NCBI GenBank assembly: GCA_022711665.1
Contig: JAKLEN010000005.1
Span: 261 to 64,260, forward strand
DNA from: Acidobacteriota bacterium
GTDB taxonomy: Bacteria > Acidobacteriota > Aminicenantia > Aminicenantales > Saccharicenantaceae
Direction: 5' to 3'
DNA: 64,000 nucleotides
Part shown: positions 1 to 64,000 of the stretch, piece after piece
How the letters are laid out: the number at the start of each line of letters is the position of its first letter
Numbering within the stretch: position 1 is the stretch's first letter
Made by a program: the position numbers and the translations under genes
The notes under the pieces: generated by a model
What the model was told of the DNA's origin: nothing
Seen by the model: the letters and a program-made list of their open reading frames with translations, nothing else
Databases searched by the model: none

Positions 1-1269
1 GGTGACGAGCGGCGCCGCGGCCTCCGCCGAGAAGGCCTTGAGGACGGCCGAGCCGTTCGTCTCGTCGACGTCCGGCTTGGCCGACAGGCCCCATCGTATC
101 GACCCGCCCCGGGCCCGGGCTTCGAAGCGGGCCCGCTCGCCGGCCGGCCAGAGGAAGACGATCGAACCGTGCTCGTTGTCGACGGAGATCGGGCCCTTGA
201 GGAGCTTCGGCTCTAGGCTGACGTTGCCGTTGCGGTTGACGATGCTCGCCTCGCCGGAGAAGCCGGCCAGGGTGACGTTGTCGTAGGACGTCTGGATCGA
301 TACCAGCGGCCCTTCGATATCCCGGGCCTCGACCGCGGCGTTGTGGGCCTCGACCATGAGCTTGCCCCGGATGCCCGCCGCCTTCACCGCCTCGTAGCTG
401 GTCCGGACTTCCAGGTCGCCCCGGACGTTCTCGGCCGACACGGTCATGTTGTGGCCGAAGATCCCGGCCGGGCCGACGTCGGCGACGTGGACCTTTTCGT
501 AGGAGGCTTCGACCCGCACCGGGCCGGCGACGCGCAGGGCTTCGACGGCGCTGTTCGGACCGTACAGGTCCGCCCGGCCGCCGGCGTCCTCGACCCGGAT
601 CCGGGCGTAGCTCGTCCGAACGGTCAGGTCGCCAGTGATCGAGACGGCCCGGACGTCGCCGTTCCGGTTGACTATGCGGCAGGTGCCCTTGATGTCCCGG
701 GCCTCGACGTCCTCGTAGCTCGTCTCCAGGGCGCAGGGCCCGTCGATGCCCGAGACGAAGACCTCGCCGTGCCGGCTCGTGACGGCGGCTTCCCCGACGT
801 CCTCGATCCGCACCGTGCCGTAGCCGTTCGTGACGCGCACGGTCATAGACCGCGGCACGGTCAGGACGAAGCCGGTTTCGAAGTTCTTCCGCCGGAACTC
901 TTCCCGGTTGGTGGCCAGGCGCAGCTTGCCCGCGGCCGTATCCATGGTGTACCGGATCCGGCCCGCTATCTCCCTGGCCTCGGCCTCGTTCCGCCGCCAG
1001 ACGACCTTCTTGAAGGTCAGCTGGGCGAAGTCCTGGTCGGCGCCGCGCACCTCGACCCAGCCGTGGCCGTTCTCGACCTCGAGGACGGCCGGCAGGGGAG
1101 CGGCGATCGTCCGGGTCTCCTCGGCCGTGACCTCGCGGCCGGCCGGCCCGAAGCCCCCCTCGTCCCAGTCCCACGCCCAGTCGAAGCTCCAGTGCCCCGT
1201 CTTGACCTCGTACAGGACCAGGCCGGCGAGGATAAGGAAGATGACGAGGACGACCTCCTTAAACTTCAT
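1..1269 (-). CDS. DUF4097-like repeated beta-strand protein, a putative envelope-stress or adhesin-like protein. It is C-terminally truncated by the window edge.
   Basis: The ORF track omits it because its stop lies before position 1. Reading the minus strand from the ATG at 1269 gives MKFKEVVLVIFLILAGLVLYEV..., an uninterrupted reading frame to position 1. It has an N-terminal TM helix followed by many repeats of a ~20-aa unit (RVExxxGxVxVxxxxG...). It starts 7 nt downstream of the preceding small gene. Confidence 0.6.
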   Translation of the reverse strand, partial: MKFKEVVLVIFLILAGLVLYEVKTGHWSFDWAWDWDEGGFGPAGREVTAEETRTIAAPLPAVLEVENGHGWVEVRGADQDFAQLTFKKVVWRRNEAEAREIAGRIRYTMDTAAGKLRLATNREEFRRKNFETGFVLTVPRSMTVRVTNGYGTVRIEDVGEAAVTSRHGEVFVSGIDGPCALETSYEDVEARDIKGTCRIVNRNGDVRAVSITGDLTVRTSYARIRVEDAGGRADLYGPNSAVEALRVAGPVRVEASYEKVHVADVGPAGIFGHNMTVSAENVRGDLEVRTSYEAVKAAGIRGKLMVEAHNAAVEARDIEGPLVSIQTSYDNVTLAGFSGEASIVNRNGNVSLEPKLLKGPISVDNEHGSIVFLWPAGERARFEARARGGSIRWGLSAKPDVDETNGSAVLKAFSAEAAAPLVT

Positions 1270-1483
1270 GGGTCTTGTCCGGCCCCGGCGTCTCGGAGCG
1301 CTCGTTCCGTTCCTTGAGCCCAAGCCAAATCTTGTTGGCGCCCCAGATGATCAGGATGACCGGCCAGAACCGCCAGACCTCGTCGAAGAAGTCGATGCCG
1401 AGCTGCTGGAGCAGGAAGAGGGCGCCGACGACGATGAGGATGACGCCCCAGACGAAGGAATTGCCCTTTTTCGCGTCTGCCAT
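1259..1483 (-). CDS. small membrane protein with LiaF/PspC-like C-terminal transmembrane domain (73 aa)
   Basis: The internal ATG at 1483 is preceded by the Shine-Dalgarno sequence AAGGGAGG. The protein is MADAKKGNSFVWGVILIVVGALFLLQQLGIDFFDEVWRFWPVILIIWGANKIW... The ORF-track call 1259..2287 is a spurious N-terminal extension through the neighbouring genes. Confidence 0.6.
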   Translation of the reverse strand: MADAKKGNSFVWGVILIVVGALFLLQQLGIDFFDEVWRFWPVILIIWGANKIWLGLKERNERSETPGPDKTHEV

Positions 1484-1494
1484 GGGAACCTCCC

Positions 1495-1995
1495 TTACTT
1501 CCCGTTCCGGCCCTTCCCGGGCCGGCCGATCGAATCGGCCACGAGCTTCAAGCCGATGACGATGACCGCCACGGGCCAGAAGTCGAAGAGCCGGTCGTAG
1601 GACAGGATCTCGAGGTTGGCCAGGATGAGCACGACGCCCAGGACGATGAGGACGATGCCCCAGAAGATCGACCCGGACGACGAGACTTCCGGCAGAGCCG
1701 CGGCGGACGGACCCGCCGGCGCCTGGCCGGCCGCGGCCGCGTTGATGGCCTTGGCCGAGTGGATGTTGTCGAAGAACTGGTAGGCGATGAACCCGGCCAG
1801 GAGCAGGCCCAGGAAGGGCTGCCCGCCGCCGTCCCTCTGCATGTGAACCAGGCCGGCGAAGATGATCAGGTGGAGCAGGGCCTTGACGTACTGTCCGTTG
1901 TAGAGCGCGCCGGCCCCGAAGGGGAACATCCCCAGCAGCCCGGCCAGCCCCGGCGATTTCAGCGGCCTTTGCGGAATGACCTGTTTTTCTTCCAT
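1495..1995 (-). CDS. membrane protein with a TM2-like N-terminal region and a LiaF-like C-terminal transmembrane domain paralogous to the downstream 73-aa protein
   Basis: The 166-aa ORF has a GGAGG Shine-Dalgarno 10 nt upstream of the ATG at 1995. Its C-terminal motif FWGIVLIVLGVVLILANLEIL...DFWPVAVIVIGLKLV parallels that of the next gene. Confidence 0.65.
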   Translation of the reverse strand: MEEKQVIPQRPLKSPGLAGLLGMFPFGAGALYNGQYVKALLHLIIFAGLVHMQRDGGGQPFLGLLLAGFIAYQFFDNIHSAKAINAAAAGQAPAGPSAAALPEVSSSGSIFWGIVLIVLGVVLILANLEILSYDRLFDFWPVAVIVIGLKLVADSIGRPGKGRNGK

Positions 1996-2019
1996 GATTT
2001 TCTTTCCTCCGTGTGACGG

Positions 2020-2541
2020 TTATTTCGTCTCTTCTGCTTTCTTGTCCCCGAGCAGGCCCAGGGTATTGAACGACTTGATGACGTCCCCGGTGAACGCGCC
2101 GATCTGTCCCTTGATCGTCCCGGCGTCGGCCCAGAGCTTCTCGACGGCGCCGACGCCGCGATGGAGCCCGATGTCGAGCTTCTTCCGGACGTCCCGCCCC
2201 TCCGGGTGGAAGAGGACGAAGGTCAGGATGACGAGGAAGGCCGTCGCCGCCGCATAGACGGGCTGGAGGGAGGGCCGCGTCAGCCACTCGAGAACGGTCC
2301 GGGCGGGGCTCTTCCGGGCCCGGGCCCGATCCGGGATCTCGTAGAGCCGGGCGACGAGGGCCGGCGACGGCTCGACCTCGGGGAAAGAGGCGGCGGCCGC
2401 CAGGGCCTCCCTCATCAGGCCGGCGAATTCGGCGCAGGCCGGGCAGGCGGCCAGGTGGCCCTCCACCTCGGCCCGCTCGGCCGGGGCCAGCTCGCCCTCG
2501 AGATAGGCGGACAGGAGCTCTTCGATCCGCTCGCAGGTCAT
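2020..2541 (-). CDS. anti-sigma factor with an N-terminal zinc-finger (HC2-type) domain and one transmembrane helix
   Basis: MTCERIEELLSAYLEGELAPAERAEVEGHLAACPACAEF... has the H-x3-C-x2-C anti-sigma signature followed by a TM helix. Its start overlaps the sigma-gene stop (ATGA). The ORF-track entry 2020..2832 is over-extended upstream. Confidence 0.8.
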   Translation of the reverse strand: MTCERIEELLSAYLEGELAPAERAEVEGHLAACPACAEFAGLMREALAAAASFPEVEPSPALVARLYEIPDRARARKSPARTVLEWLTRPSLQPVYAAATAFLVILTFVLFHPEGRDVRKKLDIGLHRGVGAVEKLWADAGTIKGQIGAFTGDVIKSFNTLGLLGDKKAEETK

Positions 2542-3092
2542 GACACGCCTCCCCGGCGATCCTTGAGGGTCTGGGCCAGCTGGATCCGGGCCCGGTTGAC
2601 CCGGGACTTGACCGTTCCCAGCGGAAGCCTGAGGATCCCGGCGATCTCCTCGTAGCTCCGCCCCTGCAGGTCCCTGAGGATGAGGATCATCCGCATGTCC
2701 GCCGACAGGGCGTTCAGCCCCCCCCAGACGAGGGCCTTGGTCTCGGCGGCCTGCAGGCTCTCCTCGGGGTCGCCGCCGGCCGGCTGGGCCAGGACGCGCT
2801 CGTCGAACTCGTCGCGCTGCGTCCTCTCCCACTTGGTCCGGCGGTACTCGTCGATGAGGTGGTTCTTGGCTAGGGTCAGGAACCAGGCCGTGAAGTTCTT
2901 GCCGAAATCATACTTCGGCAGGGCGCCGTGGAGCTTGAGGAAGACCTCCTGGGTCCGGTCCTCGGCCTCCTCCCGGCTGCCGCAGAACTGATAGGCCATG
3001 TTAAAAATCCTCCTGGCGTACGCGTCCACCAGACTTTTCCAGGCCTCTTGGCTGCCTTCCAGGCAGTCCCTGATGATCGCGTCCAAGTCCAC
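2538..3092 (-). CDS. ECF (extracytoplasmic-function) sigma-70 family sigma factor
   Basis: A GTG start at 3092 is preceded by AAGGTGGA. Region 2 (FLKLHGALPKYDFGKNFTAWFLTLAKNHLIDEYRR) and region 4 (RDLQGRSYEEIAGILRLPLGTVKSRVNRAR) are both present. Confidence 0.85.
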   Translation of the reverse strand: MDLDAIIRDCLEGSQEAWKSLVDAYARRIFNMAYQFCGSREEAEDRTQEVFLKLHGALPKYDFGKNFTAWFLTLAKNHLIDEYRRTKWERTQRDEFDERVLAQPAGGDPEESLQAAETKALVWGGLNALSADMRMILILRDLQGRSYEEIAGILRLPLGTVKSRVNRARIQLAQTLKDRRGGVS

Positions 3093-3108
3093 TCAATCCA
3101 CCTTGGTT

Positions 3109-3134
3109 GACGGATGCGGATCTTTCAAGGTTCC
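3109..3134 (-). promoter_or_regulatory. candidate autoregulated ECF-type promoter (GGAACC-N17-CGTC) upstream of the minus-strand sigma gene
   Basis: The minus-strand sequence reads GGAACCttgaaagatccgcatcCGTCaa about 40 nt upstream of the GTG start. It matches the AAC...CGTC ECF promoter consensus. Confidence 0.4.
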
Positions 3135-3224
3135 ATCCCCGGACCATTTTCGCCAAAAACGGCCTATAATGGTAGGGCGAAATGTAACTTTCTCGGGGAA
3201 AAGAGGGTTTTAGGATAACGGAGC

Positions 3225-3806
3225 ATGGACGAACAAGAGCTGATCCGCCGCGTCCAGAAGGGCGATGAGTGGGCGTTCGGCCAGATCATGGCTCTGTACA
3301 AGGACAAGATCGTGAATTACCTGTACCAGTTCACGGGCGACTACCAGAAGGCCGTCGACCTGGCCCAGGAGACCTTCCTGCGGGTCTATTTCAAGGCCGA
3401 CCGGTACAAGCCGATCGCCCCCCTGTCGTCCTGGATCTACACCATCGCCTCGAACCTGGCCAAGACCGAGTGCCGCCGCTCCCGCCGCACGGCCACCGTC
3501 CCCCTCGACGACATCCCCAACAACTACTCGAGCGGCACCTATTACGAGGACCCGGCCGATCCCGGCCTGGTGCGCAACCTCCGCGAGGCCCTCGACTCCC
3601 TCCACCCCCGCTACCGCGTCCCGGTCGTCCTCAAGGACATGGAGGGCTTTTCCCAGGAGGAGATCGCCAAGATCATCAAACGTCCGGTCGGCACCGTCAA
3701 GGCCCGGATCAGCCGGGGCCGGGAGCAGCTCCGGCTCAAGCTGGAGAAGGCCCGGCACGGCGACGAGGCCCGCGCGGTCGACCGGGAAGTGAGCGAACAT
3801 GGATGA
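3225..3806 (+). CDS. ECF sigma-70 family sigma factor, a second copy divergent from the first
   Basis: The protein carries the region 2 and region 4 motifs (LAQETFLRVYFKADRY...; VLKDMEGFSQEEIAKIIKRPVGTVKARISRGR). The Shine-Dalgarno sequence is aacGGAGc. Confidence 0.85.
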   Translation: MDEQELIRRVQKGDEWAFGQIMALYKDKIVNYLYQFTGDYQKAVDLAQETFLRVYFKADRYKPIAPLSSWIYTIASNLAKTECRRSRRTATVPLDDIPNNYSSGTYYEDPADPGLVRNLREALDSLHPRYRVPVVLKDMEGFSQEEIAKIIKRPVGTVKARISRGREQLRLKLEKARHGDEARAVDREVSEHG

Positions 3807-4200
3807 GCATGAGATCCTCGGCAGACTGAACCGGGTCCAGGCCCCCGCGGGCTTCGAGGAGGCGGTGCTCGGCCGGCTGCCGGCCGCCCGCCGGGGCGAG
3901 CGGCGGCGGGCCCGCCGGGCGCGCTTCGTCGTCGGCTTCGCCGGCTCCGCGGCCCTTGTCCTGGCCGCCGTGCTCGTCTTCCGCCCGGCGGCCCCGCCCG
4001 AGCCGGACACGGTCCTGACCTACGCCGAGCGCCAGGCCCTGGCCGCCGGGGCGGGCGCGCCGTCCGTCGACCGCCGGACCGTCCCCGTCTACGAGACCAT
4101 GGATTACGCCTCCGAGCTGCAGAACGCCCGGCCGCAACCGGCGACCGTTTATATACTGGAGCAGGTTTCCGAGATCCCCGCATCGGAAATCAGTTATTAG
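3799..4200 (+). CDS. putative membrane-anchored anti-sigma factor
   Basis: It overlaps the sigma stop by 8 nt (ATGGATGA). A short cytoplasmic N-terminus is followed by a TM helix (FVVGFAGSAALVLAAVLVF) and a periplasmic tail. The call rests on position rather than a strong domain signature. Confidence 0.55.
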   Translation: MDEHEILGRLNRVQAPAGFEEAVLGRLPAARRGERRRARRARFVVGFAGSAALVLAAVLVFRPAAPPEPDTVLTYAERQALAAGAGAPSVDRRTVPVYETMDYASELQNARPQPATVYILEQVSEIPASEISY

Positions 4201-4214
4201 GAGGATCCGAAGGC

Positions 4215-5828
4215 ATGAACAAGATGCACAAGCCGGCCCTTGTCATCGCGGCCTGCCTTGCCGCCCTGGCCCCGGCGTCCGGCGCCGGGCCGGCCGCGGC
4301 CGGAGCGTCCGTCGCCGGGCCCGACATAGCCGCCGTCGCCAGGAAGGTCTATCCGTCCGTAGTCCGGGTCGAGGTCCGGAACCACACCCGCCGCGTGGCC
4401 ACGGGCGTGGCCGTCGAGAAGGGAGGGTACGTCGTCACGACGGCCCTGGTCTCGCCGCGCGACGAGAAGGTCATCATCACCACGTCGGAAGGGAAGGACT
4501 TCGACGCCGAATTCCTGGGTTTCGACACCGAGACCCGGCTGGCCCTGCTCCGGGCCAAGGGCGCGGACCTGCCCGTCCTCGCCGCCGCGAAGACCGGCGG
4601 CCTGGCCCCCGGCTCCTGGATCTGCGTTATCGGCGTCTCGCCCGAGAGGACCGCCGCAGTGACCCAGGGCATCGTCAGCTCGGTGGCCGAGGACAAGCTC
4701 CGCCTGAACGTCTGGGTGACGCCCGGCTCGAGCGGCGGCCCGGTGGTCGACGAGGATGGCCGCATGGTCGGTCTCCTGCGCGGCATCTACATGGACGAGC
4801 GGCCCATCGTCTTCCAGTTCCGCGACCGGGAGCAGGCCGCCTCGGGTGTCGTCGTCAACAGCCAGGCCCAGGCGCCCTCGTCGGGCATGGCCCTGGCCGT
4901 GCCGGTCGACGTCGTCAAGGACATCGCAGCCCAGATCAAGGACAAGGGCCGGGTCGAACGCGGCTGGCTGGGCGTGGGCATCGGCCAGGACAGGGATGGC
5001 CGGACGGTCATCACCAACGTCGATCCGGACAGCCCGGCCGATCGGGCCAAACTCCAGGAAGGCGATATCGTCCTCGAGATCGGCGGCCGGGCCGTGGCCG
5101 GCCCCGATGTCCTGGCCGCGGAGATCCGCAAACGGAAGCCGGGACAGGAGGTCGCCCTGAGCCTCGAGCGCGACGGCAAGCCCCTGGAAGTCAAGGCCAA
5201 GCTGGGCGAAATGGCCGAGGACGAGGCCATGAAGGAGATGATAGCCCGCTTCCCCGGGCTGTTCGCTCCCGGACCGGAGACGATGTTCAAGACCCGGCCG
5301 GGCGCGCCGCCGGCGGCTCCGAAAGATGAGGCGCCCGGGGCCCGGACCCCGCAGGCCCCCGGCTGGACCTACGAGACGCGCCGGTTCATAGGCCTCTGGG
5401 GCAGCGATCTCACGCCCGAGCTGGCCGCCCATTTCGGGGTCAAGGACGGCCCGGCCGTGGTCATCTCCAAGCTGACAGAGGACGGCCCGGCGGCCCGGGC
5501 CAAGCTCCGGGTCGGGGACGTCATCGTCAGCGCCGACGGCAAGAGGATCAAGTCCGGCGACGAGCTCATCGACCTCGTCCAGTCCAAGGCCAAAGGCGAG
5601 ACGATCAAGCTTGAGGTGCTGCGCGACAAGAAGACGATGACCGTCGCCGTCGAGGTCGCCGAGGCCAAGAGCGGCGACCCGGCCGTTCCCGACGGCCTCC
5701 AGGAGTTTCTGGAATCCTGGCAGGGCTACACCGACGCGCTGCGGCGGGAGCTGCAGACCTTGACCGGCGACAAGGTTCCGGTCCTGCGGCGGGGCCCGGC
5801 CTTCAAGGGCAACCAGAGACGGATCTGA
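4215..5828 (+). CDS. HtrA/DegP-family periplasmic serine protease with two PDZ domains
   Basis: A signal peptide is followed by a trypsin-like domain (GSSGGPVVDEDGRMVGL) and two PDZ-like segments. GGAGG lies 9 nt before the ATG. This gives the classic sigmaE-RseA-DegP arrangement. Confidence 0.85.
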   Translation: MNKMHKPALVIAACLAALAPASGAGPAAAGASVAGPDIAAVARKVYPSVVRVEVRNHTRRVATGVAVEKGGYVVTTALVSPRDEKVIITTSEGKDFDAEFLGFDTETRLALLRAKGADLPVLAAAKTGGLAPGSWICVIGVSPERTAAVTQGIVSSVAEDKLRLNVWVTPGSSGGPVVDEDGRMVGLLRGIYMDERPIVFQFRDREQAASGVVVNSQAQAPSSGMALAVPVDVVKDIAAQIKDKGRVERGWLGVGIGQDRDGRTVITNVDPDSPADRAKLQEGDIVLEIGGRAVAGPDVLAAEIRKRKPGQEVALSLERDGKPLEVKAKLGEMAEDEAMKEMIARFPGLFAPGPETMFKTRPGAPPAAPKDEAPGARTPQAPGWTYETRRFIGLWGSDLTPELAAHFGVKDGPAVVISKLTEDGPAARAKLRVGDVIVSADGKRIKSGDELIDLVQSKAKGETIKLEVLRDKKTMTVAVEVAEAKSGDPAVPDGLQEFLESWQGYTDALRRELQTLTGDKVPVLRRGPAFKGNQRRI

Positions 5829-5854
5829 GAGACCTGCTCCGGTCTCATCGTTCG

Positions 5855-5896
5855 CGGGGGGATTGCCCCTCCAGGGGTTCGTCCCCCCTTTTTTAT
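5855..5896 (+). terminator. Rho-independent terminator of the htrA-like gene
   Basis: The stem GGGGGGA...TCCCCCC encloses a sub-hairpin and is followed by TTTTTTAT. Confidence 0.6.
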
Positions 5897-5898
5897 CG

Positions 5899-6203
5899 GC
5901 TCTTCTCCCGATTCCGGGAGGATTCCTCTCTTCGGCTTGGCTCCGTGCCGGCGCGGAGCGTACTCTGGGGAGCGGAGGTCAGAATCATGGCCGAGCACTC
6001 GAGGCCGGGATTCTGAGAGAATCTTTAAGATAGCTCTTTCTCCCGATATCTCCCAGAAGCATGGCTCCGAGCCGCTCCGCCATGCTTCTGATGGTCGCTT
6101 CGATGACTCCGCTCCCTGCCGGTCCCCCTCTCCAGCAACGGGGATCATCGAGGCAACGCACATCGCCGCCGCGAGAGGGACTTCCCGGAATCGGGAGAAG
6201 AAC
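5899..6203. mobile_element. MITE-like structured repeat, copy 1 (a non-coding element of ~305 bp with terminal inverted repeats)
   Basis: The left end is CTCTTCTCCCGATTCCGGGA and the right end is TCCCGGAATCGGGAGAAGAACC. The copy is about 85-90% identical to the copies at 11135-11412 and 56610-56935. It lies between flanking TTTTTAT-like sequences and contains the conserved hairpin CAGAAGCATGG...CCATGCTTCTG. Confidence 0.7.
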
Positions 6204-6207
6204 CTTT

Positions 6208-6789
6208 TTAATCCCCGGCGTTCAACCAGAGATTCCTGAGCCTCTCGATCTCCGCGGCCGGGAGCCGGGACTCGTATCCCCGGGCCGCCCTCTGCCGCAG
6301 GGCCTCGTAGAGGATGACGGCGACCGAGACCGAGAGGTTGAGGCTCTGGACCATGCCGAACATGGGGATGCGGACGTTCCGGTCGGCGAAGGCCTGGCAC
6401 TCCTCGCTGATGCCCTCCGCTTCGCTGCCGAAGACCAGAGCCGTCGGCCGGGCGAAGTCGACCTCGGAGTAGGGAACGGCGTCGCGGACGAGATGGGTGG
6501 CCACGATCTCGTAGCCGGCCCTCTTCAAGGGTTCGAGGCAGGCCGCCGGCGTCGGGGAGACGCCGATCTCCAGCCACTTGTCGGCCCGGGTCGAGATGGC
6601 CTTGTTGGGCCGCAGGAGCTCGGGGTTGGGGCCGATGAGGTCCAGAAAGAGGACGCCGGCCGCGTCGCAGGTGCGCATGACGGCGCTGGCGTTGTGGGCG
6701 TTGGTCAGGCCTTCGAGGACGACCCGCAGATCGGCCTGGCGGCCGGCCAGGACCCTCTCGACCTTGGCGATACGCTCCGGCGTGGGCAT
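6208..6789 (-). CDS. SpoU/TrmH-family RNA 2'-O-methyltransferase
   Basis: The SPOUT motifs are present (LVFGSEAEGIS...; GMVQSLNLSVSVAVILYE). Confidence 0.8.
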   Translation of the reverse strand: MPTPERIAKVERVLAGRQADLRVVLEGLTNAHNASAVMRTCDAAGVLFLDLIGPNPELLRPNKAISTRADKWLEIGVSPTPAACLEPLKRAGYEIVATHLVRDAVPYSEVDFARPTALVFGSEAEGISEECQAFADRNVRIPMFGMVQSLNLSVSVAVILYEALRQRAARGYESRLPAAEIERLRNLWLNAGD

Positions 6790-6795
6790 AGGCGG

Positions 6796-6806
6796 ACTAT
6801 ATCACA
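6796..6806 (-). promoter_or_regulatory. extended -10 element (TGATATAGT) 6 nt upstream of the SpoU start codon, a candidate leaderless promoter
   Basis: The minus strand reads tgTGaTATAGTccgcctATG. Confidence 0.35.
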
Positions 6807-6846
6807 GGGGGATCGGGGAGGCGAAGAGGAATCGAACGCGTCATCC

Positions 6847-6875
6847 TTGAATTAAACCGCGGTTTTTTCTATAGT
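6847..6875 (+). promoter_or_regulatory. sigma70-type promoter of tRNA-Leu (TTGAAT-N17-TATAGT)
   Basis: Both hexamers are near-consensus with a 17-nt spacer. The -10 ends 11 nt before the tRNA 5' end. Confidence 0.6.
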
Positions 6876-6886
6876 TATCGAGCCGT

Positions 6887-6975
6887 GCCGGTGTGGCGGA
6901 ACTGGCAGACGCGCGGGACTCAAAATCCTGTGCCCAGAAATGGGTGTGTGGGTTCGATTCCCTCCACCGGCACCA
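6887..6975 (+). tRNA. tRNA-Leu with anticodon CAA
   Basis: GCCGGTG...CACCGGC forms a 7-bp acceptor stem, followed by the discriminator A and an encoded CCA. The anticodon loop is CUCAAAA. A long variable arm is present, as is the T-arm GGTTCGATTCC. Confidence 0.85.
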
Positions 6976-7091
6976 CCAGAGGTCGGGGATTAGGCTGCGC
7001 CTTTCGAGGCTTGGGGGGCCGGGGCCCGGAGCGCGGCGAACGGAGACAACGTTCGCGGGCCTTCGCGCGTCATAACCAAGAAGGACAATCA

Positions 7092-8657
7092 ATGCTGAAA
7101 AACAACCTCCGTTCCGGCATCATCCTTGGCCTTTTCGCATTCCTTGCCGGGCTCGCGGCCGCCTGCTCCAAGGCGCCGGCTGTCGACGAGCCGGCCCACG
7201 GCGAGTCCGTCCTCGACCGCGTCGTCCGCACTGAGCCGGCCCTGGCAACATCCATCCCCGAGACCTCCCGCTGGTGCGACAGGCTCCCGGGCCTGGACAA
7301 GCGCCGGGTCGATGCCGGCGACGCCCGGCTCTACGTCGAGGTCGAAGGCCGGGGGACGCCGATCGTCCTCATCAATGGCGGCCCCGGCGGGACGCACCAC
7401 TATTTCCACCCCTGGTTCTCGCGGCTGAAAAGGTCGGCCCGGGTCGTCTACTACGACCAGCGCGGCTGCGGCCTCTCGGATTTCGCGCCGGGGGAGAAGG
7501 GCTATTCCGTCGAGCAGGCCGTCGAGGACCTCGAGGCCGTCCGCCGGGCGCTCGGCTGCGAGAGATGGGTCGTCCTCGGCTACAGCTACGGCGGCTTCCT
7601 GGCCCAGCTCTACACCGTCCTCCACCCGGAGAGAGTCGCCGGCCTAGTCCTGCTGGGCGCATCGACCGGGCTGCACGTCGATGACGGCCCGTCCCGGGAA
7701 GGGGACTTCATCTCCGAAGCGGAGGAGAGCCGGATGGCCGCGCTTCGCCGCGAGCTCGACGCCTACGCCCAGGCCAACGCGCTGCCGAGGGAGCAGCGGG
7801 TCGCTCTCTCGATCTACAACAATTTCCTCAACGGCGACTGGAAGCGGCAGCACTTCTACCGGCCTTCGCCGGACCGGCTGGCCCAGATGGCCCGCTATGA
7901 ATGGGTGAACGACCAGAGCTTCAACAGCCTCATGGGCCAATCGGAAAGCCGCTGGGATTTCGCCGGGGCGTTCGCGGGAAATCCCATCCCGACCCTGATC
8001 CTCGAAGGCCGCTGGGACCTGACCTGGGGGGAGAAGAAGAAAGACTCGCTCAAGGGCAATCATCCGAACAGCCGCCTGGCCGTTTTCGACAAGGCGGCGC
8101 ACGGCATCTACGACGAAGATCCCGAGGCCTTCTTCCGGACCCTCAAAGATTTCCTCGCGGGTCTCGCCCCGATCGACGAGGCCTCGCTCGCCGGATACAA
8201 GTCCTTCCTGGCCGGATGGGTCGCCGGGATGAAAGCCCGTCCCGGGTTCGCCATCGCCGGCCTGGACTGGGGGCTTGCGTCCAGCCGGGAGCTCGCCGGC
8301 CGGTACTTGCCGGAGTGGCTGGACTCGCTCAGCGATTTCCAGAACTTCCTGCGGACCGGGTTCGCCCTGTATGACGTCGGACGGTACGCCGAGGCGCTGG
8401 CCGTCTTCGAGCGGCTCGAGGCCAAGCTCGGCGGCGAGCCGCCGTTGAAGGGCCTCGGCCTGATCTGGCAGGGGCACATGCTCGATCTCCTGGGCCGGCG
8501 GCCGGAGGCGCTCGGCCGCTACCGGAAGGCCGCGGACCTGGGCCTGGCCATGACCTGGTCGCACTCGCAGTACCGGCTGAAATACGAGATCAGCCCATAC
8601 GCCGGGGAAAGGCTCAAAACGCCCTTTCAACGGATCGAGAACGGTTCGGACGACTGA
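7092..8657 (+). CDS. lipoprotein alpha/beta-hydrolase (proline-iminopeptidase-like) with C-terminal TPR-like helical extension
   Basis: AAGGA precedes the ATG at 7092. The lipobox is LAAACS. An HGGPGG-like oxyanion region is followed by the nucleophile elbow GYSYGG. The ORF-track start at 6885 would overlap the tRNA, so I rejected it. Confidence 0.75.
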   Translation: MLKNNLRSGIILGLFAFLAGLAAACSKAPAVDEPAHGESVLDRVVRTEPALATSIPETSRWCDRLPGLDKRRVDAGDARLYVEVEGRGTPIVLINGGPGGTHHYFHPWFSRLKRSARVVYYDQRGCGLSDFAPGEKGYSVEQAVEDLEAVRRALGCERWVVLGYSYGGFLAQLYTVLHPERVAGLVLLGASTGLHVDDGPSREGDFISEAEESRMAALRRELDAYAQANALPREQRVALSIYNNFLNGDWKRQHFYRPSPDRLAQMARYEWVNDQSFNSLMGQSESRWDFAGAFAGNPIPTLILEGRWDLTWGEKKKDSLKGNHPNSRLAVFDKAAHGIYDEDPEAFFRTLKDFLAGLAPIDEASLAGYKSFLAGWVAGMKARPGFAIAGLDWGLASSRELAGRYLPEWLDSLSDFQNFLRTGFALYDVGRYAEALAVFERLEAKLGGEPPLKGLGLIWQGHMLDLLGRRPEALGRYRKAADLGLAMTWSHSQYRLKYEISPYAGERLKTPFQRIENGSDD

Positions 8658-8765
8658 GTTCCCGCCCCGGGGCATCATCCCTCGAAAGGCGCGCCGCGGG
8701 GCTCTCGGCTTTTCCCGGCCCGTCCGCGATCCCCTTAATCGGGATGATCCCTGGATTCCGGCGCC

Positions 8766-11225
8766 TTGGACGTGCTAACATGGATTCGAAGGGCGGGAAA
8801 CCGGATAAAAAACCGAACGATGGCCTCCGTGGTGGTCGGCCTGTTCATGGTGTCGTTCTCCCTTCTCTCGCTGGAGATCGCCTTTACCAGGGTCCTTTCG
8901 GTCCTGCTGTCGTACCATTATGTCTTCCTCGCGATCTCTCTCGCCTTGATGGGATTGGGGCTGGGAGGGCTTTGGGCTCACTTTGCCGGGCCGCGGGCGG
9001 CGGGCCCGAACGGAGGCTCGAGATCCCTTTCTCTCCAGGCCAGTCTCTATGCCTTCTGCGTCGCCGCCTCGCCGCTCCTGATCATCTTCGTCAGCCGGCA
9101 GGAGAGGATCCGGGACAACGTCCTGATATTCGGCCTGATCCTCTTTTTGCCCTTCCTCCTGGCCGGCAGGGTCGTCGCGGAGGTCTTCCGCGCGTTTTCC
9201 GCCATGAGCGCCCGGCTGTACGGAGCCGATCTGGCCGGGGCGGCCGCCGCCGCGGTCGGGGCGGTCCTGACCCTGAACGCCTTCGGCGGAATGACCGCCG
9301 TTTTCTTTTTAGCCGTGATCGCTTCCGCGGCGGCCCTTCTCTTCGCCCTGGCCGGCCGCGGCGGGAAGAAAGGGCCCGTCCTGCCTCCTCTCGCGGCCCT
9401 GGCGCTCTCGATCGTTCTCCTGGCCGCGGGCTCGAGCGGCCGTTTGGCGGCCGGTCTGGAGGTCGGGGCCAACCCGGCCAAGGAGATCCATGACGTCCTC
9501 TCCAGGCCGGAGTTCAGAGGGAAGATCGTCGAATCCAGGTGGAGCGCTTTCGGGCGGACCGATCTCGTCGAGTTCGAAGGCTACCCCGATCAGATGGAGA
9601 TCTATCTGGACGGCACCGCCGGGACGCCGATGTACCGGTTCTCAGGATCGGCGGCTGACCCCGATCCGGCTGTCCGCAGGCTTCGGACCTCGTTTTCGGG
9701 GTACTTTCCCTTCCTCTTCCTGAAGGAGAACGAGCGGGACGACGGCCTGATCATCGGGCCGGGAGGAGGCCGGGATATCCTCGTGATGCTCCTGGGTGGA
9801 GTGAAGAGGATCACGGCCGTCGAGGTGAACGGCGATCTCGTGGATATCGTCCGCGGCCAGGCCCGGTACAACGGCGGCATCTATTCCGGCCTGGCGAATG
9901 TCCGGATCGCCGTCGACGATGGAAGGAGCTTCCTGAAGCGTCAGAGAGGCCGGTACGACCTGATCATGCTCAGTCTCCCCGTCACCGCCACCAGCCGGAG
10001 CCTCGAAGGGTTCGCCCTGACCGAGAACTATCTCTTCACCGCGGATTCCATCAAGGACTACGTCGGCCATCTGACCGACGAAGGGCGCCTGATCGTCGTC
10101 TGCCACGGCGATGCCGAAGTCTCGCGGCTCCTGATCCTCGCGCTCTCGGCGCTTAAAGATACGGCCATCGGCCAGGCGGAAGCGATGACGCGCATCTGCG
10201 TCCTGGGCTCGGAGAAATACCCCGTCTTCGTCCTGAAGAAGACGCCCTTCGATCCGGAGGTCGCGTCCTCCATGGCCGATTCCCTCGGATCTTTCGGGGT
10301 CCGCCTGGACGCGTCCTATTTTCCCTACATCGGAAAAGAGGAGACGCGGAGATCCATGCTCACGGCCCTGGGCGACGGCCGGCTGAGCCCGCAGGGTTTC
10401 GAGGAAAAGATCCGCGCCCTCGGCTATGACGTCGGTCCGGTGTCGGACGACCGGCCTTTCTTTTACAAGCTCGAGCCGGGGCTGCCGAAGGCCGTCTCGC
10501 GGGGGCTCTGGATCTCCGCTCTCCTGGCGTTCGTCGCCCTGGCCGCGCCGCTCCTGCGCCGCGGAACGGGGCGGGACCCTGCGCCGCGGGATCCCCGGTT
10601 CATCGTCCTGTTCTCGCTGCTCGGCCTGGGGTTCATGCTGGTCGAGATCTCCCTGATCCAGAGATTCGTGCTTTTTCTCGGGCGGCCCGTTCTCTCGATC
10701 TCGGTCATCCTGTTTGCGCTCCTGGCGGGCGCCGCGGCGGGCAGCCTGCGCAGCGGCAGGGTCGCGGCGGGCCGCTTGACCGCAAGCCTGGCCCGGGCCT
10801 CGCTCGCCGTCTTCGCGGTCATCCTGGTCTTCAGCGCCGCTCTGCCTCCGGTCCTCGGGCACGTCCTGGGATCGAGCCTGCCGCTTCGCCTGATCATGAC
10901 CGCCGTCCTTCTCGTCCCCTTGGGTTTCTTCATGGGTTTCCCTTTTCCCCTGGCCCTCAGGGCGCTGGAGGCGAAGAACGCCGGGGATCTCATCCCCTGG
11001 ATGTGGGGATTGAACGGCGTCTGCTCCGTCCTCGGCTCGACGGCGGCCGTGGCCATCGGCATCCTGGCGGGATTCAGCCGGGCCTTCCTCGCCGGGGGAT
11101 TCTGCTATCTCGCGGCCTTCGCGTTGTTCGCCGTATCCCGGCCGGCGCCCGCCCGGCCGGCCCGTAGCGGACTCTTGGGAGCGGAGGTCAGGATCACGGC
11201 CGAGGGCTCGAGGCCGGGATCCTGA
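8766..11225 (+). CDS. polytopic membrane protein with a central spermidine-synthase-like (PABS/aminopropyltransferase-like) domain
   Basis: It has more than 10 TM helices and the signature GPGGGRDILVMLLGGVKRITAVEVNGDLVD...DLIMLSLP. The true start may be the ATG at 8820. The last ~30 codons and the stop are encoded by repeat copy 2. Confidence 0.7.
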   Translation: MDVLTWIRRAGNRIKNRTMASVVVGLFMVSFSLLSLEIAFTRVLSVLLSYHYVFLAISLALMGLGLGGLWAHFAGPRAAGPNGGSRSLSLQASLYAFCVAASPLLIIFVSRQERIRDNVLIFGLILFLPFLLAGRVVAEVFRAFSAMSARLYGADLAGAAAAAVGAVLTLNAFGGMTAVFFLAVIASAAALLFALAGRGGKKGPVLPPLAALALSIVLLAAGSSGRLAAGLEVGANPAKEIHDVLSRPEFRGKIVESRWSAFGRTDLVEFEGYPDQMEIYLDGTAGTPMYRFSGSAADPDPAVRRLRTSFSGYFPFLFLKENERDDGLIIGPGGGRDILVMLLGGVKRITAVEVNGDLVDIVRGQARYNGGIYSGLANVRIAVDDGRSFLKRQRGRYDLIMLSLPVTATSRSLEGFALTENYLFTADSIKDYVGHLTDEGRLIVVCHGDAEVSRLLILALSALKDTAIGQAEAMTRICVLGSEKYPVFVLKKTPFDPEVASSMADSLGSFGVRLDASYFPYIGKEETRRSMLTALGDGRLSPQGFEEKIRALGYDVGPVSDDRPFFYKLEPGLPKAVSRGLWISALLAFVALAAPLLRRGTGRDPAPRDPRFIVLFSLLGLGFMLVEISLIQRFVLFLGRPVLSISVILFALLAGAAAGSLRSGRVAAGRLTASLARASLAVFAVILVFSAALPPVLGHVLGSSLPLRLIMTAVLLVPLGFFMGFPFPLALRALEAKNAGDLIPWMWGLNGVCSVLGSTAAVAIGILAGFSRAFLAGGFCYLAAFALFAVSRPAPARPARSGLLGAEVRITAEGSRPGS

Positions 11226-11412
11226 GAAATATCTGAAGAAAGCGCTTTCTTCCGATATTTCCCAGAAGCATGGCTCCGAGCGGCTCCGCCATGCTTCTGA
11301 TGGTCGCTTCGAGGACTCCGCTCCCTGCCGGCCCCCCTCTCCAGCGACGGGGACCTTCGAGGCAACGCCCATCGCCGCCGCGAGAGGTAATCCCGGAGAC
11401 GGGAGAAGAACC
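11135..11412. mobile_element. MITE-like structured repeat, copy 2 (5'-truncated and overlapping the 3' end of the upstream CDS)
   Basis: It aligns with copies 1 and 3 from CCGGCCGGCGC...GTAGCGGACTCTTGGGAGCGG through the right TIR ...TCCCGGAGACGGGAGAAGAACC. Confidence 0.7.
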
Positions 11413-11414
11413 AT

Positions 11415-11447
11415 AAAAAAAAAGAGGGAGGGGGCGGCCCCTCCCTC
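11415..11447 (-). terminator. Rho-independent terminator of the minus-strand TonB-dependent receptor gene, with a possible bidirectional role
   Basis: The plus strand reads A9 then GAGGGAGGGGG-cggcc-CCTCCCTC. On the minus strand this is a GC-rich hairpin followed by T9. Confidence 0.65.
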
Positions 11448-11462
11448 GGTTCACGAGCCGGT

Positions 11463-14400
11463 CTAGAAGCTGTAGCGGAAGGACAGCCTGATGCGCCGGG
11501 TCAGCTGAGAGATGCTGTAGATCTTCTTGTAGGTCCCGCTGATGGTGTACGTTCCCGTGCTGACGTTGTTGTCCGTCGGCTGCCATGTTCCCGCGGGGTC
11601 CTGGTAGAGATTGTAGTAGTGATTGCCGAGCACGTTGAAGACATCGGCGAAAAAGGCGATGGTGCCGTAATGCTTCAGGGTGAACGACTTCTCCAGCCGG
11701 ATGTCCAGGTTCTGCCAGCCGTAATATCTTCTGGCGCCGTTGATCTCGAGCGAGACGGTCTGTTCGCCGCCGGAGACGATGACGTTGTTGGCCGCCGCCC
11801 AATCCTCGGGCGGGACGACGGTCACGGTCCTGGCCCAGGGGGTCCCGCTGGCATACTGGTAGTTGAAGGAAGCCAGGATCCCCAGGGGGATGTCGAACGA
11901 GCCGAAGAGCTTGATGACCACCGGCCTGTCCTCGCTCGTCCGCCCGCCCGAATTGACGAACCAGTTGGCATTGTCCCCGACGGATGTCGTGGCGTGGATG
12001 TCCCCATAGCCGCCCTGTATGTTGCCCCACGTCTTGGACAGGTTGAGGGAACCGCCCAATTGCCAACCATTGGCCCGGCGCTTCTCGAAGGTCAGCTCGA
12101 CCCCGGAGTATTTTCGAAAGGCCTCGGGGACGTTGGCGACCCGTTCGATCCAGTTGCCGGGGGAATCGTTGCTCTGGAAGTACATGGTGACCGTCGTCGC
12201 CGGGAAGGTCGTCCCGACCGCGGGGACCGTGGTTGTGAAGGGCACCCAATAGCCGTCGCCGGGCGACGTGGCCGGATTGTACCAGTACCTCCCCGTATCG
12301 AGGTCGTACAGGACGTCGTCGATGATGTTCTTCTTGTACTTGTAGATGTAGCTCAGCCCGACCCTGAAGCTTTTGAACAGCTCGTGGTCGATCCCGGCGG
12401 AGAACTGGTTGTCATAAGGCGACTTGATGCCCGGCGCGACGCCCGTGATCCAGTTTTCCCTCAGCATGCCTCCGGGATTGCCCCAGCTCCAGTACATCTC
12501 GTATTGGTCTCCGCCTTCGCCCGGCGCGCTGGGCAGCCTGTCCCCGTTGTCGTCCCACCAGGCGAAATAGTACGTGTTCCAGCGTAGAGGGTGGATCCTT
12601 TCGAAGATGGACACCCAGATGTTGTCGCTGTACATCCCGTAATGCAGCTTGAGGGCCGTTTTCCCGTTGCCGAAAAGGTCGTAGGTCAGCCCGATCCTGG
12701 GCGTGATGATGTCCCACTTGATGATGTTCTTGACGCCCTCCATGTCGAACTCGGCGTAGGGATTGAAGCCGTCCAGGTACGGCGCGATGTACGTTTCTCC
12801 AAGCGCAAAGGCGATGCCGCCGGTCTGGTCATGATGGATGTCCGGGAGCCAGCCGCGGACGTTGTCATAGCGGGCCCCGAAATTGATGGTCAGCCTTTTC
12901 TTGATTGTGAAGGAATCCTGGATATAGCCCCCGACCCTCAGGAAATTCCCCTGCGCCATGTATCCTTTCTTTTCGGGCGTGTACATGTTCACGCCGATGA
13001 AGCTGTCTCCCCAATAGTTCGTGCCGTAGACCTGATCATAGTAATAGGGGCTGCCGTCGTACCAGTACATCTCGACCGGCTGGTTCTTCCAGATCGCCCA
13101 GCTGTCGGCCCCGCCCTGGATCTCGATCCCCGCCTTGGCCTCGTGGTCGCCGCCGAGGACGTTGTCCAGGAAGCGAATGACATGGGCCGAGGCCTGCCAC
13201 GAGGGCCGTCCGGTCCACTCATTGACCCCGCGGTAGCCGGTCCCGAAGTATTCCCCCGTATAATAATCGTAATTGTAATAGGTGTCGGTCAGCTCCGGAC
13301 GGGTCAGGAGGATCGTGGCGTCGACGTTAGTGTATCCCCCTCTGAGCTCCAGGATGGTATTCTTATCGATGAGCCAGTTCATCGCTCCCGTTAAGGCGTA
13401 GTTGGCCCACGGATCGTCCTTCTGGCTGACCTCAAAGGGGATATTCCAGCCCAGGCCTCCGTTCGCTCCGGCGTTGTCGAAGGCCTTCTGGACGTTCCCC
13501 ATCAGCGCGAATCGTATGGATTTCGACAGCTGGAAGGTGAGCTTCAGGAAGGTTGCCCAGTTCCAGTTCTTCTGATCGTAGGTATCATAGAACGTCCCGT
13601 AGGGGTCCGTGAAGGGGACGAAGGCCGTGCCGTACTTGTTGCGGGCATAGCGGGCGCTGGCGTAGAACCAGAGCCTGTCCTTCAGGATCGGCCCGCCGAG
13701 ACCCAGGATGCCCTGCCAATCATAGACCGGGGCGTTCGGCTTGGCCAGCCCCAACGCCGAGAGCTGATCCAGGGGCAGCACGGACCGGGTCATGTGCTTG
13801 TCGGTATAAAAGCCCTGGACGACGCCGGAAAACCTGTTACCGCCGGATTTGGTGATGACGTTGATGAAGCCCCCGGAGGTCGTACCGACCTCGGCCGGCA
13901 TCCCTCCGGTCATGATCTCCACTTCTTCCATCAGGTTGAATTCGATGGGGATGTTCAATTGCTGCTGGCAGGGGTCATTGGCGTTGAGGCCGTCGATCTG
14001 ATAGGTGTTGCCGCCCGCGGTGGAGCCCTTCACGTTGGTCGAGTCGACCGTGCCGGGCGTCAGGGCGATGATGCTCGCCAGGTTGCGGCCGATGGGCAGG
14101 TTCTGAAGAAGGTCGGCCTTCATGATGATCTCCGTCTTGGAGGCCTTCACGTCCACGGCGGGCGCCGCGCCCACGACCGTGACCTCTTCCTCGAGCCTGG
14201 TATCGGGCAAGGCGAAGTTGAGGGTGACGGTCAGGCCCAGCCGGACGTCGATCTTTTCCTGCCGGATCGTCTGGAACCCCTTCAGCTCGGCCACCAGGGT
14301 ATATTCCCCGGGTGGAAGGAGGACGAACCTGAATGCCCCGTCCTGCCTGGTCACATCCGTCGCTTTGCCCATCAGGGCCGGACTTGTCAGGGTGATGCTG

Positions 14401-14540
14401 ACCCCCGGGATCGGGGCCTTATCCTTGTCCGTCACGATGCCCCGGATTGAGCCTGTTTCCCGGCTCGAGATCTGAGCCGTTGCCAGGAGAGCCAAGGAGA
14501 AAAACAAGAGAACCGCCGTCACAGCCTTCAGACTCTTCAT
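11463..14540 (-). CDS. TonB-dependent-receptor-like outer-membrane protein with N-terminal carboxypeptidase-regulatory-like domain
   Basis: The 1025-aa protein has a signal peptide and a Cna-B/CarbopepD_reg-like beta-sandwich (IRGIVTDKDKAPIPGVSITL). A plug-like region follows (TPGTV...GGNTYQIDG), and the protein ends ...RLSFRYSF (terminal aromatic residue). Confidence 0.8.
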   Translation of the reverse strand: MKSLKAVTAVLLFFSLALLATAQISSRETGSIRGIVTDKDKAPIPGVSITLTSPALMGKATDVTRQDGAFRFVLLPPGEYTLVAELKGFQTIRQEKIDVRLGLTVTLNFALPDTRLEEEVTVVGAAPAVDVKASKTEIIMKADLLQNLPIGRNLASIIALTPGTVDSTNVKGSTAGGNTYQIDGLNANDPCQQQLNIPIEFNLMEEVEIMTGGMPAEVGTTSGGFINVITKSGGNRFSGVVQGFYTDKHMTRSVLPLDQLSALGLAKPNAPVYDWQGILGLGGPILKDRLWFYASARYARNKYGTAFVPFTDPYGTFYDTYDQKNWNWATFLKLTFQLSKSIRFALMGNVQKAFDNAGANGGLGWNIPFEVSQKDDPWANYALTGAMNWLIDKNTILELRGGYTNVDATILLTRPELTDTYYNYDYYTGEYFGTGYRGVNEWTGRPSWQASAHVIRFLDNVLGGDHEAKAGIEIQGGADSWAIWKNQPVEMYWYDGSPYYYDQVYGTNYWGDSFIGVNMYTPEKKGYMAQGNFLRVGGYIQDSFTIKKRLTINFGARYDNVRGWLPDIHHDQTGGIAFALGETYIAPYLDGFNPYAEFDMEGVKNIIKWDIITPRIGLTYDLFGNGKTALKLHYGMYSDNIWVSIFERIHPLRWNTYYFAWWDDNGDRLPSAPGEGGDQYEMYWSWGNPGGMLRENWITGVAPGIKSPYDNQFSAGIDHELFKSFRVGLSYIYKYKKNIIDDVLYDLDTGRYWYNPATSPGDGYWVPFTTTVPAVGTTFPATTVTMYFQSNDSPGNWIERVANVPEAFRKYSGVELTFEKRRANGWQLGGSLNLSKTWGNIQGGYGDIHATTSVGDNANWFVNSGGRTSEDRPVVIKLFGSFDIPLGILASFNYQYASGTPWARTVTVVPPEDWAAANNVIVSGGEQTVSLEINGARRYYGWQNLDIRLEKSFTLKHYGTIAFFADVFNVLGNHYYNLYQDPAGTWQPTDNNVSTGTYTISGTYKKIYSISQLTRRIRLSFRYSF

Positions 14541-14735
14541 TCTTTCCCCCTAAACCAAGGATTAAAAAATGAAAGACTTGATCGCCTGATAATGACTGTG
14601 TTGTCCCCCCCGGGCCAACCTTTTAGATTGCTAAAATCAGGCTTATAGAACTGATCCTTTGTCTTGTCAACATTTTTTTGGGGCCCGACTGCCGCTTCCC
14701 CCCGCCGGGCGGCCGAGCGACCGGACGGCCCTCTC

Positions 14736-14906
14736 TCAGGCTTTCAGCTTGGCCAGCAGTCCGCGGACAAGCGCTTCCCGCTCCTTGAGGGTTTCCTTGT
14801 AGTCGAAGGCTTGAGTGTGGTGGAATTCGGAGCGGACCTCGTCCAGTTCCTCCTGCAGGAGCGCCACCAGGAACTCCTGCTCCGGCCGGCTCAGATCGAT
14901 GGCCAT
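14736..14906 (-). CDS. small hypothetical protein (56 aa) upstream of the TonB-dependent receptor gene
   Basis: It falls below the ORF-track size cut-off. The strong Shine-Dalgarno AAGGGAGGGG lies 5 nt before the ATG. The protein is MAIDLSRPEQEFLVALLQEELDEVRSEFHHTQAFDYKETLKEREALVRGLLAKLKA. Its GC3 codon bias is consistent with neighbouring genes. Confidence 0.45.
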   Translation of the reverse strand: MAIDLSRPEQEFLVALLQEELDEVRSEFHHTQAFDYKETLKEREALVRGLLAKLKA

Positions 14907-15139
14907 GATCCCCTCCCTTACCGGGCATTCCCCATGCGGAATATAGGCCGAAGACGGCGGCTTTGCAAGACGGCTGGCGCCGACCCGCGCCCTTCCGTCC
15001 GTTGACCCCGGCTCCGGCCGGTGCTATCATCCGTTCCGTCCGAACGGCGGGGGAGATGGGAGACCTGACCCCCCGGCCGACGGCGGGCCGGGCGAAAGCG
15101 CCGGCCGCGCCGGCGAGGCCCGTTGTCAAGGAGGCTCCC

Positions 15140-16573
15140 ATGTTCAAGCGTCGCATCGTCGTTCTGGCGGCGGCCCTGCTCGCCGCGTCATCCGCGCTCA
15201 CCGCGGCCGAGATCCAGCTGACGGCCCTGACCCTCCAGTCCGGCAAGACCTTCGAGCTCGGCTTCTCCAAGACCAACCGGGCCCCGTCCGGGGCGTCCGT
15301 CAAGGCCGCGGTCGGCTTCGACAACGGGCAGGCTTCGGTCAAGCTGACCTATAAGAAGATGGAGCCGGCCATCCTCTTCGCCGGCGACATCGCCGCCTAT
15401 GTCCTCTGGGCCGTCGTGCCCGACGGCACGGTCGAGAACCTGGGCGAGGTGATCGCCGACAAGAAGAGCGCCTCCGGCTCCGTCCAGGCCTACACCGGCA
15501 AAAAGACGTTCGCCCTGATGGTGACAGCCGAGCCGTTCGCCACGGTCACCCGCCCGACCGAGCTGGTCCTGTTCCTCTCCGGCCAGGTCCAGGGCGTCGG
15601 GGCCGTCAATACGCCGTTCGCGTTCCGGGACTTCAGCGCCGAATACCGGCCGGCCATCCCTTCGATCGCCAGCATCCAGTACAACGATCCCACTCCGGCG
15701 GCCGTCAATCAGGCCCAGAAGGCCCTGGAGATCGCCGGACGGCTCAAGGCCGCCGAGATCAATCCCAAGGCCATGGACGGGGCCCAGATCGCCTTCGGCA
15801 AGGCCATGGCCTCCAAGGACAAGAAGGTCATGGCCGACCAGGCCCGGGTGGCCGTCCAGCTGGCCTCGCAGGCGATCAAGGAGACGATCAAGGCCGCCGA
15901 GGCCAAGGCCGCCGCCGAGGCCGAAGCCAAGCGCCTGGCCGAGCGGGCCGCCCTCGAAGAGCGGGCGGCCACGGCCGAGAACGAGGCGGACCGGATCGCC
16001 CGGGAGCTTCGCGAGGTCAAGGCGCAGCGGGAAGCCCTGGCCAGCGAGTCGGCCGGCCTGGCCAAACAGACCGAAGCCCTGGCCGCCCAGCGCGATTCGC
16101 TAACGGCGGAGCGCGATGCCCTGGCCCGGGACCGCGACGCCATCAAGAAGGAGCGCGACGAGCTGGCCGGCCTGCTGAAAGGCGCCTTGTCCTCGGTCGC
16201 CGAGACGACCGAATCCGCCCGCGGCGTCATCGTCAGCCTCTCCGGCATCCTGTTCGACGTCGGCAAGGCCACGCTCAAACCGGCCTCCCAGCTCACGGTG
16301 GCCAAGCTGGCCGGCATCCTCATGGTCTTTCCCCGCATGGACCTGAGCATCGAGGGCTACACGGACTCGACCGGGTCGGCCGAGCTCAACATGAAGCTGT
16401 CTGTGGACCGGGCCCGCGCGGTCTATGATTTCCTGCTGACCCAGGGCATCTCCAGCAACCGGATGAAGTTCCAGGGCTTCGGCCCCGAGAGCCCGGTCGC
16501 GCCCAACGACACCGAGGCCAACCGGGCCCGCAACCGCCGGGTCGAGGTGGTCCTGACCCAGGCCGCCCGCTAG
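15140..16573 (+). CDS. OmpA-family protein with a long central coiled coil and a C-terminal OmpA-like peptidoglycan-binding domain
   Basis: AAGGAGG precedes the ATG at 15140. A signal peptide is followed by an Ala/Glu/Arg-rich coiled coil. The C-terminal region ...GYTDSTGSAELNMKLSVDRARAV...NRRVEV is the OmpA_C signature. Confidence 0.8.
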   Translation: MFKRRIVVLAAALLAASSALTAAEIQLTALTLQSGKTFELGFSKTNRAPSGASVKAAVGFDNGQASVKLTYKKMEPAILFAGDIAAYVLWAVVPDGTVENLGEVIADKKSASGSVQAYTGKKTFALMVTAEPFATVTRPTELVLFLSGQVQGVGAVNTPFAFRDFSAEYRPAIPSIASIQYNDPTPAAVNQAQKALEIAGRLKAAEINPKAMDGAQIAFGKAMASKDKKVMADQARVAVQLASQAIKETIKAAEAKAAAEAEAKRLAERAALEERAATAENEADRIARELREVKAQREALASESAGLAKQTEALAAQRDSLTAERDALARDRDAIKKERDELAGLLKGALSSVAETTESARGVIVSLSGILFDVGKATLKPASQLTVAKLAGILMVFPRMDLSIEGYTDSTGSAELNMKLSVDRARAVYDFLLTQGISSNRMKFQGFGPESPVAPNDTEANRARNRRVEVVLTQAAR

Positions 16574-16706
16574 CCTGCCGGCGCCGGGCCGCTCCTCCCG
16601 GACCTTTCCCGGGACGGGGGCCCGGCCCCCTTTCCCGCCTTCCCCGGGAACCTTTGCCCCCCGCCCTGCGTCTAAGGGGGATAGAGGTTGTCGTCGAGGA
16701 GGAGCG

Positions 16707-17786
16707 ATGAAAAAATGGATCATCCGCGGTCTGGCCCTCGTCCTGCTGGCCGTGTTCTTCTACTTCCTGTTCGCCTGCGGGCATAAAAAGGCGGAGATCA
16801 AGCTGGTCGCGGCCTCCCGGGGCGACATCCAGGAAAAGGCCCTGGCCGTGGGGACCATCGAGCCCGAGAAGGAGATCAAGGTCAAGTCGACGATCCCGGG
16901 CATCGTGTCCGAGGTCCTGTTCAAGGTCGGCGACTTTGTCCGGGCCGGGGCGCCGCTCTTCAAGATCTCGCCCAATCCCACCCCGCTCGAATACGTCGAG
17001 GCCCGGCGGGCCATGGAGCTGGCCGAGGTGACCATGCGCAAGATCAAGGGCGACTGGACCCGCCAGCTCGAGCTCTACCAGGGGAACCTCATCTCCAAAG
17101 CCGAGATGGAGGCCATCGAGGGCGCCTACCGGGAGGCCGAGCTGCGCTTCCGGACCTCGTCCGAGCGCTTCGAGCTCCTGGAGAAGGGCCGCATCCGGAT
17201 GGCCAACCGGGATATCGATTCCCTGGTCAATTCGCCGATCGGCGGCATCGTCCTGTCCCAGGGCGTTTTCCAGGGCGATCCCGTCGTCCCTCTGACCAAT
17301 TACCAGCCGGGCACCGAGCTCTGCTCGCTCGCCGACATGGGCAGCCTGCTCTTCAAGGGCACGGTCGACGAGATCGACGTCGGCAAGATCGCCGATGGCA
17401 TGCCGGCCGAGATCCAGATCGGAGCCCTGCCCGACGCCAAGATACCGGGCCGCGTGGACCGCATCTTCCCGAAGGCCAAGAAAGAGGGCAACGCCACGCT
17501 CTTCGATATCTGGGTCCTTATCAGCGATTCCGCCGGGGCGACGCTCCGGGCCGGATTCTCGGCGACGGCCAGCATCCGCATCCGGGAGAGCCGGGGAGCC
17601 GTCCTCATCCCCGAGCGCCTGATCCTGTTCGAGGACGGCAAGAAGTTCGTCGAGGTCCCCGATGGCGAGAAGACCCGGAAGGTCGAGCTCCGGACGGGCC
17701 TGTCCGACGGCCTCAACATCGAGGTCCTGGACGGGCTCAAGGAAGGGGACCAGGTCGTGGAGCGGCCGCCCCGGGAGATCAAGTGA
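16707..17786 (+). CDS. HlyD/MacA-family periplasmic adaptor subunit of an ABC-type efflux system
   Basis: An N-terminal TM helix is followed by biotinyl-lipoyl-like and beta-barrel segments. The gene overlaps the next gene by 4 nt. Confidence 0.8.
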   Translation: MKKWIIRGLALVLLAVFFYFLFACGHKKAEIKLVAASRGDIQEKALAVGTIEPEKEIKVKSTIPGIVSEVLFKVGDFVRAGAPLFKISPNPTPLEYVEARRAMELAEVTMRKIKGDWTRQLELYQGNLISKAEMEAIEGAYREAELRFRTSSERFELLEKGRIRMANRDIDSLVNSPIGGIVLSQGVFQGDPVVPLTNYQPGTELCSLADMGSLLFKGTVDEIDVGKIADGMPAEIQIGALPDAKIPGRVDRIFPKAKKEGNATLFDIWVLISDSAGATLRAGFSATASIRIRESRGAVLIPERLILFEDGKKFVEVPDGEKTRKVELRTGLSDGLNIEVLDGLKEGDQVVERPPREIK

Positions 17787-19033
17787 TCGCGATCTTCTTC
17801 CGGAATTTCTTCCGCGACCTGGTGCGGCAGCCCCTGCGGACCGCCCTGACCCTCTCGGGCGTCGTCTGGGGGACGTTCTCCGTCGTCCTCCTGCTGGCCT
17901 TCGGGGATTCCGTGTCCAAGGCCCAGATCAAGCGCTTCCACGGCATGGGCCAGGGCATCGTGCTCGTTTTCCCGGCCCGGACGACACTGCCGTGGCAGGG
18001 CTTCCTGCGAGGCAAGGCCGTGCGGATCACCCCGGAGGAGGTCGAGTCCATCCCCGGCAAAGTCCCCGGCATCGAGCTCATCAGCCCCGAGTTCGTCGGC
18101 AGCCGCCTCATCCGCTTCGGCCGCCGCGAGTACCGCAATACCGTCCGCGGCGTCAACCCGCAGTTCGAGCTCATGCGCAACACCATCGCCGCCAGGGGGA
18201 GGTTCCTCGATCCCGAGGACATGGCCGGCCGCAAGCGGGTCTGTTTCATCGGCAACGTCCTGGCCTCGGACCTTTTCGGGACCGACGAGCCGGTGGGCCG
18301 GACGATCCTGGTCGACAGCGTCCCCTTCACCGTCATCGGCGTCATGATGACGAAGCTCCAGAGCTCCAACTACAACGGCCAGCGCGACGAGCGCTGCGCC
18401 TTCATCCCCTGGACGACGTACGCCTCCCTCTACGGATCGAAGTACGTTTCCAACTTCATCTTCCGGCCGATCGACGCCTCCCGCAGCAAGGCGGCCATGG
18501 AGGACATCAAGGGCCTCCTCGCGAAGCTCCTCGGCTTCTCCCCGGCCGACCCGGACGCCCTCGGCGTCTGGGACACGCTCGAGTTCGAGAAGCAGTTCAC
18601 GACCTTCTTCCTGGCTTTCACCATTTTTCTCGGCGTCATCGGGACGTTCACGCTCCTCGTCGGGGGCGTCGGCGTGGCCTCGATCATGCGGGTCGTCGTC
18701 GACGAGCGGACCCGCGAGATCGGCGTCAAGCTGGCCGTCGGAGCCCGGCGCCGGACCATCCTCTGGCAGTTTTTCAGCGAATCGCTGGCCATCATGCTCC
18801 TCGGCGGCCTGGCCGGCTTCGGGCTGGCCGCCGCCGTCCTCCAGGCGCTCCGGGCCCTGCCGCAGTCCGGCTCCGGCGACCTGGGCTTTACCGGGTTCGT
18901 CGGCCTTCCAGTTCTCAATCCCCTGGTGGTCGTGTCCACGATCTTCATCCTGCTCGTGATCGGGGTCGCCGCCGGCCTCATCCCGGCCCGGACGGCCGCC
19001 TCGACCGATCCCATCGAGGCCCTCAGGAAATAG
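17783..19033 (+). CDS. ABC transporter permease, FtsX/MacB-like (first of two)
   Basis: It has the MacB-type periplasmic domain and four TM helices, ending ...DPIEALRK. Confidence 0.8.
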   Translation: MIAIFFRNFFRDLVRQPLRTALTLSGVVWGTFSVVLLLAFGDSVSKAQIKRFHGMGQGIVLVFPARTTLPWQGFLRGKAVRITPEEVESIPGKVPGIELISPEFVGSRLIRFGRREYRNTVRGVNPQFELMRNTIAARGRFLDPEDMAGRKRVCFIGNVLASDLFGTDEPVGRTILVDSVPFTVIGVMMTKLQSSNYNGQRDERCAFIPWTTYASLYGSKYVSNFIFRPIDASRSKAAMEDIKGLLAKLLGFSPADPDALGVWDTLEFEKQFTTFFLAFTIFLGVIGTFTLLVGGVGVASIMRVVVDERTREIGVKLAVGARRRTILWQFFSESLAIMLLGGLAGFGLAAAVLQALRALPQSGSGDLGFTGFVGLPVLNPLVVVSTIFILLVIGVAAGLIPARTAASTDPIEALRK

Positions 19034-19045
19034 GGGAGGAAGGCG

Positions 19046-20296
19046 ATGAACGGCACCCTGCCCCGGTTCTTCTGGAGCGAATACCGCAAACGCCGCCGCC
19101 GGACCTCGCTCATCACCTTCGCGCTCTTCTGGGGAACGCTCTCGATCCTCCTGCTGATGGCCTTCGGCCGGGGCCTGACCGCGCAGTTCCACGCCGCTTT
19201 CAGCGGCCTGGGCCAGACGCTGATCATGGTCTACGGCGGGCAGACGTCCGTGACCTTCGAGGGCCTGCCCAAGGGCCGCACGATCCGGCTCTATCCGGAG
19301 GACGTCGATTACCTCCGGGAGCGGATCCCCGAGATCGGGCTGATCGCCCCGGAGTCGTACAACGGCTGGGCCGTCTCGGCCGGAGGCAAGGAGATCAATC
19401 GCACGGTCCATGGCACGACCGCGGCCTTCGGGCTCATGCGCAGCCAGGTGGCCCAGACCGGCGGCCGCTTCCTCGACGACGACGACGACCGCCTGGGGCG
19501 GAAGGTCGCCTTCATCGGCTGGAAGGTCGCCGCCGACCTCTTCGGGACGAAGGAGGCCGTCGGCCGGACGATCATCGTCAACCGCGTCCCGTTCACCGTC
19601 GTCGGGGTCCTGCAGAAGAAGGTCCAGGACTCGATGTACAACGGGCCCGACGCCGAGCAGGTCTACCTGCCGTTCCGGTCGTTCCGGCAGATAGACAATC
19701 AGCGTTACCTCGATCAGATCCATATCCGGCCGCTCCAGGCCTCGTCCTCCAAGCTGATCGAGTCGCGCGTCCGGACGCTCCTCGGGCGCAAGTCGCGCTT
19801 CGATCCGGCCGACCGCTACGCCATCAGCTTCTGGAACACGATCGAGGACGCCAAGGAGGGGCAGGCCATCTTCCAGGGCATCGAGATCTTCCTCGGCATC
19901 ATGGGCGGGTTGACGCTGCTCATCGGCGCCGTCGGCGTGACCAACCTGATGTACGCCGCGGCCAAGGAGAGGACCAAGGAGATCGGCGTCAAGCTGGCCA
20001 TCGGCGCCCGGCGGCGGATCATCATCCAGCAGTTCCTCCTGGAGACGACGTTCGTCTTCGCCAAGGGAACGTTCTGGGGTTTCATCCTGGCTTTCAACCT
20101 CATCCACCTCGTCCGCCTGGTCCCCATCAACTACGATTCGTTCGGCGTCGAGGCCTACCTGCTGCGGCCCCAGCTCTCGCCCGGCATCCTCCTGATCTAT
20201 CTGGCCGTGCTGGGCGTCCTCGTCTTCCTGTCGGGGATCTTCCCGGCCCTCCGGGCCTCGCGGGCCAATCCCATCGAATCCCTGCGCTACGAATAG
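19046..20296 (+). CDS. ABC transporter permease, FtsX/MacB-like (second of two)
   Basis: It is a paralogue of the previous gene, ending ...NPIESLRYE. Confidence 0.8.
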   Translation: MNGTLPRFFWSEYRKRRRRTSLITFALFWGTLSILLLMAFGRGLTAQFHAAFSGLGQTLIMVYGGQTSVTFEGLPKGRTIRLYPEDVDYLRERIPEIGLIAPESYNGWAVSAGGKEINRTVHGTTAAFGLMRSQVAQTGGRFLDDDDDRLGRKVAFIGWKVAADLFGTKEAVGRTIIVNRVPFTVVGVLQKKVQDSMYNGPDAEQVYLPFRSFRQIDNQRYLDQIHIRPLQASSSKLIESRVRTLLGRKSRFDPADRYAISFWNTIEDAKEGQAIFQGIEIFLGIMGGLTLLIGAVGVTNLMYAAAKERTKEIGVKLAIGARRRIIIQQFLLETTFVFAKGTFWGFILAFNLIHLVRLVPINYDSFGVEAYLLRPQLSPGILLIYLAVLGVLVFLSGIFPALRASRANPIESLRYE

Positions 20297-20304
20297 AGGT
20301 CGCC

Positions 20305-20967
20305 ATGATCGAGCTCGACGGCATCACCAAGGTCTACCGGACGGGCAGCCAGTCCCTGGAGGCGCTTCGAGGCATCAGCCTTGGCATCGGCAAGGGCGAG
20401 TTCGTCTCGATCATGGGCCCGTCGGGATCGGGCAAGTCGACGCTGATGAACATCGTCGGCTGCCTGGACACGCCGACGTCCGGGTCCTACGTCCTCGACG
20501 GCGACAAGGTGGCCGGCCTGACGTTCGACGAGCTGGCCGCCGTGCGGGGCCGCAAGATCGGCTTCGTCTTCCAGAACTTCAACCTCCTGCCCTACGCCAC
20601 GGCCTGGGAGAACATAGAGCTGCCGCTGCTGTTCGACGGGAAGAACGGCCGGCGGCGGCGCGAGCGGGTCTCGGAGCTCCTCAACGCCGTCGGCCTCTAC
20701 GACTGGCGCGACCACCGGCCGACCGAGCTCTCGGGCGGCCAGCAGCAGCGCATCGCCCTGGCCCGGGCCCTGGCCAACGACCCGCCGATCCTGCTGGCCG
20801 ACGAGCCGACGGGCAACCTCGACTCGAGGAGCGGCGAGGAGATCATGGCCATCCTCATCGACCTGTGGCGCGGCGGCCGGACTATCGTCATGGTCACCCA
20901 CAACGACCACATCGCCGCCCGTTCGGAACGGGTCATCCGCCTTTTTGACGGCCAGGTCGTGGACTGA
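20305..20967 (+). CDS. ABC transporter ATP-binding protein (MacB/LolD-type ATPase)
   Basis: Walker A GPSGSGKST, the ABC signature LSGGQQQRIALARAL, and Walker B ILLADEPT are all present. The ORF-track entry 17662..20967 is an in-frame spurious upstream extension. Confidence 0.9.
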   Translation: MIELDGITKVYRTGSQSLEALRGISLGIGKGEFVSIMGPSGSGKSTLMNIVGCLDTPTSGSYVLDGDKVAGLTFDELAAVRGRKIGFVFQNFNLLPYATAWENIELPLLFDGKNGRRRRERVSELLNAVGLYDWRDHRPTELSGGQQQRIALARALANDPPILLADEPTGNLDSRSGEEIMAILIDLWRGGRTIVMVTHNDHIAARSERVIRLFDGQVVD

Positions 20968-21059
20968 CGCGGCGGTTTGACACCTCCCCGGGAGGGGGGC
21001 TATGATGACGGCATCGCCGGACGCCCGTCCGGCCCCGTTCCGTCGCGAGGAGGGACGCG

Positions 21060-21959
21060 ATGAGAATAGCCCCCGTAGCTGTCGCGCTGGCCCTGGCCTT
21101 GTCCCTGGCCGGCGACGGGCCGGCCCCGGCCCAGGAGCCGGTCTGGGCGAGCTCCCAGGATTACGACGTTCCGTTCGTGCCGACGCCGCCTGAGGTCGTC
21201 GCCGAGATGCTCCGCCTGGCTGGCGTTCAGGCCGGGGACGTCCTCTATGATCTCGGCTGCGGCGACGGCCGGATCGTCGTCGAGGCCGCCAGGCGTTACG
21301 GCGTCCGGGCCGTGGGCATCGACATCGATCCCAGGCGCATCGCCGAAAGCAAGGCCAACGCCGCCAAGGCCGGTCTGGCCGGCCGGGTCCGCTTTCTCGA
21401 GCAGAACCTCTTCGAGGCCGACCTCCGGGAGGCCACCGTCGTCACCCTGTACCTTTTGTCCTCGGTCAACCTCCGCCTCCGGCCCAAGCTCCTGACCGAG
21501 CTCAAACCCGGGACGCGGCTGGTCTCGCACAGCTTTGATATGAGCGAGTGGCGGCCCGACAAGACCGTTGTCGTCACGACCGACCGGGGCGACGAGCGCG
21601 ACGTCCACCTCTGGATCGTGCCGGCCAACGTCTCGGGCCGCTGGGAATGGGGCCAGGGCCGGGGGGCCGACTGGAAACGCTGCGTCCTCGAAGCCGATCA
21701 GATGTTCCAGGACGTGACCGTCTCTGCCCGGGAAGGGGACTGGCCCCTGGCGGCGGGCGAGGTGAGCCTGAGCGGTCCGTTGTTCACGTTCCGGCTCGAC
21801 GTCGAGTCCGAGGGACGGATGCAGTCCTCCATTTATGAGGGCCGGGTTTCGGGAGATACGATAACCGGCACGGTCCGGCCGGCCGGCGCGGCCAGAGCCG
21901 CGGCCGTCGCCTGGAAGGCCGAGCGGGATCCCAAGACCGCCGTGAGCATCGCCCGCTAG
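21060..21959 (+). CDS. exported class-I SAM-dependent methyltransferase
   Basis: A signal peptide is followed by motif I VLYDLGCGDGRIVVEAARRYG. Confidence 0.7.
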   Translation: MRIAPVAVALALALSLAGDGPAPAQEPVWASSQDYDVPFVPTPPEVVAEMLRLAGVQAGDVLYDLGCGDGRIVVEAARRYGVRAVGIDIDPRRIAESKANAAKAGLAGRVRFLEQNLFEADLREATVVTLYLLSSVNLRLRPKLLTELKPGTRLVSHSFDMSEWRPDKTVVVTTDRGDERDVHLWIVPANVSGRWEWGQGRGADWKRCVLEADQMFQDVTVSAREGDWPLAAGEVSLSGPLFTFRLDVESEGRMQSSIYEGRVSGDTITGTVRPAGAARAAAVAWKAERDPKTAVSIAR

Positions 21960-21975
21960 CCCGGTTTGTCCGGCC

Positions 21976-23292
21976 TCAGTCGAGCGAGAAGGCCCGCGAC
22001 GACAGGGCCATGAGGGCGGCCAGGCCGGGGTCCAGATCAACCAGCCGGCCGCGGCCTTCCGGGAGCGTCGTCGCCAGGCGCCGGCGGAGCTTCCGGAGAT
22101 AGGAGAAGCGCAGCGGGAACGAGCGCCTGGCCCGGCGGACGAAGCGGCGGCGGAAATACGCCGGCGCCTTGCCGACCGACTCCCGGAACATCAGCCCCTG
22201 GCCGGCGCCGATGGCCTGGCACAGCGCCAGGCGGGTTGGCGACGCGCCCTGGCGGGCCCGCTCCAGGACCGCCGCGAGGTACGATTCGAGACGCAGGACC
22301 AGGTCATCGAGCGGCCCGCGATCAAGGGCCGCCGAGAACAGGGTCCGGCGGCCCGAGCCGGCATCCTCGGCGATGTCCTGCAGGTCGTCGGCCAGCTGAA
22401 GGAAAGTGCCGAAGCCGAAGCAAAACCGCTCGTCGGCGGGCGCCAGCGTCCCGGCCACGAGATAGCCGTCCGCCAGGACCGATGTGCCGCCCTTCTCCAG
22501 GCTGAGCGGCAGGATGTCGCCGGCCGGCGCGGCCGCGCCGGGCCGCTGCTGCGCGAGGCTCTTAACCTGGGCGTTGTAGATGGCCAGGAGGGCCTGGTAG
22601 ACGCCGGGAAAAGCGGCCCGCGGAAAGCGGCCCTCGATCATTCCGATCAGGGCCCGGATCTTCTCCTCGACGGACGAAGCGGCCGCCGGGCCGGCCCCCT
22701 CGAGCCAGCCCTTCAGCCGGGCCGCGAACTCCAGCTTGGCGGCCTCGGAGGCGCCGGCGTCGTCGAGGACGTTGTCGAGGTAGGGGTAGATCATGCTGTA
22801 AGCGAAGACGGCGTCGGTGTGCTCGACCGGGAGGCCCAGGTCGAACTGCAGGGAGTTCATGATCCAGACGTTGCGCAGGGCCTGGTAGGCCGAGTCCAGG
22901 CCCAGCTCCGGGTCGAAGTCCCTGGCGGCCTGGATGAAGCGGCGCGTGGCGTCGATGAAGCGGGCGTCGTAGACGGCCTCGAGGGGCAGGTCGACCAGGC
23001 GCAGCAACCGCCGGAACCCCGGGCGGATATCGGCCGCGACGGCCTCGAGGGCCGGCGCATCGGCGGCGCCGTCGAGAAAAGAGGACCGCAACCGTTCCGA
23101 GGAGAGCGCTTCGACGAGCCCGGACAGCTCCCGTTCGGCAACCTTCCTGTCGCGCCGGGCGTAGGTCCGGCGGGGAGGCGGGGGATCGGGCCGGGCTTGG
23201 CGCCACAGGTCGACGTGCGTCCGGACGAGCCCCTCGACCCGGCCGCCGAGCTCCGCCGTGCCGGCCGAGAAGAAGGGGGCAAGATCGCTCAT
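21976..23292 (-). CDS. squalene/phytoene-synthase-family (trans-isoprenyl diphosphate synthase, head-to-head) protein with a ~140-aa N-terminal extension
   Basis: The C-terminal half carries YLVAGTLAP...FGFGTFLQLADDLQDIAEDAGSGRRTLF, which resembles the YxVAGxVG...QLxNILRDxxED...GRxYLP family signature. Confidence 0.55.
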   Translation of the reverse strand: MSDLAPFFSAGTAELGGRVEGLVRTHVDLWRQARPDPPPPRRTYARRDRKVAERELSGLVEALSSERLRSSFLDGAADAPALEAVAADIRPGFRRLLRLVDLPLEAVYDARFIDATRRFIQAARDFDPELGLDSAYQALRNVWIMNSLQFDLGLPVEHTDAVFAYSMIYPYLDNVLDDAGASEAAKLEFAARLKGWLEGAGPAAASSVEEKIRALIGMIEGRFPRAAFPGVYQALLAIYNAQVKSLAQQRPGAAAPAGDILPLSLEKGGTSVLADGYLVAGTLAPADERFCFGFGTFLQLADDLQDIAEDAGSGRRTLFSAALDRGPLDDLVLRLESYLAAVLERARQGASPTRLALCQAIGAGQGLMFRESVGKAPAYFRRRFVRRARRSFPLRFSYLRKLRRRLATTLPEGRGRLVDLDPGLAALMALSSRAFSLD

Positions 23293-23392
23293 GGCTGCCG
23301 CGGCTCCCGATTATAGGGCAAAAGCGGGCGGACGGGAATGGATCTCAGGGACGGGCCGGGGCCGGCCGGCGCAGCGGAGGATGCGGCCCCGG

Positions 23393-23773
23393 TCAGTGCT
23401 GGACGGCCGTCGGGATGCCGGCGCCGTTGCGCTCGGCGTAAAGGTGCCGGATCAGGGAGAGCAGCGTCTGGGAGATGCTGTGGAGGAACTCCACGCCGCT
23501 CTCGAAAAGGTCGTCGTCCTCCTCGCTCCTTTTCGTCCACTTGACCTCGCCGTCGACCTTGACGGACTGGTGGGTCCTCTCGAGGTCGATGACGATTCGG
23601 ACGACGCTGCCGACCGGGAAGTAGTGGGGAGTGCAGATCCGGGCCCCGGACAGGGACAGGTCGTGGGTATGGGCGTTGATGCCGTGGCCGACGAGGGCCT
23701 CCGCCCCTTCGGAAGTCGACTTGATGAAGACAGTGTTGCGTTCCATGAACCGCTTGTCTTTACGGTTGTCCAT
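23393..23773 (-). CDS. PilZ-domain protein (putative c-di-GMP receptor)
   Basis: The RxxxR-like motif (RKDKRF) and DLSLSGARI (DxSxxG) motifs are present. Confidence 0.6.
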   Translation of the reverse strand: MDNRKDKRFMERNTVFIKSTSEGAEALVGHGINAHTHDLSLSGARICTPHYFPVGSVVRIVIDLERTHQSVKVDGEVKWTKRSEEDDDLFESGVEFLHSISQTLLSLIRHLYAERNGAGIPTAVQH

Positions 23774-23841
23774 CGTCTCTGTCCTTTATTAAGCGCTCGG
23801 ATCGTTGCAGGCCCATCCTCGCCCAGAGGAGCCGGGGCGGC

Positions 23842-23880
23842 AATCACCCCTAAGGGTGATTCGCGAGGTGATTTCTCACC
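23842..23880. repeat. tandem hairpins built from GGTGAT/ATCACC repeats between the polyprenyl synthase and PilZ genes
   Basis: The sequence is AATCACCC-ctaa-GGGTGATT cgcga GGTGA-tttc-TCACC. No T-tract follows it. Confidence 0.4.
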
Positions 23881-23905
23881 CCCCGGAAAACCGCGGCGGC
23901 GGGGG

Positions 23906-24973
23906 TCAGCCGCGGCGGTCCAGGATATAAGCCTGAAGGCCTTCGAGGATGTCTTTGTGGGCCGGCCTGACGGGCAGGGCCCGGATCTCGCGGCGGGCCC
24001 GGCGGCCGAGGCCTTCCATGATCCCGCGGACCTCGTCGCGAACGCCGAGCCGCCCGGCCAGGTCGCGGACGAAGTCGATGTCGGCGGCGGTCGCGTCCGG
24101 CCGGCCGAAGACGCGCGCCAGGCGCGCCGCTTCCGCCCCGCGGGCCCGTTCGAGGAGGCCGGCGGCGTAAAGCGTCCGCTTTCCCTCGCGGATGTCGGAA
24201 CCGACCGGCTTGCCGGTGGCCGCGGGGCGGCCGTAAAGGCCCAGCTCGTCGTCCTTGATCTGGAAGGCCAGGCCCAGGTCCTCGCCGAGGCGCTCCAGGG
24301 CCGGGAGCGTCGAGCGCCGGCCGCCGCCCAGGAGCCAGCCGGCGGCCAGGGGCAGATAGAACGAGTAGCGGGCCGTCTTGACCCGGTAGATCGCGAAAAT
24401 GCGGCGCCGGGTCAACGGCCGGCGCGCGGCGCCGGCCTCGATATCGAGCATCTGGCCGAGCCCCACCAGCCCGAATTCCGAGGCGAAAAGCTTCCCGACG
24501 GCCGTCGTCCGCGCCGCCGGCCCGGGAAGGCCGGCCATGGCCTCGAAGGCCAGGAAGATGGCGATCTCGCCGGCGCAGATGGCCTGGCTCGTCCCGAAGC
24601 GGGCCGCCTCGGCGCCGCCCCGGCCCGGAGCCAGGCGGGCGTATTGGACGTGGATCGAGGGGCCGCCGCGCCGCCGCGGGTCCCGATCCATGATGTCGTC
24701 GTGGATGAGCAGACCCGACTGGATGAGCTCGAAGGCCGAGCCGGCCCGGACGGCGGCCGGCGCTGAGGCCCGCCCGCCGGCCATCTCGCAGCCGAGCGCG
24801 ACCAGGCATCCCCGGACGGCCTTGCCCTTGCGGGTGAAGGCCTCCAGGCGCCGCAGGGCGTCGGGCCCCCAGGGGAGGACCCGGGCCACGTCGGGCCGCT
24901 TGGCGGCCAGAAAGGCGGCCAGGTCGCGGCGCAGGCGCTCGCCGGCGGCCGGGAAAAAGGCCTCGAACGTCAT
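23906..24973 (-). CDS. polyprenyl diphosphate synthase (geranylgeranyl/farnesyl diphosphate synthase family)
   Basis: The first DDxxD motif is LLIHDDIMD and the second is FQIKDDELG. Its start overlaps the ispH stop by 4 nt (ATGA). Confidence 0.85.
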   Translation of the reverse strand: MTFEAFFPAAGERLRRDLAAFLAAKRPDVARVLPWGPDALRRLEAFTRKGKAVRGCLVALGCEMAGGRASAPAAVRAGSAFELIQSGLLIHDDIMDRDPRRRGGPSIHVQYARLAPGRGGAEAARFGTSQAICAGEIAIFLAFEAMAGLPGPAARTTAVGKLFASEFGLVGLGQMLDIEAGAARRPLTRRRIFAIYRVKTARYSFYLPLAAGWLLGGGRRSTLPALERLGEDLGLAFQIKDDELGLYGRPAATGKPVGSDIREGKRTLYAAGLLERARGAEAARLARVFGRPDATAADIDFVRDLAGRLGVRDEVRGIMEGLGRRARREIRALPVRPAHKDILEGLQAYILDRRG

Positions 24974-25848
24974 CGGGGGCCGTCCTGCGGCGCGGGCCGG
25001 CCCCCGCCGCGCGTCTCCAGGCGCCGGACGACCTCGGTGACGAGATCCATGGGCGTCGAGGCGCCCGAGGCGACGAAGACCGTGGCCTCTTCAGGGATCT
25101 TGATGCCGTCGACCATCTCCGGCCGGTCGATCAGGTGCGTGGCCGGGTTGATGGCCCGGGCGATGTCGAAAAGATGCATGGTGTTGGCGCTGCGGCGGGA
25201 GCCGATGATGATGACGCAATCGGCCCGGCGGGTCTGCCGGGCCACGTCGCGCTGGCGGGTCTTGGTCGGCCGGCATATTGTGTCGTGGTAGACGACGTCG
25301 GGGACCAGGGCGCGGAGGCGCTCGACGATGAGCCGGGCGTCCTCCTCGACGAAGGTGGACTGGGCGACGACGCCGGCCCGGGAGACGCCGGCGAAGAGCC
25401 CGGGGGTGACGTCCTCGGGCGACTTGACGACGACGGCCCGGGCGACCTGGCCGACGATGCCCCGGACCTCCTCGTGCCCGGCCTGGCCGATGACGACGGG
25501 CAGGCGGCCCTCGGCCTCGACCTCGCGGATGCGGTCGTGGATGATGCGGACCATGGGGCAGGTGGCGTCGACGAATTCGAGGCCGCGGGCGGCCAGCTCC
25601 TCGTAGCGCCGGCGGGTCGAGCCGTGGCTCTGCAGGATGACCACGCCGTCCGGCGGCACCTCGTCGAGGTCCCGGACGATGCGCAGGCCCCGGGCCTTGA
25701 GGTCCTCGATGACGCGCTCGTTGTGAACGATCTCGCCGAGCATGAAGCAAGTCCGGCCGCGGCGGTCGGCCAGCAGCCGCCGGGTCCGCTCGAGCGTCCG
25801 GCGCACGCCGACGCAGTAGCTGAGGGTTTCCGACAGCACGATCTTCAC
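24970..25848 (-). CDS. ispH: 4-hydroxy-3-methylbut-2-enyl diphosphate reductase
   Basis: The GTG start is preceded by GGGAG. The family motifs ATCPMV and SANT are present. Confidence 0.85.
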   Translation of the reverse strand: MKIVLSETLSYCVGVRRTLERTRRLLADRRGRTCFMLGEIVHNERVIEDLKARGLRIVRDLDEVPPDGVVILQSHGSTRRRYEELAARGLEFVDATCPMVRIIHDRIREVEAEGRLPVVIGQAGHEEVRGIVGQVARAVVVKSPEDVTPGLFAGVSRAGVVAQSTFVEEDARLIVERLRALVPDVVYHDTICRPTKTRQRDVARQTRRADCVIIIGSRRSANTMHLFDIARAINPATHLIDRPEMVDGIKIPEEATVFVASGASTPMDLVTEVVRRLETRGGGRPAPQDGPR

Positions 25849-25974
25849 GCCGGCGCTCCCGACGCCGGCATTCTATGCGCGGACGGCGGCCCTGTCAACG
25901 CGGCCGGACCCGCCCCGCCGCGGCTGTTGACGGCGGCCGGGACGGCGGCTATCATCGACGGGAAGGAGCCTGCC

Positions 25975-27855
25975 ATGAGCATCCGCCGTCCGGGTCCGAA
26001 CGCCTTTTCCGCCGTCGCGCCGGCCGTCGCGGCTGTCCTGCTGGCCGCCGTCGCCGCGGTCCTGTTCGCGCCCCCGGCGCCGGCCGCCGCCGGGCCCGGT
26101 TTCACGGTCAGCCGGGCCATGATCCCGATGCGCGACGGGATCAAGCTGAACACGGTCATCTTCGCGCCCGAGGCCGCGGCCGGCCCGCTGCCCTTCCTGA
26201 TCAAGCGCACGCCCTACGGCGTCCCGGAATCGGCCGAGCTCCTGGCCGGCGAGCCTTACGCCGAGCTGGTGGCCGACGGCTACATTTTCGTCTTCCAGGA
26301 CATCCGCGGCCGCTTCAAGTCCGAGGGGACCTTCGTCATGCAGCGGCCGCCGCGCGACCGCCGCGCCCCCCGGGCCATCGACGAGGCGACCGACGCCTAT
26401 GACACCGTGGCCTGGCTCCTGGCCCATGTCCCCGGCCACAACGGCCGGGCCGGCTTCTACGGCGTCTCCTACGACGGCTGGCTGGCCGCCCAGGCCATGA
26501 TCGACCCCCACCCGGCCCTGCGGGCCGTCTCGCCCCAGGCCTCGCCGGCCGACATGTGGCTCGGCGACGACTTCCACCACAACGGCGCTTTCCGCCTGAG
26601 CTACGGTTTCGAGTACGCGGCCATGATGGAGACGTCGAAGGAGAGTTTCAACTTCGGCTTCGACCTTTACGACACCTTCGAGTGGTACCTCCGGCTGGGG
26701 CCGCTGGGAGCGGTCAACAAGCGCATCCTCGGGGGGAGGATCCCCAGTTGGAACGACTTCGTCGCCCACCCGAACTACGACGCTTTCTGGCAAAAGCAGG
26801 CTATGGCCTCCTACCTGACCCGGGTGACGGTGCCGGCGCTGCATGTCGCCGGCTGGTGGGACCAGGAAGACTTCTACGGCCCCCAGAAGATCTACGCGAC
26901 GCTCGAGCCGCACGACGACCGGGGTCTGAGCTTCTTCGTCGCGGGGCCCTGGAACCACGGCGGCTGGATGCGGGACGGCTCCTCCCTGGGCCGGATCAAG
27001 TTCGGCGGCGACACCGCGAAATACTACCGGGCCAGGATCCAGGCCCCGTTCTTCGCCCGCTTTCTCAAGGATAAGCCGGGCTGGACCGTGCCCGAAGCAA
27101 TCACGTTCGAAACCGGGACGAACGCCTGGCAGGTCTACGACGCCTGGCCGCCGCGCAGCCTGACGGAGGACCGGGCCCTCTATCTCAGGGAGGACGGCCG
27201 CCTGGCCTTCGAGCCGCCGGCGTCCTCGGACGAGGGCGGTTTCGACAGCTACGTCTCCGACCCGGCGCATCCCGTCCCGTACCGGCCGCGGCCGATCGAG
27301 CCGACCTACGATCCGCGGGGCTCGGGCTGGCGGACCTGGCTCGTCGGCGACCAGCGCTTCGCCCACCTGCGCCCGGACGTCCTCAGTTGGGAGACGGAGC
27401 CGCTCGCCGAGGACCTCACGGTGACGGGCCGGATCCTGGCCCGCGTCTTCGCCTCGACGAGCGGCAGCGACAGCGACTGGATCGTCAAGCTCATCGACGT
27501 CTATCCCGAGGACTGCCCGGCCGAGCCGGCGATGGGCGGCTACCAGCTGATGATCGCCAACGAGGTCTTCCGCGGGCGGTTCCGGAAGAGCTTCGAGCGG
27601 CCCGAGCCGCTCGTCCCCGGAGAGGTGGCCGAGTTCGCCGTCGACCTGCACGCCGCCGACCACCGGTTCCTCAAGGGGCACAGGATCATGGTCCAGGTCC
27701 AGAGCACCTGGTTCCCGCTGATCGACCGGAACCCCCAGACCTACGTCGACAACATCTTCCTGGCCGGGGCGGAGGATTTCCGGCCGGCGACGCAGAAGGT
27801 CTTCCGTTCGAAGGCCCATCCTTCGGCCGTGGTCCTGCCCGTCCGCGTCAGGTAG
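25975..27855 (+). CDS. CocE/NonD-family hydrolase (S15 X-Pro dipeptidyl-peptidase-like alpha/beta hydrolase), exported
   Basis: GGAAGGAG precedes the ATG. A signal peptide is followed by the nucleophile elbow GVSYDGW. The C-terminal beta-sandwich domain contains LKGHRIMVQVQS. The ORF-track start at 25135 is a spurious extension. Confidence 0.8.
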   Translation: MSIRRPGPNAFSAVAPAVAAVLLAAVAAVLFAPPAPAAAGPGFTVSRAMIPMRDGIKLNTVIFAPEAAAGPLPFLIKRTPYGVPESAELLAGEPYAELVADGYIFVFQDIRGRFKSEGTFVMQRPPRDRRAPRAIDEATDAYDTVAWLLAHVPGHNGRAGFYGVSYDGWLAAQAMIDPHPALRAVSPQASPADMWLGDDFHHNGAFRLSYGFEYAAMMETSKESFNFGFDLYDTFEWYLRLGPLGAVNKRILGGRIPSWNDFVAHPNYDAFWQKQAMASYLTRVTVPALHVAGWWDQEDFYGPQKIYATLEPHDDRGLSFFVAGPWNHGGWMRDGSSLGRIKFGGDTAKYYRARIQAPFFARFLKDKPGWTVPEAITFETGTNAWQVYDAWPPRSLTEDRALYLREDGRLAFEPPASSDEGGFDSYVSDPAHPVPYRPRPIEPTYDPRGSGWRTWLVGDQRFAHLRPDVLSWETEPLAEDLTVTGRILARVFASTSGSDSDWIVKLIDVYPEDCPAEPAMGGYQLMIANEVFRGRFRKSFERPEPLVPGEVAEFAVDLHAADHRFLKGHRIMVQVQSTWFPLIDRNPQTYVDNIFLAGAEDFRPATQKVFRSKAHPSAVVLPVRVR

Positions 27856-27893
27856 GGGACGAGGGCCCGTTCCGCCCCGGGATGCCGGCGGGC

Positions 27894-28901
27894 TCAGGCC
27901 CGGCCGTTCAGGAAATTGTCCCGGTAATAGGCCCAGCCGTCGGCGATGGTCTTGTCGGCGTCGATGTAGTCCTGGCCGAACTCGCGCCGGCTCTTGGCGT
28001 TGTCGTAGTAGGCCGTCCAACCGCTCAGCCGGCCGTAGGCGGCGGTGATGAGAGGCCGCTTCCCGGTGACGCGGGCGGCCAGCTCCAGGAAGCCGCCGGC
28101 GGCCGTGAACAGGGGGCCGGGGACCCTGAACGGATAGGCGCGGCGGCCGCAGGCCCGGCCGATCCTCCGGACGACCTCGGGATAGGTCAGGTTGGCGCCG
28201 ACGACAAGATAGCTTTCGCCGTCCCGGCCGCGGCCCTCGACGGCCTTGAGGATGACGGACGCGAGATCCCGGACATCGACGATGGCCAGCCCGCCGGCGA
28301 ACGACCCGATCTGCGGGCCGCCGCTGATCATCTTGTAGAGGCGGTTGTGCGGCGTCGCCGGATTGTGGTCGCCCGGGCCCATGATCGAGGCCGGATTGAG
28401 GATGACGGCCCGGAGGCCGCGGCTGCGGACCGCGCGCTCGACGATGTCCTGGCCGCGGCGCTTCGAGGCCATGTAGAGGATGTCCGGCGGCCAGTTGAAA
28501 GGCGCTGTCTCGTCGGCCGGCGTCCCGTCCTCGTGGAAGCCCGCCGCGCCGACCGAGGAGATGTGGACCAACCGCTCGACGCCGGCCGCCAGCGAGGCCT
28601 CGACGACCGCCCGGACGCCGTCCTCGTTGACCGCTTTCAGCCTGGCCTCGTCGCCCTTCCAATAGGAAATGAGGCCGGCCATGTGGACCACCCGGTCGTG
28701 CCCGCGGACCGCCGCCGTCACCGCGGCCGGATCGGCGATGTCGCCGGGGATGAGTCGGACGCCCGCCTCCCGCCAGGACCCCGGGACGGAGTCGCCGGGC
28801 AGGACGAAGGCGTCGACGGCCCCGGCCCCATAGCGGCGGACGAGTTCGGGCATGAGGACCGCCCCGACGAATCCCGTCGCGCCGGTGACCAGGATCTTCA
28901 T
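27894..28901 (-). CDS. NAD(P)-dependent epimerase/dehydratase (extended SDR), first of three
   Basis: The Rossmann motif is MKILVTGATGFVGAVL and the catalytic motif is YMASK. The ORF-track start at 29168 is an extension. Confidence 0.8.
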   Translation of the reverse strand: MKILVTGATGFVGAVLMPELVRRYGAGAVDAFVLPGDSVPGSWREAGVRLIPGDIADPAAVTAAVRGHDRVVHMAGLISYWKGDEARLKAVNEDGVRAVVEASLAAGVERLVHISSVGAAGFHEDGTPADETAPFNWPPDILYMASKRRGQDIVERAVRSRGLRAVILNPASIMGPGDHNPATPHNRLYKMISGGPQIGSFAGGLAIVDVRDLASVILKAVEGRGRDGESYLVVGANLTYPEVVRRIGRACGRRAYPFRVPGPLFTAAGGFLELAARVTGKRPLITAAYGRLSGWTAYYDNAKSRREFGQDYIDADKTIADGWAYYRDNFLNGRA

Positions 28902-29608
28902 GCCCGGCCCTTTCTCCGGCCGAGGAAGATGAAGGTGTCCGTGGCCAGGCCGGTGGCGGCGTGAAGGACGAGGGCGTAGAGGAAGGAGCCGGTGAAGAAG
29001 GCGACGAGGCCGAAGGCCAGGCCGGCGCCGGCCGCGGCGAAGATCTCCGTATCGGGGTGGCCGATGTGGAGCAGCGTCGAGGCGATCGTCTGCACGGCCA
29101 GGGCCGGAACGAGGCCGATAGCCGGCACCAGGGGCAGGAACAGCGCGCCGCGGAACACGGATTCCCACGGCAGGTAATAGAAGACGAGGTACTGGAACTC
29201 GTAGCGGACGAAGCTTCCCGCGTCGGCGCAGGCGGCCTTGGCGAACGGGTACATCTTCCGCAGCCCGGCATCCCTGGAGCCGATGAACCCGGCCAGGACC
29301 GCGATCGGCAGCCCGGCCGCGATGATCGCGGCTCCCAGTCCGGCCCGTCCGAAGGTCCAGCCGAACGAGTCCAGCGTCTCCAGCGGCCGGCCGGCCGCCA
29401 GGGCGACGGTGAGGCAGGGGAGGGCGAGCAGGAGGCCGAAGAAGGCCAGGAAGTACCGGCGCACGGCTGCCCGCTCCCGGGGCGTCTCCTTCAGCCGGCG
29501 GAAATGGAGGACCGTGGCCAGCAGCGTCAGCCCGGCGGCGAGCTCGAGATAAACGAGGGCCAGGGCCGGACCGCCCGGCCCTGCGGCCTGCTCAAGCCAG
29601 CCAGCCAC
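28898..29608 (-). CDS. CPBP-family (CAAX protease / Abi-like) intramembrane metalloprotease
   Basis: The protein is polytopic, with the EExxxR-like motif (WESVFRGALF) and the FxxxH motif TLLHIGH. Confidence 0.7.
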   Translation of the reverse strand: MAGWLEQAAGPGGPALALVYLELAAGLTLLATVLHFRRLKETPRERAAVRRYFLAFFGLLLALPCLTVALAAGRPLETLDSFGWTFGRAGLGAAIIAAGLPIAVLAGFIGSRDAGLRKMYPFAKAACADAGSFVRYEFQYLVFYYLPWESVFRGALFLPLVPAIGLVPALAVQTIASTLLHIGHPDTEIFAAAGAGLAFGLVAFFTGSFLYALVLHAATGLATDTFIFLGRRKGRA

Positions 29609-30593
29609 AGGCCTTCTCCTTCCTGTACCAGGCCAGGATCCCGGCGAACTGCCGCTCCAGGTCGTCGTCCGGGACGTAGCCCAGCTCGGCGATCGTCCGC
29701 GAGATGTCGTAGGTCGTCTCCGTCGTGGCGCGGCGGATGCGGTAGGGGTTCAGGCTGACCTTGGCCCGCGGCAGGACCGCGGCGACGGCGCGGAGAACGC
29801 CCGACAGGAGACGGGCGGCGGCGACCGGGACATAGAGCTTCTGCCTCACCCCGACGCCGTCCTGGAGGGCCCGGAAGAACTCGCCCCACGTGGGCAGCAC
29901 GCCGTTGGTCACCGTGTAGGACCGGCCCTCGATGCCCGGCACGGTCAGGGCCAGTTCGGCGGCCCGGCAGAGGTTGTCGACGTGGCAGTAGCCGAAATGC
30001 CACCGGCCCCGGCCGGCGATGAGCGGCATGCCCCGCTCGCAGCTCTGCAGGACCTGGGCGCAGGTGATCCGGTCGTTCGGCCCGAAGACGTCGCCGGGCC
30101 GCAGAATGACCGTCGGCAGGCCGCGCCGGGCCCGGAGGTCGCGGAGCACGCTCTCCGTCCGGACTTTGTGGCGGACGTACGGCACGTAGAGGACGGAGCG
30201 GCCGGGCCGGTCTTCCGAGATGCCGCGTCCGTCCTGGCCGAGCGTCAGGGCCGTCGAGATGTAGACGAACCGCCGCAGCGGGGCCCCGGTCGACCACAGC
30301 CGCCGGACGAGGCCGAGGGTGGCGTCATAGATGTTGCGGCTGCACTCGTCGTCGCCGGCCTGGTCGGAGACCAGGGCGGCGGCGTGGATCACGTGGGTCG
30401 TCCCGGCCGGGACGTCGATCAGGTCGGCCCGGCGCAGGTCGCCCCGGATGAGCCGGACCTCGAGGCCCTCGAGGAAATGGAGATCCGAGGATCCCCGGAC
30501 CAGGGCGTCGACCTGCCAGCCCCGCTCCAGGAGCCAGCGGCAGAGGTTGGAGCCGATGAAGCCGTTGGCGCCCGTGACCAGGACCCGGCTCAT
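29592..30593 (-). CDS. NAD(P)-dependent epimerase/dehydratase (extended SDR), second of three
   Basis: The Rossmann motif is MSRVLVTGANGFIGSNL and the catalytic motif is YVRHK. Confidence 0.8.
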   Translation of the reverse strand: MSRVLVTGANGFIGSNLCRWLLERGWQVDALVRGSSDLHFLEGLEVRLIRGDLRRADLIDVPAGTTHVIHAAALVSDQAGDDECSRNIYDATLGLVRRLWSTGAPLRRFVYISTALTLGQDGRGISEDRPGRSVLYVPYVRHKVRTESVLRDLRARRGLPTVILRPGDVFGPNDRITCAQVLQSCERGMPLIAGRGRWHFGYCHVDNLCRAAELALTVPGIEGRSYTVTNGVLPTWGEFFRALQDGVGVRQKLYVPVAAARLLSGVLRAVAAVLPRAKVSLNPYRIRRATTETTYDISRTIAELGYVPDDDLERQFAGILAWYRKEKACGWLA

Positions 30594-31504
30594 GGCGTTC
30601 CTCCCGGGGCCCCGGCGGGCGTCCGGTCCCAGGCCCGTTCGAGGGCCGGCGCCACGGCGATGACCAGGAGGCCCGCGGCGACGCCGATGACCGCGTCGGC
30701 CACATAGTGGAAGCGGAGGTAGACCGTCGAGACATAGAGCGAGAGGATGATGGGCGCCAGCCAGAGCGCGCCGCGCCGGGTGTACTTCCGGGACATGAAC
30801 CACATGACCGTGGCCACGGCGCAGTGGGGGCTGGGGACGGAGCCGCCCGGCGTATGGACGTCGCTCCGGATCCACTCGCCGATGGAGCCGAACAGCCGGG
30901 CCGTCAGCGGCTCGGTCAGCTGCGTCCGGATCTTCTCCCAGTGCATCGGGCTGGCCACCGGAAAGAGGACGAAGCCGACGCTGCAGGCGAGGTTCACCAG
31001 GCCAAGCTGATAAAGGTAATCCTCGTTGGCGTCCTCGCCCCGCTTGAAGAAGATCAAAGCCCCCAGGGAGGGATAGATGACGATGTAGAAAACGTAAACG
31101 AAGAACATCCACTCGTTGAGGACGGGAGTGTAGAGCTTCTGGACGGCCACGAGCGGCTGGACGTCGTAGAGGGCCCGCTCCCAGGCCAGGACGCGGTCGT
31201 CCTGCCAGGGGAAGAAGAGGAGCTGAACCCGGCAGGCGGCGCTGTAGACCTGGAGGAAGGCCAGCTGGACCGAGCCCGTCCGGACCAGGAAGCGGAGCCA
31301 GGGCCGGCGCAGGCGCCGCAGCAGGGCCAGCGCGCCCAGGTAGATAGCGATCCAGAAAAGGTCGGCGGCGACGGCCGCGACCGGGCGCTCGATGCGGCCG
31401 GAGAAGACGACGGTCAGGAGCGTGAAGGCGACCAGCCCCCCCAGGGTGACGATGTCGGTCAGCCCGAGGTCGAGACCGGCCAGCCGGATGCGTCTGGCGC
31501 TCAT
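30590..31504 (-). CDS. PAP2-superfamily membrane phosphatase / lipid phosphotransferase-like protein
   Basis: It has six or more TM helices and the PAP2 motifs SPHCAVATV and RFHYVADAVIG. Confidence 0.7.
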   Translation of the reverse strand: MSARRIRLAGLDLGLTDIVTLGGLVAFTLLTVVFSGRIERPVAAVAADLFWIAIYLGALALLRRLRRPWLRFLVRTGSVQLAFLQVYSAACRVQLLFFPWQDDRVLAWERALYDVQPLVAVQKLYTPVLNEWMFFVYVFYIVIYPSLGALIFFKRGEDANEDYLYQLGLVNLACSVGFVLFPVASPMHWEKIRTQLTEPLTARLFGSIGEWIRSDVHTPGGSVPSPHCAVATVMWFMSRKYTRRGALWLAPIILSLYVSTVYLRFHYVADAVIGVAAGLLVIAVAPALERAWDRTPAGAPGGTP

Positions 31505-32490
31505 CGCCGGCCGCCCCCCCGTCCCGCCGCCGCGGCCTTGACCATCCGGCGGACCGAGTCCTGCATGCCGTAACGGGGTTGGAAGCCGAGCTCGCGAACG
31601 ATCTTCGAGCCGTCGTAGACCCAGAAGTACTCCCGGCCGGAGCGAACGATCTCCCGGGTCAGGGCCGGCGGCCGTCCCGTCAGCCGGGCGGCGGATTCGG
31701 CCAGGGCCGCGAAGGCCATCTGGGCGCCATAGGGGACCCGGAGCCGGAGCCGGCCGAGGCCAAGCTCGGCGGCCGCGGCCGCTATGATCTCGGGCCAGGC
31801 GTAGGCCCGGCCGTCCGTGACATAGTACGTTTGGCCGACCGCCCGGGGATCGGCGGCGGCCAGAAGGAGCGCCTCGACCAGGTCGTCGACGTCGACGAGG
31901 CTCGTCCGCGGCCGTTCGTCCCCGACGGCGGGCACGATCCTCCGGCGGAGGAGCCCGAGCGTCCGTTCCAGCTCCTTCGAGCCCGGCCCGATCACGTTCG
32001 GGGGCCGGACGATGACCGCAGGCAGGCGGCCGGAGGCCTCGAGGACGGCGCGTTCGGCGGCCAGCTTGCTGCGGCCGTAGGCGGAGACGGGGCGGGGCTC
32101 GTCGGATTCGAGGCCCGGCCGGTCGGTCCTGTTCGGCCCTCCGGCCGCGATGCTGGAGACGAGGACGAGGCGGGCCGGGGCCGGCTCCGCCCGCAGGCAG
32201 GCCTGGACGAGGTGGCGCGTGCCCTGGGCGTTGGCGGCGTCGAAGGCGCCGTCGTCGACCGCTTGGAGCACGGCGGCGGCGTGGAAAACGACCTCCCGTC
32301 CGGCCAGCGCCGCGTCGAGAGACCCCGGGTCGCGAAGGTCGCCGACCGCCAGCCTGACCGGGAGTCCCGCCAGGCCGGAAGTCCGGCTGGTCGGGCGCAC
32401 GAGGCAGACGACGTCGTGCCCGTCCCGGGCCAGCGCGGCCGCCAGACGCCCCCCGATGAAGCCGCTGGACCCGGTGACCAGGGCCCTCAT
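31501..32490 (-). CDS. NAD(P)-dependent epimerase/dehydratase (extended SDR), third of three
   Basis: The Rossmann motif is MRALVTGSSGFIGGRL and the catalytic motif is YGRSK. Confidence 0.8.
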   Translation of the reverse strand: MRALVTGSSGFIGGRLAAALARDGHDVVCLVRPTSRTSGLAGLPVRLAVGDLRDPGSLDAALAGREVVFHAAAVLQAVDDGAFDAANAQGTRHLVQACLRAEPAPARLVLVSSIAAGGPNRTDRPGLESDEPRPVSAYGRSKLAAERAVLEASGRLPAVIVRPPNVIGPGSKELERTLGLLRRRIVPAVGDERPRTSLVDVDDLVEALLLAAADPRAVGQTYYVTDGRAYAWPEIIAAAAAELGLGRLRLRVPYGAQMAFAALAESAARLTGRPPALTREIVRSGREYFWVYDGSKIVRELGFQPRYGMQDSVRRMVKAAAAGRGGGRR

Positions 32491-32761
32491 CGGCGGGGTT
32501 CCAGGCGTGGATTATTCATGGCTTTCCGGACCCAAGATTCTAGCAGAATCCCAGGGGGGAATCCAGGCAAGGCCGGCCCGTCCGCCGCCGCCTGCCGCGC
32601 GCCCGGTCCCGAGCGGTTGACATTCCCCTCCCTCCGGTGATAACGTCCCCCCCAGAAGACGGCGGAGAGGGGATCGCCCGATGGCGAGCATGCCGATTTC
32701 GTCTCATCGATCGAAGGGGAGGTCCCTGCCTGCCGCGTTCAAATCCATTCGGAGGTAGGGA

Positions 32762-35536
32762 ATGCATCCCAAGAGCAGGTTCGTCTTGTGCAGTCTGGTT
32801 CTCTGTCTCCTCTGCGGCGCCGCTTTCCTCGCGGCCCAGGAACGCGGGTCGGTCCGGGGCGTCGTCAAGGATGCCGCGGGCCAGGCGCTGGAGGGCGCCA
32901 AGGTCTCGATCACGGGCTCCCTCATCCCGCTGGGGCGGGAGTTCGTTACCGGCCGCGACGGCGCCTTCCTCTTCCAGGCGGTCCCGCCGGGCACCTACAC
33001 GGTCCTGGTCACCCATCCGCGGATGATGGACTACGCGGCCGAGGTCCTGGTCAACGTCGACCGCCAAACCACCGTCAACGTCACGCTGTCCGAGGTCGGC
33101 CGGGTCTCCGAAGAGGTGACCGTCCAGGCCGTCTCGCCCGTCGTCGACCTGAGGTCGACGGAGGTCTCGGCCAGCTGGCAGAAGGAGCTGGTCGAGAAGC
33201 TGCCCATGGGCCGGTCCTACTCCTCGCTTTTCCAGCTGGCGCCGGGCGTCGCGGACAACCGCGACTTCGCCCCTAACGCCGGCGGCAACAAGCAGGACAA
33301 CGTCTATCTCTATGACGGCTCGAACATCACCAACCCCCTCTTCGGCTACCTGGGCGCCAACTTCTCCGAGATGGACATACAGGAGGTCAACATCAAGCGC
33401 GGCGGCATCAGCGCCGAGTTCGGCCGGGCCGCCGGCATGGTGACCAACGCCATTACCAAGTCGGGCGGCAACAATTTCACCGGGTCGCTGCGGTTCGTCT
33501 TCGAGCCGTCGGGCTTCACCGGGGCCTCCAAGGACCCGACCCTGGTCACGAAATACAACCAGAGCGCGCCCTCGTTCGGACTCGGTGGGCCCCTCATCAA
33601 GGACCGCGTGTTCTTCTACGTCTCGGCCAACCTTCCGTACTCCAAGACCACCGGCCGGATCAACAACCTCGGGGACGTGCCCGACGCCAAGACGACCTCG
33701 CGCGAGTTCTTCGGCAAGATCACGGCCAATCCCTTCAAGGCCCACCTTCTCTCCGTCAGCCTCCGCAACAACGACTACACCCAGAACAACTCCGGCATCG
33801 GCGTCAACGACGCGCCGTCGGTGGCCATCGACGGCGAGGGGTCCGACTGGATCATCTACGGGTCCTGGGTCTGGACGATCTCGCAATCGACGCTCCTAGA
33901 GGCCCGCTACGACCACGTCAAGGAGAACTACTCCAGCGTGCCCATCACCGACCTGGGCTACCAGCCGGCGTTCGATATCGCCGACCTCCCGGCCATGGGC
34001 TATTTCCGGACGACCAGCGCCTACATCTTCCCGCCGGCGACGCTGAGCGGCCAGTACGTCGGCGCGGCCTCCGAGTTCAACATCCAGAATTTCTTCCGCG
34101 ACGAGGCCAAGCTCGTCCTCAGCCAGTACCTGGACCTGCCCGGCCATTCCCACGTCATCAAGGCCGGCGTCTCCTACGACGACGGCGGCGAGCATCTCGA
34201 GCGGATCGGCAACGGTTGGGGCTCGATCACGACCTACACCGGCTCCTTGAGCGGCGGCCTCCCGGCCTTCCGCGGCCGGATGTACACGCAGCAGGATCCG
34301 CAGAACTCCCGCGGCCGGACCTATTCGATCTTCGTCCAGGACAACATCACCATCGCCGACCGGCTGACCCTGACCCTGGGCGTCCTGCTCAACCGGGACG
34401 AGTTCAGCGCCAAGACGGCCGGGGAAAAGAACACCTTCCTCAAGTTCGGCTTCGGCGACGAGATCCAGCCGCGGCTCGGCTTCACCTACACGCTCTTCCC
34501 CAAGGCGGGGGACAAGATCTACGCCAACTGGGGCCGCTACAACAACATGGACAACCGCAGCCTGGCCCGGGCGGCCGCGCCCATCCGCATCTTCCGGACG
34601 GACTTTTATTTCAGCCAGGCCGACGGGACCCTGTTGAACACGGTCATCCAGGCCGGCGAGACCGGCAAGGTCATCCTGCCCAACGCCAGCGTCACGCCCG
34701 AGGGCTCGAATTATCTCAAGCCCACCTATACCGACGAGTACGTCGTCGGCTACAGCCGGCCGTTCGCCGGCCACTGGAGCGTCGAGCTCTGGGGCCAGTA
34801 CCGGACGGTCAAGCACGTCATCGAGGACTTCCCGACCGCCAACCGGGAGACCTCCCCGGGGACCTATGTCTACGGCAACCTCGACGGCCAGACCATGTCC
34901 TACGGCGGCAGCGCCGCGTTCACGGTCGGCAAGGCCAAGCGGGTCTACAAGGCGGCCAACATCGAGATCAAGAAACAGTACTCCGACAACTGGTCCCTCA
35001 GCCTGATGTACACCTGGAGCAAGCTCTACGGGAACTGGGACCTCGACTATGCGGCGGGGACGTCCCTGTTCTATTCCTCCTCCTACATCGAAGACGCCCC
35101 CGGGCTCTACATCGGCGACCCCGGCGACGCGGCCAACCTGCGCGAAGGCATCATGACCGGCAGCCGCGAGCACGTCGTCAAGGTCTTCGGCACCTGGCAG
35201 TTCTACAAGAACGCCACCCTGGGCTGGTTCGGCCGTCTCCAGAGCGGCCGGCCCTGGGAAGCCAGGCTCACCGACTATTACGGCAACTACTACCGTTACG
35301 CCGAGAAGGCCGGGTCGAGGACGCTCGACACCTGGATCAACCTGGACCTTCAGCTCTCCTACCTCATCCCGATCGGCCGCAGGTTCACCGGCACGCTCGA
35401 GGCCCGGCTGATGAACATCTTCGATACCCAGACGGTCCTGAACTGCGACGTGCGGCAGGACCAGCCGACGTTCATGGACGCGACGTCGTACGCCCCGCCC
35501 CGGAAGTTCGCGCTCTCTTTCTACCTGACCTTCTGA
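32762..35536 (+). CDS. TonB-dependent-receptor-like outer-membrane protein with carboxypeptidase-regulatory-like N-terminal domain (second copy)
   Basis: The 924-aa protein has a signal peptide, a beta-sandwich (VRGVVKDAAGQALEGAKVSI) and a plug region. It ends ...SFYLTF. Confidence 0.8.
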   Translation: MHPKSRFVLCSLVLCLLCGAAFLAAQERGSVRGVVKDAAGQALEGAKVSITGSLIPLGREFVTGRDGAFLFQAVPPGTYTVLVTHPRMMDYAAEVLVNVDRQTTVNVTLSEVGRVSEEVTVQAVSPVVDLRSTEVSASWQKELVEKLPMGRSYSSLFQLAPGVADNRDFAPNAGGNKQDNVYLYDGSNITNPLFGYLGANFSEMDIQEVNIKRGGISAEFGRAAGMVTNAITKSGGNNFTGSLRFVFEPSGFTGASKDPTLVTKYNQSAPSFGLGGPLIKDRVFFYVSANLPYSKTTGRINNLGDVPDAKTTSREFFGKITANPFKAHLLSVSLRNNDYTQNNSGIGVNDAPSVAIDGEGSDWIIYGSWVWTISQSTLLEARYDHVKENYSSVPITDLGYQPAFDIADLPAMGYFRTTSAYIFPPATLSGQYVGAASEFNIQNFFRDEAKLVLSQYLDLPGHSHVIKAGVSYDDGGEHLERIGNGWGSITTYTGSLSGGLPAFRGRMYTQQDPQNSRGRTYSIFVQDNITIADRLTLTLGVLLNRDEFSAKTAGEKNTFLKFGFGDEIQPRLGFTYTLFPKAGDKIYANWGRYNNMDNRSLARAAAPIRIFRTDFYFSQADGTLLNTVIQAGETGKVILPNASVTPEGSNYLKPTYTDEYVVGYSRPFAGHWSVELWGQYRTVKHVIEDFPTANRETSPGTYVYGNLDGQTMSYGGSAAFTVGKAKRVYKAANIEIKKQYSDNWSLSLMYTWSKLYGNWDLDYAAGTSLFYSSSYIEDAPGLYIGDPGDAANLREGIMTGSREHVVKVFGTWQFYKNATLGWFGRLQSGRPWEARLTDYYGNYYRYAEKAGSRTLDTWINLDLQLSYLIPIGRRFTGTLEARLMNIFDTQTVLNCDVRQDQPTFMDATSYAPPRKFALSFYLTF

Positions 35537-35562
35537 GGCGGTCGGATCAGAGAAGCTTGCGA

Positions 35563-35596
35563 GGGGGGCGGCCGCCGGCCGCCCCCCGTTCTTTCC
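35563..35596 (+). terminator. Rho-independent terminator after the TonB-dependent receptor gene
   Basis: The 11-bp stem GGGGGGCGGCC, a gcc loop, and GGCCGCCCCCC are followed by gTTcTTTcc. Confidence 0.6.
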
Positions 35597-35640
35597 CGGG
35601 CGGGGGAGCGGGAGCCGCATCCGGCCCTCGGCCAAGGATA

Positions 35641-35669
35641 TTGACGCCCGGGACCCGTTCTGGGATAAT
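35641..35669 (+). promoter_or_regulatory. sigma70-type promoter (TTGACG-N17-GATAAT) 9 nt upstream of the ATG at 35679
   Basis: Both hexamers are near-consensus. It implies a leaderless or near-leaderless transcript. Confidence 0.5.
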
Positions 35670-35678
35670 CGCTTCCTT

Positions 35679-35984
35679 ATGAAACAGGCTGTGGCCTTGG
35701 CGCTCGCCGCTCTCTTCGTCGCCGGCTTGATCCATTTCTTCTTCGCCGAAGACCATTGCCCCGTCCATTGCCCGTCCCGAACCGGGCAATTCGGCCATGT
35801 CTATGCCCACCATCCCGGCGGCTCGGTCTGTCTCTGCTTCTGGTCTTCCCTCATGGGCCCGGAGGCGGATGACCTTCCGGAGATGGGCGCCTTCCTGACG
35901 TTTCTTGTTCCGCCCTCCGCCGAGCCCGTCCTCGGCCGGGCGGCCGCGGACATCACGCCGCCTCCTCGAGCCTCCTTCGTCTGA
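35679..35984 (+). CDS. small exported Cys/His-rich protein, a putative metal-binding protein preceding the czcCBA-like operon
   Basis: A signal-like N-terminus is followed by HCPVHCPSRTGQFGHVYAHHPGGSVCLCF. There is no Shine-Dalgarno, but the promoter lies immediately upstream. Confidence 0.45.
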   Translation: MKQAVALALAALFVAGLIHFFFAEDHCPVHCPSRTGQFGHVYAHHPGGSVCLCFWSSLMGPEADDLPEMGAFLTFLVPPSAEPVLGRAAADITPPPRASFV

Positions 35985-36029
35985 GCCCCGTCCGGTCCCG
36001 TTCCGACGTCCCAGACAAGGAGGATCGCC

Positions 36030-37289
36030 ATGCCGGTCACAAGACCGTTCGTCCCGATCTTGATCGCCGCCGCGGCCCTGGCTCTAGCGCCGCCGCTTTC
36101 CGCCGAACTTCCCGCTCAGACGGAGGGCCTGACCCTCGACCAGGCCGTTGAGACCGCCCTGGCCCGCAACCCCGAGGTCCTGGCCGCCCAGGCCAGGGTC
36201 GATGCGGCCCGGGGCCGGACGCTCCAGCTCAGGTCCCGTCCCGCGCCCGAAGTGACCGCCGGCGTCGAGGGGGTGCCCATCCCCGGACTGAAGAAGGCCG
36301 GCGACGAGATCGAAGTCCATCTCGGCCTCGAACAGGCCTTCGAGTATCCGGGCAAGCGCCGCCTGCGGTCCGAGATCGGCCGCCTGGGGGAGGATATGGC
36401 CCAGGCCGAGCTCGACCGGGTCCGGCTCCTGCTCGGGGCCAGGGTCAAGCGGGCCTACTGGGCCGCGGTCTTCGCCGGGAGCGCCGCCGAGGCCCTGGAG
36501 CGCTCCTCGGCCCGGCTCGACGCGCTTATCGAGGATCTGCAGGCGAAGTACCGGACGGGCGCGGCCGCATACGCCGACCTCCTGCGGGCCCGGGCGGAGA
36601 AGGCCCGGCTGAAAAACCAGATCCTCGAACAAGGCCGGGAAGAGCGCCAAGCGGAGCTGGCCCTCGACGAGCTTCTCGGCCGCCCGGCCGGCGAGCCGCT
36701 GACGCTGGCGACGGCCCTGCCCTTCGTCCCGCTCCAGGCCGATGCCGCGGCCCTCGTGGAGCGGGCCCGGGCCGGCCTGCCCTCGTTCCGGATCGCGGCG
36801 CTCCGGTCGGCCCAGGCGGACTCGGCCGTCAAGCTGGCCGGGCTCGGCCGCCGGCCCGATTTCCTGGCCGGCTTCCTCCTGCCGAGCGTGCGGACCAACG
36901 CCTGGGGCGTTTCGTTCGGGATGACCATGCCCTTCCTGCGCCCCGGCCGGGCCAAGGGCCAATTGCTGGAAGCGACCGCCGAGGCCGAGGCCGGCCGCTG
37001 GGCCGCCGCGGCCCTCGACCGGCGGGTCCGCACGGCCGTCGAGAGCGCCTACGTCGCCGCCAAGTCAGCCGAGGAGCAGGTTCTCGTCTATGAGCGGAGC
37101 CTGCTCCGGGAGCTCGAGGACGAGCTGGCCATCGAGCTCGAGTACTTCCGCTTCGGCAAGACCGAGGCGCTTGGCCTACTCGACCTGCACCGGACCTTTG
37201 TCCTGGCCCAGGTCGAGCACCTGCGCGCCCTGTTCCTCTACAATCTCTCCCTGGCCGACCTCGAGGCGGCCGGCGAATCCGCGGACTGA
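36030..37289 (+). CDS. TolC-family outer-membrane efflux protein (CzcC/CusC-like)
   Basis: AAGGAGGA precedes the ATG. A signal peptide is followed by the two-repeat OEP architecture. Confidence 0.8.
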   Translation: MPVTRPFVPILIAAAALALAPPLSAELPAQTEGLTLDQAVETALARNPEVLAAQARVDAARGRTLQLRSRPAPEVTAGVEGVPIPGLKKAGDEIEVHLGLEQAFEYPGKRRLRSEIGRLGEDMAQAELDRVRLLLGARVKRAYWAAVFAGSAAEALERSSARLDALIEDLQAKYRTGAAAYADLLRARAEKARLKNQILEQGREERQAELALDELLGRPAGEPLTLATALPFVPLQADAAALVERARAGLPSFRIAALRSAQADSAVKLAGLGRRPDFLAGFLLPSVRTNAWGVSFGMTMPFLRPGRAKGQLLEATAEAEAGRWAAAALDRRVRTAVESAYVAAKSAEEQVLVYERSLLRELEDELAIELEYFRFGKTEALGLLDLHRTFVLAQVEHLRALFLYNLSLADLEAAGESAD

Positions 37290-38434
37290 TGGAGAAACCC
37301 ATGAAGGCACCGTTCCGATATCTCATCCTGACCTCTTTCGCGATGCTCGCCCTCCTGGCGGGATGCCGGGCCGATCGCCCGGCCGATCCCGCCGCCGCGC
37401 CGGCCGCACCGACCGACGCCTCGGCCCGCGAAGCCGCCGGTCCATCCTCCGTGATTCTCTCGGCCGAGGCCGTGGCCGCGGCTGACCTCAAGATCGTGAG
37501 CGTGGCCGCGCGCCTCGTCGAGCGGCCGATCGCGGCCGCCGGCGAGCTCGAATGGAATCCCCGCCGCGTCGTCCATCTCACGGCCCGGACGCCCGGCCGG
37601 CTCGAGCGCGTGCTGGCCGTCCGGGGCGACCGCGTCCGCCGGGGCCAGCTGCTGGCCGAGATCTACAGCCCGGATTTCCTGACCCTCCAGGCGGAGTTCC
37701 TGCAGGCCGAGGCCCGGGCCAAACGGCATGCCGGCGACGCGGCGGAGGAAGGCGCGGCCCGGGCGGTCCTGAACGGCGCCCGCGAGCGGCTGGCCCTTCT
37801 CGGCCTGACCGCCGCCGAAATCGATGCTCTGGCGGCCGCCGGCGCCCCCCGTCCGCTGCTGGCCGTCCGGGCCCCGCTGGCCGGGACCGTGACCGAGAGC
37901 GGGGTCGTCCCGGGCGACGCGGTCGAGCTTGGCACGAGCCTGTTCCGCCTGGCCGATCCGTCGGTCCTTTGGGCCTGCCTCCATATCCAGGAGAAGGACC
38001 TCGGCGCGCTGAAGACCGGCGCGGAGGTCGTCCTGAGGACCCAGGCCTATCCGGGCGAGGAGTTCCGCGGCCGGCTGGCCCTCGTCGGCGACGTCATCGA
38101 CGCCGGGACCCGGACGGTCGAGGGCCGGGTCGAGGTCGCCAATCCCGACGGCCGGCTGAAGGCGGGCATGTACGTCGAATCGTCGACGCTGGCGGGCGGC
38201 GAGCGGCGGGCGCTGGTCGTCCCCGAGGAATGCGTCCAGGACGACGAGGGCAAGCCCGTCGTCTTCGTCAAGACGGGGGAGAGGACCTTCGCCCGGCGCC
38301 CCGTCGAGACCGGCGCGCGCTTCGCCGGTGTGGTCGAGATCGCGGGCGGGCTGGCGGAAGGGGAGAGCGTGGTCGCGTCCGGCAGCTTCCTCCTGAAGTC
38401 GGAGCTCCACAAGAGCGCCATGGGGGAGGATTGA
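37289..38434 (+). CDS. efflux RND periplasmic adaptor subunit (CzcB/CusB-like)
   Basis: It has a lipoprotein-like signal (LLAGC) and HlyD_D23/beta-barrel segments. The alternative start is the ATG at 37301, which has a GGAGA Shine-Dalgarno. Confidence 0.8.
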   Translation: MEKPMKAPFRYLILTSFAMLALLAGCRADRPADPAAAPAAPTDASAREAAGPSSVILSAEAVAAADLKIVSVAARLVERPIAAAGELEWNPRRVVHLTARTPGRLERVLAVRGDRVRRGQLLAEIYSPDFLTLQAEFLQAEARAKRHAGDAAEEGAARAVLNGARERLALLGLTAAEIDALAAAGAPRPLLAVRAPLAGTVTESGVVPGDAVELGTSLFRLADPSVLWACLHIQEKDLGALKTGAEVVLRTQAYPGEEFRGRLALVGDVIDAGTRTVEGRVEVANPDGRLKAGMYVESSTLAGGERRALVVPEECVQDDEGKPVVFVKTGERTFARRPVETGARFAGVVEIAGGLAEGESVVASGSFLLKSELHKSAMGED

Positions 38435-38435
38435 C

Positions 38436-41400
38436 ATGGGCTTCGTCGACGGCATCGTCGAGTCCTCCCTCAGGAAGAGGGCCCTGGTCGTCTTCGGGGT
38501 CCTGGCCCTCATCGGTCTCGGCGTCTGGGCCGTCCTGCGCATTCCCATCGACGCCTTTCCGGACGTGACCAACATCCAGGTCGAGGTCCTGTCCACGGCG
38601 CCGGGGATGTCGCCGCCCGAGGTCGAGCGATTCGTCACCTTCCCGGTCGAGACGGCCATGCGCGGCCTGCCCCGGCTCGTCCAGGTCCGCTCGGTCTCCA
38701 AGGCCGGCCTCTCGGTCGTGACGCTCATCTTCGAGGACGGGGTCGACGTCTATTTCGCCCGGGACCGCGTCCTCGAGCGGCTGATCGAAGCCCGGGAGCG
38801 AGTTCCCGCCGGCACCGAGATCGCCATGGGTCCGGTCTCGACGGCCATGGGAGAGATCTACCAGTACACGCTGGCCGGGACGCGGCCGGCGGGGCTGGAC
38901 CCGGTCGCCTATCTCACCGAGGTCCGGACGGTCCAGGACTGGATCCTGTCGCCGCTCATCAAGTCCATCCCCGGCGTCAACGAGATCAATTCCTTCGGCG
39001 GCTACATCCGGCAATTCCATGTCACCGTGGATCCCCAGAAACTCCTGGCCTACGACCTGACCCTGGGGGACGTCGGCGAGGCCTTGCGCCGGAACAACCT
39101 CAACGTCGGCGGCAACATCCTCGAACGGGGCGAGCAGCAGTACCTCGTCCGCGGCATCGGCCTGTTCCAATCCGTCGACGACATCGGCGCGGTGGCTCTG
39201 AAGACGGAGCGGGGGACGCCCGTCCTCGTCCGCGACGTCGCCGAGGTCCGGGCCGGCCAGGCCGTCCGCCAGGGCGGCGCGGTCAAGGACGGCCGCGGCG
39301 AGGTCGTCGGCGGCGTGGCCATGATGCTTCGCGGCGCCAACGGCCGGGAGGTCGTCCGAACCGTCCAGAGCCGCGTGGCCGAGATCAACGCTTCCGGCGT
39401 CCTGCCGCTGGGCCTGCGGATCGAGCCCTATTACCAGAGGTCGGACATCATCCGGCGGGCCGTCGGCACCGTCACCGAGGCCCTGCTCATCGGCTGCGTC
39501 CTCGTCGTCCTCATCCTCCTCGTCTTCCTGCGCAGCTCCCGCGGCGCCTTCATCGTCGTCCTGGCCCTGCCCCTCTCGATCCTGTTCACCTTTGTCATGA
39601 TGCGCGTCTTCGGGCTCTCGGCCAACCTCATGTCGCTCGGCGGCCTGGCCATCTCCCTGGGCATGATCATCGATGCTACGATCATCCAGGTGGAGAACGC
39701 CCAGAGGCACCTCTCGGAAAAGGGGGCCGGCGCCCGCCGCTTCACGACCGTCCTCCAGGCCATCCTCGAGGTCCGCAAGCCGTCGATCTACGGCGAGCTG
39801 ATCATCGCCCTGACCTTCATCCCCATCCTGGCCCTCCAGGGGATGGAGGGCAAGATGTTCATGCCCCTGGCCTTCACCCACATCATCGCCCTGTTCGCCT
39901 CGCTGTTGCTCTCGCTCGTGGCCATCCCGGCGTTCTGCCTGATGGTCCTGAAGCCCCAGGGCGACAAGAAGAGCTTCCTCGTCGAGGGAGCCAAAAAGGC
40001 CTACCTGCCGGTCCTGCGATGGGGGCTGCGGCGCAAGGCCCTGGTCGTCGTGGCCGCGGTCGCGCTCCTGGCCGGGACTGCGGCCCTCATCCCCCGGCTG
40101 GGTACCGAGTTCATGCCCATCATGGACGAGGGGGCCCTGGACGCGGACGTCCAGTTCCTGCCCGGCATCTCGCTTGCCGAGTCTCTGGAGATGAGCCGCA
40201 AGGTCGAGGCCCGGCTGATGGAGTTTCCCGAGCTGGTGACGATCATCGGCAAGACCGGGCAGACCGGCGTCGCCCTCGAGGCCCGGGGCGTCGAGAAGAC
40301 CGGCTTCGTGGGCGTGTTCAAGCCGCGGAACGAATGGACGTCGGCCCGGACGCGCCAGGAGATGACCGACAGGATGCGGGCCGCCCTCGAGGACTTCCCG
40401 GGCATGGCCTTTTCGTTCAGCCAGCCCATCGCCTGCCGCATCGACGAGCTCGTCGCCGGGACGCGGGCCCAGCTCATCGTCAAGCTCTTCGGCGAGGACC
40501 TCGACGTCCTCAAGGCCAAGGCCGACGCGATCGCGGCCGCCCTCGGCCGGATCGAGGGGGCGAAAGACATCAACGTCGAGCGCGTGGCCGGGCAGCCGTA
40601 CATCGTCGTCCGGCCCGACCGGGCCCGCATCGCCCGGCTCGGCCTCAACGTCGAGGACGTCCAATCGGTCGTCGAGACGGCGGTCGGCGGCAAGACCGTG
40701 ACCCAGATCTACGAGGGGGACCGGTACTTCGATCTGCAGGTCCGCTATCCTGAGGCGAGCCGGAACTCAGTCGAGACGATCGGGGCCATCCTCGTCCGGA
40801 CGCCGGGCGGGGCGCGCGTCCCCCTGAGCCAGGTGGCCGACATCGCCAGGCTCGAGGGTCCGAGCCAGATCAGCCGCGAATCCGGCCAGCGCCGCATCGG
40901 GGTCGAGTGCAACATCAGCGGCCGGGACCTGGGCGGCTTCGTGGCCGAGGCCAGGCGGGCCATCGGCCGGGAGGTCGGGCTCCCGGCCGGGTACTTCCTG
41001 ACCTGGGGCGGCCAATTCGAGAACCAGCAGCGGGCCATGCGGCGGCTGGCCGTCATCCTGCCGGTCACCATCGGGTTCATTGTCCTCCTGCTCTTCATGA
41101 CCTTCGGCTCGCTGCGGCTGTCGCTCCTGGTCCTGCTCGACCTGCCCTTTGCCCTGATCGGCGGCGTGCTGGCGCTCTGGATCTCCGGGCTCTACCTGTC
41201 CGTGCCGGCGTCGGTCGGCTTCATCGCCCTGTTCGGCATCGCCGTCCTCAACGGCATCGTCCTGCTCTCCTACATCACCCAGCTCGAGGAGCAGGGGATG
41301 GCCCCCGGACCGGCCATCGTCCAGGGCTGCCTCAACCGGCTGCGGCCGGTGCTGATGACGGCCACCATCACCGTCCTCAGCCTCGTGCCGCTGCTCTTCG

Positions 41401-41558
41401 CCCAGGGGCCCGGGTCGGAGATCCAGCGGCCGCTGGCGGTTGTCGTGGTCGGCGGCCTGATCTCCTCGACCCTCCTGACCCTCCTGGTCCTGCCGGTGCT
41501 GTACAGCTGGATCGGGCGAGGGAAGCAGGGGAGGAACGCAGTCGCGGCCGCTGATTAA
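38436..41558 (+). CDS. heavy-metal efflux RND transporter, CusA/CzcA family
   Basis: The 1040-aa protein has 12 TM helices and the AcrB/CzcA-family signature segments (AIxxGMIIDATII, GGLISSTLLTLLVLPVLY). Confidence 0.9.
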   Translation: MGFVDGIVESSLRKRALVVFGVLALIGLGVWAVLRIPIDAFPDVTNIQVEVLSTAPGMSPPEVERFVTFPVETAMRGLPRLVQVRSVSKAGLSVVTLIFEDGVDVYFARDRVLERLIEARERVPAGTEIAMGPVSTAMGEIYQYTLAGTRPAGLDPVAYLTEVRTVQDWILSPLIKSIPGVNEINSFGGYIRQFHVTVDPQKLLAYDLTLGDVGEALRRNNLNVGGNILERGEQQYLVRGIGLFQSVDDIGAVALKTERGTPVLVRDVAEVRAGQAVRQGGAVKDGRGEVVGGVAMMLRGANGREVVRTVQSRVAEINASGVLPLGLRIEPYYQRSDIIRRAVGTVTEALLIGCVLVVLILLVFLRSSRGAFIVVLALPLSILFTFVMMRVFGLSANLMSLGGLAISLGMIIDATIIQVENAQRHLSEKGAGARRFTTVLQAILEVRKPSIYGELIIALTFIPILALQGMEGKMFMPLAFTHIIALFASLLLSLVAIPAFCLMVLKPQGDKKSFLVEGAKKAYLPVLRWGLRRKALVVVAAVALLAGTAALIPRLGTEFMPIMDEGALDADVQFLPGISLAESLEMSRKVEARLMEFPELVTIIGKTGQTGVALEARGVEKTGFVGVFKPRNEWTSARTRQEMTDRMRAALEDFPGMAFSFSQPIACRIDELVAGTRAQLIVKLFGEDLDVLKAKADAIAAALGRIEGAKDINVERVAGQPYIVVRPDRARIARLGLNVEDVQSVVETAVGGKTVTQIYEGDRYFDLQVRYPEASRNSVETIGAILVRTPGGARVPLSQVADIARLEGPSQISRESGQRRIGVECNISGRDLGGFVAEARRAIGREVGLPAGYFLTWGGQFENQQRAMRRLAVILPVTIGFIVLLLFMTFGSLRLSLLVLLDLPFALIGGVLALWISGLYLSVPASVGFIALFGIAVLNGIVLLSYITQLEEQGMAPGPAIVQGCLNRLRPVLMTATITVLSLVPLLFAQGPGSEIQRPLAVVVVGGLISSTLLTLLVLPVLYSWIGRGKQGRNAVAAAD

Positions 41559-41594
41559 GCCGATAACGCCGGCGACAACCGGGCCGGGATGAGT

Positions 41595-41645
41595 GGGTTA
41601 AACCTGCCTTTTACCCATTTGTGGGTAAAAGGCAGGTTTGACCCC
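41595..41645. repeat. near-perfect 22-bp-stem palindrome between the RND operon and the permease genes
   Basis: GGTTAAACCTGCCTTTTACCCA-tttg-TGGGTAAAAGGCAGGTTTGACC has a single G:T mismatch. Its arm sequences recur flanking repeat copy 3 (56596-56606 and 57019-57029). Confidence 0.6.
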
Positions 41646-41666
41646 CTCTTGTCCCTATGGTATATC
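41638..41666 (+). promoter_or_regulatory. sigma70-type promoter (TTGACC-N17-TATATC) 9 nt upstream of the permease ATG at 41676
   Basis: The -35 overlaps the right arm of the palindrome. Confidence 0.45.
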
Positions 41667-41675
41667 TTCGGGCTC

Positions 41676-43127
41676 ATGAAAAGCCCCCTGCTCGCCACCA
41701 AATCCATCGAACAGCTGACCCGGGAGGCCGACTCCGACTCCTCCGGTCTTAAACGCGTCCTCGGACCCTGGCACCTCATCTTCCTCGGCGTCGGAGCCAT
41801 CGTCGGCGCGGGCATCTTCGTCATCACCGGCCACGCCGCCGCCCAATACGCCGGCCCGGCCGTCACGCTCTCGTTCATGCTGGCCGGCCTGACCTGCGCC
41901 TTCGCCGGCCTGTGCTACGCCGAGTTCGCCTCGCTCATCCCGATCGCCGGCAGCGCCTACACCTACGCCTACTCGACCCTGGGCGAGATCTTCGCCTGGA
42001 TAATCGGCTGGGACCTCATCCTCGAATATTCGCTGGGGGCCACGACCGTGGCCATCGGCTGGTCGGGCTACGTCGTCAGCTTCCTCAAGGGCATCGGCGT
42101 CGATTTTCCGGCCGTCCTGGCCGACGCGCCGTTCGCCTTCAACCCCCAGACCGGCGTCTGGACCCGGACGGGCGCCCTGATCAACCTGCCGGCCCTCTTC
42201 GTCATCGGCCTGATCACATTCATCCTCGTCCGGGGCATCCGGGAATCGGCCACCGTCAACTCCGTCATCGTCTTCCTGAAGATCAGCATCATCCTGGTCT
42301 TCATCGCCGCGGGCATCTTCTTCATCAAGCCCTCCCTGTGGAAGCCCTTCATCCCGCCCAACCAGGGGCAGTTCGGCTTCTTCGGCCTGAGCGGCGTCCT
42401 GCGCGGAGCCGGGGTCATGTTCTTCGCCTACCTCGGCTTCGACGCCGTCTCGACGACCGCCCAGGAGGCCAGGAACCCGAAGCGGGACATGCCCATCGGC
42501 ATCCTGGGCTCGCTTTGCGCCTGCACGATCATCTACATAGCTTTCTCGCTCGTCCTGACCGGGGTTGTGCCCTACACCGAGCTCAACGTCCCGGCCCCGG
42601 TGGCCGTGGCCATCGACGCCATGAAGCTCTTCTGGCTCTCGCCGCTGGTCAAGATCGCGGCCATCGTCGGCCTGATGTCGGTGATGATGGTCCAGCTGAT
42701 GGGCCAGCCCCGGATCTTCTTCACCATGGCCAAGGACGGCCTGCTGCCGGCGGCGGCGGGCAAGGTGCACCCGAAGTACGGCACGCCGCACGTCACGACG
42801 ATCATCACCGGCGTGATCGTCGGCGTGGCCGCCTCGCTCCTGCCCATGGGCATCGTCGGCGAGCTGGTCAGCATCGGCACGCTCTTCGCCTTCGTCATCG
42901 TCTGCGGCGGCGTCCTGGTCCTTCGCTACACGCGCCCCGATCTCCCCCGGCCGTTCAAGACCCCGTTCGTCCCCTTCGTCCCGATCCTGGGCATCCTGTC
43001 CTGCATCTACCTGATGTCCGGGCTGCCGTGGGCCACCTGGAGCCGCCTGCTCATCTGGATGGCCATCGGCCTGGTCATCTATTTCGCCTACGGCCTGCGC
43101 AAGAGCAAGCTCCGGAGGTCCGCATGA
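41676..43127 (+). CDS. APC-superfamily amino-acid permease
   Basis: It has 12 TM helices and the family motif GAGIFVITG. The ORF-track start at 41589 would run through the palindrome, so I rejected it. Confidence 0.8.
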
Positions 43128-44629
43128 GCGATCCCGCCCCTGCCCCCCTGGCCTCAGTCGGGACCGGCGCGCCCGGCTTCAAGCGCGAGATGTCCCTGTT
43201 CGACGCCATGATGATCGTCATCGGGGCCATGATCGGCTCCGGCATCTTCATCGTCAGCGCCGACATCGCCCGCACGGTCGGCTCGCCCGGCCTGCTCGTC
43301 CTGGTCTGGGTCATCACCGGCGTGGTCACGGTCATCGGGGCCCTGAGCTACGGCGAGCTGGCCGGCATGATGCCCCACGCCGGCGGCCTGTACGTCTACC
43401 TCCGCGAGGCCTACAACCCGCTCGTCGGCTTCCTCTACGGCTGGACGACCTTCCTGGTCATCCAGACCGGGACCATCGCCGCGGTCGGCGTCGCCTTCGC
43501 CAAGTTCACCGGGCTCCTGATCCCCTGGTTCAGCGAGAAGCACATCCTGGCGACGGTCCTGGGGCTGCGGATCTCGGCCGCCCAGCTCCTGGCCATCGCC
43601 AGCATCGTCGTCCTGACCTGGCTCAACATGCGGGGCGTGCGGACGGGCAAGACCGTCCAGGGCGTCTTCACGGTGACCAAGACCGTGGCCCTGGCCGGGT
43701 TCATCCTGCTCGGCCTCTTCGTCGGGGCCAACGCCGGGGCGATCAAGGCCAACCTGGCCGCTTTCTGGAAGGCCAGCTGGACCCACATGGCCGGCGGCCA
43801 GATCGCCTCGGTCGAGCCGCTCTCGGGGCTCATGGTCCTGGCCGCCGTCGGGGCGGCCATGGTCGGTTCGCTCTTCGCCTCGGACGCCTGGTACACCGTG
43901 ACCTACATCGCCGGCGAGGTCAAGAACCCCAAGCGCAACATCCCCCTGAGCCTCGTTCTCGGGGCCGGGACCGTCGTCCTGCTCTATGTCCTGGCCAACA
44001 TCGCCTATATCCTCATCCTGCCCGTCCACGGCAGCCCGGAGGCCGCCGACGTCATGGGCCGGGGCATCCAGTTCGCCTCGTTCGACCGGGTGGGGACGGC
44101 GGCCGCCGAGATGATCTTCGGCCCGGCCGCGGCCGTCATCATGGCCGTGCTGATCATGATCGCCACGTTCGGCTGCAACAACGGTCTGATTTTGTCTGGC
44201 GCGCGCGTCTACTACGCCATGGCCAGGGACGGCCTGTTCTTCACCGCGACGGGGCGCCTGAACCGCAAGGCGGTCCCCGGGACGGCCCTGGTCGTCCAGT
44301 GCGTCTGGGCCTCGCTCCTGTGCCTGAGCGGGACCTACAGCGATCTCCTGGACTACGTCGTCTTCGCCGTGCTGATCTTCTTCGTCCTGGTCGTCTCGGG
44401 CATCTTCATCCTGCGGAAGAAGCGGCCCGATTGGGAGCGCCCCTACAAGGCCTGGGGCTACCCGGTCCTGCCCGCCCTCTACGTCCTGGCGGCCGCGGCC
44501 ATCGCCGTCGACCTGCTCGTCTTCAAGACGAAGTACACCTTCCCCGGGCTTCTGATCGTCCTGCTGGGGATCCCGGTCTACTTCGCGCGCCGGCGGTTCC
44601 TGAGGCCGGCGGCGCCGGTGGGGGACTGA
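43124..44629 (+). CDS. APC-superfamily amino-acid permease (second, divergent paralogue)
   Basis: Its start overlaps the previous stop (ATGA). The family motif is GSGIFIVSA. Confidence 0.8.
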
Positions 44630-44643
44630 CGGGGCGGTCCGGG

Positions 44644-44841
44644 CTATTTCTTGTCCCGGCGCTCGGCGGCCAGCACCCCGGCGGCCATGTATTCCTTCGG
44701 CGAGAATTCCTGGATCCAGACCCGGATCGTTTCGAGCGGGGCGCCGATCGAGTCGTGCACGGCCGCCGTCACCGCCCCGAGCAGGGCCTTCTTCTGGTCG
44801 TCCGTGCGGCCTTCGAGCAGATGTATCTCGACGAGAGGCAT
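44644..44841 (-). CDS. 4-oxalocrotonate-tautomerase-family protein
   Basis: The 65-aa protein MPLVEIHLLEGRTDDQKKALL... has the catalytic Pro at position 2. Confidence 0.75.
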   Translation of the reverse strand: MPLVEIHLLEGRTDDQKKALLGAVTAAVHDSIGAPLETIRVWIQEFSPKEYMAAGVLAAERRDKK

Positions 44842-44900
44842 GGGTAGTCTCCTTTCCCGCCCATTGTATCAGGCCGGACGAGGGGGTCAACCAGGTAGGT

Positions 44901-44929
44901 TTGACTTTGCGGGGGGCTCCTGATATAAA
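44901..44929 (+). promoter_or_regulatory. sigma70-type promoter (TTGACT-N17-TATAAA) 10 nt upstream of the STAS gene ATG
   Basis: The ORF track treated the TTG of the -35 as a start codon. Confidence 0.5.
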
Positions 44930-44939
44930 AAATCCTGAC

Positions 44940-45299
44940 ATGGCGACACCCCTGATTATTAAAACCCGCGAAGTCTCGAGCATCGTCGTCTTCGATATCG
45001 AAGGCGAGATCAGCCGCCAGGACACGCCCCAGGTCACGCTCTCCAGCCTGGTCCAGGACGAGCTCGATCGCGGCCGGCGCAACATCCTCCTCGATCTCTC
45101 CGGCGTGGGCTTCATCGACAGCTACGGCGTCGGCGAGATCCTGGCCAGCTATAAATCCATCCAGAACCTCGGCGGCAGGCTCAAGCTCTGCCGGATCTCG
45201 CCCAAGCTCCTCCTGATCTTCAAGATCACCGGGCTCGACCGGGTCCTCGACATCCGTGAGGACTGCAGCCGGGCCCTGGAGAGCTTCAGCCAGGCCTGA
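44940..45299 (+). CDS. STAS-domain anti-sigma-factor antagonist (SpoIIAA/RsbV-like)
   Basis: The 119-aa protein has the conserved phosphorylatable serine context LDLSGVGFIDSYGVGEI. Confidence 0.8.
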   Translation: MATPLIIKTREVSSIVVFDIEGEISRQDTPQVTLSSLVQDELDRGRRNILLDLSGVGFIDSYGVGEILASYKSIQNLGGRLKLCRISPKLLLIFKITGLDRVLDIREDCSRALESFSQA

Positions 45300-45328
45300 T
45301 CTTCGGGGCGCCGGAGAGGGGAGGCCGC

Positions 45329-47884
45329 GTGACCGACGGCCGGCTCGAACGCCTGTTGCGGGGCTTCGGCGACGTCCGGGGCCGCGAAGCCCGGGCGGCC
45401 CTGGCCCTGTCGGCCTACTTCTTCCTGATCACGGCCGCCTTCTATATCATCAAGCCGGTCAAGGAGAGCCTGCTCATCGGCATCCATCCGGCCTGGTGGT
45501 CGTACGCCGACCTGGCCACGGCCCTGCTCATCGGCTTCGTCGTCGCCCTCAACGCCAGGCTCCTCGACCGCCTGCCGCGGCGCACCTATCTCACGGCCTC
45601 GCTCCTGTTCTTCGTGGCCAGCCTGCTCGTTTTCTGGCTCGTCTTCGACATGATCCGGACGAGCCAGGTCCAGACGCCCGTGGCCGACTCTTCGGGCATC
45701 CTCTTCCTCCTCTGGGCCCAGACGGTCATCCTCAGGGCGCCGCTCGTTCCGGTCATCGTCTTCAGCTTCTGGGCCGACGTGTTCATCGCCATGGCCGTGA
45801 CCCAGTTCTGGATCGCCGTCAACGACGTCCTCCACGCCCACCAGGCCAAGCGGCTGGTCGGCCTGTTCGTCACGGGAGGCCTGGTCGGCGGCATCGCCGG
45901 AGCGGCCATCGCCTTCCTGGCCACCACGCTCAAGGCCGTCAAGGTCGAGACCCTGCTCCTCGTCTGCCCAGTCCTGCTCCTCCTGGCCCTGGTGACGGTC
46001 AACTTCGTCTACGCCGGGCGCCAGAGGATCGACGCCGCGGCCGGGGACGGGCGCATCGGCCCGGCGGCCGGGGCCGGCGCCCCGGCCGGGTTCGGCCAGG
46101 TCCTCCGGCACCGCTACCTCCGGCTCCTGGCGGCCATGCTGGCCTCGGCCATCCTGGCCGGGACCCTGATCAACTACCAGTTCAAGACGGCCGTCAAGAG
46201 CGCCTATCCCGGCGACCAGGCCCGGACCTCCTACATCGCCGGCTTCCTGCTCGTCATCCTGGCCGTCTCGACCGTCTTCCACCTCCTGACGACCGACCGC
46301 TTCCTCAAGACCTATGGCATCCGCTGGGCCATCTCGCTCGCGCCGCTGGCCCTGCTCCTCGGCTCGGCGGCCGTCTTCGTCATCCCGGCCGTCCTGGCGC
46401 TGCCCTGGGCCTCGCTCGTCCGGGGGGCCGACAAGGGCTTCGACAACACCCTCAGCCAGTCCGTCCGCGAGCTCCTCTACATCCCTGTGCCGGCGGACGT
46501 CAAGTACCGGGCCAAGATCTTCATCGACATGTTCGTCAGCAAATTCGCCACCGGCTGCGGCGCCCTGGTGTTCCTGGGCCTGCGGGCCGTCCGCAATTTC
46601 GATTACCGCGCCGGCCAGGACCTGGCTATCCTCCGCGAGATCGGCGTGCTGACCGTCGCCGCCGTCCTCGTCTGGCTGGTCCTGACCCGCCTGGTCTATC
46701 GCGAGTACCCGGCCGTCCTGAAGCAGCCCATCCGCCGCAAGTGGACCCCGGCCGACGAGGTCATCCGCGAGCACGTCGACGAGGACCTGACCCTCAAGGT
46801 CTTCAATACCATCCAGAGCCGGGAGCGGAGCACGACCCTCTATCTCATGAACATCTTCGACCTGGTCCGGCGCCGGGACCTGACCCCCGACCTCAGGGGC
46901 CTGCTCGGGCTCAAGAGGGACGAGATCAAGGCCCGGGGCATGGACGCCCTCTTCGATGTCGGCGGCGCGGCCTTCTTCCCCGGGCTCGAGGAGGCCGTCG
47001 ACGATCCGGCCTTCCGCCGGGAGATCGAGCTCGTCTTCCTCCTGCCGGTCTACCAGGAGATCATGGCCCAGCGGCTGGGAGAGATGGCGGCCTCCCCGGC
47101 CGAGCTCGACCGCATCGAGGTGGCCAAGCTCATTGGCCGCATGGTCCCCAACCCGCCCACGATCGAGGCCCTGGGCCGGCTGCTGCGGGACCCCTCGGCG
47201 GAGGTCGCCCTCTACGCCCTGGAGAGCGCCGCCGTGCACCGCCACCCCGGCCACGTGCCCCTGATACTGGATCAGCTGGCCAATCCCATGCTCCGGGCCG
47301 CGGCCCAGACGGCGTTGGCCGCCTACGGGCCGGGCGTCGCGGCCCTGGTCGCCCCGGCCCTGGCTTCGGACGGGACGCCCGTCGAGATCCGCCGGGCCCT
47401 GCCCGAGGTCCTGGCCCGCCTCGGCACCCAGACCGCCGCCGACATCCTGCTCGACGGGCTGGGCCGCCGCGACGAGGCCCTGGAACAGGCCCTGGTCGAC
47501 GCCCTGGCCAAGATCCGGCTCGACCGGCCCGAGATCCGCTTCTCCCACAAGGCGGTCCGGCTGGAGCTGCTGGGCCTCGTCCGGAGGACCTGCGAGATCG
47601 TCCTGGACCCGCCGGCCGGCCCGCCGGCCGAGGCCAGGGCGCTACTCGATATCCGGCTCAAGCGGGTCTTCGACCTCCTGACGCTCCTCTACCCGCCGGA
47701 GGACATCGTCAAGGCCTACCAGAATATCCTGCAGGGGACGGCCCAGTCGACCGACTACTCGCTCGAGCACCTGGACATGCTTCTCGACCGGGAGCTCAAG
47801 GGCCTGCTCCTGCCCCTGGTCGACGCCGGCCTGTCGCCCGAGGAGCGGGCCCAGCGCCTGCGCCGGGCCCTGAGGTTGAAATGA
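45329..47884 (+). CDS. TLC-family (ATP/ADP-translocase-like, Npt-type) transporter domain fused to C-terminal HEAT/PBS-lyase-like repeats
   Basis: A GTG start is preceded by GAGAGGGGAGG. The N-terminal ~440 aa is polytopic, with the TLC-like opening motif FFLITAAFYIIKPVKESLLI. The C-terminal ~400 aa consists of Leu/Ala-rich repeats. Confidence 0.7.
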   Translation: MTDGRLERLLRGFGDVRGREARAALALSAYFFLITAAFYIIKPVKESLLIGIHPAWWSYADLATALLIGFVVALNARLLDRLPRRTYLTASLLFFVASLLVFWLVFDMIRTSQVQTPVADSSGILFLLWAQTVILRAPLVPVIVFSFWADVFIAMAVTQFWIAVNDVLHAHQAKRLVGLFVTGGLVGGIAGAAIAFLATTLKAVKVETLLLVCPVLLLLALVTVNFVYAGRQRIDAAAGDGRIGPAAGAGAPAGFGQVLRHRYLRLLAAMLASAILAGTLINYQFKTAVKSAYPGDQARTSYIAGFLLVILAVSTVFHLLTTDRFLKTYGIRWAISLAPLALLLGSAAVFVIPAVLALPWASLVRGADKGFDNTLSQSVRELLYIPVPADVKYRAKIFIDMFVSKFATGCGALVFLGLRAVRNFDYRAGQDLAILREIGVLTVAAVLVWLVLTRLVYREYPAVLKQPIRRKWTPADEVIREHVDEDLTLKVFNTIQSRERSTTLYLMNIFDLVRRRDLTPDLRGLLGLKRDEIKARGMDALFDVGGAAFFPGLEEAVDDPAFRREIELVFLLPVYQEIMAQRLGEMAASPAELDRIEVAKLIGRMVPNPPTIEALGRLLRDPSAEVALYALESAAVHRHPGHVPLILDQLANPMLRAAAQTALAAYGPGVAALVAPALASDGTPVEIRRALPEVLARLGTQTAADILLDGLGRRDEALEQALVDALAKIRLDRPEIRFSHKAVRLELLGLVRRTCEIVLDPPAGPPAEARALLDIRLKRVFDLLTLLYPPEDIVKAYQNILQGTAQSTDYSLEHLDMLLDRELKGLLLPLVDAGLSPEERAQRLRRALRLK

Positions 47885-47902
47885 CCGGACGCGTCATCTA
47901 GA

Positions 47903-49603
47903 ATGACGGCGGAGAGAACGCCCATGGCCAACCTTTACATCTACCCGAAGTCGGGGGAGCCCTCGACCTTCCCGCTGGCCGGGCGCCGCGTCACAGTCGG
48001 CCGCTCATCGGCCAACGACATCGTCCTGTCCGACCAGTTCAGCTCGGGCGTCCACGCCGTCATCGCCCCGACCGAGCACGGCTACGCCCTCATCGACCAG
48101 GGCAGCAAGAACGGCACCTTCGTCAACGGCCGGCGCGTCAACGGCGAGATCGACCTGGCCCGGGGCGACGAGATCCTGATCGGCTCGACCCGCTTCTTCT
48201 TCGACAAGGATTTCCAGCCGCCCGTCGAGACCGTCGAGGGCACGACCTTCACCCACAGCTCGAACACGATCATCCAGGTCAAGGACATCCTCAGGAAGAC
48301 GCCGGGGACCGGGGTCATCATGAAGACGCCTGGCGGCGGGCTCGACCTGGAGCGCCTGCAGAAGGACCAGAAGACGAGCTCGGTCCTGACGGCCGTCAGC
48401 CAGGCCCTGATCTACCACATGCCGCTGGAGAAGCTCCTCGGCCACATCATGGACGTCCTCATCCAGCACCTGCCGATGGACCGCGGCGTCCTGATGATCA
48501 AGAACGAGGCCACCGAGGCCCTCGAGCCCAAGGTCGTCCGCATCCAGAACGGCGCCCTGCGGAACCAGAGCATCTTCGTCAGCCAGACCATCGTCCGGAC
48601 GGCCCTGGAGCGCAACTCGGCCATCCTCATCTCCGACATCCAGGCCGACGAGGACCTGCGCGAGCAGTTCAGCGTCATCCAGGCCCGGATCCACTCGGCC
48701 ATGTGCGTGCCCCTTTGGAACAACCAGGACATCATCGGCCTCATCTACTGCGACCGGGCCTCGCTCCTGGAGCAGTTCAGCGAGGACGACCTGCGGCTGC
48801 TGACCCTTCTCGGCAACCTGGCCGCGGTCAAGATCGAGAACGCCCGTCTCTATGAACAGGCCCTGGAGAAGGCCCGCCAGGACCGCGAGCTGGCCCTGGC
48901 CACCCAGATCCAGATGAACTTCCTGCCCCGGACCGACCCCGACTTCGCCCCCTACGAGGTCAGCGGCAGCGCCCGGGCCTGCCGCCATGTCGGCGGGGAC
49001 TATTTCGACTATATCGCCGTCGACAAGGACCGCCTGGCCCTGGTCATCGCCGACGTCTCGGGCGTCGGCGTCAGCGCCTCGTTGCTCATGGCCTCGCTGC
49101 GGGGCGGCCTGCACGAGCGCTTCCCGGGCGTCATCGACCTGGCCCAGGTGGCTTCCCACCTGAACGATTTCGTCTACGCCAGCTCGGACAGCCATCTGTT
49201 CATCTCCTTCTTCCTGGCCATCCTCGACCGGACCCGGGACGAGCTCAGCTACGTCAACGCCGGCCACAATCCGCCCCTCGTCGTCGGCCGCAAGGGCCCG
49301 GCCAAGTCCCTGGAGACGACCGGGCTGTGCCTGGGCATGTTCCCCGGCCAGGCTTACCGTGAGGAGAAGGCCGGGCTGGCCCCCGGCGACATCCTCTGCC
49401 TCTACACGGATGGCATCGTCGAGAGCCGGGCCGGGGGCGGCGAGGAATACGGCGAGAAGCGCCTGGCCGACAAGGTCCGGGAGCTGCGCGGCCGCCCGGC
49501 CCGGGAGATCCGCGACCGGCTCTTCGAGGACGTCTTCGCCTTCAGCGCCTGCGACGAAGCCGGCGACGACATGACACTCGTCGTCGTCAAGCGGAACCCA
49601 TGA
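47903..49603 (+). CDS. FHA-GAF-PP2C (SpoIIE/RsbU-type) serine phosphatase
   Basis: The FHA domain (RVTVGRSSANDIVLSD...GTFVNGRRV) is followed by a GAF-like middle region and the PP2C motifs (GGDYFDY, DVSGVG, YTDGIVE). The alternative start is the ATG at 47924. Confidence 0.8.
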   Translation: MTAERTPMANLYIYPKSGEPSTFPLAGRRVTVGRSSANDIVLSDQFSSGVHAVIAPTEHGYALIDQGSKNGTFVNGRRVNGEIDLARGDEILIGSTRFFFDKDFQPPVETVEGTTFTHSSNTIIQVKDILRKTPGTGVIMKTPGGGLDLERLQKDQKTSSVLTAVSQALIYHMPLEKLLGHIMDVLIQHLPMDRGVLMIKNEATEALEPKVVRIQNGALRNQSIFVSQTIVRTALERNSAILISDIQADEDLREQFSVIQARIHSAMCVPLWNNQDIIGLIYCDRASLLEQFSEDDLRLLTLLGNLAAVKIENARLYEQALEKARQDRELALATQIQMNFLPRTDPDFAPYEVSGSARACRHVGGDYFDYIAVDKDRLALVIADVSGVGVSASLLMASLRGGLHERFPGVIDLAQVASHLNDFVYASSDSHLFISFFLAILDRTRDELSYVNAGHNPPLVVGRKGPAKSLETTGLCLGMFPGQAYREEKAGLAPGDILCLYTDGIVESRAGGGEEYGEKRLADKVRELRGRPAREIRDRLFEDVFAFSACDEAGDDMTLVVVKRNP

Positions 49604-50043
49604 TAACGGAGCGGGGGAGGGCCGTGATCGGACCGGAGCCGCGGGAGCTGCGGGTCCCGGCCCGGATCACGGAGGTCGACCGCATCAGGGCCTTCCTCCG
49701 CGAGGCCATCGCCGGCCTGCCGCTCGACGAGGAGGACCGGCTCCGGGTCGAGCTGGCCCTCCACGAGATCTGCGTCAACATCGCCCGCTACGCCTATCCC
49801 CGGGGCCGCAAGGGGGACATGATCGTCCGCATCTGGCAGGATGGCGACTCCCTCTACGTCGAGGTCCGGGACTCGGGCATACCCTTCAACCCCGTCCGCA
49901 AAAAGAACCCCGACCTGAAGGTCAAGCTGCGCCGCGGCCTCCCCGGCGGCCTGGGCGTCTACTTCTTCAAGACGCTCATGGACGGCCTGTCGTACCGGCG
50001 GGCCGGCGGCCAGAACATCCTGACAGTCCGCAAGGCCCTCTGA
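49600..50043 (+). CDS. anti-sigma regulatory factor / serine protein kinase of the RsbW/SpoIIAB family (GHKL ATPase fold)
   Basis: It overlaps the upstream stop (ATGA). The HATPase_c motifs are EICVNIARYA and DSGIPFNP...GGLGVYF. Confidence 0.75.
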   Translation: MITERGRAVIGPEPRELRVPARITEVDRIRAFLREAIAGLPLDEEDRLRVELALHEICVNIARYAYPRGRKGDMIVRIWQDGDSLYVEVRDSGIPFNPVRKKNPDLKVKLRRGLPGGLGVYFFKTLMDGLSYRRAGGQNILTVRKAL

Positions 50044-50898
50044 TCAATAGAGGACCTTGGCCTCGCCGTTGACCTTGATCAGCCGGCCGATCTCGTCCAG
50101 GACGAGGTCCCGGCGGACCAGGACGGCCCGGATCTCCTCGTCGGTCAGGTAGGCGCCGACGGCCGAGCGGACGGCGGCGAAGTCGAGGGCCCTGACCCTG
50201 GCCACCACGGCCCGGGGCAGCTCGCTCATGAGCTTCGGCCCGTCGGGCGACTTGGCCGAGTAGAGGAGGCTCCTGAGGAAGCGGCCCGAGGTCCGGAACG
50301 AGCGCGAGTGGTCGATCAGCACCATCCGCCAGTCGGCGGTGATCAGGATCTGGTTCAGGTGCCGGTCCTCGTTGGCGATGAGGTTGTCGAAGAGCCGCTG
50401 GAGGTAGGTGGCCCGGTTCCAGGCCGGGACCTGCCGCGGCGGGATCTTGAGGCCCCGGTCCTCCTTGTCCCGCAGCGACATGCAGCCGTCGACCCAATAC
50501 TGGCAGGACCCCCGCTCGTCGCGGAAGCGGCGCTCGACGGTGGGCGGCACCAGCTCCAGGCCGAGGAGCTTGTCCAGGCGGTAGGCGGCGATCTCGTACT
50601 GCCAGCCCTCCCAGTAGCCGCCCATGCGGCCCTGGGCGTTCTTCCACAGCCCGCGGTGCCTGACGCCGCCGAGCTCGAGCATCAGGACCCAGGGGGAGGT
50701 CACTGCTTCGGCGCCCGTCATCTGCCGACTCTCGCTCTCGACGACCACGGCCTCCGCCAGGAAAGCCTCCCAGCGGCCGCGCTGGGCCAGGTCCTCGGCC
50801 CGGAACTGCGGCGGCGCGGCCGGGTCCTCGCAGCCGGCCGGGAGGGCGGCCGCCAGGGCCGCGGCCAGGGCCAGGATGACGGCCGACCGCGGGCTCAA
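50044..50898 (-). CDS. exported lipoprotein with an atypical-kinase-like domain (PI3/PI4-kinase-like catalytic-loop signature DRHxN...IDHS), paralogue 1
   Basis: A TTG start is preceded by GGAGG. The lipobox is LPAGC. WKNAQG...WQYEIAAYRLDKLLGLELVPP resembles the PI3K Lys/alphaC region. IANEDRHLNQILITADWRMVLIDHSRSF has the spacing of the PI3K DRHxxN...IDFG motif. The kinase assignment is an inference from motifs, not from a search. Confidence 0.6.
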   Translation of the reverse strand: MSPRSAVILALAAALAAALPAGCEDPAAPPQFRAEDLAQRGRWEAFLAEAVVVESESRQMTGAEAVTSPWVLMLELGGVRHRGLWKNAQGRMGGYWEGWQYEIAAYRLDKLLGLELVPPTVERRFRDERGSCQYWVDGCMSLRDKEDRGLKIPPRQVPAWNRATYLQRLFDNLIANEDRHLNQILITADWRMVLIDHSRSFRTSGRFLRSLLYSAKSPDGPKLMSELPRAVVARVRALDFAAVRSAVGAYLTDEEIRAVLVRRDLVLDEIGRLIKVNGEAKVLY

Positions 50899-51725
50899 TA
50901 GACAACCTCCTGGCCCTGTTCCCCGATCATCCGGGCGATCTCCCGGACGAGCAGGTCGCGGCGGGACAGGACGGCCCGGATCTCCCGGTCAGTGAGGGTC
51001 GCGCCGACGGCGGCGCGGATGTTGTCGAAGGTCAGCGTGCCGATCCGGTCGACGAACCAGCGGGGCAGGCGCCGGAAAAGGAACGGCTCCCCGGCGTCCC
51101 CTCTCTTGATGCCGTCGCGGCCGAACATCAGCCGCTTGGAGAATTCGCCGCCGCTGCGGAAGGCCCGGGAGTGGTCGAAGAGGATCATCCGCCAGTCCTC
51201 GGTGTAGAGTATATTCTGCTGGGTCCGGTCTTCGTTGGCGATCAGGCTGTCCCAGGCCCGGGCCAGGTACTTCATCTTTTCCGTGCGGTCCTGGGCCTCG
51301 TCCGGGATGCGGATGCCTTCCTCCACGAGCTTGAGCAGGCTGTATTTATTCTCGGCCCAAAGGACCAGGGCGCCCTTCCGGCCCCGGAAGGTGCGCTCGA
51401 CGGCCGGCGGGACCATGTTCAGCCCCAGGAGCTTGTCCAGGCGGTAGGCGGCGATCTCGTACTGCCAGCCTTCGAGATGGCCGTTCTGCAGGCCGCGGGG
51501 GTTCTTCCAGGCGGCCTTGCGCTCGACGCCGTCCTTCTCCAGGTAGAGCCGCCAGGGACGGGTCACGCCTTCGCCGATCTCCTCCGAGCGGACGATCCGG
51601 GCCGTCAGCAGGAAGTCCTCCATGGCCGCCCGCCGGGCGACCTCTTCGGCCGTGAACTGGGCGGAGGCGACGGACGGCCAGGCCGCCGCCAGGACCAGGG
51701 ACAGGAGAACGAGGGATCGTTTCAT
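50895..51725 (-). CDS. exported protein with the same atypical-kinase-like domain, paralogue 2 (catalytic His replaced, DRTQQN)
   Basis: A signal peptide ...VASA|QF is followed by WQYEIAAYRLDKLLGLNMVPP and IANEDRTQQNILYTEDWRMILFDHSRAF. The start is TGAATG-coupled to the upstream gene. Confidence 0.6.
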   Translation of the reverse strand: MKRSLVLLSLVLAAAWPSVASAQFTAEEVARRAAMEDFLLTARIVRSEEIGEGVTRPWRLYLEKDGVERKAAWKNPRGLQNGHLEGWQYEIAAYRLDKLLGLNMVPPAVERTFRGRKGALVLWAENKYSLLKLVEEGIRIPDEAQDRTEKMKYLARAWDSLIANEDRTQQNILYTEDWRMILFDHSRAFRSGGEFSKRLMFGRDGIKRGDAGEPFLFRRLPRWFVDRIGTLTFDNIRAAVGATLTDREIRAVLSRRDLLVREIARMIGEQGQEVVY

Positions 51726-53180
51726 TCAGGCCTCCCCGGCGGCCGCGTCCGTGGCCGCTTTCCGCCCGGCGTAGGCGGGAATGATCTTGAGGCAGATCGC
51801 CAGGAGCACGATGACTGCGACGACGTTGAGAAGGGCGAAGCGCTCGACCGGCAGGCCCAGGAGCCCGGTGCCGATAAGGACGGCCAGGGCCGAGAGCGTG
51901 TCTCCGCCGCGGACGAAGAACGTATCGATGGCCGCCTTGGCCTTGTACTTCTCCTCGCGCCGGGTGACAAGGAACAGGGCGGCCTTGGTCGTGTTCTGGA
52001 GGGAATAGTCGGTGCCGTTCTCCAGGGCCTTGACCCAGCGGACCAGGCCCAGGACGGCGCCGAAGGAGATGAGGGCGTAGCCGCCCAGGGCGAGCAGGGG
52101 CAGGACGAGCAGGGCCCCGTTGACGCCGATCCATTTGAAGATGCGCGAGACGAGGAAGAGCTGGATGACCAGGGCGATCAGGTTGGTCAGGAACTGGTAG
52201 TCCATGAAGGCGTCGTGGATGGCTTTCTCCGCCGGCTCGTTGGCCCCTTCCGGCGCCGGCGACGGAGCCGAGGCCGCGGAGGGGCCGGCGATCGACCGGT
52301 TGACCGTGGCCGTGGTGATGATGTACTCCCCGGTCGCGTTGACGAAATTGTAGAGCCCGATCATGAGCGCGATGAGCAGCAGGTAGCGGTTGCGGAAGAC
52401 GAGCCTGAAGCCGCCTCCGGCCCGGAGCGGCATCTCCTGGGTCTCGGCCCGGGCCCCGGCGCCGGCCTGGCCCCGTTCCCGGGCCGCCGCGACGGCCCGG
52501 ACCTCGCGGCGGTGGATATGCCGGGCCAGGAGGATGCAGACGAAAAGGATGATCCCGGCCAGGAGCATCAGCTTGAACTCCCAGTGGCTCCCCAACAGGT
52601 CCCGCAGCCGTTTCATGAACGGCAGCGTGGCCACCAGGCCGCCGGAGGTCGCTCCCAGGGCCACCAGCGGGAAGGCCCGCTTGCCGGCCTCGTCGGAGTA
52701 GAGGTCGTTGGCGAAACCCCAGAATTGGGCGATGACGAAATAATTGAAGATGCCGATCCAGATGAAGAACAGGATGCCCATGGGCCTGACGGCCATCCCG
52801 CCGAGGTCGAGCAGGTAGAACAGGGCCAGGTTGGAGATGAAGAAAGACGTCGTCCAGGTGATCAGCACGTGGCGCGGCACCCTGGAGGACAGGCGGCTGA
52901 AGGCCTTGACGACGAAGACGAAGAGCACCGCCTGGGCCCCGCTCAGGCAGCTCTTGACGACGGCCGAGTCCTTGTCCACGAGGAGGAGCGCCTCGCGCAG
53001 GGGCTTGAGGATATAGTAGGCCAGGAGCAACAGGAAGACGTTCAGGCCCAAGAGCAGGGCCTTGGGCGCCTCGCCTGGCCGGATGTCGGCGAAGAGCCGC
53101 AGGAACCGGTAGCCCGGGCTGTAGCGCTGCGGCGGCGCGACCGCGGCCGCCGCCTCGAGACGATCGGGCATTGGCGCCAT
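51726..53180 (-). CDS. TLC-family (ATP/ADP-translocase-like, Npt-type) membrane transporter
   Basis: It has 11-12 TM helices. KALLLGLNVFLLLLAYYILKPLREALLLVD matches the TLC N-terminal signature (K..L.LM.F.ILFNY.ILR..KD.L.V). It is paralogous to the N-terminal domain of 45329..47884. The likely true start is the ATG at 53171, which sits 9 nt after GGAGG. Confidence 0.7.
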   Translation of the reverse strand: MAPMPDRLEAAAAVAPPQRYSPGYRFLRLFADIRPGEAPKALLLGLNVFLLLLAYYILKPLREALLLVDKDSAVVKSCLSGAQAVLFVFVVKAFSRLSSRVPRHVLITWTTSFFISNLALFYLLDLGGMAVRPMGILFFIWIGIFNYFVIAQFWGFANDLYSDEAGKRAFPLVALGATSGGLVATLPFMKRLRDLLGSHWEFKLMLLAGIILFVCILLARHIHRREVRAVAAARERGQAGAGARAETQEMPLRAGGGFRLVFRNRYLLLIALMIGLYNFVNATGEYIITTATVNRSIAGPSAASAPSPAPEGANEPAEKAIHDAFMDYQFLTNLIALVIQLFLVSRIFKWIGVNGALLVLPLLALGGYALISFGAVLGLVRWVKALENGTDYSLQNTTKAALFLVTRREEKYKAKAAIDTFFVRGGDTLSALAVLIGTGLLGLPVERFALLNVVAVIVLLAICLKIIPAYAGRKAATDAAAGEA

Positions 53181-53192
53181 CCTCCGGCCCGG

Positions 53193-55058
53193 TCAGAACA
53201 GGACCCGGGCCTCGCCCAGGGTCCGGATCAGGCTGCGGATCTTGCGGATGAGAAGCGTCCGGCGGGCGTTGAGGGCCTCGATCTCTTCCCGGCCGAGGTA
53301 GGGACTCAGGTAAGCGGCGACGGCCTTGCCGTCCCAGGCCTGGAGGCGGGAGTAGAGGGCCCTGGAGCAGCTCCGGACCTGGCAGCCCGAGCCCTCGCCC
53401 TTGTCCGGGGCGAAGGCCTCGGAGAAGTCGACCCGATAGATCCGTTCGTCGCCCTCCCGGACGAGCGTGTCCTTGTCCCGGCGGCAGTCGTCGTTGACCA
53501 GGGCCTGGAAGACGGTCAGGTCGGCCAGGGCCCGCTCGAAGGCCTGGCGGTCCCTTGGCTCGATCCCGGCCTCCCGCCGCTCGGCCAGCGAACGGGCGCC
53601 GGAGACGAACGCCTGCACGGCCCCGGCGACGCCCTCGACCGTTCGTTCGACGATCGGCGGCACGGCTTCGATGTCGAGGTATGTGCTCAGGGCGTAAGCG
53701 GCCAGGTCGTAGCGCCAGCTGTCGGCCAGGGAGTCGGGCCGCCGCCGGTCGATGTACTTGAACAGGGCCGGCCGGGAGAACCCCTCCGATTCGAGGGTCA
53801 GGCGCCAGGCATCGGTGCGGCCGCCGACGCCGGGACCGCGGCCCGTGACGGCGGCGGTCCGCAGGAACGTCTCCATCTCCCGCGGCGACAGGGGCCGCGG
53901 CGGGGGCGGCCGGATGCCGCTGCGGGCGGCCACTTCCTCCGTCTCGCCCCAGACCTTGAACTCGCCGCGCTCATAGACCAGGGCCGAGGGGATGCCGCCG
54001 TAGCTGCCGGAGATGCCCGTGTCCATTATCCAGACCTTGTCCTGGAACCGGGTGACGCGGCTCTTCTCGACGACGGCGCTCGAGCCGTGGTTGAAGCGGA
54101 AGTAGTTATGGCCGATGACCATGGCCCTGGCGCCCAGGTTGGCCAGGGTCCGGTCAATCTCGGCCTGGGCCGCGGCCTCGCTCTTGGTGGCCAGGCCCCG
54201 GAACCAGAGAGGGCTGTCGGGGTCGTAGACGAGCCGGGGATGGAACGGCTTGCCGTAATCCTGGGGGTTGCGCATGCGCCCCTGGAAGAATTGGAGCTCG
54301 GTGCGTATGACTTGGTTGATCTCCCGGAGGGGCCACTTGGAGACGGCCTCGCTGATCCCGCCGTGGACGTAAACGATGTCGTCGATCTTGATGACCGAGT
54401 TCTGCCGCACCAGCCAGTCGCCGCAGGCCTTGTTGAAGCCCAGAATGTAGGCCCGGCGGGCCTCGGGGTCCCTGGCGGTCAGGGCCTTGTGCCAGAATCC
54501 GGCCAGGTCCTCGTCGGCATAGATGTCGAGGCCTTCGATCTCGGCCTTGCGGCGCTCCTCGGCCGGGAGCGTCCTGAGGAATTCCGCCTCCCGCTTGCGG
54601 CGGAAGTCCGCCGGCAGGAAGGCCACGAACTGCTCGACGGGCACGTAATCCGGATAGTCCAGGACTATGCCGGTGATGTTCATCTCCTCATGGTTGCCGA
54701 GGAGCATGTGGACGGCGCCGCCGGCTTCGGCCGCTTCGCCCTGCAGCCGCCGGATGAGATCGAGGATGTCCTTGGCCCGCGGGCCCCGATCCAGGACATC
54801 GCCGAGCTGGACGAGGTGGGTCCGGCCCCCGATCCAGTGGAGCGAAGCGTCGACCAGCCCGATCTGGGGATGGGCCAGGATGAAGACGAAGCGGTCGTAG
54901 TCGCCATGGAGGTCGGCCACGGCCACGACCCGGTCGACGCCGGTCCATTGATAGGGGATCTCGTCGGCCGGGGCGGGGCGGACCAGGAGGGCGAGGGCCA
55001 GCGCCAGCCCCGAAAGGAAGGGACGCAGCTCCGGACGGCCTTTTCTGCGGCGGAACAT
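53193..55058 (-). CDS. exported fusion protein: PPP-family metallophosphoesterase (ApaH/PrpA-like) N-terminal domain plus a degenerate atypical-kinase-like C-terminal domain (paralogue 3)
   Basis: A signal peptide is followed by the MPP motifs DLHGDYDRF, GDVLDRGP and GNHEEMN. The C-terminal domain (AAYALSTYLDIEAVPPIVER...LVNDDCRRDKDTLVRE...VDFSEAF) aligns to the other two paralogues with catalytic residues lost. Confidence 0.65.
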   Translation of the reverse strand: MFRRRKGRPELRPFLSGLALALALLVRPAPADEIPYQWTGVDRVVAVADLHGDYDRFVFILAHPQIGLVDASLHWIGGRTHLVQLGDVLDRGPRAKDILDLIRRLQGEAAEAGGAVHMLLGNHEEMNITGIVLDYPDYVPVEQFVAFLPADFRRKREAEFLRTLPAEERRKAEIEGLDIYADEDLAGFWHKALTARDPEARRAYILGFNKACGDWLVRQNSVIKIDDIVYVHGGISEAVSKWPLREINQVIRTELQFFQGRMRNPQDYGKPFHPRLVYDPDSPLWFRGLATKSEAAAQAEIDRTLANLGARAMVIGHNYFRFNHGSSAVVEKSRVTRFQDKVWIMDTGISGSYGGIPSALVYERGEFKVWGETEEVAARSGIRPPPPRPLSPREMETFLRTAAVTGRGPGVGGRTDAWRLTLESEGFSRPALFKYIDRRRPDSLADSWRYDLAAYALSTYLDIEAVPPIVERTVEGVAGAVQAFVSGARSLAERREAGIEPRDRQAFERALADLTVFQALVNDDCRRDKDTLVREGDERIYRVDFSEAFAPDKGEGSGCQVRSCSRALYSRLQAWDGKAVAAYLSPYLGREEIEALNARRTLLIRKIRSLIRTLGEARVLF

Positions 55059-55066
55059 CCTATTCC

Positions 55067-55095
55067 TTTATAGCCGCTTTCGGGCGGTTCTTCAA
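55067..55095 (-). promoter_or_regulatory. sigma70-type promoter (TTGAAG-N17-TATAAA) 8 nt upstream of the ATG of the kinase-like operon
   Basis: The minus strand reads TTGAAGaaccgcccgaaagcggcTATAAAggaataggATG. Confidence 0.45.
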
Positions 55096-55192
55096 GTCCT
55101 GCCGGGGGTTTGACTCGCCGGCGCGCCTCCTGATATCCTGCCCCCATCAGGGACCGGACAGGGGCCTTCCGGAGCGGACGGCCGCCTCCCCG

Positions 55193-56587
55193 ATGAAAGG
55201 ACTCGCGACCATGAGACAACGAACGGATCTCGCGGCGGGGGGCCGGCGGGGGAGGGGACCGGCGGCCCGCCTGGCGCTGGCGGCCGGTCTGGCGGCGGTC
55301 CTGGGGCTGGCCCTGGCGTCCTGCGCCGGTCGGGAGAGGCCGGCCGGGCCCGGGACGACGGCGGCCGCGGCCCGGGTCAAGCCCGGCGTCGAGGTTTTCC
55401 TGGAGAAGCACCTCGACCTGGTCAAGGGCAAGCGGGTCGGCTTGATAACAAACCAGACCGGCACGGACGCCGGGCTGCGTTCGACCGTGGAGCTCTTCCA
55501 GTCCAACCCCGCCATCCGGCTGGTCGCCCTTTACGGCCCCGAGCACGGCGTCCGGGGCGACGCCCAGGCCGGCGTCTACGTGCCGTTCTATTACGACCAG
55601 GCCTATAAGCTGCCCGTATTCAGCCTCTACGGACAATCCTTCAAGCCCGATCCGGGCATGCTCAGGAACATAGACGAGTACATGCGCTCCTTCGACACCC
55701 GGGAGGCGGGCAAGGTGCCGGAGGGGGGCATGGTCAAGGACGTCGACGTGCTCGTCTTCGACATCCAGGACGTCGGGACTCGCGTCTACACCTACGTCGC
55801 CACCATGGCCTACGCCATGCAGGCCGCGGCCGAGGCCGGGCTCGACTTCATCGTCCTGGACCGGCCTGCGCCGATCAACGGCGTCGACATGGAAGGGGCC
55901 ATCCTCGAGTACCCGGAGCTCAGCTCGTTCATCGGGCTGTTCCCGATCCCGCTGCGGTTCGGCATGACGGCCGGCGAGCTGGCCCGCCTGTTCAACGACA
56001 AGTTCCTGGCCCGCACGGCCAAGCTGACGGTCATCCCCGTGGAGGGCTGGTCGCGGTCGATGTGGTTCGACGAGACCGGGCTGCCGTGGGTCATCCCCTC
56101 GCCCAACATGCCGACCCTGGACACGGCGACCGTCTACCCCGGTCTGGTGGCCATCGAGGGCACCAACCTGTCGGAGGGCCGGGGCACGACCCGGCCGTTC
56201 GAGCTCTTCGGCGCGCCGTGGCTCGACGGCCACGCCCTGGCCGCCCGGCTGAACGCCCTCGGCCTGCCGGGGGTCCGCTTCCGGGAAGCCTGGTTCACGC
56301 CGTCCTTCTCCAAGTTCCAGGGCGAGCTCTGCGGCGGCTGCCAGATTCACGTGACCGACCGGACGGCCTTCCGCCCGGTGGCCACAGTCCTTCACATCAT
56401 CAGGACGGTGCGGGACGCGGCCCCGGGCAAGTTCGCCTTCCACGCCGATTACTTCGACAAGGTCATGGGCACGGCCTCCGTCCGCAAGGCCCTGGAAGCG
56501 GGGACGGACGTGGCCGCCATCCTGGAGAGCATGCGGCCCGGCCTGGAATCTTTCGCCGCTTTGCGCCGGGCTTATCTGCTCTATTAA
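55193..56587 (+). CDS. DUF1343-family lipoprotein (NamZ-like exo-beta-N-acetylmuramidase family)
   Basis: The lipobox is LASCAG. KRVGLITNQTGTD, the conserved DUF1343 N-terminal motif, is present. Confidence 0.7.
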   Translation: MKGLATMRQRTDLAAGGRRGRGPAARLALAAGLAAVLGLALASCAGRERPAGPGTTAAAARVKPGVEVFLEKHLDLVKGKRVGLITNQTGTDAGLRSTVELFQSNPAIRLVALYGPEHGVRGDAQAGVYVPFYYDQAYKLPVFSLYGQSFKPDPGMLRNIDEYMRSFDTREAGKVPEGGMVKDVDVLVFDIQDVGTRVYTYVATMAYAMQAAAEAGLDFIVLDRPAPINGVDMEGAILEYPELSSFIGLFPIPLRFGMTAGELARLFNDKFLARTAKLTVIPVEGWSRSMWFDETGLPWVIPSPNMPTLDTATVYPGLVAIEGTNLSEGRGTTRPFELFGAPWLDGHALAARLNALGLPGVRFREAWFTPSFSKFQGELCGGCQIHVTDRTAFRPVATVLHIIRTVRDAAPGKFAFHADYFDKVMGTASVRKALEAGTDVAAILESMRPGLESFAALRRAYLLY

Positions 56588-56609
56588 AGAAAGAAGGGGT
56601 CAAACCTAA

Positions 56610-56935
56610 GGTTCTTCTCCCGATTCCGGGAAGTCCCTCTCTCGGGCTCTAGCTCGGGGATGTCCTCTTGCTCCCCGGCCGGCGCGTAGCGGACTCTTGG
56701 GAGCGGAGGTCAGGATCACGGCCGAGCGCTCGAGGCCGGGATCCTGAGAAATATCTTCATAAAGCGCTTTCTCCCGATATCTCCCAGAAGCATGGCTCCG
56801 AGTCGCTCCGCCATGCTTCTGATGGTCGCTTCGAGGACTTCGCTCCCTGCCGGCCCCCCTCCTCCAGCAACGGGGAACTGCGAGGACAATCTCCTCGCCG
56901 CCTCGAGAGTGAATCCCGGAAATGGGAGAAGAACC
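56610..56935. mobile_element. MITE-like structured repeat, copy 3 (full length, with both TIRs)
   Basis: The left TIR is GGTTCTTCTCCCGATTCCGGGAAGTCCCTCTCTCG and the right TIR is CGAGAGTGAATCCCGGAAATGGGAGAAGAACC. The 9-mer AAACCTAAG is present at 56602-56610 and again at 56961-56969. The copy sits inside a split palindrome related to 41595-41645. Confidence 0.7.
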
Positions 56936-57093
56936 AAACTTAGGCTTTTCAGAAAGGATTAAACCTAAGTCTTTTTACTTTTTCGCCCTATACCCGCCGT
57001 AAAAAAGTTAAAGGGTTCAGGTTTGACCCCGTCTTTGCTAGAATAAAGCCCTTCCCCTTAACGGGACGATCATCAGGCAAGGAGATTGACGCG

Positions 57094-58665
57094 ATGACGA
57101 TGAACTCTCCCCGTTACGCCCTGGCCAACCCCCTGTCTCTTGTCCTGGACAAGCCGGCCGCCGATTTTACCCGGGCGGACCTGCTCAAGGTCGTCGAGGC
57201 CCGGCAGATCGAGCGCGTCACCTTTCATTACCTGGCTATCGACGGCAAGCTCAAGGAACTGACCATCCCGGTGACCGACCGCTATCACCTGGACGCCGTC
57301 CTGGCCGAGGGGGAGCGGGCCGACGGCTCGTCGCTGTTCAAGGGCATGGTCGATATGGGCCTGTCGGACCTCTACATCGTGCCCGTCTACCGCTCGGCCT
57401 TCTTCAATCCCTTCGATGAGGGCAGCCTGGACTTCGTCTGCCGCTATCTCGCCCAGGACGGCTCGCCGGCCTCCTTCACCTATGACGGCATCCTGGCCCG
57501 GGCCGCGGCCCTGTTCCGCAAGGTCTCCGGCCTGGAACTCCAGGCCATGGGCGAGCTCGAGTTCTACCTGCTGACGACGCCCGCCGACCGCTCCTACCCG
57601 GTCGAGGACCACCGGGGCTATCACGGCTCGGCGCCGTTCGCCAAGAGCGGCCCCATCCTCCACGAGATGGTCCGGCACATCGCCTCGGTCACCGGCGCGG
57701 TGAAATACGCGCATTGCGAGAACGGCGTCATCGATCCCGTCCGCAGCGACCTGGCCGAGATCAACGGCCGCCTGGCCGAGCAGCTCGAGATCGAGTTCGT
57801 GCCCCGGCCCGTCGAGGAAGCGGCCGACGACCTCGTCCTCGGCCGCTGGATCATCCGCAACACCGCCTTCCGGCACGGGGCCGTGGCCACCTTCACGCCC
57901 AAGCTCGAGGAGGGCATCGCCGGCAGCGGCCTGCACTTCCACCTGGCCCTGGCGAAGGACGGGCGGAACATCATGCGCGCCCCGGACGGCCGGCTCTCGA
58001 CCGAAGCTCGCAAGCTCGTCGGCGGCCTGTGCCAGTACGCCGACTCCCTGACGGCCTTCGGCAACACAGTCTCGTCGGCCTACCTGCGTCTGGTCCCCAA
58101 TCAGGAAGCGCCGACCCGCATCTGCTGGAGCGACCTCAACCGCAGCGCCCTCATCCGCGTCCCCCTCGGCTGGTCCGGCGTCGCCGGCCTAGCCCGCCGG
58201 GTCAACCCGGCCGAGAGCCAGGACTTCGTCGACGACCGCGGCGGCCGGCAGACCGTCGAGATCCGCAGCCCGGACGGCAGCGCCCTCATCCACCTGACCC
58301 TGGCCGGGATCGCCATGGCCGCCAACTGGGCCTTCGGCGGCGACCGCTCCCTGTTCAGGGACTCCGGCCCGCTCGAGCTGGCCGAGAGCCTGTATGTCAA
58401 GGGCAACATTTTCGCCGATACCGAGCTGCTCAAGCGCCTGCCCGTCCTGCCGGCCAGCTGCGTCGAGTCCAGCCGGGTCCTGCTGGCGAAGCGCGGCCTC
58501 TACGAGCGCGACGGGATCTTCCCGCCGTCGGTCATCGATTACGCGGCCCGCAGGCTCGAGGCCGAGGACGACGAGTTCATGAACAAGCGCCTGTCCGATC
58601 TGCCGGCCCACGACCGGCTGCACGAGATCCGCAAGATCATGCATAAGGACCTGCACAAGCATTGA
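57094..58665 (+). CDS. glutamine-synthetase-family protein (catalytic-domain type, GSIII/GmaS-like)
   Basis: AAGGAG precedes the start. The GS catalytic motifs GSGLHFHLAL and AYLRLVPNQEAPT are present. Confidence 0.7.
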   Translation: MTMNSPRYALANPLSLVLDKPAADFTRADLLKVVEARQIERVTFHYLAIDGKLKELTIPVTDRYHLDAVLAEGERADGSSLFKGMVDMGLSDLYIVPVYRSAFFNPFDEGSLDFVCRYLAQDGSPASFTYDGILARAAALFRKVSGLELQAMGELEFYLLTTPADRSYPVEDHRGYHGSAPFAKSGPILHEMVRHIASVTGAVKYAHCENGVIDPVRSDLAEINGRLAEQLEIEFVPRPVEEAADDLVLGRWIIRNTAFRHGAVATFTPKLEEGIAGSGLHFHLALAKDGRNIMRAPDGRLSTEARKLVGGLCQYADSLTAFGNTVSSAYLRLVPNQEAPTRICWSDLNRSALIRVPLGWSGVAGLARRVNPAESQDFVDDRGGRQTVEIRSPDGSALIHLTLAGIAMAANWAFGGDRSLFRDSGPLELAESLYVKGNIFADTELLKRLPVLPASCVESSRVLLAKRGLYERDGIFPPSVIDYAARRLEAEDDEFMNKRLSDLPAHDRLHEIRKIMHKDLHKH

Positions 58666-58672
58666 GGCGGCC

Positions 58673-59718
58673 GTGGGCGCGATGACCTCCCGGGAGCGCT
58701 GGCGGGCCGTGCTCGCCCGCCGGACGCCCGACCGGGCGCCGCTCGACTACTGGGCCACGCCGGAGTTCGACGCCAAGCTGGCCCGGCATCTCGGCTGCCG
58801 CACCCGGCGCCAGGCCCTCGACCGGCTGGGGATCGACTACGAGGTCCGGCTCCAGCCCGCCTACGTCGGACCGCGCCTGCCCCGGATGCAGGACGAGTTC
58901 GGCCGCCGCTTCCGCCGCGTCGGCTACGGCCCGGGCGCCTACCGCGAGTGCATCCACAACCCGCTGGCCGGATTCGGGTCCGTGGCCGAGATCGAGCGGA
59001 GCTACGTCTGGCCCTCGGCCGACTGGTGGGACTTCAGCGGCATCGGGGAGCAGGCCCGGAGGAACGAGACCCACCCGCTGCGAGGCGGCGGCTCGGAACC
59101 CTTCCTCGTCTACAAGGAGCTCCGGGGCATGGAGCAGGCCTACGTCGATCTCGTCGAGAACCCGGAGATCGTCCGCTTCTGCCTGGACAAGCTCTTCGGC
59201 CTGGCCTACGACTGCGCCCTCCGCATCTACGAGGCCGCTCCCGGCCGCGTCGACATCTCCTACATCGCCGAGGACATGGGCGGCCAGACCGACCTGATGA
59301 TCTCGGTCCGCCACATCCGCGAGTTCCTGCTGCCGGGCATGAAGCGCATGATCGACCTGGCCCACCAGGCTGGCGCCTGCGCCTTCCACCACAACGACGG
59401 TAGCTGCTGGCGGATCATCCCCGACATGATCGGCCTGGGCATCGATCTCCTCAACCCGCTCCAATGGCGCTGTCCGGGCATGGAGAGGGAGCGGCTGAAG
59501 AAGGAATTCGGGCCGCACGTCGTCCTCCACGGCGGCATGGACAACCAGTATACCCTGCCCTTCGGCACCGTCGCCGAGGTCCGGCGCGAGGTCGAGGACA
59601 ACCTCCGGATCCTGGGGGAGGGGGGCGGCTATATCCTGGCGCCCTGCCACAATATACAGGCGATCACGCCCGTCGAGAACGTGCTGGCCATGTACGAGAC
59701 CGCCCGGGGGCGTCCGGC

Positions 59719-59722
<4 letters not shown>
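58673..59722 (+). CDS. uroporphyrinogen-decarboxylase (URO-D)-family protein, possibly a methyltransferase-type member
   Basis: It shows the URO-D fold hallmarks (...ISYIAEDMGGQTDLMISV...; ...LHGGMDNQYTLPFGT...). The start is GTG at 58673 or ATG at 58682. Confidence 0.6.
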
Positions 59723-61230
<1,508 letters not shown>

Positions 61231-61322
61231 GGCTAACCTCTTTCTTTCCCGCCGATTCTAGGGGAGAGGAGCCGGGCGAGTCAATCCCTTTTCCGCTCCG
61301 GCGGGAGCTTGCCGGAGCTTGA

Positions 61323-61351
61323 TGACAGATAGCCGCGAAATGCGGTAAAAT
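61323..61351 (+). promoter_or_regulatory. sigma70-type promoter (TGACAG-N17-TAAAAT) 9 nt upstream of the ATG at 61361
   Basis: The sequence reads gaTGACAGatagccgcgaaatgcggTAAAATaaacggaccATG. Confidence 0.4.
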
Positions 61352-61360
61352 AAACGGACC

Positions 61361-61927
61361 ATGAGAAAAGCCACCCCTGCCGCCGTCATCCTCGTTTTGG
61401 CGCTCGCCGGGCTCGCCCTTCCCGTCCGGGGCGCCGATACGGCCGTGACCCTCAAGGCCGGATTCTTCCTGCCGTCGGACAGCGTCTTCCGCGACGTCTA
61501 CGCCAGCCCGCCGCTCTTCGGCGTCGACCTCACGGTCCCCCTGTCCGGGCCTCTCCAGTTCTGGGCGGGCGCGGAGTACATCGGCAAGACCGGGCTGCTT
61601 CCGGTCTCCGAGGAGGAGACCAAGGTCCGGCTCATCCCGCTCTACGCCGGCCTGCGGGCCCAGTTCGGGCGGAAGAACGCCAGGCCCTATATCGGCGCGG
61701 CGGCCGCCTACTTCATGCTTCACGAGGAAAACCCCATCGGCTCGGCCAGCGAGAGCGGGCTGGGCCTGTTGACCCAGGCCGGGGTCCAGCTGCGGCTGGT
61801 CGGGCCGGTTTGGCTCGATCTCTTCGCCGGCTACCGCCTTGGCACCGTCAAGACGGATGACGAGGACCCCCTCGAAGCCGACCTGGGCGGTCTCTCCGTC
61901 GGCCTCGGCGCGTCGTTCAAGTTCTGA
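61361..61927 (+). CDS. small outer-membrane beta-barrel protein (OmpW/OmpA-like 8-strand barrel)
   Basis: A signal peptide is followed by alternating hydrophobic beta-strands and a C-terminal Phe (...GASFKF). Confidence 0.65.
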   Translation: MRKATPAAVILVLALAGLALPVRGADTAVTLKAGFFLPSDSVFRDVYASPPLFGVDLTVPLSGPLQFWAGAEYIGKTGLLPVSEEETKVRLIPLYAGLRAQFGRKNARPYIGAAAAYFMLHEENPIGSASESGLGLLTQAGVQLRLVGPVWLDLFAGYRLGTVKTDDEDPLEADLGGLSVGLGASFKF

Positions 61928-61995
61928 TAAAACCGGAACCTTATGCGTCTTAACCGCCCTTGAAATCGAGGGGACGGACCGCTAAACTGGATGCC

Positions 61996-62625
61996 ATGAA
62001 AGCCGCCCTGCGGACCTTGGGCGTCCTGGCCGCCCTGCTCCTCCTCGCTACCCCCTCGTTCGCCGTGCTCAAGCCGGGCGACAAGCTCGTCCCGTTCTCC
62101 CTGAAGAACGTCGACGGCAAGGACTATACCGTGGCCCTGGAAGACGGCCGGCTGACCGTGACCGTCGCCGAGACCGTCGGCGGCGAGACCAAGGTGGTCA
62201 AGACCCGCCCGGCCGCCGTTCTCCTCGATTTTTGGGCCACCTATTGCGTGCCCTGCCGCAAGGCCATGCCGCACATGCAGAAGCTCCACGAGAGCCTGAA
62301 GCCCGCCGAGGGCCAGGCCTCCGGCGGGCTCCACGTCATCGGCATCGCCCTTGACGCGGCCGGCGGCAAGGTCGTCCGGCCCTTCTACCAGAAGCTCAAG
62401 ATCACCTACCCGCTGCTGGCCGACCCGCCCGCGGCCGCGCCGGCCGCAGGCTTGGCGGCGACCTCCGGGGACGTGAAGAAGCGCTACGGGGTCCAGGAGA
62501 TCCCGGTCGTCTATGTCGTCGACGCCTCCGGCACCATCACCCACGCCCATGTCGGCGCCACCGAGGCCCAGATGGCCGAGCTCGACGCCGCCGTCAAGGC
62601 TCTCGTCGGGGGAGCGGGGCGGTGA
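61996..62625 (+). CDS. TlpA/ResA-like thioredoxin-fold thiol-disulfide oxidoreductase, exported
   Basis: A signal peptide is followed by the CxxC active site WATYCVPC. The ORF-track TTG start at 61960 is probably too far upstream. Confidence 0.7.
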   Translation: MKAALRTLGVLAALLLLATPSFAVLKPGDKLVPFSLKNVDGKDYTVALEDGRLTVTVAETVGGETKVVKTRPAAVLLDFWATYCVPCRKAMPHMQKLHESLKPAEGQASGGLHVIGIALDAAGGKVVRPFYQKLKITYPLLADPPAAAPAAGLAATSGDVKKRYGVQEIPVVYVVDASGTITHAHVGATEAQMAELDAAVKALVGGAGR

Positions 62626-62758
62626 AGCGCCGGCTTCCCTGGATCCTGCTGGGCCTCGCGCTCGTCGTCATGATCGGCGGGCTCCTCCTCGGCGAGTACC
62701 GCTCCGTCCTTGAGAAGGCCGTCACTGTCTGCCTCGACTGCATCGGCATCGGGTGAGC
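62622..62758 (+). CDS. small membrane peptide (44 aa) with one TM helix and C-terminal CxxC (CLDCIGIG)
   Basis: It is below the ORF-track cut-off. The GTG start overlaps the tlpA-like stop (GTGA), and its own stop overlaps the GTG of the next gene (GTGA). It is translationally coupled on both sides. Confidence 0.4.
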
Positions 62759-63682
62759 CGGATGAGCGCCCGCCCCGCCCCGCCCCGCAAGCCGCGCGAC
62801 CGCCGTCATTGGTACCAGGCCGCCTTCGCCCTGGCCCTCAACGGCTGGATCCCGTCATGGTTCAAGGGCCAGATCTTCCAGGGAGGGATCAAAGGGGTCT
62901 GCCTGCCGGCCCTGAACTGCTATTCCTGCCCCTCGGCCATGGGCGCCTGCCCCATCGGGGCCCTGCAGACGGCCTTCGGCGGCCTGCGCTTCAACCTCTC
63001 CGTCGCCGAGAAGAAGTTCGGGCTTTACGTCGCCGGCTTCATCGCTGCCGTCGGCAGCGCCGTCGGCCGCCTGCCCTGCGGCTGGGTCTGCCCCTTCGGC
63101 TTCTTCCAGGAGCTCGTCCACAAGATCCCTTCGCCCAAGCTCCGCGTGCCGCGCGCCCTGACCTTCCTCCGGTACGCCGTCCTGGCCGTCATGGTCGTGG
63201 CCCTGCCGCTGCTCATCGTCGACGAGGTCGGCTACGGCCAGACCTGGTTCTGCAAGTGGATCTGCCCGGCCGGGACTCTCGAGGCCGGCCTGCCCCTCAT
63301 GCTCATCAAGCCTGATCTCAGGCCCCTTGTCGGCTTCATGTTCAATTGGAAGGTCGGGCTGCTCGTCCTCTTCGTCGCCTGGTTCGTCGTCAGCCGCCGG
63401 CCGTTCTGCCGGACGATCTGCCCGCTCGGCGCGATCTGGGGGCTGTTCAACAAGGTCAGCCTGTTCCGCATGACCGTGGACGACGGGAAGTGCACGCGGT
63501 GCGACAAGTGCCGCAAGGATTGCCCGGTCGATCACAAGATCTACGAGTCGGCCAACTCGCCCGACTGCATCCGCTGCCTGAAGTGCGTCTCGTCCTGCAA
63601 GTTCGGAGCCGTCAGCTACGAATTCCTGGGCAAGACCGAGACCGCCCCGGACCTGCGGGCGGAGCGCCACCCCGAAGGGTGA
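62753..63682 (+). CDS. membrane-bound 4Fe-4S polyferredoxin of the NapH/MauN/CcoG-like family
   Basis: It has four or more TM helices with paired CxxC in the membrane region (GWVCPFGFFQE, CKWICPAG). Two C-terminal ferredoxin motifs are CTRCDKCRKDCP and CIRCLKCVSSC. Confidence 0.75.
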   Translation: MSRMSARPAPPRKPRDRRHWYQAAFALALNGWIPSWFKGQIFQGGIKGVCLPALNCYSCPSAMGACPIGALQTAFGGLRFNLSVAEKKFGLYVAGFIAAVGSAVGRLPCGWVCPFGFFQELVHKIPSPKLRVPRALTFLRYAVLAVMVVALPLLIVDEVGYGQTWFCKWICPAGTLEAGLPLMLIKPDLRPLVGFMFNWKVGLLVLFVAWFVVSRRPFCRTICPLGAIWGLFNKVSLFRMTVDDGKCTRCDKCRKDCPVDHKIYESANSPDCIRCLKCVSSCKFGAVSYEFLGKTETAPDLRAERHPEG

Positions 63683-63738
63683 CAACGCCATTCCTGGCTC
63701 TCGAGGCTTGAGAGCGACACGGCGTTTCCCGGGGATGG

Positions 63739-64000
63739 TTAAAGGGTCTTGACCAGCGCCCCCCAGCGCTTGTCCAGCCTGAAGCCGTGCCGGAGGAAGA
63801 ATCCGGGCAGGTAGAGGTGGGTCATGACCAGGGGCACGCCCTGGCTGGCCATGCGGCCGCAGAAATCCTCGAGCGCCGCCCCGCCCAAGCCGGACGACTT
63901 CAGCCGCGACGTGACGGCTATGACGTCGATCCAGGCCACCCGGTTGGACAGCATCCGGTAGCACAGCCCGCCGACGATCCGCTCCTGGGCGTCCTTGAGG
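63739..64000 (-). CDS. GNAT-family N-acetyltransferase, C-terminal part (the gene start lies beyond the window end)
   Basis: It ends ...GVPLVMTHLYLPGFFLRHGFRL, a typical GNAT C-terminus. The reading frame is open to the window edge. Confidence 0.5.
   Translation of the reverse strand, partial: LKDAQERIVGGLCYRMLSNRVAWIDVIAVTSRLKSSGLGGAALEDFCGRMASQGVPLVMTHLYLPGFFLRHGFRLDKRWGALVKTL

Follow-up and report, generated by a model that had tools for sequence, protein, structure and literature searches.

A multi-copy, modular family of probable non-autonomous transposons in Candidatus Aminicenantes, most likely with ISL3-type parentage

Three copies of a repeat are contained in the window, the whole 64,000-nt stretch of DNA that was analysed, which has a base composition of 68% G+C. 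Genes near these copies are ordinary ones, specifying an HtrA-type protease, a SpoU methylase, a membrane protein, a TonB-type outer-membrane barrel, NamZ, and glutamine synthetase. Positions of the copies and their parts are compiled in Table 1. Comparison by blastn yielded 90.9% identity over 264 nt between 56610-56935 and 11152-11413, 87.2% over 266 nt between 56610-56935 and 5943-6204, and 88.6% over 263 nt between copies 1 and 2. An earlier note on this DNA had described three related repeats with inverted ends, and these are indeed present, 87-91% identical according to blastn and alignment. Copy 2 had to be corrected, since it starts at about 11152 and not at 11135, and it has only the right terminal inverted repeat (TIR), ending at 11412. 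A point absent from the earlier note is that the membrane-protein ORF 8766-11225 takes its stop codon and its final ~20 codons from the first ~70 nt of this copy. When the whole element, the arms, or a short family variant served as blastn query, no fourth copy or remnant was detected in the window. Likewise, nhmmer with the core revealed no extra core in the window, and a TIR search allowing up to five mismatches no extra TIR.

Table 1. Positions of the three repeat copies, their parts and their flanking target-site duplications (TSDs) in the window, and of family members with a 42-nt cassette or no cassette in other loci
Feature	Position	Strand	Description
Copy 1 left TSD	5890..5897		TTTTTATC; T-tail of the terminator hairpin 5873-5889
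Copy 1	5898..6204	+	full length, 307 bp: left TIR, short A arm, 180-nt core, long B arm, right TIR
Copy 1 left TIR	5898..5930	+	GGCTCTTCTCCCGATTCCGGGA...
Copy 1 core cassette	5947..6122	+	GCCGGC...GCCGG; closing stem P1 and H1, H2, H3
Copy 1 hairpin H1	5979-6016
Copy 1 hairpin H2	~6015-6053
Copy 1 hairpin H3	6054-6090
Copy 1 right TIR	6172..6204	-	...TCCCGGAATCGGGAGAAGAACC
Copy 1 right TSD	6205..6212		TTTTTAAT
Copy 2	11152..11412	+	261 bp, 5'-truncated: core, B arm, right TIR; left arm and left TIR missing
Copy 2 core	11156-11331
Copy 2 hairpin H1	11188-11225
Copy 2 hairpin H3	11263-11299
Copy 2 right TIR	~11380-11412
Copy 3 left TSD	56602..56609		AAACCTAA
Copy 3	56610..56935	+	full length, 326 bp: left TIR, long A arm, core, long B arm, right TIR
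Copy 3 left TIR	56610-56645
Copy 3 core	56678-56853
Copy 3 hairpin H1	56710-56747
Copy 3 hairpin H3	56785-56821
Copy 3 right TIR	~56903-56935
Copy 3 right TSD	56936..56943		AAACTTAG
Members with 42-nt hairpin cassette	L017 968-1162; L028 6991-7185; L033 6311-6504		194-195 bp
Cassette-less member	L040 3680-3767		88 bp; single copy, flanked by target duplication

The repeats do not encode a protein. Stop codons are found in all six frames, and no frame is open throughout the copies. Variable sites are distributed over the codon phases as 299/298/282, that is without a period of three, and gaps are mostly 1 nt long. The scattered stops, the phase counts, and the 1-nt gaps bear out the previous statement that no reading frame is conserved. 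Short ORFs starting from an ATG within H3 exist on both strands and were considered as evidence for a coding element, but the 1-nt indels break their frames and a three-periodicity is missing. The copies are intergenic and non-coding, and no larger gene encompasses them. When 48 window ORFs were compared with Pfam, no transposase, integrase, or recombinase domain was found, as had been stated earlier for transposases.

The ends of the repeats are well defined. Within copies 1 and 3, the two TIRs match at 84-88% over 32-33 nt, and the right end of copy 1 is 97% complementary over 38 nt to the left end of copy 3. Throughout the family, TIRs of ~22-38 nt were observed (~33-38 nt in the window copies), which start with GG(C/T)TCTTCTCCC and show the layout GGYTCTTCTCCC-NNN-TCCGGGA.... 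The left TIR of copy 1 begins with GGCTCTTCTCCC, and most other copies have GGTTCTTCTCCC. In 22 copies, GGYTCTTCTCCC...GGGAGAAGARCC is present at both ends and coincides with the limits of similarity.

Directly outside the TIRs, short direct repeats were noted. For 22 full-length copies, from the window and from related metagenome and MAG contigs, the two 8-nt flanks agree on average in 5.9 of their 8 positions. Since every target is a run of A or T, non-self pairings of equal polarity served as control, giving a mean of 4.9 of 8, and the observed value was reached in none of 20,000 permutations. The fraction of matches peaks at k = 7-8 and drops steeply at k = 9-10. Several flank pairs match at seven or eight of the eight residues, non-homopolymer positions included, and the near-perfect pairs comprise AAGAAAAA/AAGAAAAA, CTTTTTTT/CTTTTTTT, CTCTTTTA/CTTTTTTA, and GAAATAAA/GAAAAAAA. 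Insertions are almost always into A/T runs, the typical target being the T-tail of an intrinsic terminator, in a genome with 68% G+C. The TIRs are located at the boundary of similarity, with 8-bp target-site duplications outside.

In close relatives, precise empty sites were found for two of the three window copies. The site of copy 1 is empty in four loci of relatives (L046-L049), in which SpoU is 91-92% identical and the spacer between the SpoU and HtrA genes is 65 nt long. This spacer contains CCTTTTTTATTCCCC at the place where the window holds the 307-bp element and 8 extra nt. Aligned to each other, the empty site reads ...GTCCCTCC-TTTTTTATT-CCCCGGCGTTCA... and the filled site ...GTCCCCCC-TTTTTTATC-(307-bp element)-TTTTTAAT-CCCCGGCGTTCA.... 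The target CC-TTTTTTATT-CCCC, 9 nt when empty, thus amounts to 9 + 8 nt when filled, a net gain of 8, and similarity to the empty site restarts at once outside the TIRs. The site of copy 3 is empty in L055 (NamZ 83% identical), where GGGGTCAAACCTA is joined directly to CACCTTTTAAC (right flank also given as CACCTTTTAACTTTTT). In a contig designated P0242 with NamZ 86% identical, the spacer between the NamZ and glutamine synthetase genes measures 169 nt, compared to 506 nt in the window; the difference of 337 nt is near 326 + 8.

A different situation was encountered for copy 2. In the corresponding loci L052 and L053 of a close relative (membrane protein 89% identical), all that is left is a remnant of ~45 nt, derived from the B arm and right TIR, and the membrane protein ends ~19 codons before the window protein. 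The remnant indicates an older insertion that was eroded differently in two lineages. Additional pairs with presence and absence of the element are L015 versus L034 (276 nt) and L003 3547-3932 versus window 3165-3175. Decay in the family proceeds by terminal or internal deletion. In more distant genomes (loci L004, L015, L025, L037), TIRs are degenerate or missing while remnants of the arms are recognisable, and these loci are interpreted as old, decayed copies.

The distribution of the family was determined by scanning collections of genomes and metagenomes; both scans were baited with the core and required the exact H3 sequence. Among genomes of 185,579 species, each represented by one genome, the exact H3 pattern was found at four loci in three Candidatus Aminicenantes MAGs only. 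A 20-mer of the core detected 37 metagenome loci. Metagenome Ga0209507 harbors at least 16 loci on seven contigs totalling 1.84 Mb, and one 594-kb contig bears five loci. The further genomic copies that had been predicted from the three in the window are thus present, in MAGs as well as in metagenomes. A Candidatus Aminicenantes MAG encodes a protein with 100% identity to the NamZ-like protein of the window. Two short-read contigs from the genome with this identical NamZ, L045 and L054, break inside the TIR at ...GGTTCTTCTCCCGATTCCGGGAAGTCCC, as expected if a dispersed repeat interrupts the assembly. In a plasmid collection, copy 3 as query gave no match (blastn, 'distant' mode), and the core 20-mer had no match in viral contigs. 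Three matches to the TIR pattern were obtained in viral sequences, the best one (L006) with 21 of 22 bases; L006 is located inside long ORFs of a viral contig without a partner TIR and was read as chance. The family is restricted to Candidatus Aminicenantes genomes, in which it has multiple copies.

Comparisons of the members revealed a modular construction, which is an addition beyond the earlier note. From the outside to the inside, the layers are the TIR, arms A and B with optional inner segments a2 and b2 that pair with each other, and a central cassette. In the window copies, the cassette is a core of ~180 nt (GCCGGC...GCCGG), which consists of the closing stem P1 and three hairpins, H1, H2, and H3, of which H2 is A/T-rich and has a variable loop. 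The core forms a quasi-palindrome with AAAGCGCTTT at its centre, and its halves are mutual inverted repeats with ~62-75% identity, as seen in reverse-strand blastn and in nhmmer self-hits. The core has one and the same orientation in the window copies. In a subfamily of six copies without a2 and b2, 263-270 bp in length and all from Ga0209507, it is inverted, and one inverted-core copy is flanked by AAGAAAAA/AAGAAAAA. Other members have a 42-nt hairpin cassette or no cassette at all (Table 1). The core-bearing subfamilies and the 42-nt form are represented by several copies each with target duplications of their own. Therefore, each variant has transposed. Tandem neighbouring elements occur in L017 and L033, and in L031 three H3-like hairpin units follow one another in tandem.

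Such a construction raises the possibility of a nested composite, in which the 180-nt core, as an invertible segment or a MITE in its own right, would have entered an older hairpin MITE composed of TIRs and arms, with the composite being amplified afterwards. The core does have inverted ends of its own (~16-25 nt, GCCGGC...GCCGGC) in addition to its palindromic, mutually inverted halves, and identical arms enclose the core either way round, the 42-nt cassette, or nothing. Moreover, CCGGCC is found at both core/arm junctions of copy 3 and once in the core-less form, and in the locus pairs L001/L041 and L013/L032 flanks and arm orientation are shared with the core flipped. However, all of the ~45 cores retrieved have an A arm and a B arm at their sides, whether recognisable or decayed, and none is solo; there is therefore no evidence of independent core movement. 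The flipped 'orthologues' may have arisen independently, by insertion into one terminator that is a hot spot, and a solo TIR remnant is situated beside the L013 element. Inversion of the core in situ was considered for both locus pairs and set aside, being inseparable from repeat insertion at the same terminator, with the solo TIR at L013 and differing junctions. The composite origin is rather unlikely, and it would refine the explanation as a MITE and not displace it. A second possibility concerns the hairpins. The 11-bp stem CAGAAGCATGG-15 nt-CCATGCTTCTG corresponding to H3 is found in all three window copies, as had been noted before; the other hairpin mentioned at that time, TCAGGATC...GATCCTGA, is likewise found in all three, in copy 1 as TCAGAATC...GATTCTGA, a compensatory variant. 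Small hairpin-rich repeats are known from REP/REPIN elements, which are intergenic, often located beside terminators, arranged as inverted doublets, and mobilised by RAYT via a single-strand HUH mechanism. A spread of the repeats as palindromes of this type, by a RAYT (an IS200/IS605-like tyrosine transposase) acting on single-stranded hairpins, would fit the two related ~37-nt hairpins H1 and H3 of the core, which are inverted like REPIN doublets, and the three-unit array in L031. REP/REPIN and IS200/IS605 derivatives are not known to possess terminal inverted repeats or target duplications. Both TIRs and an 8-bp duplication are present here, and the window is devoid of a Y1-transposase (Y1_Tnp) domain, which makes this origin extremely improbable.

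The stability of the hairpins also suggested that the core could act as an RNA. According to this explanation, the 180-nt core would be a functional structured RNA gene or a 3'-UTR module, with sRNA, terminator or stabiliser, and protein-binding RNA as examples, the repeats would be kept for the use of this RNA, and the element with its TIRs would be a mere vehicle. Folding is well beyond that of shuffled sequences (z = -7.4 for the plus strand), but folding of the minus strand is just as good (z = -6.4). Among 36 distinct cores, double changes preserve pairing at six of 12 pairs in H1 (UA to GC, AU to GC, CG to UA), with 93% of the cells paired. For the whole structure, 16 pairs are changed on both sides compared to 10.9 in shuffles (16 being reached in two of 500), and 38 cells compared to 19.7 (reached in none of 500). 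On the plus strand, G-U pairs exceed A-C pairs, 175 versus 66 overall and 17 versus 6 in H1. Compensatory changes in long inverted repeats can also result from template switching within a molecule or from gene conversion, with no need for selection on an RNA, a process known as quasipalindrome mutagenesis. H3 and ~55 nt around it are near-invariant in 36 copies, although this invariance is biased and at least partly an artefact of scans that demanded the exact H3 sequence. For the same reason, a higher conservation of the core than of the TIRs across genomes was set aside; with both scans baited by the core, it is perhaps largely due to ascertainment. Rfam 15 at gathering level reported only a tRNA (6887-6972) in the whole window, and even at E <= 10 nothing was matched within the element when 56560-57060 was searched, the two matches obtained outside of it being at chance level. 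A sigma-70-type promoter was detected neither in nor beside the element in copies 1 and 3. The core has the same orientation as the upstream gene in 21 cases and the opposite one in 16, no clear bias as judged with a rough GC3-based gene caller. An expressed sRNA family, offered as an alternative in the earlier note, thus received no positive support from Rfam, promoter, or orientation analyses. The core is also found either way round relative to its own arms, a relative has lost it by deletion where the window has copy 2, and transposed members with the 42-nt cassette or none indicate that it is dispensable for spread. Covariation in the hairpins does not establish an RNA function. Preservation of the repeats for the sake of an RNA is accordingly very unlikely, and an RNA role in general is unproven and improbable. 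It is likewise unlikely that the core is a functional module travelling on an ISL3-type MITE as vehicle, either a 3'-end structured RNA or a protein or recombinase site for cassette exchange or inversion. If true, the host genome would contain dozens of dispersed, selectable copies of such a module and not mere junk.

From these analyses, the three repeats are very probably non-autonomous DNA transposons (MITEs) of a Candidatus Aminicenantes-specific, multi-copy, modular family that is moved in trans, most likely by an ISL3-type enzyme. The proposal that they are MITE-like is supported by the additional copies, the 8-bp duplications at the TIRs, and the empty sites of copies 1 and 3. The three outcomes named earlier as contradicting it, namely a lack of further copies, membership in a larger gene, and TIRs away from the limits of similarity, were each checked, and none applies. 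As in bacterial MITEs, the elements are small and non-coding, have TIRs at their limits, a fixed 8-bp duplication, and many unrelated loci, and they are polymorphic for presence and absence.

To which transposase family the element could be assigned was deduced from its ends. ISArsp7, a member of the ISL3 family, has inverted repeats GGCTCTTCGCGG... and an 8-bp direct repeat, and for ISPst2 of the same family the direct repeats TTTTTAAA and CAAAAAAG are documented (PMC6305408). Ends starting with GGCTCTTCG and 8-nt direct repeats are common to a MITE and ISL3 transposase genes of Microcystis (PMC11448079). The Aminicenantes element shows GGCTCTT-type termini, with ~8-9 bases shared with published ISL3 ends, a suggestive match, and an 8-bp duplication. 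Based on these ~8-9 terminal bases and the length of the duplication, the parent enzyme most likely belongs to the ISL3 family. Duplications of 8 bp are also produced by other families, such as IS6 and IS1595. An autonomous parent combining the TIRs with a transposase was found neither in the window nor in ~0.35 Mb of related loci, and the TIR pairs in the fetched loci are 88-334 bp apart, none being at 1-2 kb. A lower-GC segment of 1.85 kb beside a solo TIR in L014 was considered as a candidate; its 490-aa ORF gave only a weak ceramidase-like match and is not a transposase.

The closest parallel is the ISL3-derived MITE of Microcystis aeruginosa, which is also short, non-coding, and multi-copy, and has inverted ends from GGCTCTTC and an 8-nt duplication; an ISL3-family transposase is presumed to move it in trans (PMC11448079). 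Past the first ~8 bases, however, no sequence is shared between the two elements, and the hosts belong to different phyla. In addition, the Aminicenantes element has far longer TIRs (22-38 nt), a body of nested palindromes, and interchangeable cassettes, and its partner IS was not found in the loci searched. ISArsp7 and ISPst2 resemble it in their inverted repeats, starting with GGCTCTTCGCGG... or GGGTAT..., and in 8-bp direct repeats, some in A/T runs (PMC6305408), but elements of this type are 1.4-3 kb long and encode a transposase, whereas the Aminicenantes element has 88-334 bp and encodes nothing. TIMEs, Tn3-derived mosaic non-autonomous elements, are similar in their ~38-bp inverted repeats, their preference for AT-rich targets, and their mosaic inner parts, yet they generate 5-6-bp duplications (PMC4133298), and Tn3-family inverted repeats start with GGGG... 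(PMC6305408). With 8 bp duplicated and GGYTCTTC ends, a Tn3-derived TIME is ruled out. The small TIR-bounded intergenic repeats Correia (Neisseria) and ERIC/IRU (enterobacteria) form long hairpins if transcribed, occur as length variants with internal indels, and can change transcript 3' ends, which is documented experimentally; Correia elements duplicate TA. They have no sequence in common with the Aminicenantes family and are found in other hosts.

Mobilisation of the MITE would be in trans and require a DDE transposase whose gene lies outside the window, which is consistent with a window lacking transposase domains. Upon insertion, 8 bp of the target, usually the T-tail of a terminator, are duplicated. 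As a side effect on the host, the long hairpin added behind genes could serve as a terminator or as a stabiliser of 3' ends.

A literature search on MITEs in Aminicenantes yielded nothing relevant. As far as could be found, the family is the first MITE family described in Candidatus Aminicenantes, an uncultured lineage widespread in sediment and subsurface. Although new as a family, it belongs to a kind of element that is well known, and the general understanding of MITEs is unchanged. The family points to an active ISL3-like transposase in this lineage, and its design of ends, arms, and cassettes illustrates how MITE subfamilies diversify. The element accounts for contig breaks in Aminicenantes assemblies and is thus relevant to assembly and annotation, and recent versus old insertions are usable as markers for strain typing. 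Copy 2, which appears to replace the coding end of the membrane-protein gene, is a concrete example in which a MITE has rewritten a host protein at its C-terminus and supplied the 3' end of its gene.

The final ~20 codons (…SGLLGAEVRITAEGSRPGS) of an ORF in the window, together with its stop codon, come from the 5'-truncated second MITE copy, and the junction between the two is located at a GGCCGG microhomology. The ORF specifies a membrane protein of ~790-820 aa called 'predicted membrane-bound spermidine synthase' in some sources. The version of this protein from a relative, 89% identical, ends at its own TGA ~19 codons earlier.

The third copy is inserted in the left arm of another repeat, a small hairpin (TTAAACCT...AGGTTTGACCCC), which lies here before a glutamine-synthetase-like gene and occurs in the window also upstream of an amino-acid permease gene. 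When this hairpin repeat was compared with Rfam, the sole match was to a microRNA precursor and was at chance level.

In L014, ~90 nt of flank together with the left TIR and the A arm of a MITE are duplicated, and the duplicates bracket a 1.85-kb segment of lower GC content (~55-60%) coding for a protein of 490 aa with a weak ceramidase-like match. This segment looks like an insertion into, or the product of recombination at, a MITE. The contigs L008 and L015 are 99.9% identical and carry the same element copy, but are distinguished by a 35-nt deletion removing one half of the core hairpin H1. This is either a genuine deletion mediated by the hairpin or an error of assembly.

Between divergent ECF sigma-factor genes, where the window has 11 nt, a related Aminicenantes MAG (L003) contains an insertion of ~386 nt, in which half a core, the 5' strand of the closing stem P1 plus H1, is fused to unrelated palindromic arms; GGTTCTTC ends are absent from this insertion. 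In L031, three units of ~96 nt are arranged in tandem next to a short family member without TIRs, and the array is flanked on each side by apparent tRNA gene ends, as read by eye. Each unit harbors a hairpin resembling H3 of the core, with the compensatory stem variants CAGAAGCCTGG/CCAGGCTTCTG and CAGAAATCCGG/CCGTATTTCTG.

Beside SpoU, the window has a tRNA gene and an alpha/beta hydrolase gene. In L046, a relative with an empty site for copy 1, their place is taken by small genes of kinds usual in integrated elements (DnaG-type primase/DUF3987, HTH_17), and an integrative element may occupy the SpoU-side site there.

The direct-repeat families D2, D7 and D8 of the window are caused by two pairs of neighbouring paralogous genes. 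One pair, without a Pfam match for either ORF, shares a 125-nt segment of 80% identity, and the other specifies two MacB/FtsX-type permeases with common DNA segments 71-75% identical.

Positions of features in the window and in related loci
Feature	Sequence	Position
Membrane-protein ORF (+ strand)	window	8766-11225
ORF end derived from copy 2	window	11152-11225
Hairpin repeat around copy 3	window	56590-56609, 56951-57036
Glutamine-synthetase-like gene	window	57094
Second hairpin repeat site	window	41597-41650
Amino-acid permease gene	window	41589
Duplicated flank, TIR and A arm	L014	860-950, 2753-2850
Element copy with 35-nt difference	L008	5966-6073
Element copy with 35-nt difference	L015	2124-2313
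Half-core insertion	L003	3547-3932
Corresponding 11 nt	window	3165-3175
ECF sigma-factor genes	window	2538-3092, 3225-3806
Tandem array	L031	6219-6507
Region beside SpoU	window	6887-8657
tRNA gene	window	6887-6972
Small genes beside SpoU	L046	1-2074
Permease pair	window	17783-19033, 19046-20296
Pair without Pfam match	window	50044-50898, 50895-51725

Follow-up and report, generated by a model that had tools for sequence, protein, structure and literature searches.

A partner-switching operon without a sigma factor gene encloses a TLC-HEAT transporter gene and adjoins genes for exported FAM20-like kinases in Aminicenantes

Gene content and layout of the locus

The window, i.e. the whole stretch of 64,000 nucleotides analysed here, carries on its plus strand four consecutive genes encoding a STAS-domain protein, a TLC-type transporter with a HEAT-repeat tail (hereafter TLC-HEAT), an FHA-GAF-PP2C phosphatase and an RsbW-type serine kinase, followed by a convergent operon on the minus strand (Table 1). 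The order, coordinates and strand given for the four genes in the initial annotation were confirmed, and a Pfam scan bore out all of its domain calls. The host is an uncultured sediment bacterium of the Aminicenantes.

Table 1. Features of the locus, with positions in the window
Feature	Position	Strand	Basis
4-oxalocrotonate tautomerase family gene, 65 aa, divergent from STAS	44644-44841	-	NCBIfam, 72 bits (cut-off 55)
Candidate sigma-70-type promoter before STAS	44901-44929	+	By-eye reading
STAS-domain protein, SpoIIAA/RsbV type, 119 aa	44940-45299	+	Pfam PF01740, NCBIfam TIGR00377
TLC-HEAT protein, 851 aa	45329-47884	+	Pfam PF03219, HEAT_2
TLC-HEAT membrane domain, TLC/NTT-type 12-TM, aa 1-464	45329-46720	+	PF03219, profile, Foldseek
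TLC-HEAT tail, HEAT/PBS-lyase-type repeats, cytoplasmic, aa 465-851 and stop codon	46721-47884	+	
Phosphatase with FHA (aa 30-94), GAF (aa 175-311) and PP2C/SpoIIE (aa 375-564) domains	47903-49603	+	Pfam
RsbW/SpoIIAB-type serine kinase, HATPase_c_2, 147 aa	49600-50043	+	Pfam
k4, exported lipoprotein, FAM20/PI4KII-type kinase fold, 284 aa	50044-50898	-	
k6, second exported FAM20-like kinase paralogue, 276 aa	50895-51725	-	
TLC2, stand-alone TLC paralogue, 484 aa	51726-53180	-	PF03219
Exported PPP-type metallophosphatase fused to FAM20-like domain, 621 aa	53193-55058	-	

The four genes are closely packed, with gaps of 29 bp between STAS and TLC-HEAT and 18 bp between TLC-HEAT and the PP2C gene, and a 4 bp overlap (ATGA) between the PP2C and RsbW genes. 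While the compact operon proposed initially therefore stands, the single transcript proposed with it is not obligatory, since a promoter scan returned a sigma-70-like site (TTGAAA, 17 nt, TAGAAT; 47876-47904) at the TLC-HEAT/PP2C junction, i.e. 5' of the PP2C gene. The candidate promoter before STAS, read by eye, consists of TTGACT (44901-44906), a 17-nt spacer and TATAAA (44924-44929), with a TG at 44921-44922; it is missing from the promoter scan because its -10 hexamer ends in A. As it lies only about 10 nt 5' of the ATG, the STAS mRNA is possibly leaderless. The divergent tautomerase gene probably does not belong to the system; as a neighbour it is conserved only in the single-copy architecture, occurring at L001-L005 and at most loci of Type A but at none of Type B.

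The TLC-HEAT transporter

The assignment of the N-terminal domain to the TLC family rather than to another MFS family held up. TLC-HEAT scored 48 bits against PF03219 (gathering score 21), covering profile positions 18-491 of 491, and 33 bits against HEAT_2 at residues 613-668, and it is 100 % identical to the NCBI entry 'Npt1/Npt2 family nucleotide transporter [Candidatus Aminicenantes bacterium]'. Its AlphaFold2 model (pLDDT 85, pTM 0.72) predicts a 12-helix-type membrane domain and then a helical repeat solenoid, with a pLDDT mostly above 85 from residue 560; the profile of this tail matches alphaRep HEAT designs (E 1e-33 to 1e-8). Among PDB sequences, the alignment profile of TLC-HEAT matched NTT1 of Chlamydia pneumoniae (CpNTT1, 9j3n; E 1e-34) and of Arabidopsis (AtNTT1, 9j3j; E 1e-25). 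The first five Foldseek ranks for the membrane domain were taken by 9j3n, 9j3l, 9j3m, 9j3j and 9j3o (E 2e-9 to 3e-7, target-normalised TM-scores 0.61-0.77, i.e. 0.70-0.77 for the top three), and other MFS families ranked below the NTTs in both the structure and the profile searches.

Against NCBIfam TIGR00769 ('NTP/NDP exchange transporter'), TLC-HEAT and its paralogue TLC2 scored 40 and 50 bits, respectively, and missed the cut-off of 387 that a characterised translocase should reach, and identity to the solved NTT structures is 16-19 %. Judged by sequence, both are distant family members and not Npt1/Tlc1 orthologues, and these two values make a nucleotide substrate for the TLC proteins only putative. 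In AtNTT1, the conserved charged membrane-domain residues needed for nucleotide exchange are K155, E245, E385 and K527. The profile alignment with CpNTT1 pairs RDTKD with KsvRe, FW.F.NE..AKR with FW...ND..AKR, LIEVTWK with LIDfqfK and KGKAAID with KyrAKvfID, so that basic residues are retained and Asp takes the place of Glu. The NTT signature stretches that align in TLC-HEAT are the basic residue after TM1, FW..N(D/E)...AKR and K..K..ID.

The proteins P0203 and P0206, the latter an NTT-HEAT-cNBD fusion, align with TLC-HEAT residues 7-835 in one stretch, and NTT-HEAT relatives at 27-30 % identity have a cNMP-binding domain that is either fused or encoded adjacently. No such domain was found in TLC-HEAT or encoded beside its gene, where the STAS gene is located instead.

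The switch proteins

The STAS protein scored 56 bits against PF01740 and 67 bits against the anti-sigma factor antagonist model TIGR00377 (cut-off 53). Its predicted phospho-acceptor, Ser61, lies within the motif FIDS[F/Y]GVG (FIDS61YGVG in the window) and is invariant among 67 distinct orthologues. The phosphatase scored 68, 57 and 158 bits for FHA, GAF and SpoIIE/PP2C (PF07228), respectively, with the PP2C metal-site motifs GGDY.D and ADVSG.G conserved among 79 orthologues, and the kinase scored 97 bits for HATPase_c_2 (PF13581), with the N, G1 and G2 boxes (E..N, D.G..F and GG.G) conserved among 37. Phosphatase and kinase form one ORF of 729 aa at locus L027 and are apparently also fused at L032. 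Together with the STAS protein, they are predicted to be a partner-switching module without a sigma factor.

The convergent operon

The initial annotation had treated the convergent operon as context, except for a TLC paralogue sharing a motif with TLC-HEAT. The paralogue was confirmed as TLC2, which carries YILKPLREALLL. Its PF03219 score is 57 bits, and it shares 27 % identity with the TLC-HEAT membrane domain across 444 aa (E 2e-19). The operon is more than context, as it encodes exported FAM20-like kinases and a phosphatase and belongs to the same conserved unit. The TLC2 gene abuts k6 with no gap and is separated from the phosphatase gene by 12 bp.

The k4 and k6 proteins are 48 % identical to each other and gave no Pfam matches, the Fam20C model included, and weak, below-cut-off matches to NCBIfam TIGR03843 ('SCO1664 family'). 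Their predicted fold is the atypical kinase fold of Fam20C, Fam20B and PI4KIIalpha, and their family profile matched FAM20A (E 4e-5), Fam20B (E 3e-3) and Fam20C (E 8e-3). Two residues, K86 and D196, do not vary, D178-R-H is conserved to at least 90 %, and these catalytic motifs align with NMDRHH and LDNARGF of FAM20A. The phosphatase matches, with its N-terminal domain, the cold-active protein-tyrosine phosphatase of Shewanella (1v73/2z72, E 2e-28), while in its C-terminal domain, which can be aligned with k4 and k6 and looks like a pseudokinase, Cys replaces the catalytic Asp178. The window proteins have a lipobox or signal peptide, in k6 one of the classic type (MKRSLVLLSLVLAAAWPSVASA, with the boundary before Q), and it is retained in 43/50, 70/72 (k6) and 68/77 (phosphatase) orthologues, as counted by a simple hydrophobicity test and not by SignalP. 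A gene for the muropeptide hydrolase NamZ is a frequent neighbour.

Conservation in Aminicenantes

The four-gene cluster and the convergent operon are one conserved unit in Aminicenantes. Across about 90 loci compared, the gene directly upstream of TLC-HEAT is STAS in 65/68 and the one directly downstream is that for FHA-GAF-PP2C in 71/72, which backs the functional link between switch and transporter proposed initially. The adjacency of these three genes is kept in at least three rearranged architectures and survives both tandem duplication of the transporter gene and block transposition. It also persists while transporter identity drops to 31-38 % and where the flanks differ, e.g. between L001 and L002 and at L006, where the pairing is found at 31 % identity amid wholly different neighbours.

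The four-gene block and the exported-kinase block have swapped order in some loci and are still adjacent. The RsbW gene always abuts the kinase block and converges on its last FAM20-like kinase gene, also in loci that have STAS and PP2C beyond that block, and in the tandem-copy architecture it is 5-7 kb away from STAS. In metagenome loci centred on TLC2, the phosphatase gene precedes TLC2 in 41/54, FAM20-like kinase genes follow it in 31/38 and a convergent RsbW gene comes next in 21/25; STAS and TLC-HEAT are found within 10 kb in eight of the nine such loci with full flanks. In 7/38 loci, the TLC2-like gene, at about 50 % identity, is not accompanied by any kinase gene.

No sigma factor gene was found in the four-gene operon, and none is conserved in the surrounding 7-10 kb, whichever of the three architectures is considered; the module resembles a partner switch with probably another output. 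This part of the initial annotation stands; its contrast with modules that normally bracket a sigma factor is overstated, since partner switches without one are well known.

Proposed mechanism and alternatives

We infer that the transporter may be controlled through its HEAT tail. In the reading that we tentatively prefer, at somewhat less than even likelihood, the switch gates a transporter of the NTT-HEAT family via this tail, and both TLC proteins exchange adenine nucleotides for the exported kinases. RsbW would phosphorylate STAS at Ser61, and the PP2C phosphatase would reverse this when its GAF domain (for a small ligand) and its FHA domain (for phosphothreonine) permit. One form of STAS, or RsbW freed by STAS, would then dock on the cytoplasmic tail and open or close the transporter, a role that in the distant NTT-HEAT relatives would fall to the cyclic-nucleotide-binding domain, whether fused or encoded beside the tail. 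TLC-HEAT and TLC2 would swap adenine nucleotides across the inner membrane to serve the exported kinases, and the switch would couple this flux to the state of the cell. The ATP/ADP ratio is a known signal for RsbW-type kinases.

The direction of signalling could also be the reverse, i.e. TLC-HEAT could be an input (a transceptor) that reports the flux or availability of a solute through its tail to the STAS/RsbW/PP2C proteins, which would act on, for example, a sigma factor, a diguanylate cyclase or some other enzyme encoded elsewhere. Sequestering sigma factors is the classical role of RsbW-type proteins, and the RsbW found here has all the usual motifs; its gene is not always beside STAS and PP2C, so that it may have a partner of its own, and at L010 STAS has a divergent neighbour of the sigma-70 family. 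Moreover, the sigma-less switches SypA/SypE, HsbA/HsbR and BtrV/BtrW act on remote targets (PMC8256260). We nevertheless regard this direction as unlikely, considering that conservation extends to neither a sigma factor nor another cytoplasmic candidate in any of the three architectures, that STAS is constantly accompanied by the transporter and the phosphatase only, that the FHA and GAF domains already equip the phosphatase with sensors and make another one superfluous, and that the replacement of a cNBD by STAS between relatives fits regulation of the transporter better.

As for the substrate, the TLC-like proteins might take up or release a solute other than a nucleotide (for example, a sugar, a sugar phosphate or a sulfonucleotide); the switch would then regulate nutrient uptake, and the exported kinase-like proteins would use another donor or act on the transported compound. 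In line with this are the low similarity to true NTTs, the frequent adjacency of NamZ and the fact that Fam20B and PI4KII, which are among the best structural matches of the kinases, phosphorylate sugar and lipid, respectively, and not proteins. At L164 and L172, a run of rhamnose/arabinofuranosidase genes includes a TLC2-like gene, preceded on its own strand by GH127, FGGY-kinase and rhamnose-isomerase genes; this suggests a sugar-related substrate for the TLC2-like proteins there. At L006 and L007, RsbW and STAS are separated by genes for ATP sulfurylase and APS kinase. However, the NTTs outrank all other MFS families as the closest solved structures and profile matches, the NTT signature stretches align, and FAM20-type enzymes would require a nucleotide donor outside the membrane in any case, which renders a non-nucleotide solute improbable.

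Lastly, it is very unlikely that the gene order was merely inherited by chance in one slowly rearranging lineage, with switch, transporters and exported enzymes functionally unlinked: while every STAS-linked locus is from Aminicenantes, so that part of the synteny may be inherited and not selected, and unrelated neighbours (tautomerase, amino-acid permeases, NamZ) are often conserved too, the core outlasts changes of its flanks and the divergence of the transporter, the two blocks changed places and stayed together, the transporter gene was duplicated in place and PP2C and RsbW were fused in some genomes.

Returning to the gating of an adenine nucleotide exchanger by the switch, the TLC transporters may serve extracytoplasmic phosphorylation, with the TLC2-like genes beside rhamnose genes on other contigs calling for caution on this role. 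It is tempting to speculate that the locus encodes a bacterial counterpart of the phosphorylation system of the eukaryotic secretory pathway, composed of exported FAM20-like kinases, ATP-delivering NTT exchangers and a switch-gated TLC-HEAT, although we consider this rather doubtful. In such a system, the kinases and the pseudokinase-PPP phosphatase would reversibly phosphorylate proteins or glycans of the envelope, the exchangers would bring ATP to the periplasm and take ADP back, and the switch would read the energy charge of the cytoplasm along with other signals, so that ATP would be exported only when affordable.

The NTT-HEAT family is widespread, i.e. in cyanobacteria, Chlamydia, oomycetes and many free-living bacteria, and has had no known function or regulator since its description in 2017. 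The locus suggests that regulatory modules dock on the HEAT tail, a cyclic-nucleotide-binding domain in some lineages and a phosphorylatable STAS protein here; if true, a transporter would join the short list of partner-switch outputs other than sigma factors. The periplasm is usually taken to be free of ATP, and the presence of FAM20-fold proteins with signal peptides in one operon with TLC2 and an exported phosphatase suggests a route to reversible ATP-dependent phosphorylation outside the cytoplasm. The host is uncultured, yet every part is amenable to expression and assay in vitro.

Comparison with known systems

The initial annotation held a TLC protein to be unusual in a free-living bacterium, which is out of date, as TLC/NTT genes and NTT-HEAT fusions were described as widespread in free-living bacteria in 2017, one Aminicenantes sequence included (PMC5381601). 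The NTT-HEAT and NTT-HEAT-cNBD proteins of that study likewise combine a TLC/NTT domain with C-terminal HEAT repeats (PF13646), and TLC-HEAT, a putative member of the NTT-HEAT clade, has the domain order of that clade, i.e. HEAT repeats of PF13646/PF02985 located C-terminal to the NTT domain. It aligns over its full length, tail included, with the cNBD-linked members at 27-30 % identity, and both it and the family occur in free-living bacteria and are functionally uncharacterised. In contrast to NTT-HEAT-cNBD, the window locus has no cNBD and has STAS directly upstream and FHA-GAF-PP2C directly downstream, and proteins of the window type are shorter (about 800-860 aa versus 900-1100 aa for the NTT-HEAT relatives). 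Neither STAS nor anti-sigma proteins are mentioned in that study (PMC5381601).

Among the partner switches, Vibrio SypE/SypA, Pseudomonas HsbR/HsbA and Bordetella BtrU/V/W likewise comprise a STAS protein with a phosphorylatable Ser, an RsbW-type kinase and a PP2C phosphatase in an operon without a sigma factor, and the kinase-phosphatase fusion at L027 resembles SypE. Unlike in these systems, a transporter gene is located here between the STAS and phosphatase genes, and the phosphatase has FHA and GAF inputs. A cytoplasmic STAS fold on a transporter, needed for or modulating its activity, is also found in MlaB of MlaFEDB and at the C-terminus of SLC26/SulP proteins; however, MlaB binds an ABC ATPase and both stand outside any kinase/phosphatase cycle, whereas the presumed docking site here is a HEAT solenoid and STAS comes with a full phospho-switch machinery. 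No partner switch paired with an MFS/NTT transporter was found in the literature searched; the combination of STAS/RsbW/PP2C with TLC-HEAT is new, its separate parts being already known.

The characterised ATP/ADP translocases, i.e. C. pneumoniae NTT1, Arabidopsis NTT1, PamNTT1 and Rickettsia Tlc1, have their fold in common with TLC-HEAT and are its best structural matches, but they lack a HEAT tail and serve to bring ATP into parasites or plastids. The chlamydial PamNTT1 has a strong preference for ATP import, with negligible reverse exchange (PMC1951785). ATP export is therefore no default property of the NTT family.

In the eukaryotic secretory pathway, the FAM20A/B/C kinases are fed with lumenal ATP by an ATP/ADP exchanger, and Helicobacter pylori secretes the kinase CtkA. 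Compared with both, the putative kinases described here, about 280 aa in length, are bacterial proteins of the periplasm or lipoproteins and escape the Pfam Fam20C model, and the candidate transporter is of the NTT/MFS type, as opposed to the SLC35 type.

A partner-switching operon around a TLC-type transporter

The four genes that the initial annotation had read as one partner-switching operon were borne out by gene coordinates and by Pfam and NCBIfam scores (see table), i.e. a STAS protein, an 851-aa protein combining a TLC-type membrane domain with a HEAT-repeat tail (TLC-HEAT), an FHA-GAF-PP2C phosphatase (PP2C) and an RsbW-type kinase; both the TLC and the HEAT assignment within TLC-HEAT held. 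From STAS to RsbW, the genes are separated by 29 bp, 18 bp and a 4-bp overlap, and an opposite-strand gene begins at 50044, right behind the RsbW stop codon. A predicted sigma-70-like promoter straddles the junction between the TLC-HEAT and phosphatase genes and could allow separate transcription of the phosphatase and kinase genes as well. Terminator-like sites between 44400 and 50400, all within coding regions, were not in excess (4 found vs 1.9 ± 1.8 in shuffled sequence), and scanning the window in full with Rfam revealed neither a riboswitch nor a leader in the vicinity of the operon. Neither a Hanks-type kinase nor a second RsbW-like gene was found in the window. Its GC content (65-74%) is consistent with a Candidatus Aminicenantes source, and TLC-HEAT is 100% identical to an NCBI protein of a Candidatus Aminicenantes MAG.

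Features of the window and of homologous loci (L handles, on other genomes or metagenome contigs)
Feature	Position	Strand	Evidence or remark
tRNA gene	6887-6972	+	sole Rfam match in window
RND efflux set, outer-membrane factor	35985-37289	+	upstream region 35985-44629
RND set, AcrB-type pump	38436-41558	+	same region
Amino-acid permease genes	41589-43127, ~43127-44629	+	after RND set
4-Oxalocrotonate tautomerase family gene	44644-44841	-	65 aa
STAS	44940-45299	+	Pfam STAS 56 bits; NCBIfam anti-sigma factor antagonist above cut-off
TLC-HEAT	45329-47884	+	PF03219 TLC 48 bits (gathering score 21), whole profile; HEAT_2 33 bits
Predicted promoter	47876-47904	+	TTGAAA, 17-nt spacer, TAGAAT; 10/12 positions
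FHA-GAF-PP2C/SpoIIE phosphatase	47903-49603	+	68, 57 and 158 bits, respectively
RsbW-type kinase (HATPase_c_2)	49600-50043	+	97 bits
TLC2	51726-53180	-	PF03219 57 bits
Exported phosphatase, 621 aa	53193-55058	-	FAM20-like domain at residues ~395-621
Exo-beta-N-acetylmuramidase NamZ	55193-56587	+	borders the unit in Type A
Large Hanks-type Ser/Thr kinase, TPR repeats	L010:1753-4872; L092:1416-4493; L093:5387-8491		directly 5' of STAS, Type B
Large Hanks-type Ser/Thr kinase-TPR	L009:9028-11625		downstream of cNBD-fused relative
Large Hanks-type Ser/Thr kinase-TPR	L091:5511-8066		one gene upstream of STAS-less relative
ATP-sulfurylase and APS-kinase region	L006/L007:4196-9394		most divergent STAS-linked architecture
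PP2C-RsbW fusion	L027:10556-12745		single 729-aa ORF
Long ORF similar to the fusion	L032:10522-12741		
TLC2-like genes and neighbours	L164:5067-11425; L172:726-7087		44-45% GC

The AlphaFold2 model of TLC-HEAT (80 homologues; pLDDT 85, pTM 0.72) comprises an MFS-like helical bundle ending near residue 464, a short linker predicted with low confidence and a helical repeat solenoid reaching the C-terminus. In a Foldseek search against the PDB, the 2025 NTT1 structures from C. pneumoniae and Arabidopsis ranked top (target-normalised TM-score 0.61-0.77), with other MFS transporters behind them, and a profile of 23 homologues matched the same two proteins at E 1e-34 and 1e-25, respectively, its HEAT tail matching designed HEAT (alphaRep) proteins. 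Although these are the closest matches in both fold and profile, identity to the solved NTTs is 16-19%, and TLC-HEAT reaches 40 bits where the NCBIfam cut-off is 387. Fold and profile matches therefore point to a distant member of the TLC/NTT superfamily, i.e. a candidate nucleotide transporter only, whose sequence does not give its substrate. The stand-alone TLC gene of the convergent operon, TLC2, which bears the YILKPLREALLL motif, shares 27% identity with TLC-HEAT over 444 aa (E 2e-19), in agreement with the paralogy proposed earlier. The oddity that had been seen in TLC genes of a free-living organism is, by contrast, outdated, because NTT genes are common among free-living bacteria (Major, Embley and Williams 2017, PMC5381601); that data set holds one Aminicenantes sequence, and STAS and anti-sigma proteins go unmentioned in the paper. 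As for direction, PamNTT1 shows a strong preference for ATP import and barely reverses (PMC1951785).

Exported FAM20-like proteins in the convergent operon

The nature of the convergent operon had been overlooked in the initial annotation. Its three non-transporter proteins, i.e. two small proteins of 284 and 276 aa (k4 and k6) and a 621-aa protein, gave no Pfam match; all three begin with a predicted signal peptide that is conserved among orthologues, one with a lipobox, and they have a domain of about 230 aa in common. The family profile of this domain matches FAM20A (E 4e-5), with aligned motifs EIAAY.LD...VPPTV.R, LI.N.DRH and (L/I)D..R.F, and the catalytic Lys and both Asp are conserved in k4 and k6. 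In its N-terminal half, the 621-aa protein shows homology to a Shewanella cold-active PPP-type protein-tyrosine phosphatase (E 2e-28). Since its FAM20-like domain has a Cys at the catalytic Asp178 position, this exported phosphatase looks to be fused to a pseudokinase, which may be a partner of k4 and k6, as FAM20A is for FAM20C. TLC2 lies 12 bp from the phosphatase gene on one side and directly abuts (0 bp) the kinase genes on the other.

Conservation and gene order in related genomes

An exhaustive HMMER search with the window TLC-HEAT protein returned 6,696 related representative clusters, about 30 of which are 800-860 aa long and 31-50% identical to the query, the remainder being mostly 900-1100 aa at less than about 32% identity. 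Neighbourhoods were sampled from loci at several distances and from a one-genome-per-species scan (the best 80 of 489 relatives, giving 80 loci at 35-81% identity), and all loci were searched with the window proteins. These best 80 of 489 relatives are all Aminicenantes, the representative at 31% identity carries the same label, and all STAS-linked loci found belong to this one lineage. In 65 of the 68 loci with upstream sequence, the first TLC-HEAT gene was directly preceded by STAS, and in the other three the contig end apparently cuts the first TLC-HEAT copy; FHA-GAF-PP2C followed TLC-HEAT directly in 71 of 72. All 67 distinct STAS sequences keep the serine predicted to accept the phosphate, and RsbW and PP2C have conserved catalytic motifs. 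At one locus (L027), FHA-GAF-PP2C and the RsbW-like kinase are fused, which recalls the layout of the kinase-phosphatase protein SypE; a long ORF similar to this fusion is found at another (L032).

Three architectures were distinguished. Type A, that of the window (at least 49% identity), runs STAS, TLC-HEAT, PP2C and RsbW, followed on the opposite strand by k4, k6, TLC2 and the phosphatase. Type B (35-42% identity) begins with RsbW, followed by the same opposite-strand block and then by STAS, two tandem TLC-HEAT genes and PP2C. Type C (31% identity) runs RsbW, ATP sulfurylase, APS kinase, STAS and TLC-HEAT, and unrelated peptidase genes come after. Among STAS-linked architectures, the most divergent (L006/L007) has genes of PAPS synthesis (ATP sulfurylase and APS kinase) between the RsbW-like gene and STAS/TLC-HEAT, which may be a hint of an adenine-sulfonucleotide substrate.

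A TLC2-centred metagenome scan (10-kb flanks) added 80 loci, with FAM20-like genes directly 3' of TLC2 in 31/38, the phosphatase gene 5' of it in 41/54, an RsbW-like gene convergent just past the kinase genes in 21/25, and STAS with TLC-HEAT within 10 kb in eight of the nine full-flank loci. The transporter block and the exported-enzyme block are therefore one unit, in which order is swapped and adjacency kept; RsbW stays with the exported-enzyme block, and STAS and PP2C, its presumed partners, with the transporter block. Absence of RsbW from the tandem-copy loci, as suggested by none of 28 adjoining PP2C, was rejected, the gene lying beyond the kinase block in the TLC2-centred scan. Seven TLC2-like loci from lower-GC organisms are without kinase genes. 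In two of these (L164 and L172), which have no FAM20-like genes, genes about 50% identical to Aminicenantes TLC2 directly follow, on the same strand, GH127 arabinofuranosidase-like, FGGY sugar-kinase and L-rhamnose isomerase genes, which suggests a sugar-related role or different substrate for this branch.

Other neighbours vary. The RND and permease genes upstream of the operon are common to some Type A loci (L002 and L003), not L001; the tautomerase gene, divergent from STAS, keeps its position in the single-copy architecture only; and NamZ recurs as a neighbour, several Type B loci (L010, L072 and L077) having it just past PP2C. Kinase genes related to Pkinase-TPR lie near several Type B loci beyond those in the table, and such Hanks-type kinases may make the phosphothreonine read by the FHA domain of the phosphatase. 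As a universal part of the system they were rejected, being found beside STAS in some relatives only.

Proposed role of the switch

Among relatives at 27-30% identity, a domain for cyclic-nucleotide binding (cNBD) is encoded next to the transporter gene (L008) or fused to the transporter (L009), with no STAS gene in either case, and one relative at 32% identity has neither cNBD nor STAS; the more distant relatives opened showed no STAS link, with a cNBD or no partner instead. The STAS phospho-switch thus takes the place of the cNBD on a shared transporter-plus-HEAT chassis; no other observation speaks as strongly for the switch acting on the transporter and, probably, on its tail. A role of RsbW as anti-sigma factor for a local sigma factor was rejected because no sigma factor is conserved nearby. 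Control of the transporter by the switch, as first proposed, is accordingly a plausible reading which synteny backs well, the route through the HEAT tail being one that we infer. RsbW would phosphorylate Ser61 of STAS and PP2C, governed by its GAF and FHA domains, would take the phosphate off again; one form of STAS, or freed RsbW, would then bind the cytoplasmic HEAT tail and set transporter activity.

Outside the cytoplasm, FAM20-like enzymes depend on a supply of donor nucleotide, and one TLC gene lies among the genes for them; the simplest purpose would therefore be nucleotide exchange across the inner membrane in the service of the exported enzymes. RsbW-type kinases are sensitive to the ATP/ADP ratio, so the switch would be a natural guard on ATP export. 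A tentative proposal, possible if rather doubtful, is that the unit contributes to a regulated supply of ATP for FAM20-type phosphorylation beyond the cytoplasm.

Neither a pairing of STAS with NTT-HEAT proteins nor one of bacterial FAM20-like proteins with NTTs turned up in the literature searched. That STAS can act on a transporter is known from MlaB in MlaFEDB and from the SLC26/SulP STAS domain, and partner switches that lack a sigma factor are already established (PMC8256260). The locus is a variation on established kinds, i.e. the NTT-HEAT family and such sigma-free partner switches.

Follow-up and report, generated by a model that had tools for sequence, protein, structure and literature searches.

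A bacterial operon encoding Fam20-like kinase paralogues, a putative phosphatase–pseudokinase fusion and an NTT-family transporter suggests an exported phosphorylation module

The Fam20 proteins of the animal secretory pathway (PF06702), which include the kinase FAM20C, the pseudokinase FAM20A and the xylosylkinase FAM20B, have been treated as animal-specific (PMC9758233, PMC5865150). All characterised NTT transporters import nucleotides, supplying intracellular parasites or plastids from the host, and the NTT-HEAT(-cNBD) fusions of free-living bacteria, in which NTT-HEAT is followed by cNBD, are uncharacterised and listed as functionally unexplained (Major et al. 2017, PMC5381601). Here we analysed a window of 64,000 nucleotides from an Acidobacteriota bacterium of the Aminicenantes (contig JAKLEN010000005.1), in which kinase-like genes and a TLC/NTT gene lie in one operon, facing a convergent operon whose genes were assigned with Pfam:

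50044-55058, minus strand: kinase operon, in the order P3 (phosphatase-pseudokinase), TLC/NTT transporter, P2, P1
50044..50898, minus strand: P1, 284 aa, predicted exported Fam20-like kinase paralogue, with Asn183 replaced by Gln and Val at basic position 71
50350..50373, minus strand: P1 catalytic loop, NEDRHLNQ
50895..51725, minus strand: P2, 276 aa, predicted exported Fam20-like kinase with the full conserved catalytic set, probable active enzyme
51213..51236, minus strand: P2 catalytic loop, NEDRTQQN
51726..53180, minus strand: TLC484, 484 aa, TLC/NTT-family nucleotide-transporter homologue between P3 and P2
53193..55058, minus strand: P3, 621 aa, with signal peptide, putative PPP-family (Shelph-like) metallophosphatase domain and C-terminal Fam20/PI4K-like domain resembling a pseudokinase
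53943..54941, minus strand: P3 phosphatase domain, about aa 40-372, with GDxHG, GDxxDRG and GNHE motifs
53196..53888, minus strand: P3C, the kinase-like domain of P3 (aa 391-621), without the catalytic Asp; family HMM 1e-72
53469..53492, minus strand: P3C equivalent of the catalytic loop, DDCRRDKD
44901-45299, plus strand: STAS gene, convergent operon
45329-47884, plus strand: NTT-HEAT transporter gene (851 aa product), convergent operon
47903-49603, plus strand: FHA-GAF-SpoIIE/PP2C phosphatase gene, convergent operon
49600-50043, plus strand: RsbW-like HATPase_c_2 gene, convergent operon

The P1 start codon and the P2 stop codon overlap by 4 nt. The kinase operon was kept in about 50 Aminicenantes genomes, with the in-operon TLC gene absent from a few Aminicenantes loci (L026, L039, L067), and the convergent operon (44901..50043, plus strand) was syntenic with it across Aminicenantes (loci L002-L082), even after rearrangement. 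NamZ, a peptidoglycan-recycling gene, is a conserved divergent neighbour of the kinase operon.

The initial annotation had described three kinase-fold paralogues in a single operon, and we confirmed this: P2 and P3C were 50% and 33% identical to P1, all three matched the family HMM at E<=1e-72, and the HMM search found no fourth copy of the domain in the window. A profile built from the three paralogues matched FAM20A among PDB sequences at 1.3e-5, and a profile of 57 family members matched FAM20A (9e-17), DrFam20C (2e-12), FAM20C (2.6e-12), FAM20B (2.2e-10) and ceFam20 (1.7e-9), the proteins of solved structure closest to it in sequence, whereas PI4KII reached just 2e-4. These profile matches extended across the kinase core, spanning the FK strand, the ExxxxEIAAxxLDxxL helix, the N-x-DR catalytic loop, the DxxRxF 'DFG' motif and the C-terminal helix. 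The AF2 model of P1 (pLDDT 90.3) had PI4KIIalpha (4hnd) as its top Foldseek match at 1.3e-7, with DrFam20C1 at 1.8e-7, and the family consensus NxDRNxGNxL...IDH(S/T)RAF resembles the catalytic and activation motifs of PI4KII; however, the window proteins have no lipid-kinase accessory regions and are predicted to be exported, whereas PI4KII is cytosolic and membrane-associated.

The curated thresholds for Fam20C, PI3_PI4_kinase and HipA_2 in Pfam were reached by none of the three proteins. PF06702 gave no match for P1, P2 or P3 at E<=0.1, while one relative (P0122) scored 29.4 bits over the whole protein, with no individual stretch above the cut-off of 26.8, and PF00454 matched P1 at 14.4 bits (E 0.037) against a cut-off of 27.1. 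The best bacterial family-library matches were the SCO1664 family (TIGR03843; E-values of 1.5e-11, 6e-6 and 5e-6 for P1, P2 and P3) and HipA_2 (PF20613; E about 0.03-0.04), the former at 44.2, 25.8 and 25.9 bits, far under its NCBIfam cut-off of 172.4. To our knowledge, no export has been described for the SCO1664 and HipA_2 families, and no linkage of them to NTT transporters or to PPP phosphatases. The distance to Fam20 is itself considerable, since identity is just 13-17% and the bacterial domains (about 250 aa, compared with about 400 aa) are without the Fam20 insertions and disulfide pattern and carry Asn at the +5 position of the catalytic loop, as PI3K and other protein kinases do, where Fam20 has Glu. 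As judged from their sequences, P1, P2 and P3C are distant bacterial relatives of the animal Fam20 kinases, in a family of 4091 clusters at 50% identity. Taken jointly with the exported-module explanation developed below, it seems reasonably probable that the Fam20/PI4KII-like kinase fold has in this family a large bacterial branch not described before.

Signal-peptide-like N-termini, scored by a simple heuristic (a basic n-region, then a hydrophobic core) and not by SignalP or another trained predictor, were present in all three paralogues, in 118/121, 120/121 and 120/121 members of their orthologue groups (the Sec-type signal peptide of P2 being kept in 120/121) and in 118/141 family representatives. 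The likeness to Fam20 proteins would include export by a signal peptide and an ATP-poor compartment that requires a nucleotide transporter.

The N-terminal half of P3 matched Pfam Metallophos at 6.5e-9 (36.9 bits, cut-off 21.5). With the AF2 model of P3 (pLDDT 84.8), the best Foldseek match was the cold-active protein-tyrosine phosphatase of Shewanella (Shelph, 1v73; 8e-16, 24% identity), RLPH2 (5vjv) being of the same type, and PI4KII/PI3K matches spanned the C-domain. Residues D49, H51, G52, D53, G86, D87, D90, R91, G92, G121, N122, H123, E124, H232, G234, G316 and H317 were invariant in 96 orthologues. Its motifs, downstream His and metallophosphoesterase fold are those of the PPP family, and we assign this domain, from sequence and modelled structure, as a predicted Shelph-like PPP protein phosphatase. 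It differs from Shelph by a helical insertion (about aa 141-217) and by the pseudokinase-like C-domain; we know of no Shelph-type phosphatase fused to a kinase-like domain. In other Aminicenantes (L087), the phosphatase and the P3C-type protein were encoded by separate overlapping genes.

Both TLC484 (56.9 bits) and the NTT-HEAT protein (48.0 bits) exceeded the PF03219 gathering score of 21, and TLC484 was paralogous to the transporter domain of NTT-HEAT (1e-22). TLC484 matched Pfam TLC at 2.2e-15, 'ADP,ATP carrier protein 1' (9j3n) in the PDB at 4.6e-4 and the NCBIfam NTP/NDP exchange transporter at 1.7e-13, the last at 50 bits against a cut-off of 387, which precludes an equivalog-level assignment; it appears to be only a distant NTT relative. 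Beyond Aminicenantes, a TLC/NTT(-HEAT) gene was present in 30/52 kinase-bearing metagenome loci, and in 26/34 of those with at least 3 kb of flank, at a distance of no more than 206 nt from the kinase gene in 20/30 and on the same strand in 21/30. Locus L090 is a further example of the linkage, and there, as in L099, L100 and L107, NTT-HEAT and then cNBD lay directly upstream of phosphatase-kinase fusions, whereas the regulatory partner in the window is not a cNBD but a STAS/RsbW/SpoIIE partner-switching set. No transporter was found near the family members at L083 and L085.

The motifs from which the initial annotation had argued were present as quoted, EDRHLNQILIT, LIDHS and WKNAQG at aa 177, 194 and 85 of P1, EDRTQQNILYT, LFDHS and WKNPRG at aa 165, 182 and 73 of P2, and DDCRRDKDTLV and RVDFS at aa 523 and 542 of P3. 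In the family numbering, position 71 probably corresponds to FAM20C K271, judging from a weakly aligned stretch of FAM20B together with the FAM20C sequence. The remaining map, drawn from alignments and published work (PMC5413348, PMC5865150), equates D178 with the catalytic base of Fam20C (D458), D196 with its DFG Asp (D478) and position 97 with E306 (Q258 in FAM20A). Among 134 family representatives, D178 was conserved in 111, R179 in 112, N183 in 106 (with D in 24 more) and D196 in 133. Of the DRH/N positions that had been regarded as catalytic, Asp, Arg and the +5 Asn are conserved, and position 180, where P1 has the His of its DRH, varies (N 78, H 17, T 13); the equivalent residue contacts the substrate in Fam20B (PMC5865150).

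P2 holds the complete conserved set (K/R71, K86, E97, E102, D178, R179, N183, D196), reading R71, K86, E97, E102, NEDRTQQN and DHSR, with D, R and N in 121/121 orthologues and the TQQN loop invariant in 120-121/121 and throughout the class. The Fam20 catalytic residues (two ATP-phosphate lysines, the alphaC Glu E306, D458 and D478) correspond in P2 to R71, K86, E97, D166 and D184, the last two in its own numbering for family D178 and D196. P1 has no such residue at position 71 (V71 in 118/121 orthologues) and N183 is replaced by Q in 114/121, whereas P3C is without the catalytic Asp, with Cys in 121/121, while retaining K86, D97 and D/E102 and conserving D183, D196 and the F-S-E motif. The loop of distant P3C orthologues reads DQCLDGTD, CERKELDD, SPSRELDD or NERIDTDD, and P3-like 'DFSE' sequences form a subfamily of about 20/134 representatives. 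Median orthologue identity was 59% for P1, 60% for P2 and 42% for P3C, which evolves faster than the other three protein units of the operon. A stepwise decay from P1 through P2 to P3, as first proposed, did not survive these comparisons, since it ranked the copies by the variable His, and P2 is complete while P1 deviates; nor is the ATP-lysine restricted to the first two copies, its column (K57) being invariant in the three-way alignment because P3 reads FKYIDR (K in 82 and R in 39 of the 121 P3 orthologues). The accompanying proposal of one active and two pseudokinase-like copies stands for P3C, with its fixed Asp-to-Cys change and its variable loop in distant orthologues, and finds no support for P2.

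P2 is probably an active kinase. P3C, which has lost an essential catalytic residue under continued purifying selection and is retained across Aminicenantes, fused to the phosphatase or encoded alongside it, looks like a pseudokinase, the only one among the three paralogues. P1 may be fully active, given that Gln is a conservative substitute for Asn and that members of its own lineage differ at position 71. Some 120 orthologues of each paralogue share its particular motif, and P1 does not differ from P2 in evolutionary rate, a pattern that indicates stable specialisation rather than decay. Active and degenerate paralogues also stand side by side in Fam20, with a different defect (Glu306 to Gln in FAM20A, where all three window copies are acidic, compared with the catalytic Asp to Cys in P3C) and without the fusion to a phosphatase. 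In pairs of the FAM20A-FAM20C type, the pseudokinase binds the kinase and activates it allosterically.

From sequence and gene context, we favour with modest confidence the explanation that the operon is an exported phosphorylation module, with a kinase/phosphatase system fed ATP by the transporter. What we observe is homology, fold, residue conservation, signal peptides and the linkage of genes; from these we infer catalytic activity, the roles of the partners, the substrate, and both what is transported and in which direction. P2 would act as a canonical kinase outside the cytoplasm, together with P1, a co-translated sister kinase whose metal-binding Asn is conservatively replaced and which has no basic ATP-phosphate residue; P1 might have weaker or different activity, or act as a regulatory partner. 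P3C, its catalytic base gone, would most likely dock or target the phosphatase to the kinases or their substrate. Since P1, P2 and P3 are predicted to reach a normally ATP-free compartment, we propose the TLC/NTT transporter as the ATP supplier, which would swap cytoplasmic ATP for periplasmic ADP and thereby fuel the kinases in a free-living organism, in contrast with the import by characterised NTTs.

The assignment of activities could be drawn differently. If P1 were the single active kinase, with P2 partly and P3C fully degenerate as two pseudokinase scaffolds, this would agree with the literal D-R-H triplet, found as in PI3K and Fam20 and just in P1, and with the loss of the catalytic Asp from P3C; yet that His is shared by 17/134 representatives at a substrate-contacting position, P2 keeps all conserved catalytic positions and an invariant loop, and it is P1 that is missing the +5 Asn and basic residue 71 while being no better conserved than P2, which makes this reading highly improbable. 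It is quite improbable that all three domains are active by means of non-canonical or repositioned residues, in the manner of POMK or SelO, with D523/D524 beside Cys525 replacing the base in P3C or P3C catalysing a different reaction. All 121 close P3C orthologues share the DDC triplet, D183 and the DFSE motif, K86, D97 and D/E102 are retained, and the DFSE subfamily appears maintained and not dying, but neither the base position nor its neighbours are conserved among the distant loops, as would fit catalysis not being under selection, and P3C evolves fastest.

What the module acts on is the second matter. Fam20 kinases, which prefer Mn2+, phosphorylate secreted proteins at S-x-E motifs or the xylose of proteoglycans. 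Nucleotide degradation is common among periplasmic metallophosphoesterases, which counts for a scavenging system, whereby the exported metallophosphatase and nucleotide-binding kinase folds would process or capture external nucleotides for import by the NTT. The tight linkage of the transporter to these folds fits import as well as export, and characterised NTTs are all importers (PMC5381601). We nevertheless find scavenging improbable, as the phosphatase is nearest to protein-tyrosine-specific PPP enzymes (Shelph, RLPH2) and not to 5'-nucleotidases, the catalytic base, Asn and DFG Asp strictly kept in P2 and most of the family point to phosphotransfer and not mere binding, and the nearest homologues phosphorylate macromolecules. 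Kinases that target an envelope glycan or lipid instead of proteins, like a Fam20B-type xylosylkinase or a PI4K-type lipid kinase, with P3 removing the phosphate, seem somewhat unlikely: sugars are the substrates of Fam20B and the basal animal Fam20s (PMC5865150), lipid kinases have a similar fold and NamZ lies next to the operon, but the clade of the fused phosphatase is one of protein phosphatases, and no sequence feature discriminates between the substrates. This alternative bears only on what is phosphorylated and can hold together with the exported module.

For the exported module more broadly, we tentatively suggest that free-living bacteria may run an extracytoplasmic, ATP-dependent cycle of phosphorylation and dephosphorylation, in which NTT(-HEAT) proteins, controlled by cNMP or partner switching, would exchange ATP going out for ADP coming in, and fuelled Fam20-like kinases would be opposed by Shelph-like phosphatases with pseudokinase targeting domains. 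Such a cycle would account for the spread of NTT genes in free-living bacteria, contradict the assumed absence of ATP-driven kinase chemistry from the periplasm and give the animal Fam20 secretory kinases a counterpart, or origin, among prokaryotes. This locus and dozens like it physically join a bacterial Fam20-like family, a protein-phosphatase partner and NTT transporters, a linkage that gives the transporters a concrete, testable function, ATP for the cell envelope, and hints that bacteria regulate their envelope in a way not recognised before. For the study of pseudokinase origins, the family also provides a series of naturally occurring variants, from the canonical P2 through the Asn-to-Gln P1 and the base-less P3C to subfamilies without the Lys or Glu.

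In this window from a member of the Aminicenantes (Acidobacteriota), four genes are densely packed on the minus strand at 50044-55058, and they encode three kinase-like paralogues, here P1, P2 and P3, together with a transporter:

53193-55058, minus strand: P3, 621 aa, with an N-terminal phosphatase domain (P3N) and a kinase-like C-terminal domain (P3C)
51726-53180, minus strand: 484-aa transporter of the TLC/NTT family
50895-51725, minus strand: P2, 276 aa
50044-50898, minus strand: P1, 284 aa, its start codon overlapping the P2 stop by 4 nt

The motifs quoted in the initial annotation were each found in place. P1, P2 and P3C (the final ~230 residues of P3) align over their full length, with P2 50% and P3C 33% identical to P1, and a family HMM search of the 64-kb window recovered these three domains and no others. 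The ATP-binding lysine had been described as retained only in the first two copies; since P3 reads FKYIDR, this column is in fact invariant across the three-copy alignment, and K or R was present in 121/121 P3 orthologues.

Single-protein Pfam matches were weak but consistent (PI3_PI4_kinase, HipA_2 and FAM198), all under the curated cut-offs, as were the NCBIfam SCO1664 family matches of P1, P2 and P3 (1.5e-11 to 6e-6). A three-paralogue profile matched the FAM20A pseudokinase at 1.3e-5, with FAM20C and FAM20B also matched, and a profile built from 57 diverse members of the family gave FAM20A 9e-17, DrFam20C 2e-12, FAM20C 2.6e-12, FAM20B 2.2e-10 and ceFam20 1.7e-9, PI4KII reaching only ~2e-4. 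At the sequence level, these profile searches decisively place the P1, P2 and P3C domains as Fam20 relatives. In structural comparison, the AF2 model of P1 (pLDDT 90.3) matched PI4KIIalpha (1.3e-7), zebrafish Fam20C (1.8e-7, TM 0.59) and ceFam20. The family is large, its clustering at 50% identity giving 4091 clusters that match with E<=1e-3, 535 of them with E<=1e-30, and every named member is annotated as 'hypothetical protein' or 'metallophosphoesterase'. One 671-aa representative (P0122) carries three matched kinase-like stretches, each below cut-off alone, whereas its whole-protein Pfam scores exceed the cut-offs for both Fam20C (29.4 bits vs 26.8) and HipA_2 (29.8 vs 27), so that public pipelines could label family members inconsistently.

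Residues were mapped, in P1 numbering, by combining HMM alignments with published Fam20 residue roles, and conservation was counted in 134 full-length family representatives. K271 and D478 of Fam20C bind ATP and metal, and FAM20C Glu306 (ceFam20 Glu213) is replaced by Gln258 in FAM20A (PMC5413348); the Asp of the DRH motif is the catalytic base and its His touches the xylose substrate (PMC5865150).

Residue map and family conservation
Position 71: Fam20C K271, ATP-phosphate lysine; K or R in 109/134
Position 86: Lys of the 'FK' strand in Fam20C, second lysine; K or R in 114/134
Position 97: Fam20C E306, alphaC Glu
Position 178: Fam20C D458, catalytic base; D in 111/134
Position 179: R in 112/134
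Position 180: His of DRH, substrate contact; N in 78, H in 17 and T in 13 of 134
Position 183: the +5 position, Glu in Fam20 and Asn in PI3K and other protein kinases; N in 106/134, D in 24 more
Position 196: Fam20C D478, DFG Asp; D in 133/134

We infer the equivalence of position 71 and K271 from a weak stretch of the FAM20B alignment together with the FAM20C sequence. The DRH/N positions might have proved generally variable and hence non-catalytic; this applied to the His, but the Asp, the Arg and the +5 Asn are conserved in the family and are therefore plausibly catalytic. Positions 86 and 102 covary (K/R with E, H with Q, Q with N), as expected of an interacting pair. One kinase-like subfamily lacks Lys86 and Glu102 and combines Q86 and N102 with the loop DTD[PA]NLTN followed by DFTR, keeping D178, N183 and D196; it is found in related loci L117 (14268-16643), L118 (7341-9719), L109, L134 and L142, frequently as tandem duplicates immediately downstream of an NTT-HEAT transporter gene. 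A second variant pairs H86 with Q102 (L099 and L100), and the covariation in these variants suggests an altered nucleotide-binding mode.

The three copies were then compared in 121 orthologues each, which share 62-100% identity with the respective copy in the window. P2 has the loop N-E/D-D-R-T-Q-Q-N, with D, R and N each in 121/121 orthologues, together with K/R71, K86, E97, E102 and D196-H-S-R, that is, the full conserved set; its TQQN loop is fixed across the whole class Aminicenantes, and P2 is a canonical kinase that is probably active. P1 retains D178, R179, H180 and D196, with Q183 in 114/121 orthologues (N standing at 182) and V71 in 118/121. Because more divergent Aminicenantes P1 orthologues read NEDRHx[N/G]N, Q183 is a derived change; the N-to-Q replacement is, in chemical terms, conservative, and position 71 is variable within the P1 lineage. 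We considered P1 as a Fam20A-like pseudokinase and set this reading aside on those three points, favouring a near-canonical sister kinase of uncertain activity. P3C has Cys at the catalytic-base position in 121/121 orthologues, with F in place of H197 and E in place of R199, while D183, D196, K/R86 and D97 are retained; P3C is a genuine pseudokinase-type domain. Evolutionary rates were compared in the same genomes as median identities to the window sequence, which were 59% (P1), 60% (P2), 42% (P3C), 50% (phosphatase domain) and 56% (transporter).

The stepwise decay from P1 through P2 to P3 proposed in the initial annotation was thus not borne out: there is no gradient, P2 being complete, P1 altered at 183 and 71, and P3C lacking the base, and each state is stably maintained and therefore not decay. 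The accompanying idea of one active enzyme with two pseudokinase-like partners stands for P3C, but not for P2 as a degenerate copy. A ranking of P1 as the sole active copy, for which its intact DRH motif had spoken, is contradicted by the full conserved set of P2, by the variability of the DRH His in the family and by the P1 changes at 183 and 71. At the other extreme, all three copies could be active through relocated residues; for P3C this is unlikely, since its loop drifts in distant orthologues (DQCLDGTD, CERKELDD, SPSRELDD), in which D183 and DFSE stay.

P3N is a PPP-family metallophosphatase whose GDxHG, GDxxDRG, GNHE, HGG and GH motifs show no variation among 96 orthologues, and its best structural matches with the AF2 model of P3 (pLDDT 84.8) were a Shewanella cold-active protein-tyrosine phosphatase (8e-16, 24% identity) and RLPH2. 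A different clade of Aminicenantes encodes the two parts of P3 separately, as a metallophosphatase of 351 aa and a P3C-type protein of 269 aa, the start of the second gene overlapping the stop of the first (L087, 211-2062, and many more loci, e.g. L045, L047, L051). In other phyla, the same phosphatase is joined to a kinase domain of canonical type (e.g. P0174, found in a Myxococcota MAG, and P0177, P0180 and P0245). The pairing of this phosphatase with the kinase fold is therefore ancient, and the dead kinase domain derived. Some split-P3 loci have three short kinase genes, not two (L037, L040, L041, L050, L051).

The 484-aa transporter matched Pfam TLC (2.2e-15), the NCBIfam NTP/NDP exchanger (1.7e-13) and the solved 'ADP,ATP carrier protein 1' (4.6e-4). 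A plus-strand operon at 44901-50043 adjoins P1 convergently:

44901-45299, plus strand: STAS protein
45329-47884, plus strand: NTT-HEAT transporter, 851 aa
47903-49603, plus strand: FHA-GAF-SpoIIE/PP2C phosphatase
49600-50043, plus strand: RsbW-like HATPase_c_2 protein

The order phosphatase/P3C, NTT, P2, P1 and convergent RsbW is kept in most of 80 Aminicenantes loci, and the operon order survives where the NTT-HEAT/SpoIIE block sits on the opposite side. As a related-locus scan with the three-paralogue alignment returned Aminicenantes genomes only, taxonomic breadth was taken from a metagenome scan with a phosphatase-kinase fusion profile, which yielded 80 loci, 52 with a kinase-like gene. 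An NTT(-HEAT) gene was present in 30 of these 52, and in 26 of the 34 whose flanks extend for 3 kb or more, relative to a chance level of ~1% per ~20-kb window for a family at a few copies per genome, which is our rough estimate and not a formal null. The two genes lay within 206 nt of each other in 20/30 loci and on the same strand in 21/30. Gene neighbourhoods thus indicate that the NTT-kinase linkage holds beyond Aminicenantes. The order NTT-HEAT, cNMP-binding protein, phosphatase-kinase in L090, L099, L100 and L107 matches the NTT-HEAT then cNBD arrangement noted, without known function, in free-living bacteria (Major et al., PMC5381601).

Basic n-regions followed by hydrophobic cores were found at the N-termini of P1, P2 and P3, in 118-120 of 121 orthologues each, and in 118/141 family representatives; on this heuristic, all three proteins are predicted to be exported. 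P1 was also considered as a lipoprotein (LPAGC), which was dropped as a general feature, the lipobox-like motif occurring in just 13/121 orthologues. A 599-aa representative (P0247) joins an N-terminal kinase-like domain to beta-propeller repeats of the PD40/WD40-like type (TolB/DPP-IV-like periplasmic modules), another extracytoplasmic architecture within the family.

The components of a proposed exported phosphorylation system are in place: a canonical Fam20-like kinase (P2), its sister kinase P1 and a protein phosphatase fused to a pseudokinase (P3), all with putative export signals, and a co-encoded NTT. Golgi-resident Fam20 kinases need a nucleotide supply, and by analogy the NTT may swap cytoplasmic ATP for ADP made outside the membrane. 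P2, possibly with P1, would phosphorylate an envelope or secreted substrate; P3 would undo this, P3C docking the phosphatase onto the kinases or the substrate, and the adjacent NTT-HEAT and partner-switching set (cNBD in other phyla) may control nucleotide flux. A nucleotide-scavenging and import system, with which an NTT would also fit, is a possible alternative; the kinship of P3N with protein phosphatases and the strict conservation of the phosphotransfer residues argue against it. A glycan or lipid as the kinase substrate would be compatible with this exported-kinase model.

A literature search for bacterial Fam20-like kinases that are periplasmic or secreted returned nothing relevant; nor did the searched literature describe the bacterial Fam20-like family, its export, the phosphatase-pseudokinase fusion or the recurrent NTT coupling, and one survey explicitly regards Fam20 as specific to eukaryotes or Metazoa (PMC9758233). 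Fold and catalytic logic are already known (Fam20/PI4KII); should the ATP-export model be true, the novelty of the system would be considerably greater.

The 44901-50043 operon joins a partner-switching set to a nucleotide-transporter homologue, with no sigma factor within view, and in other phyla a cNMP-binding protein occupies the corresponding place. The RsbW (50043, plus) and P1 (50044, minus) genes end with zero intergenic bases between them, and the sole terminator-like hairpin for the minus-strand operon in a scan of the region lies within the RsbW gene (49926-49909), so that transcripts of both operons would overlap as antisense RNA. Two assemblies (compared as L001 and L002) share an identical P1 orthologue (P0053), which belongs to a full operon in one of them; in the other, the P2-P1 pair lacks the phosphatase and transporter and is preceded by DUF6599 and DUF362 genes. 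The cause is either rearrangement or a difference in assembly. Divergent from P3, genes for NamZ (exo-beta-N-acetylmuramidase) and a 523-aa glutamine-synthetase-family protein (55193-58665, plus strand) keep their synteny with the operon in some 25-28 of the Aminicenantes loci.
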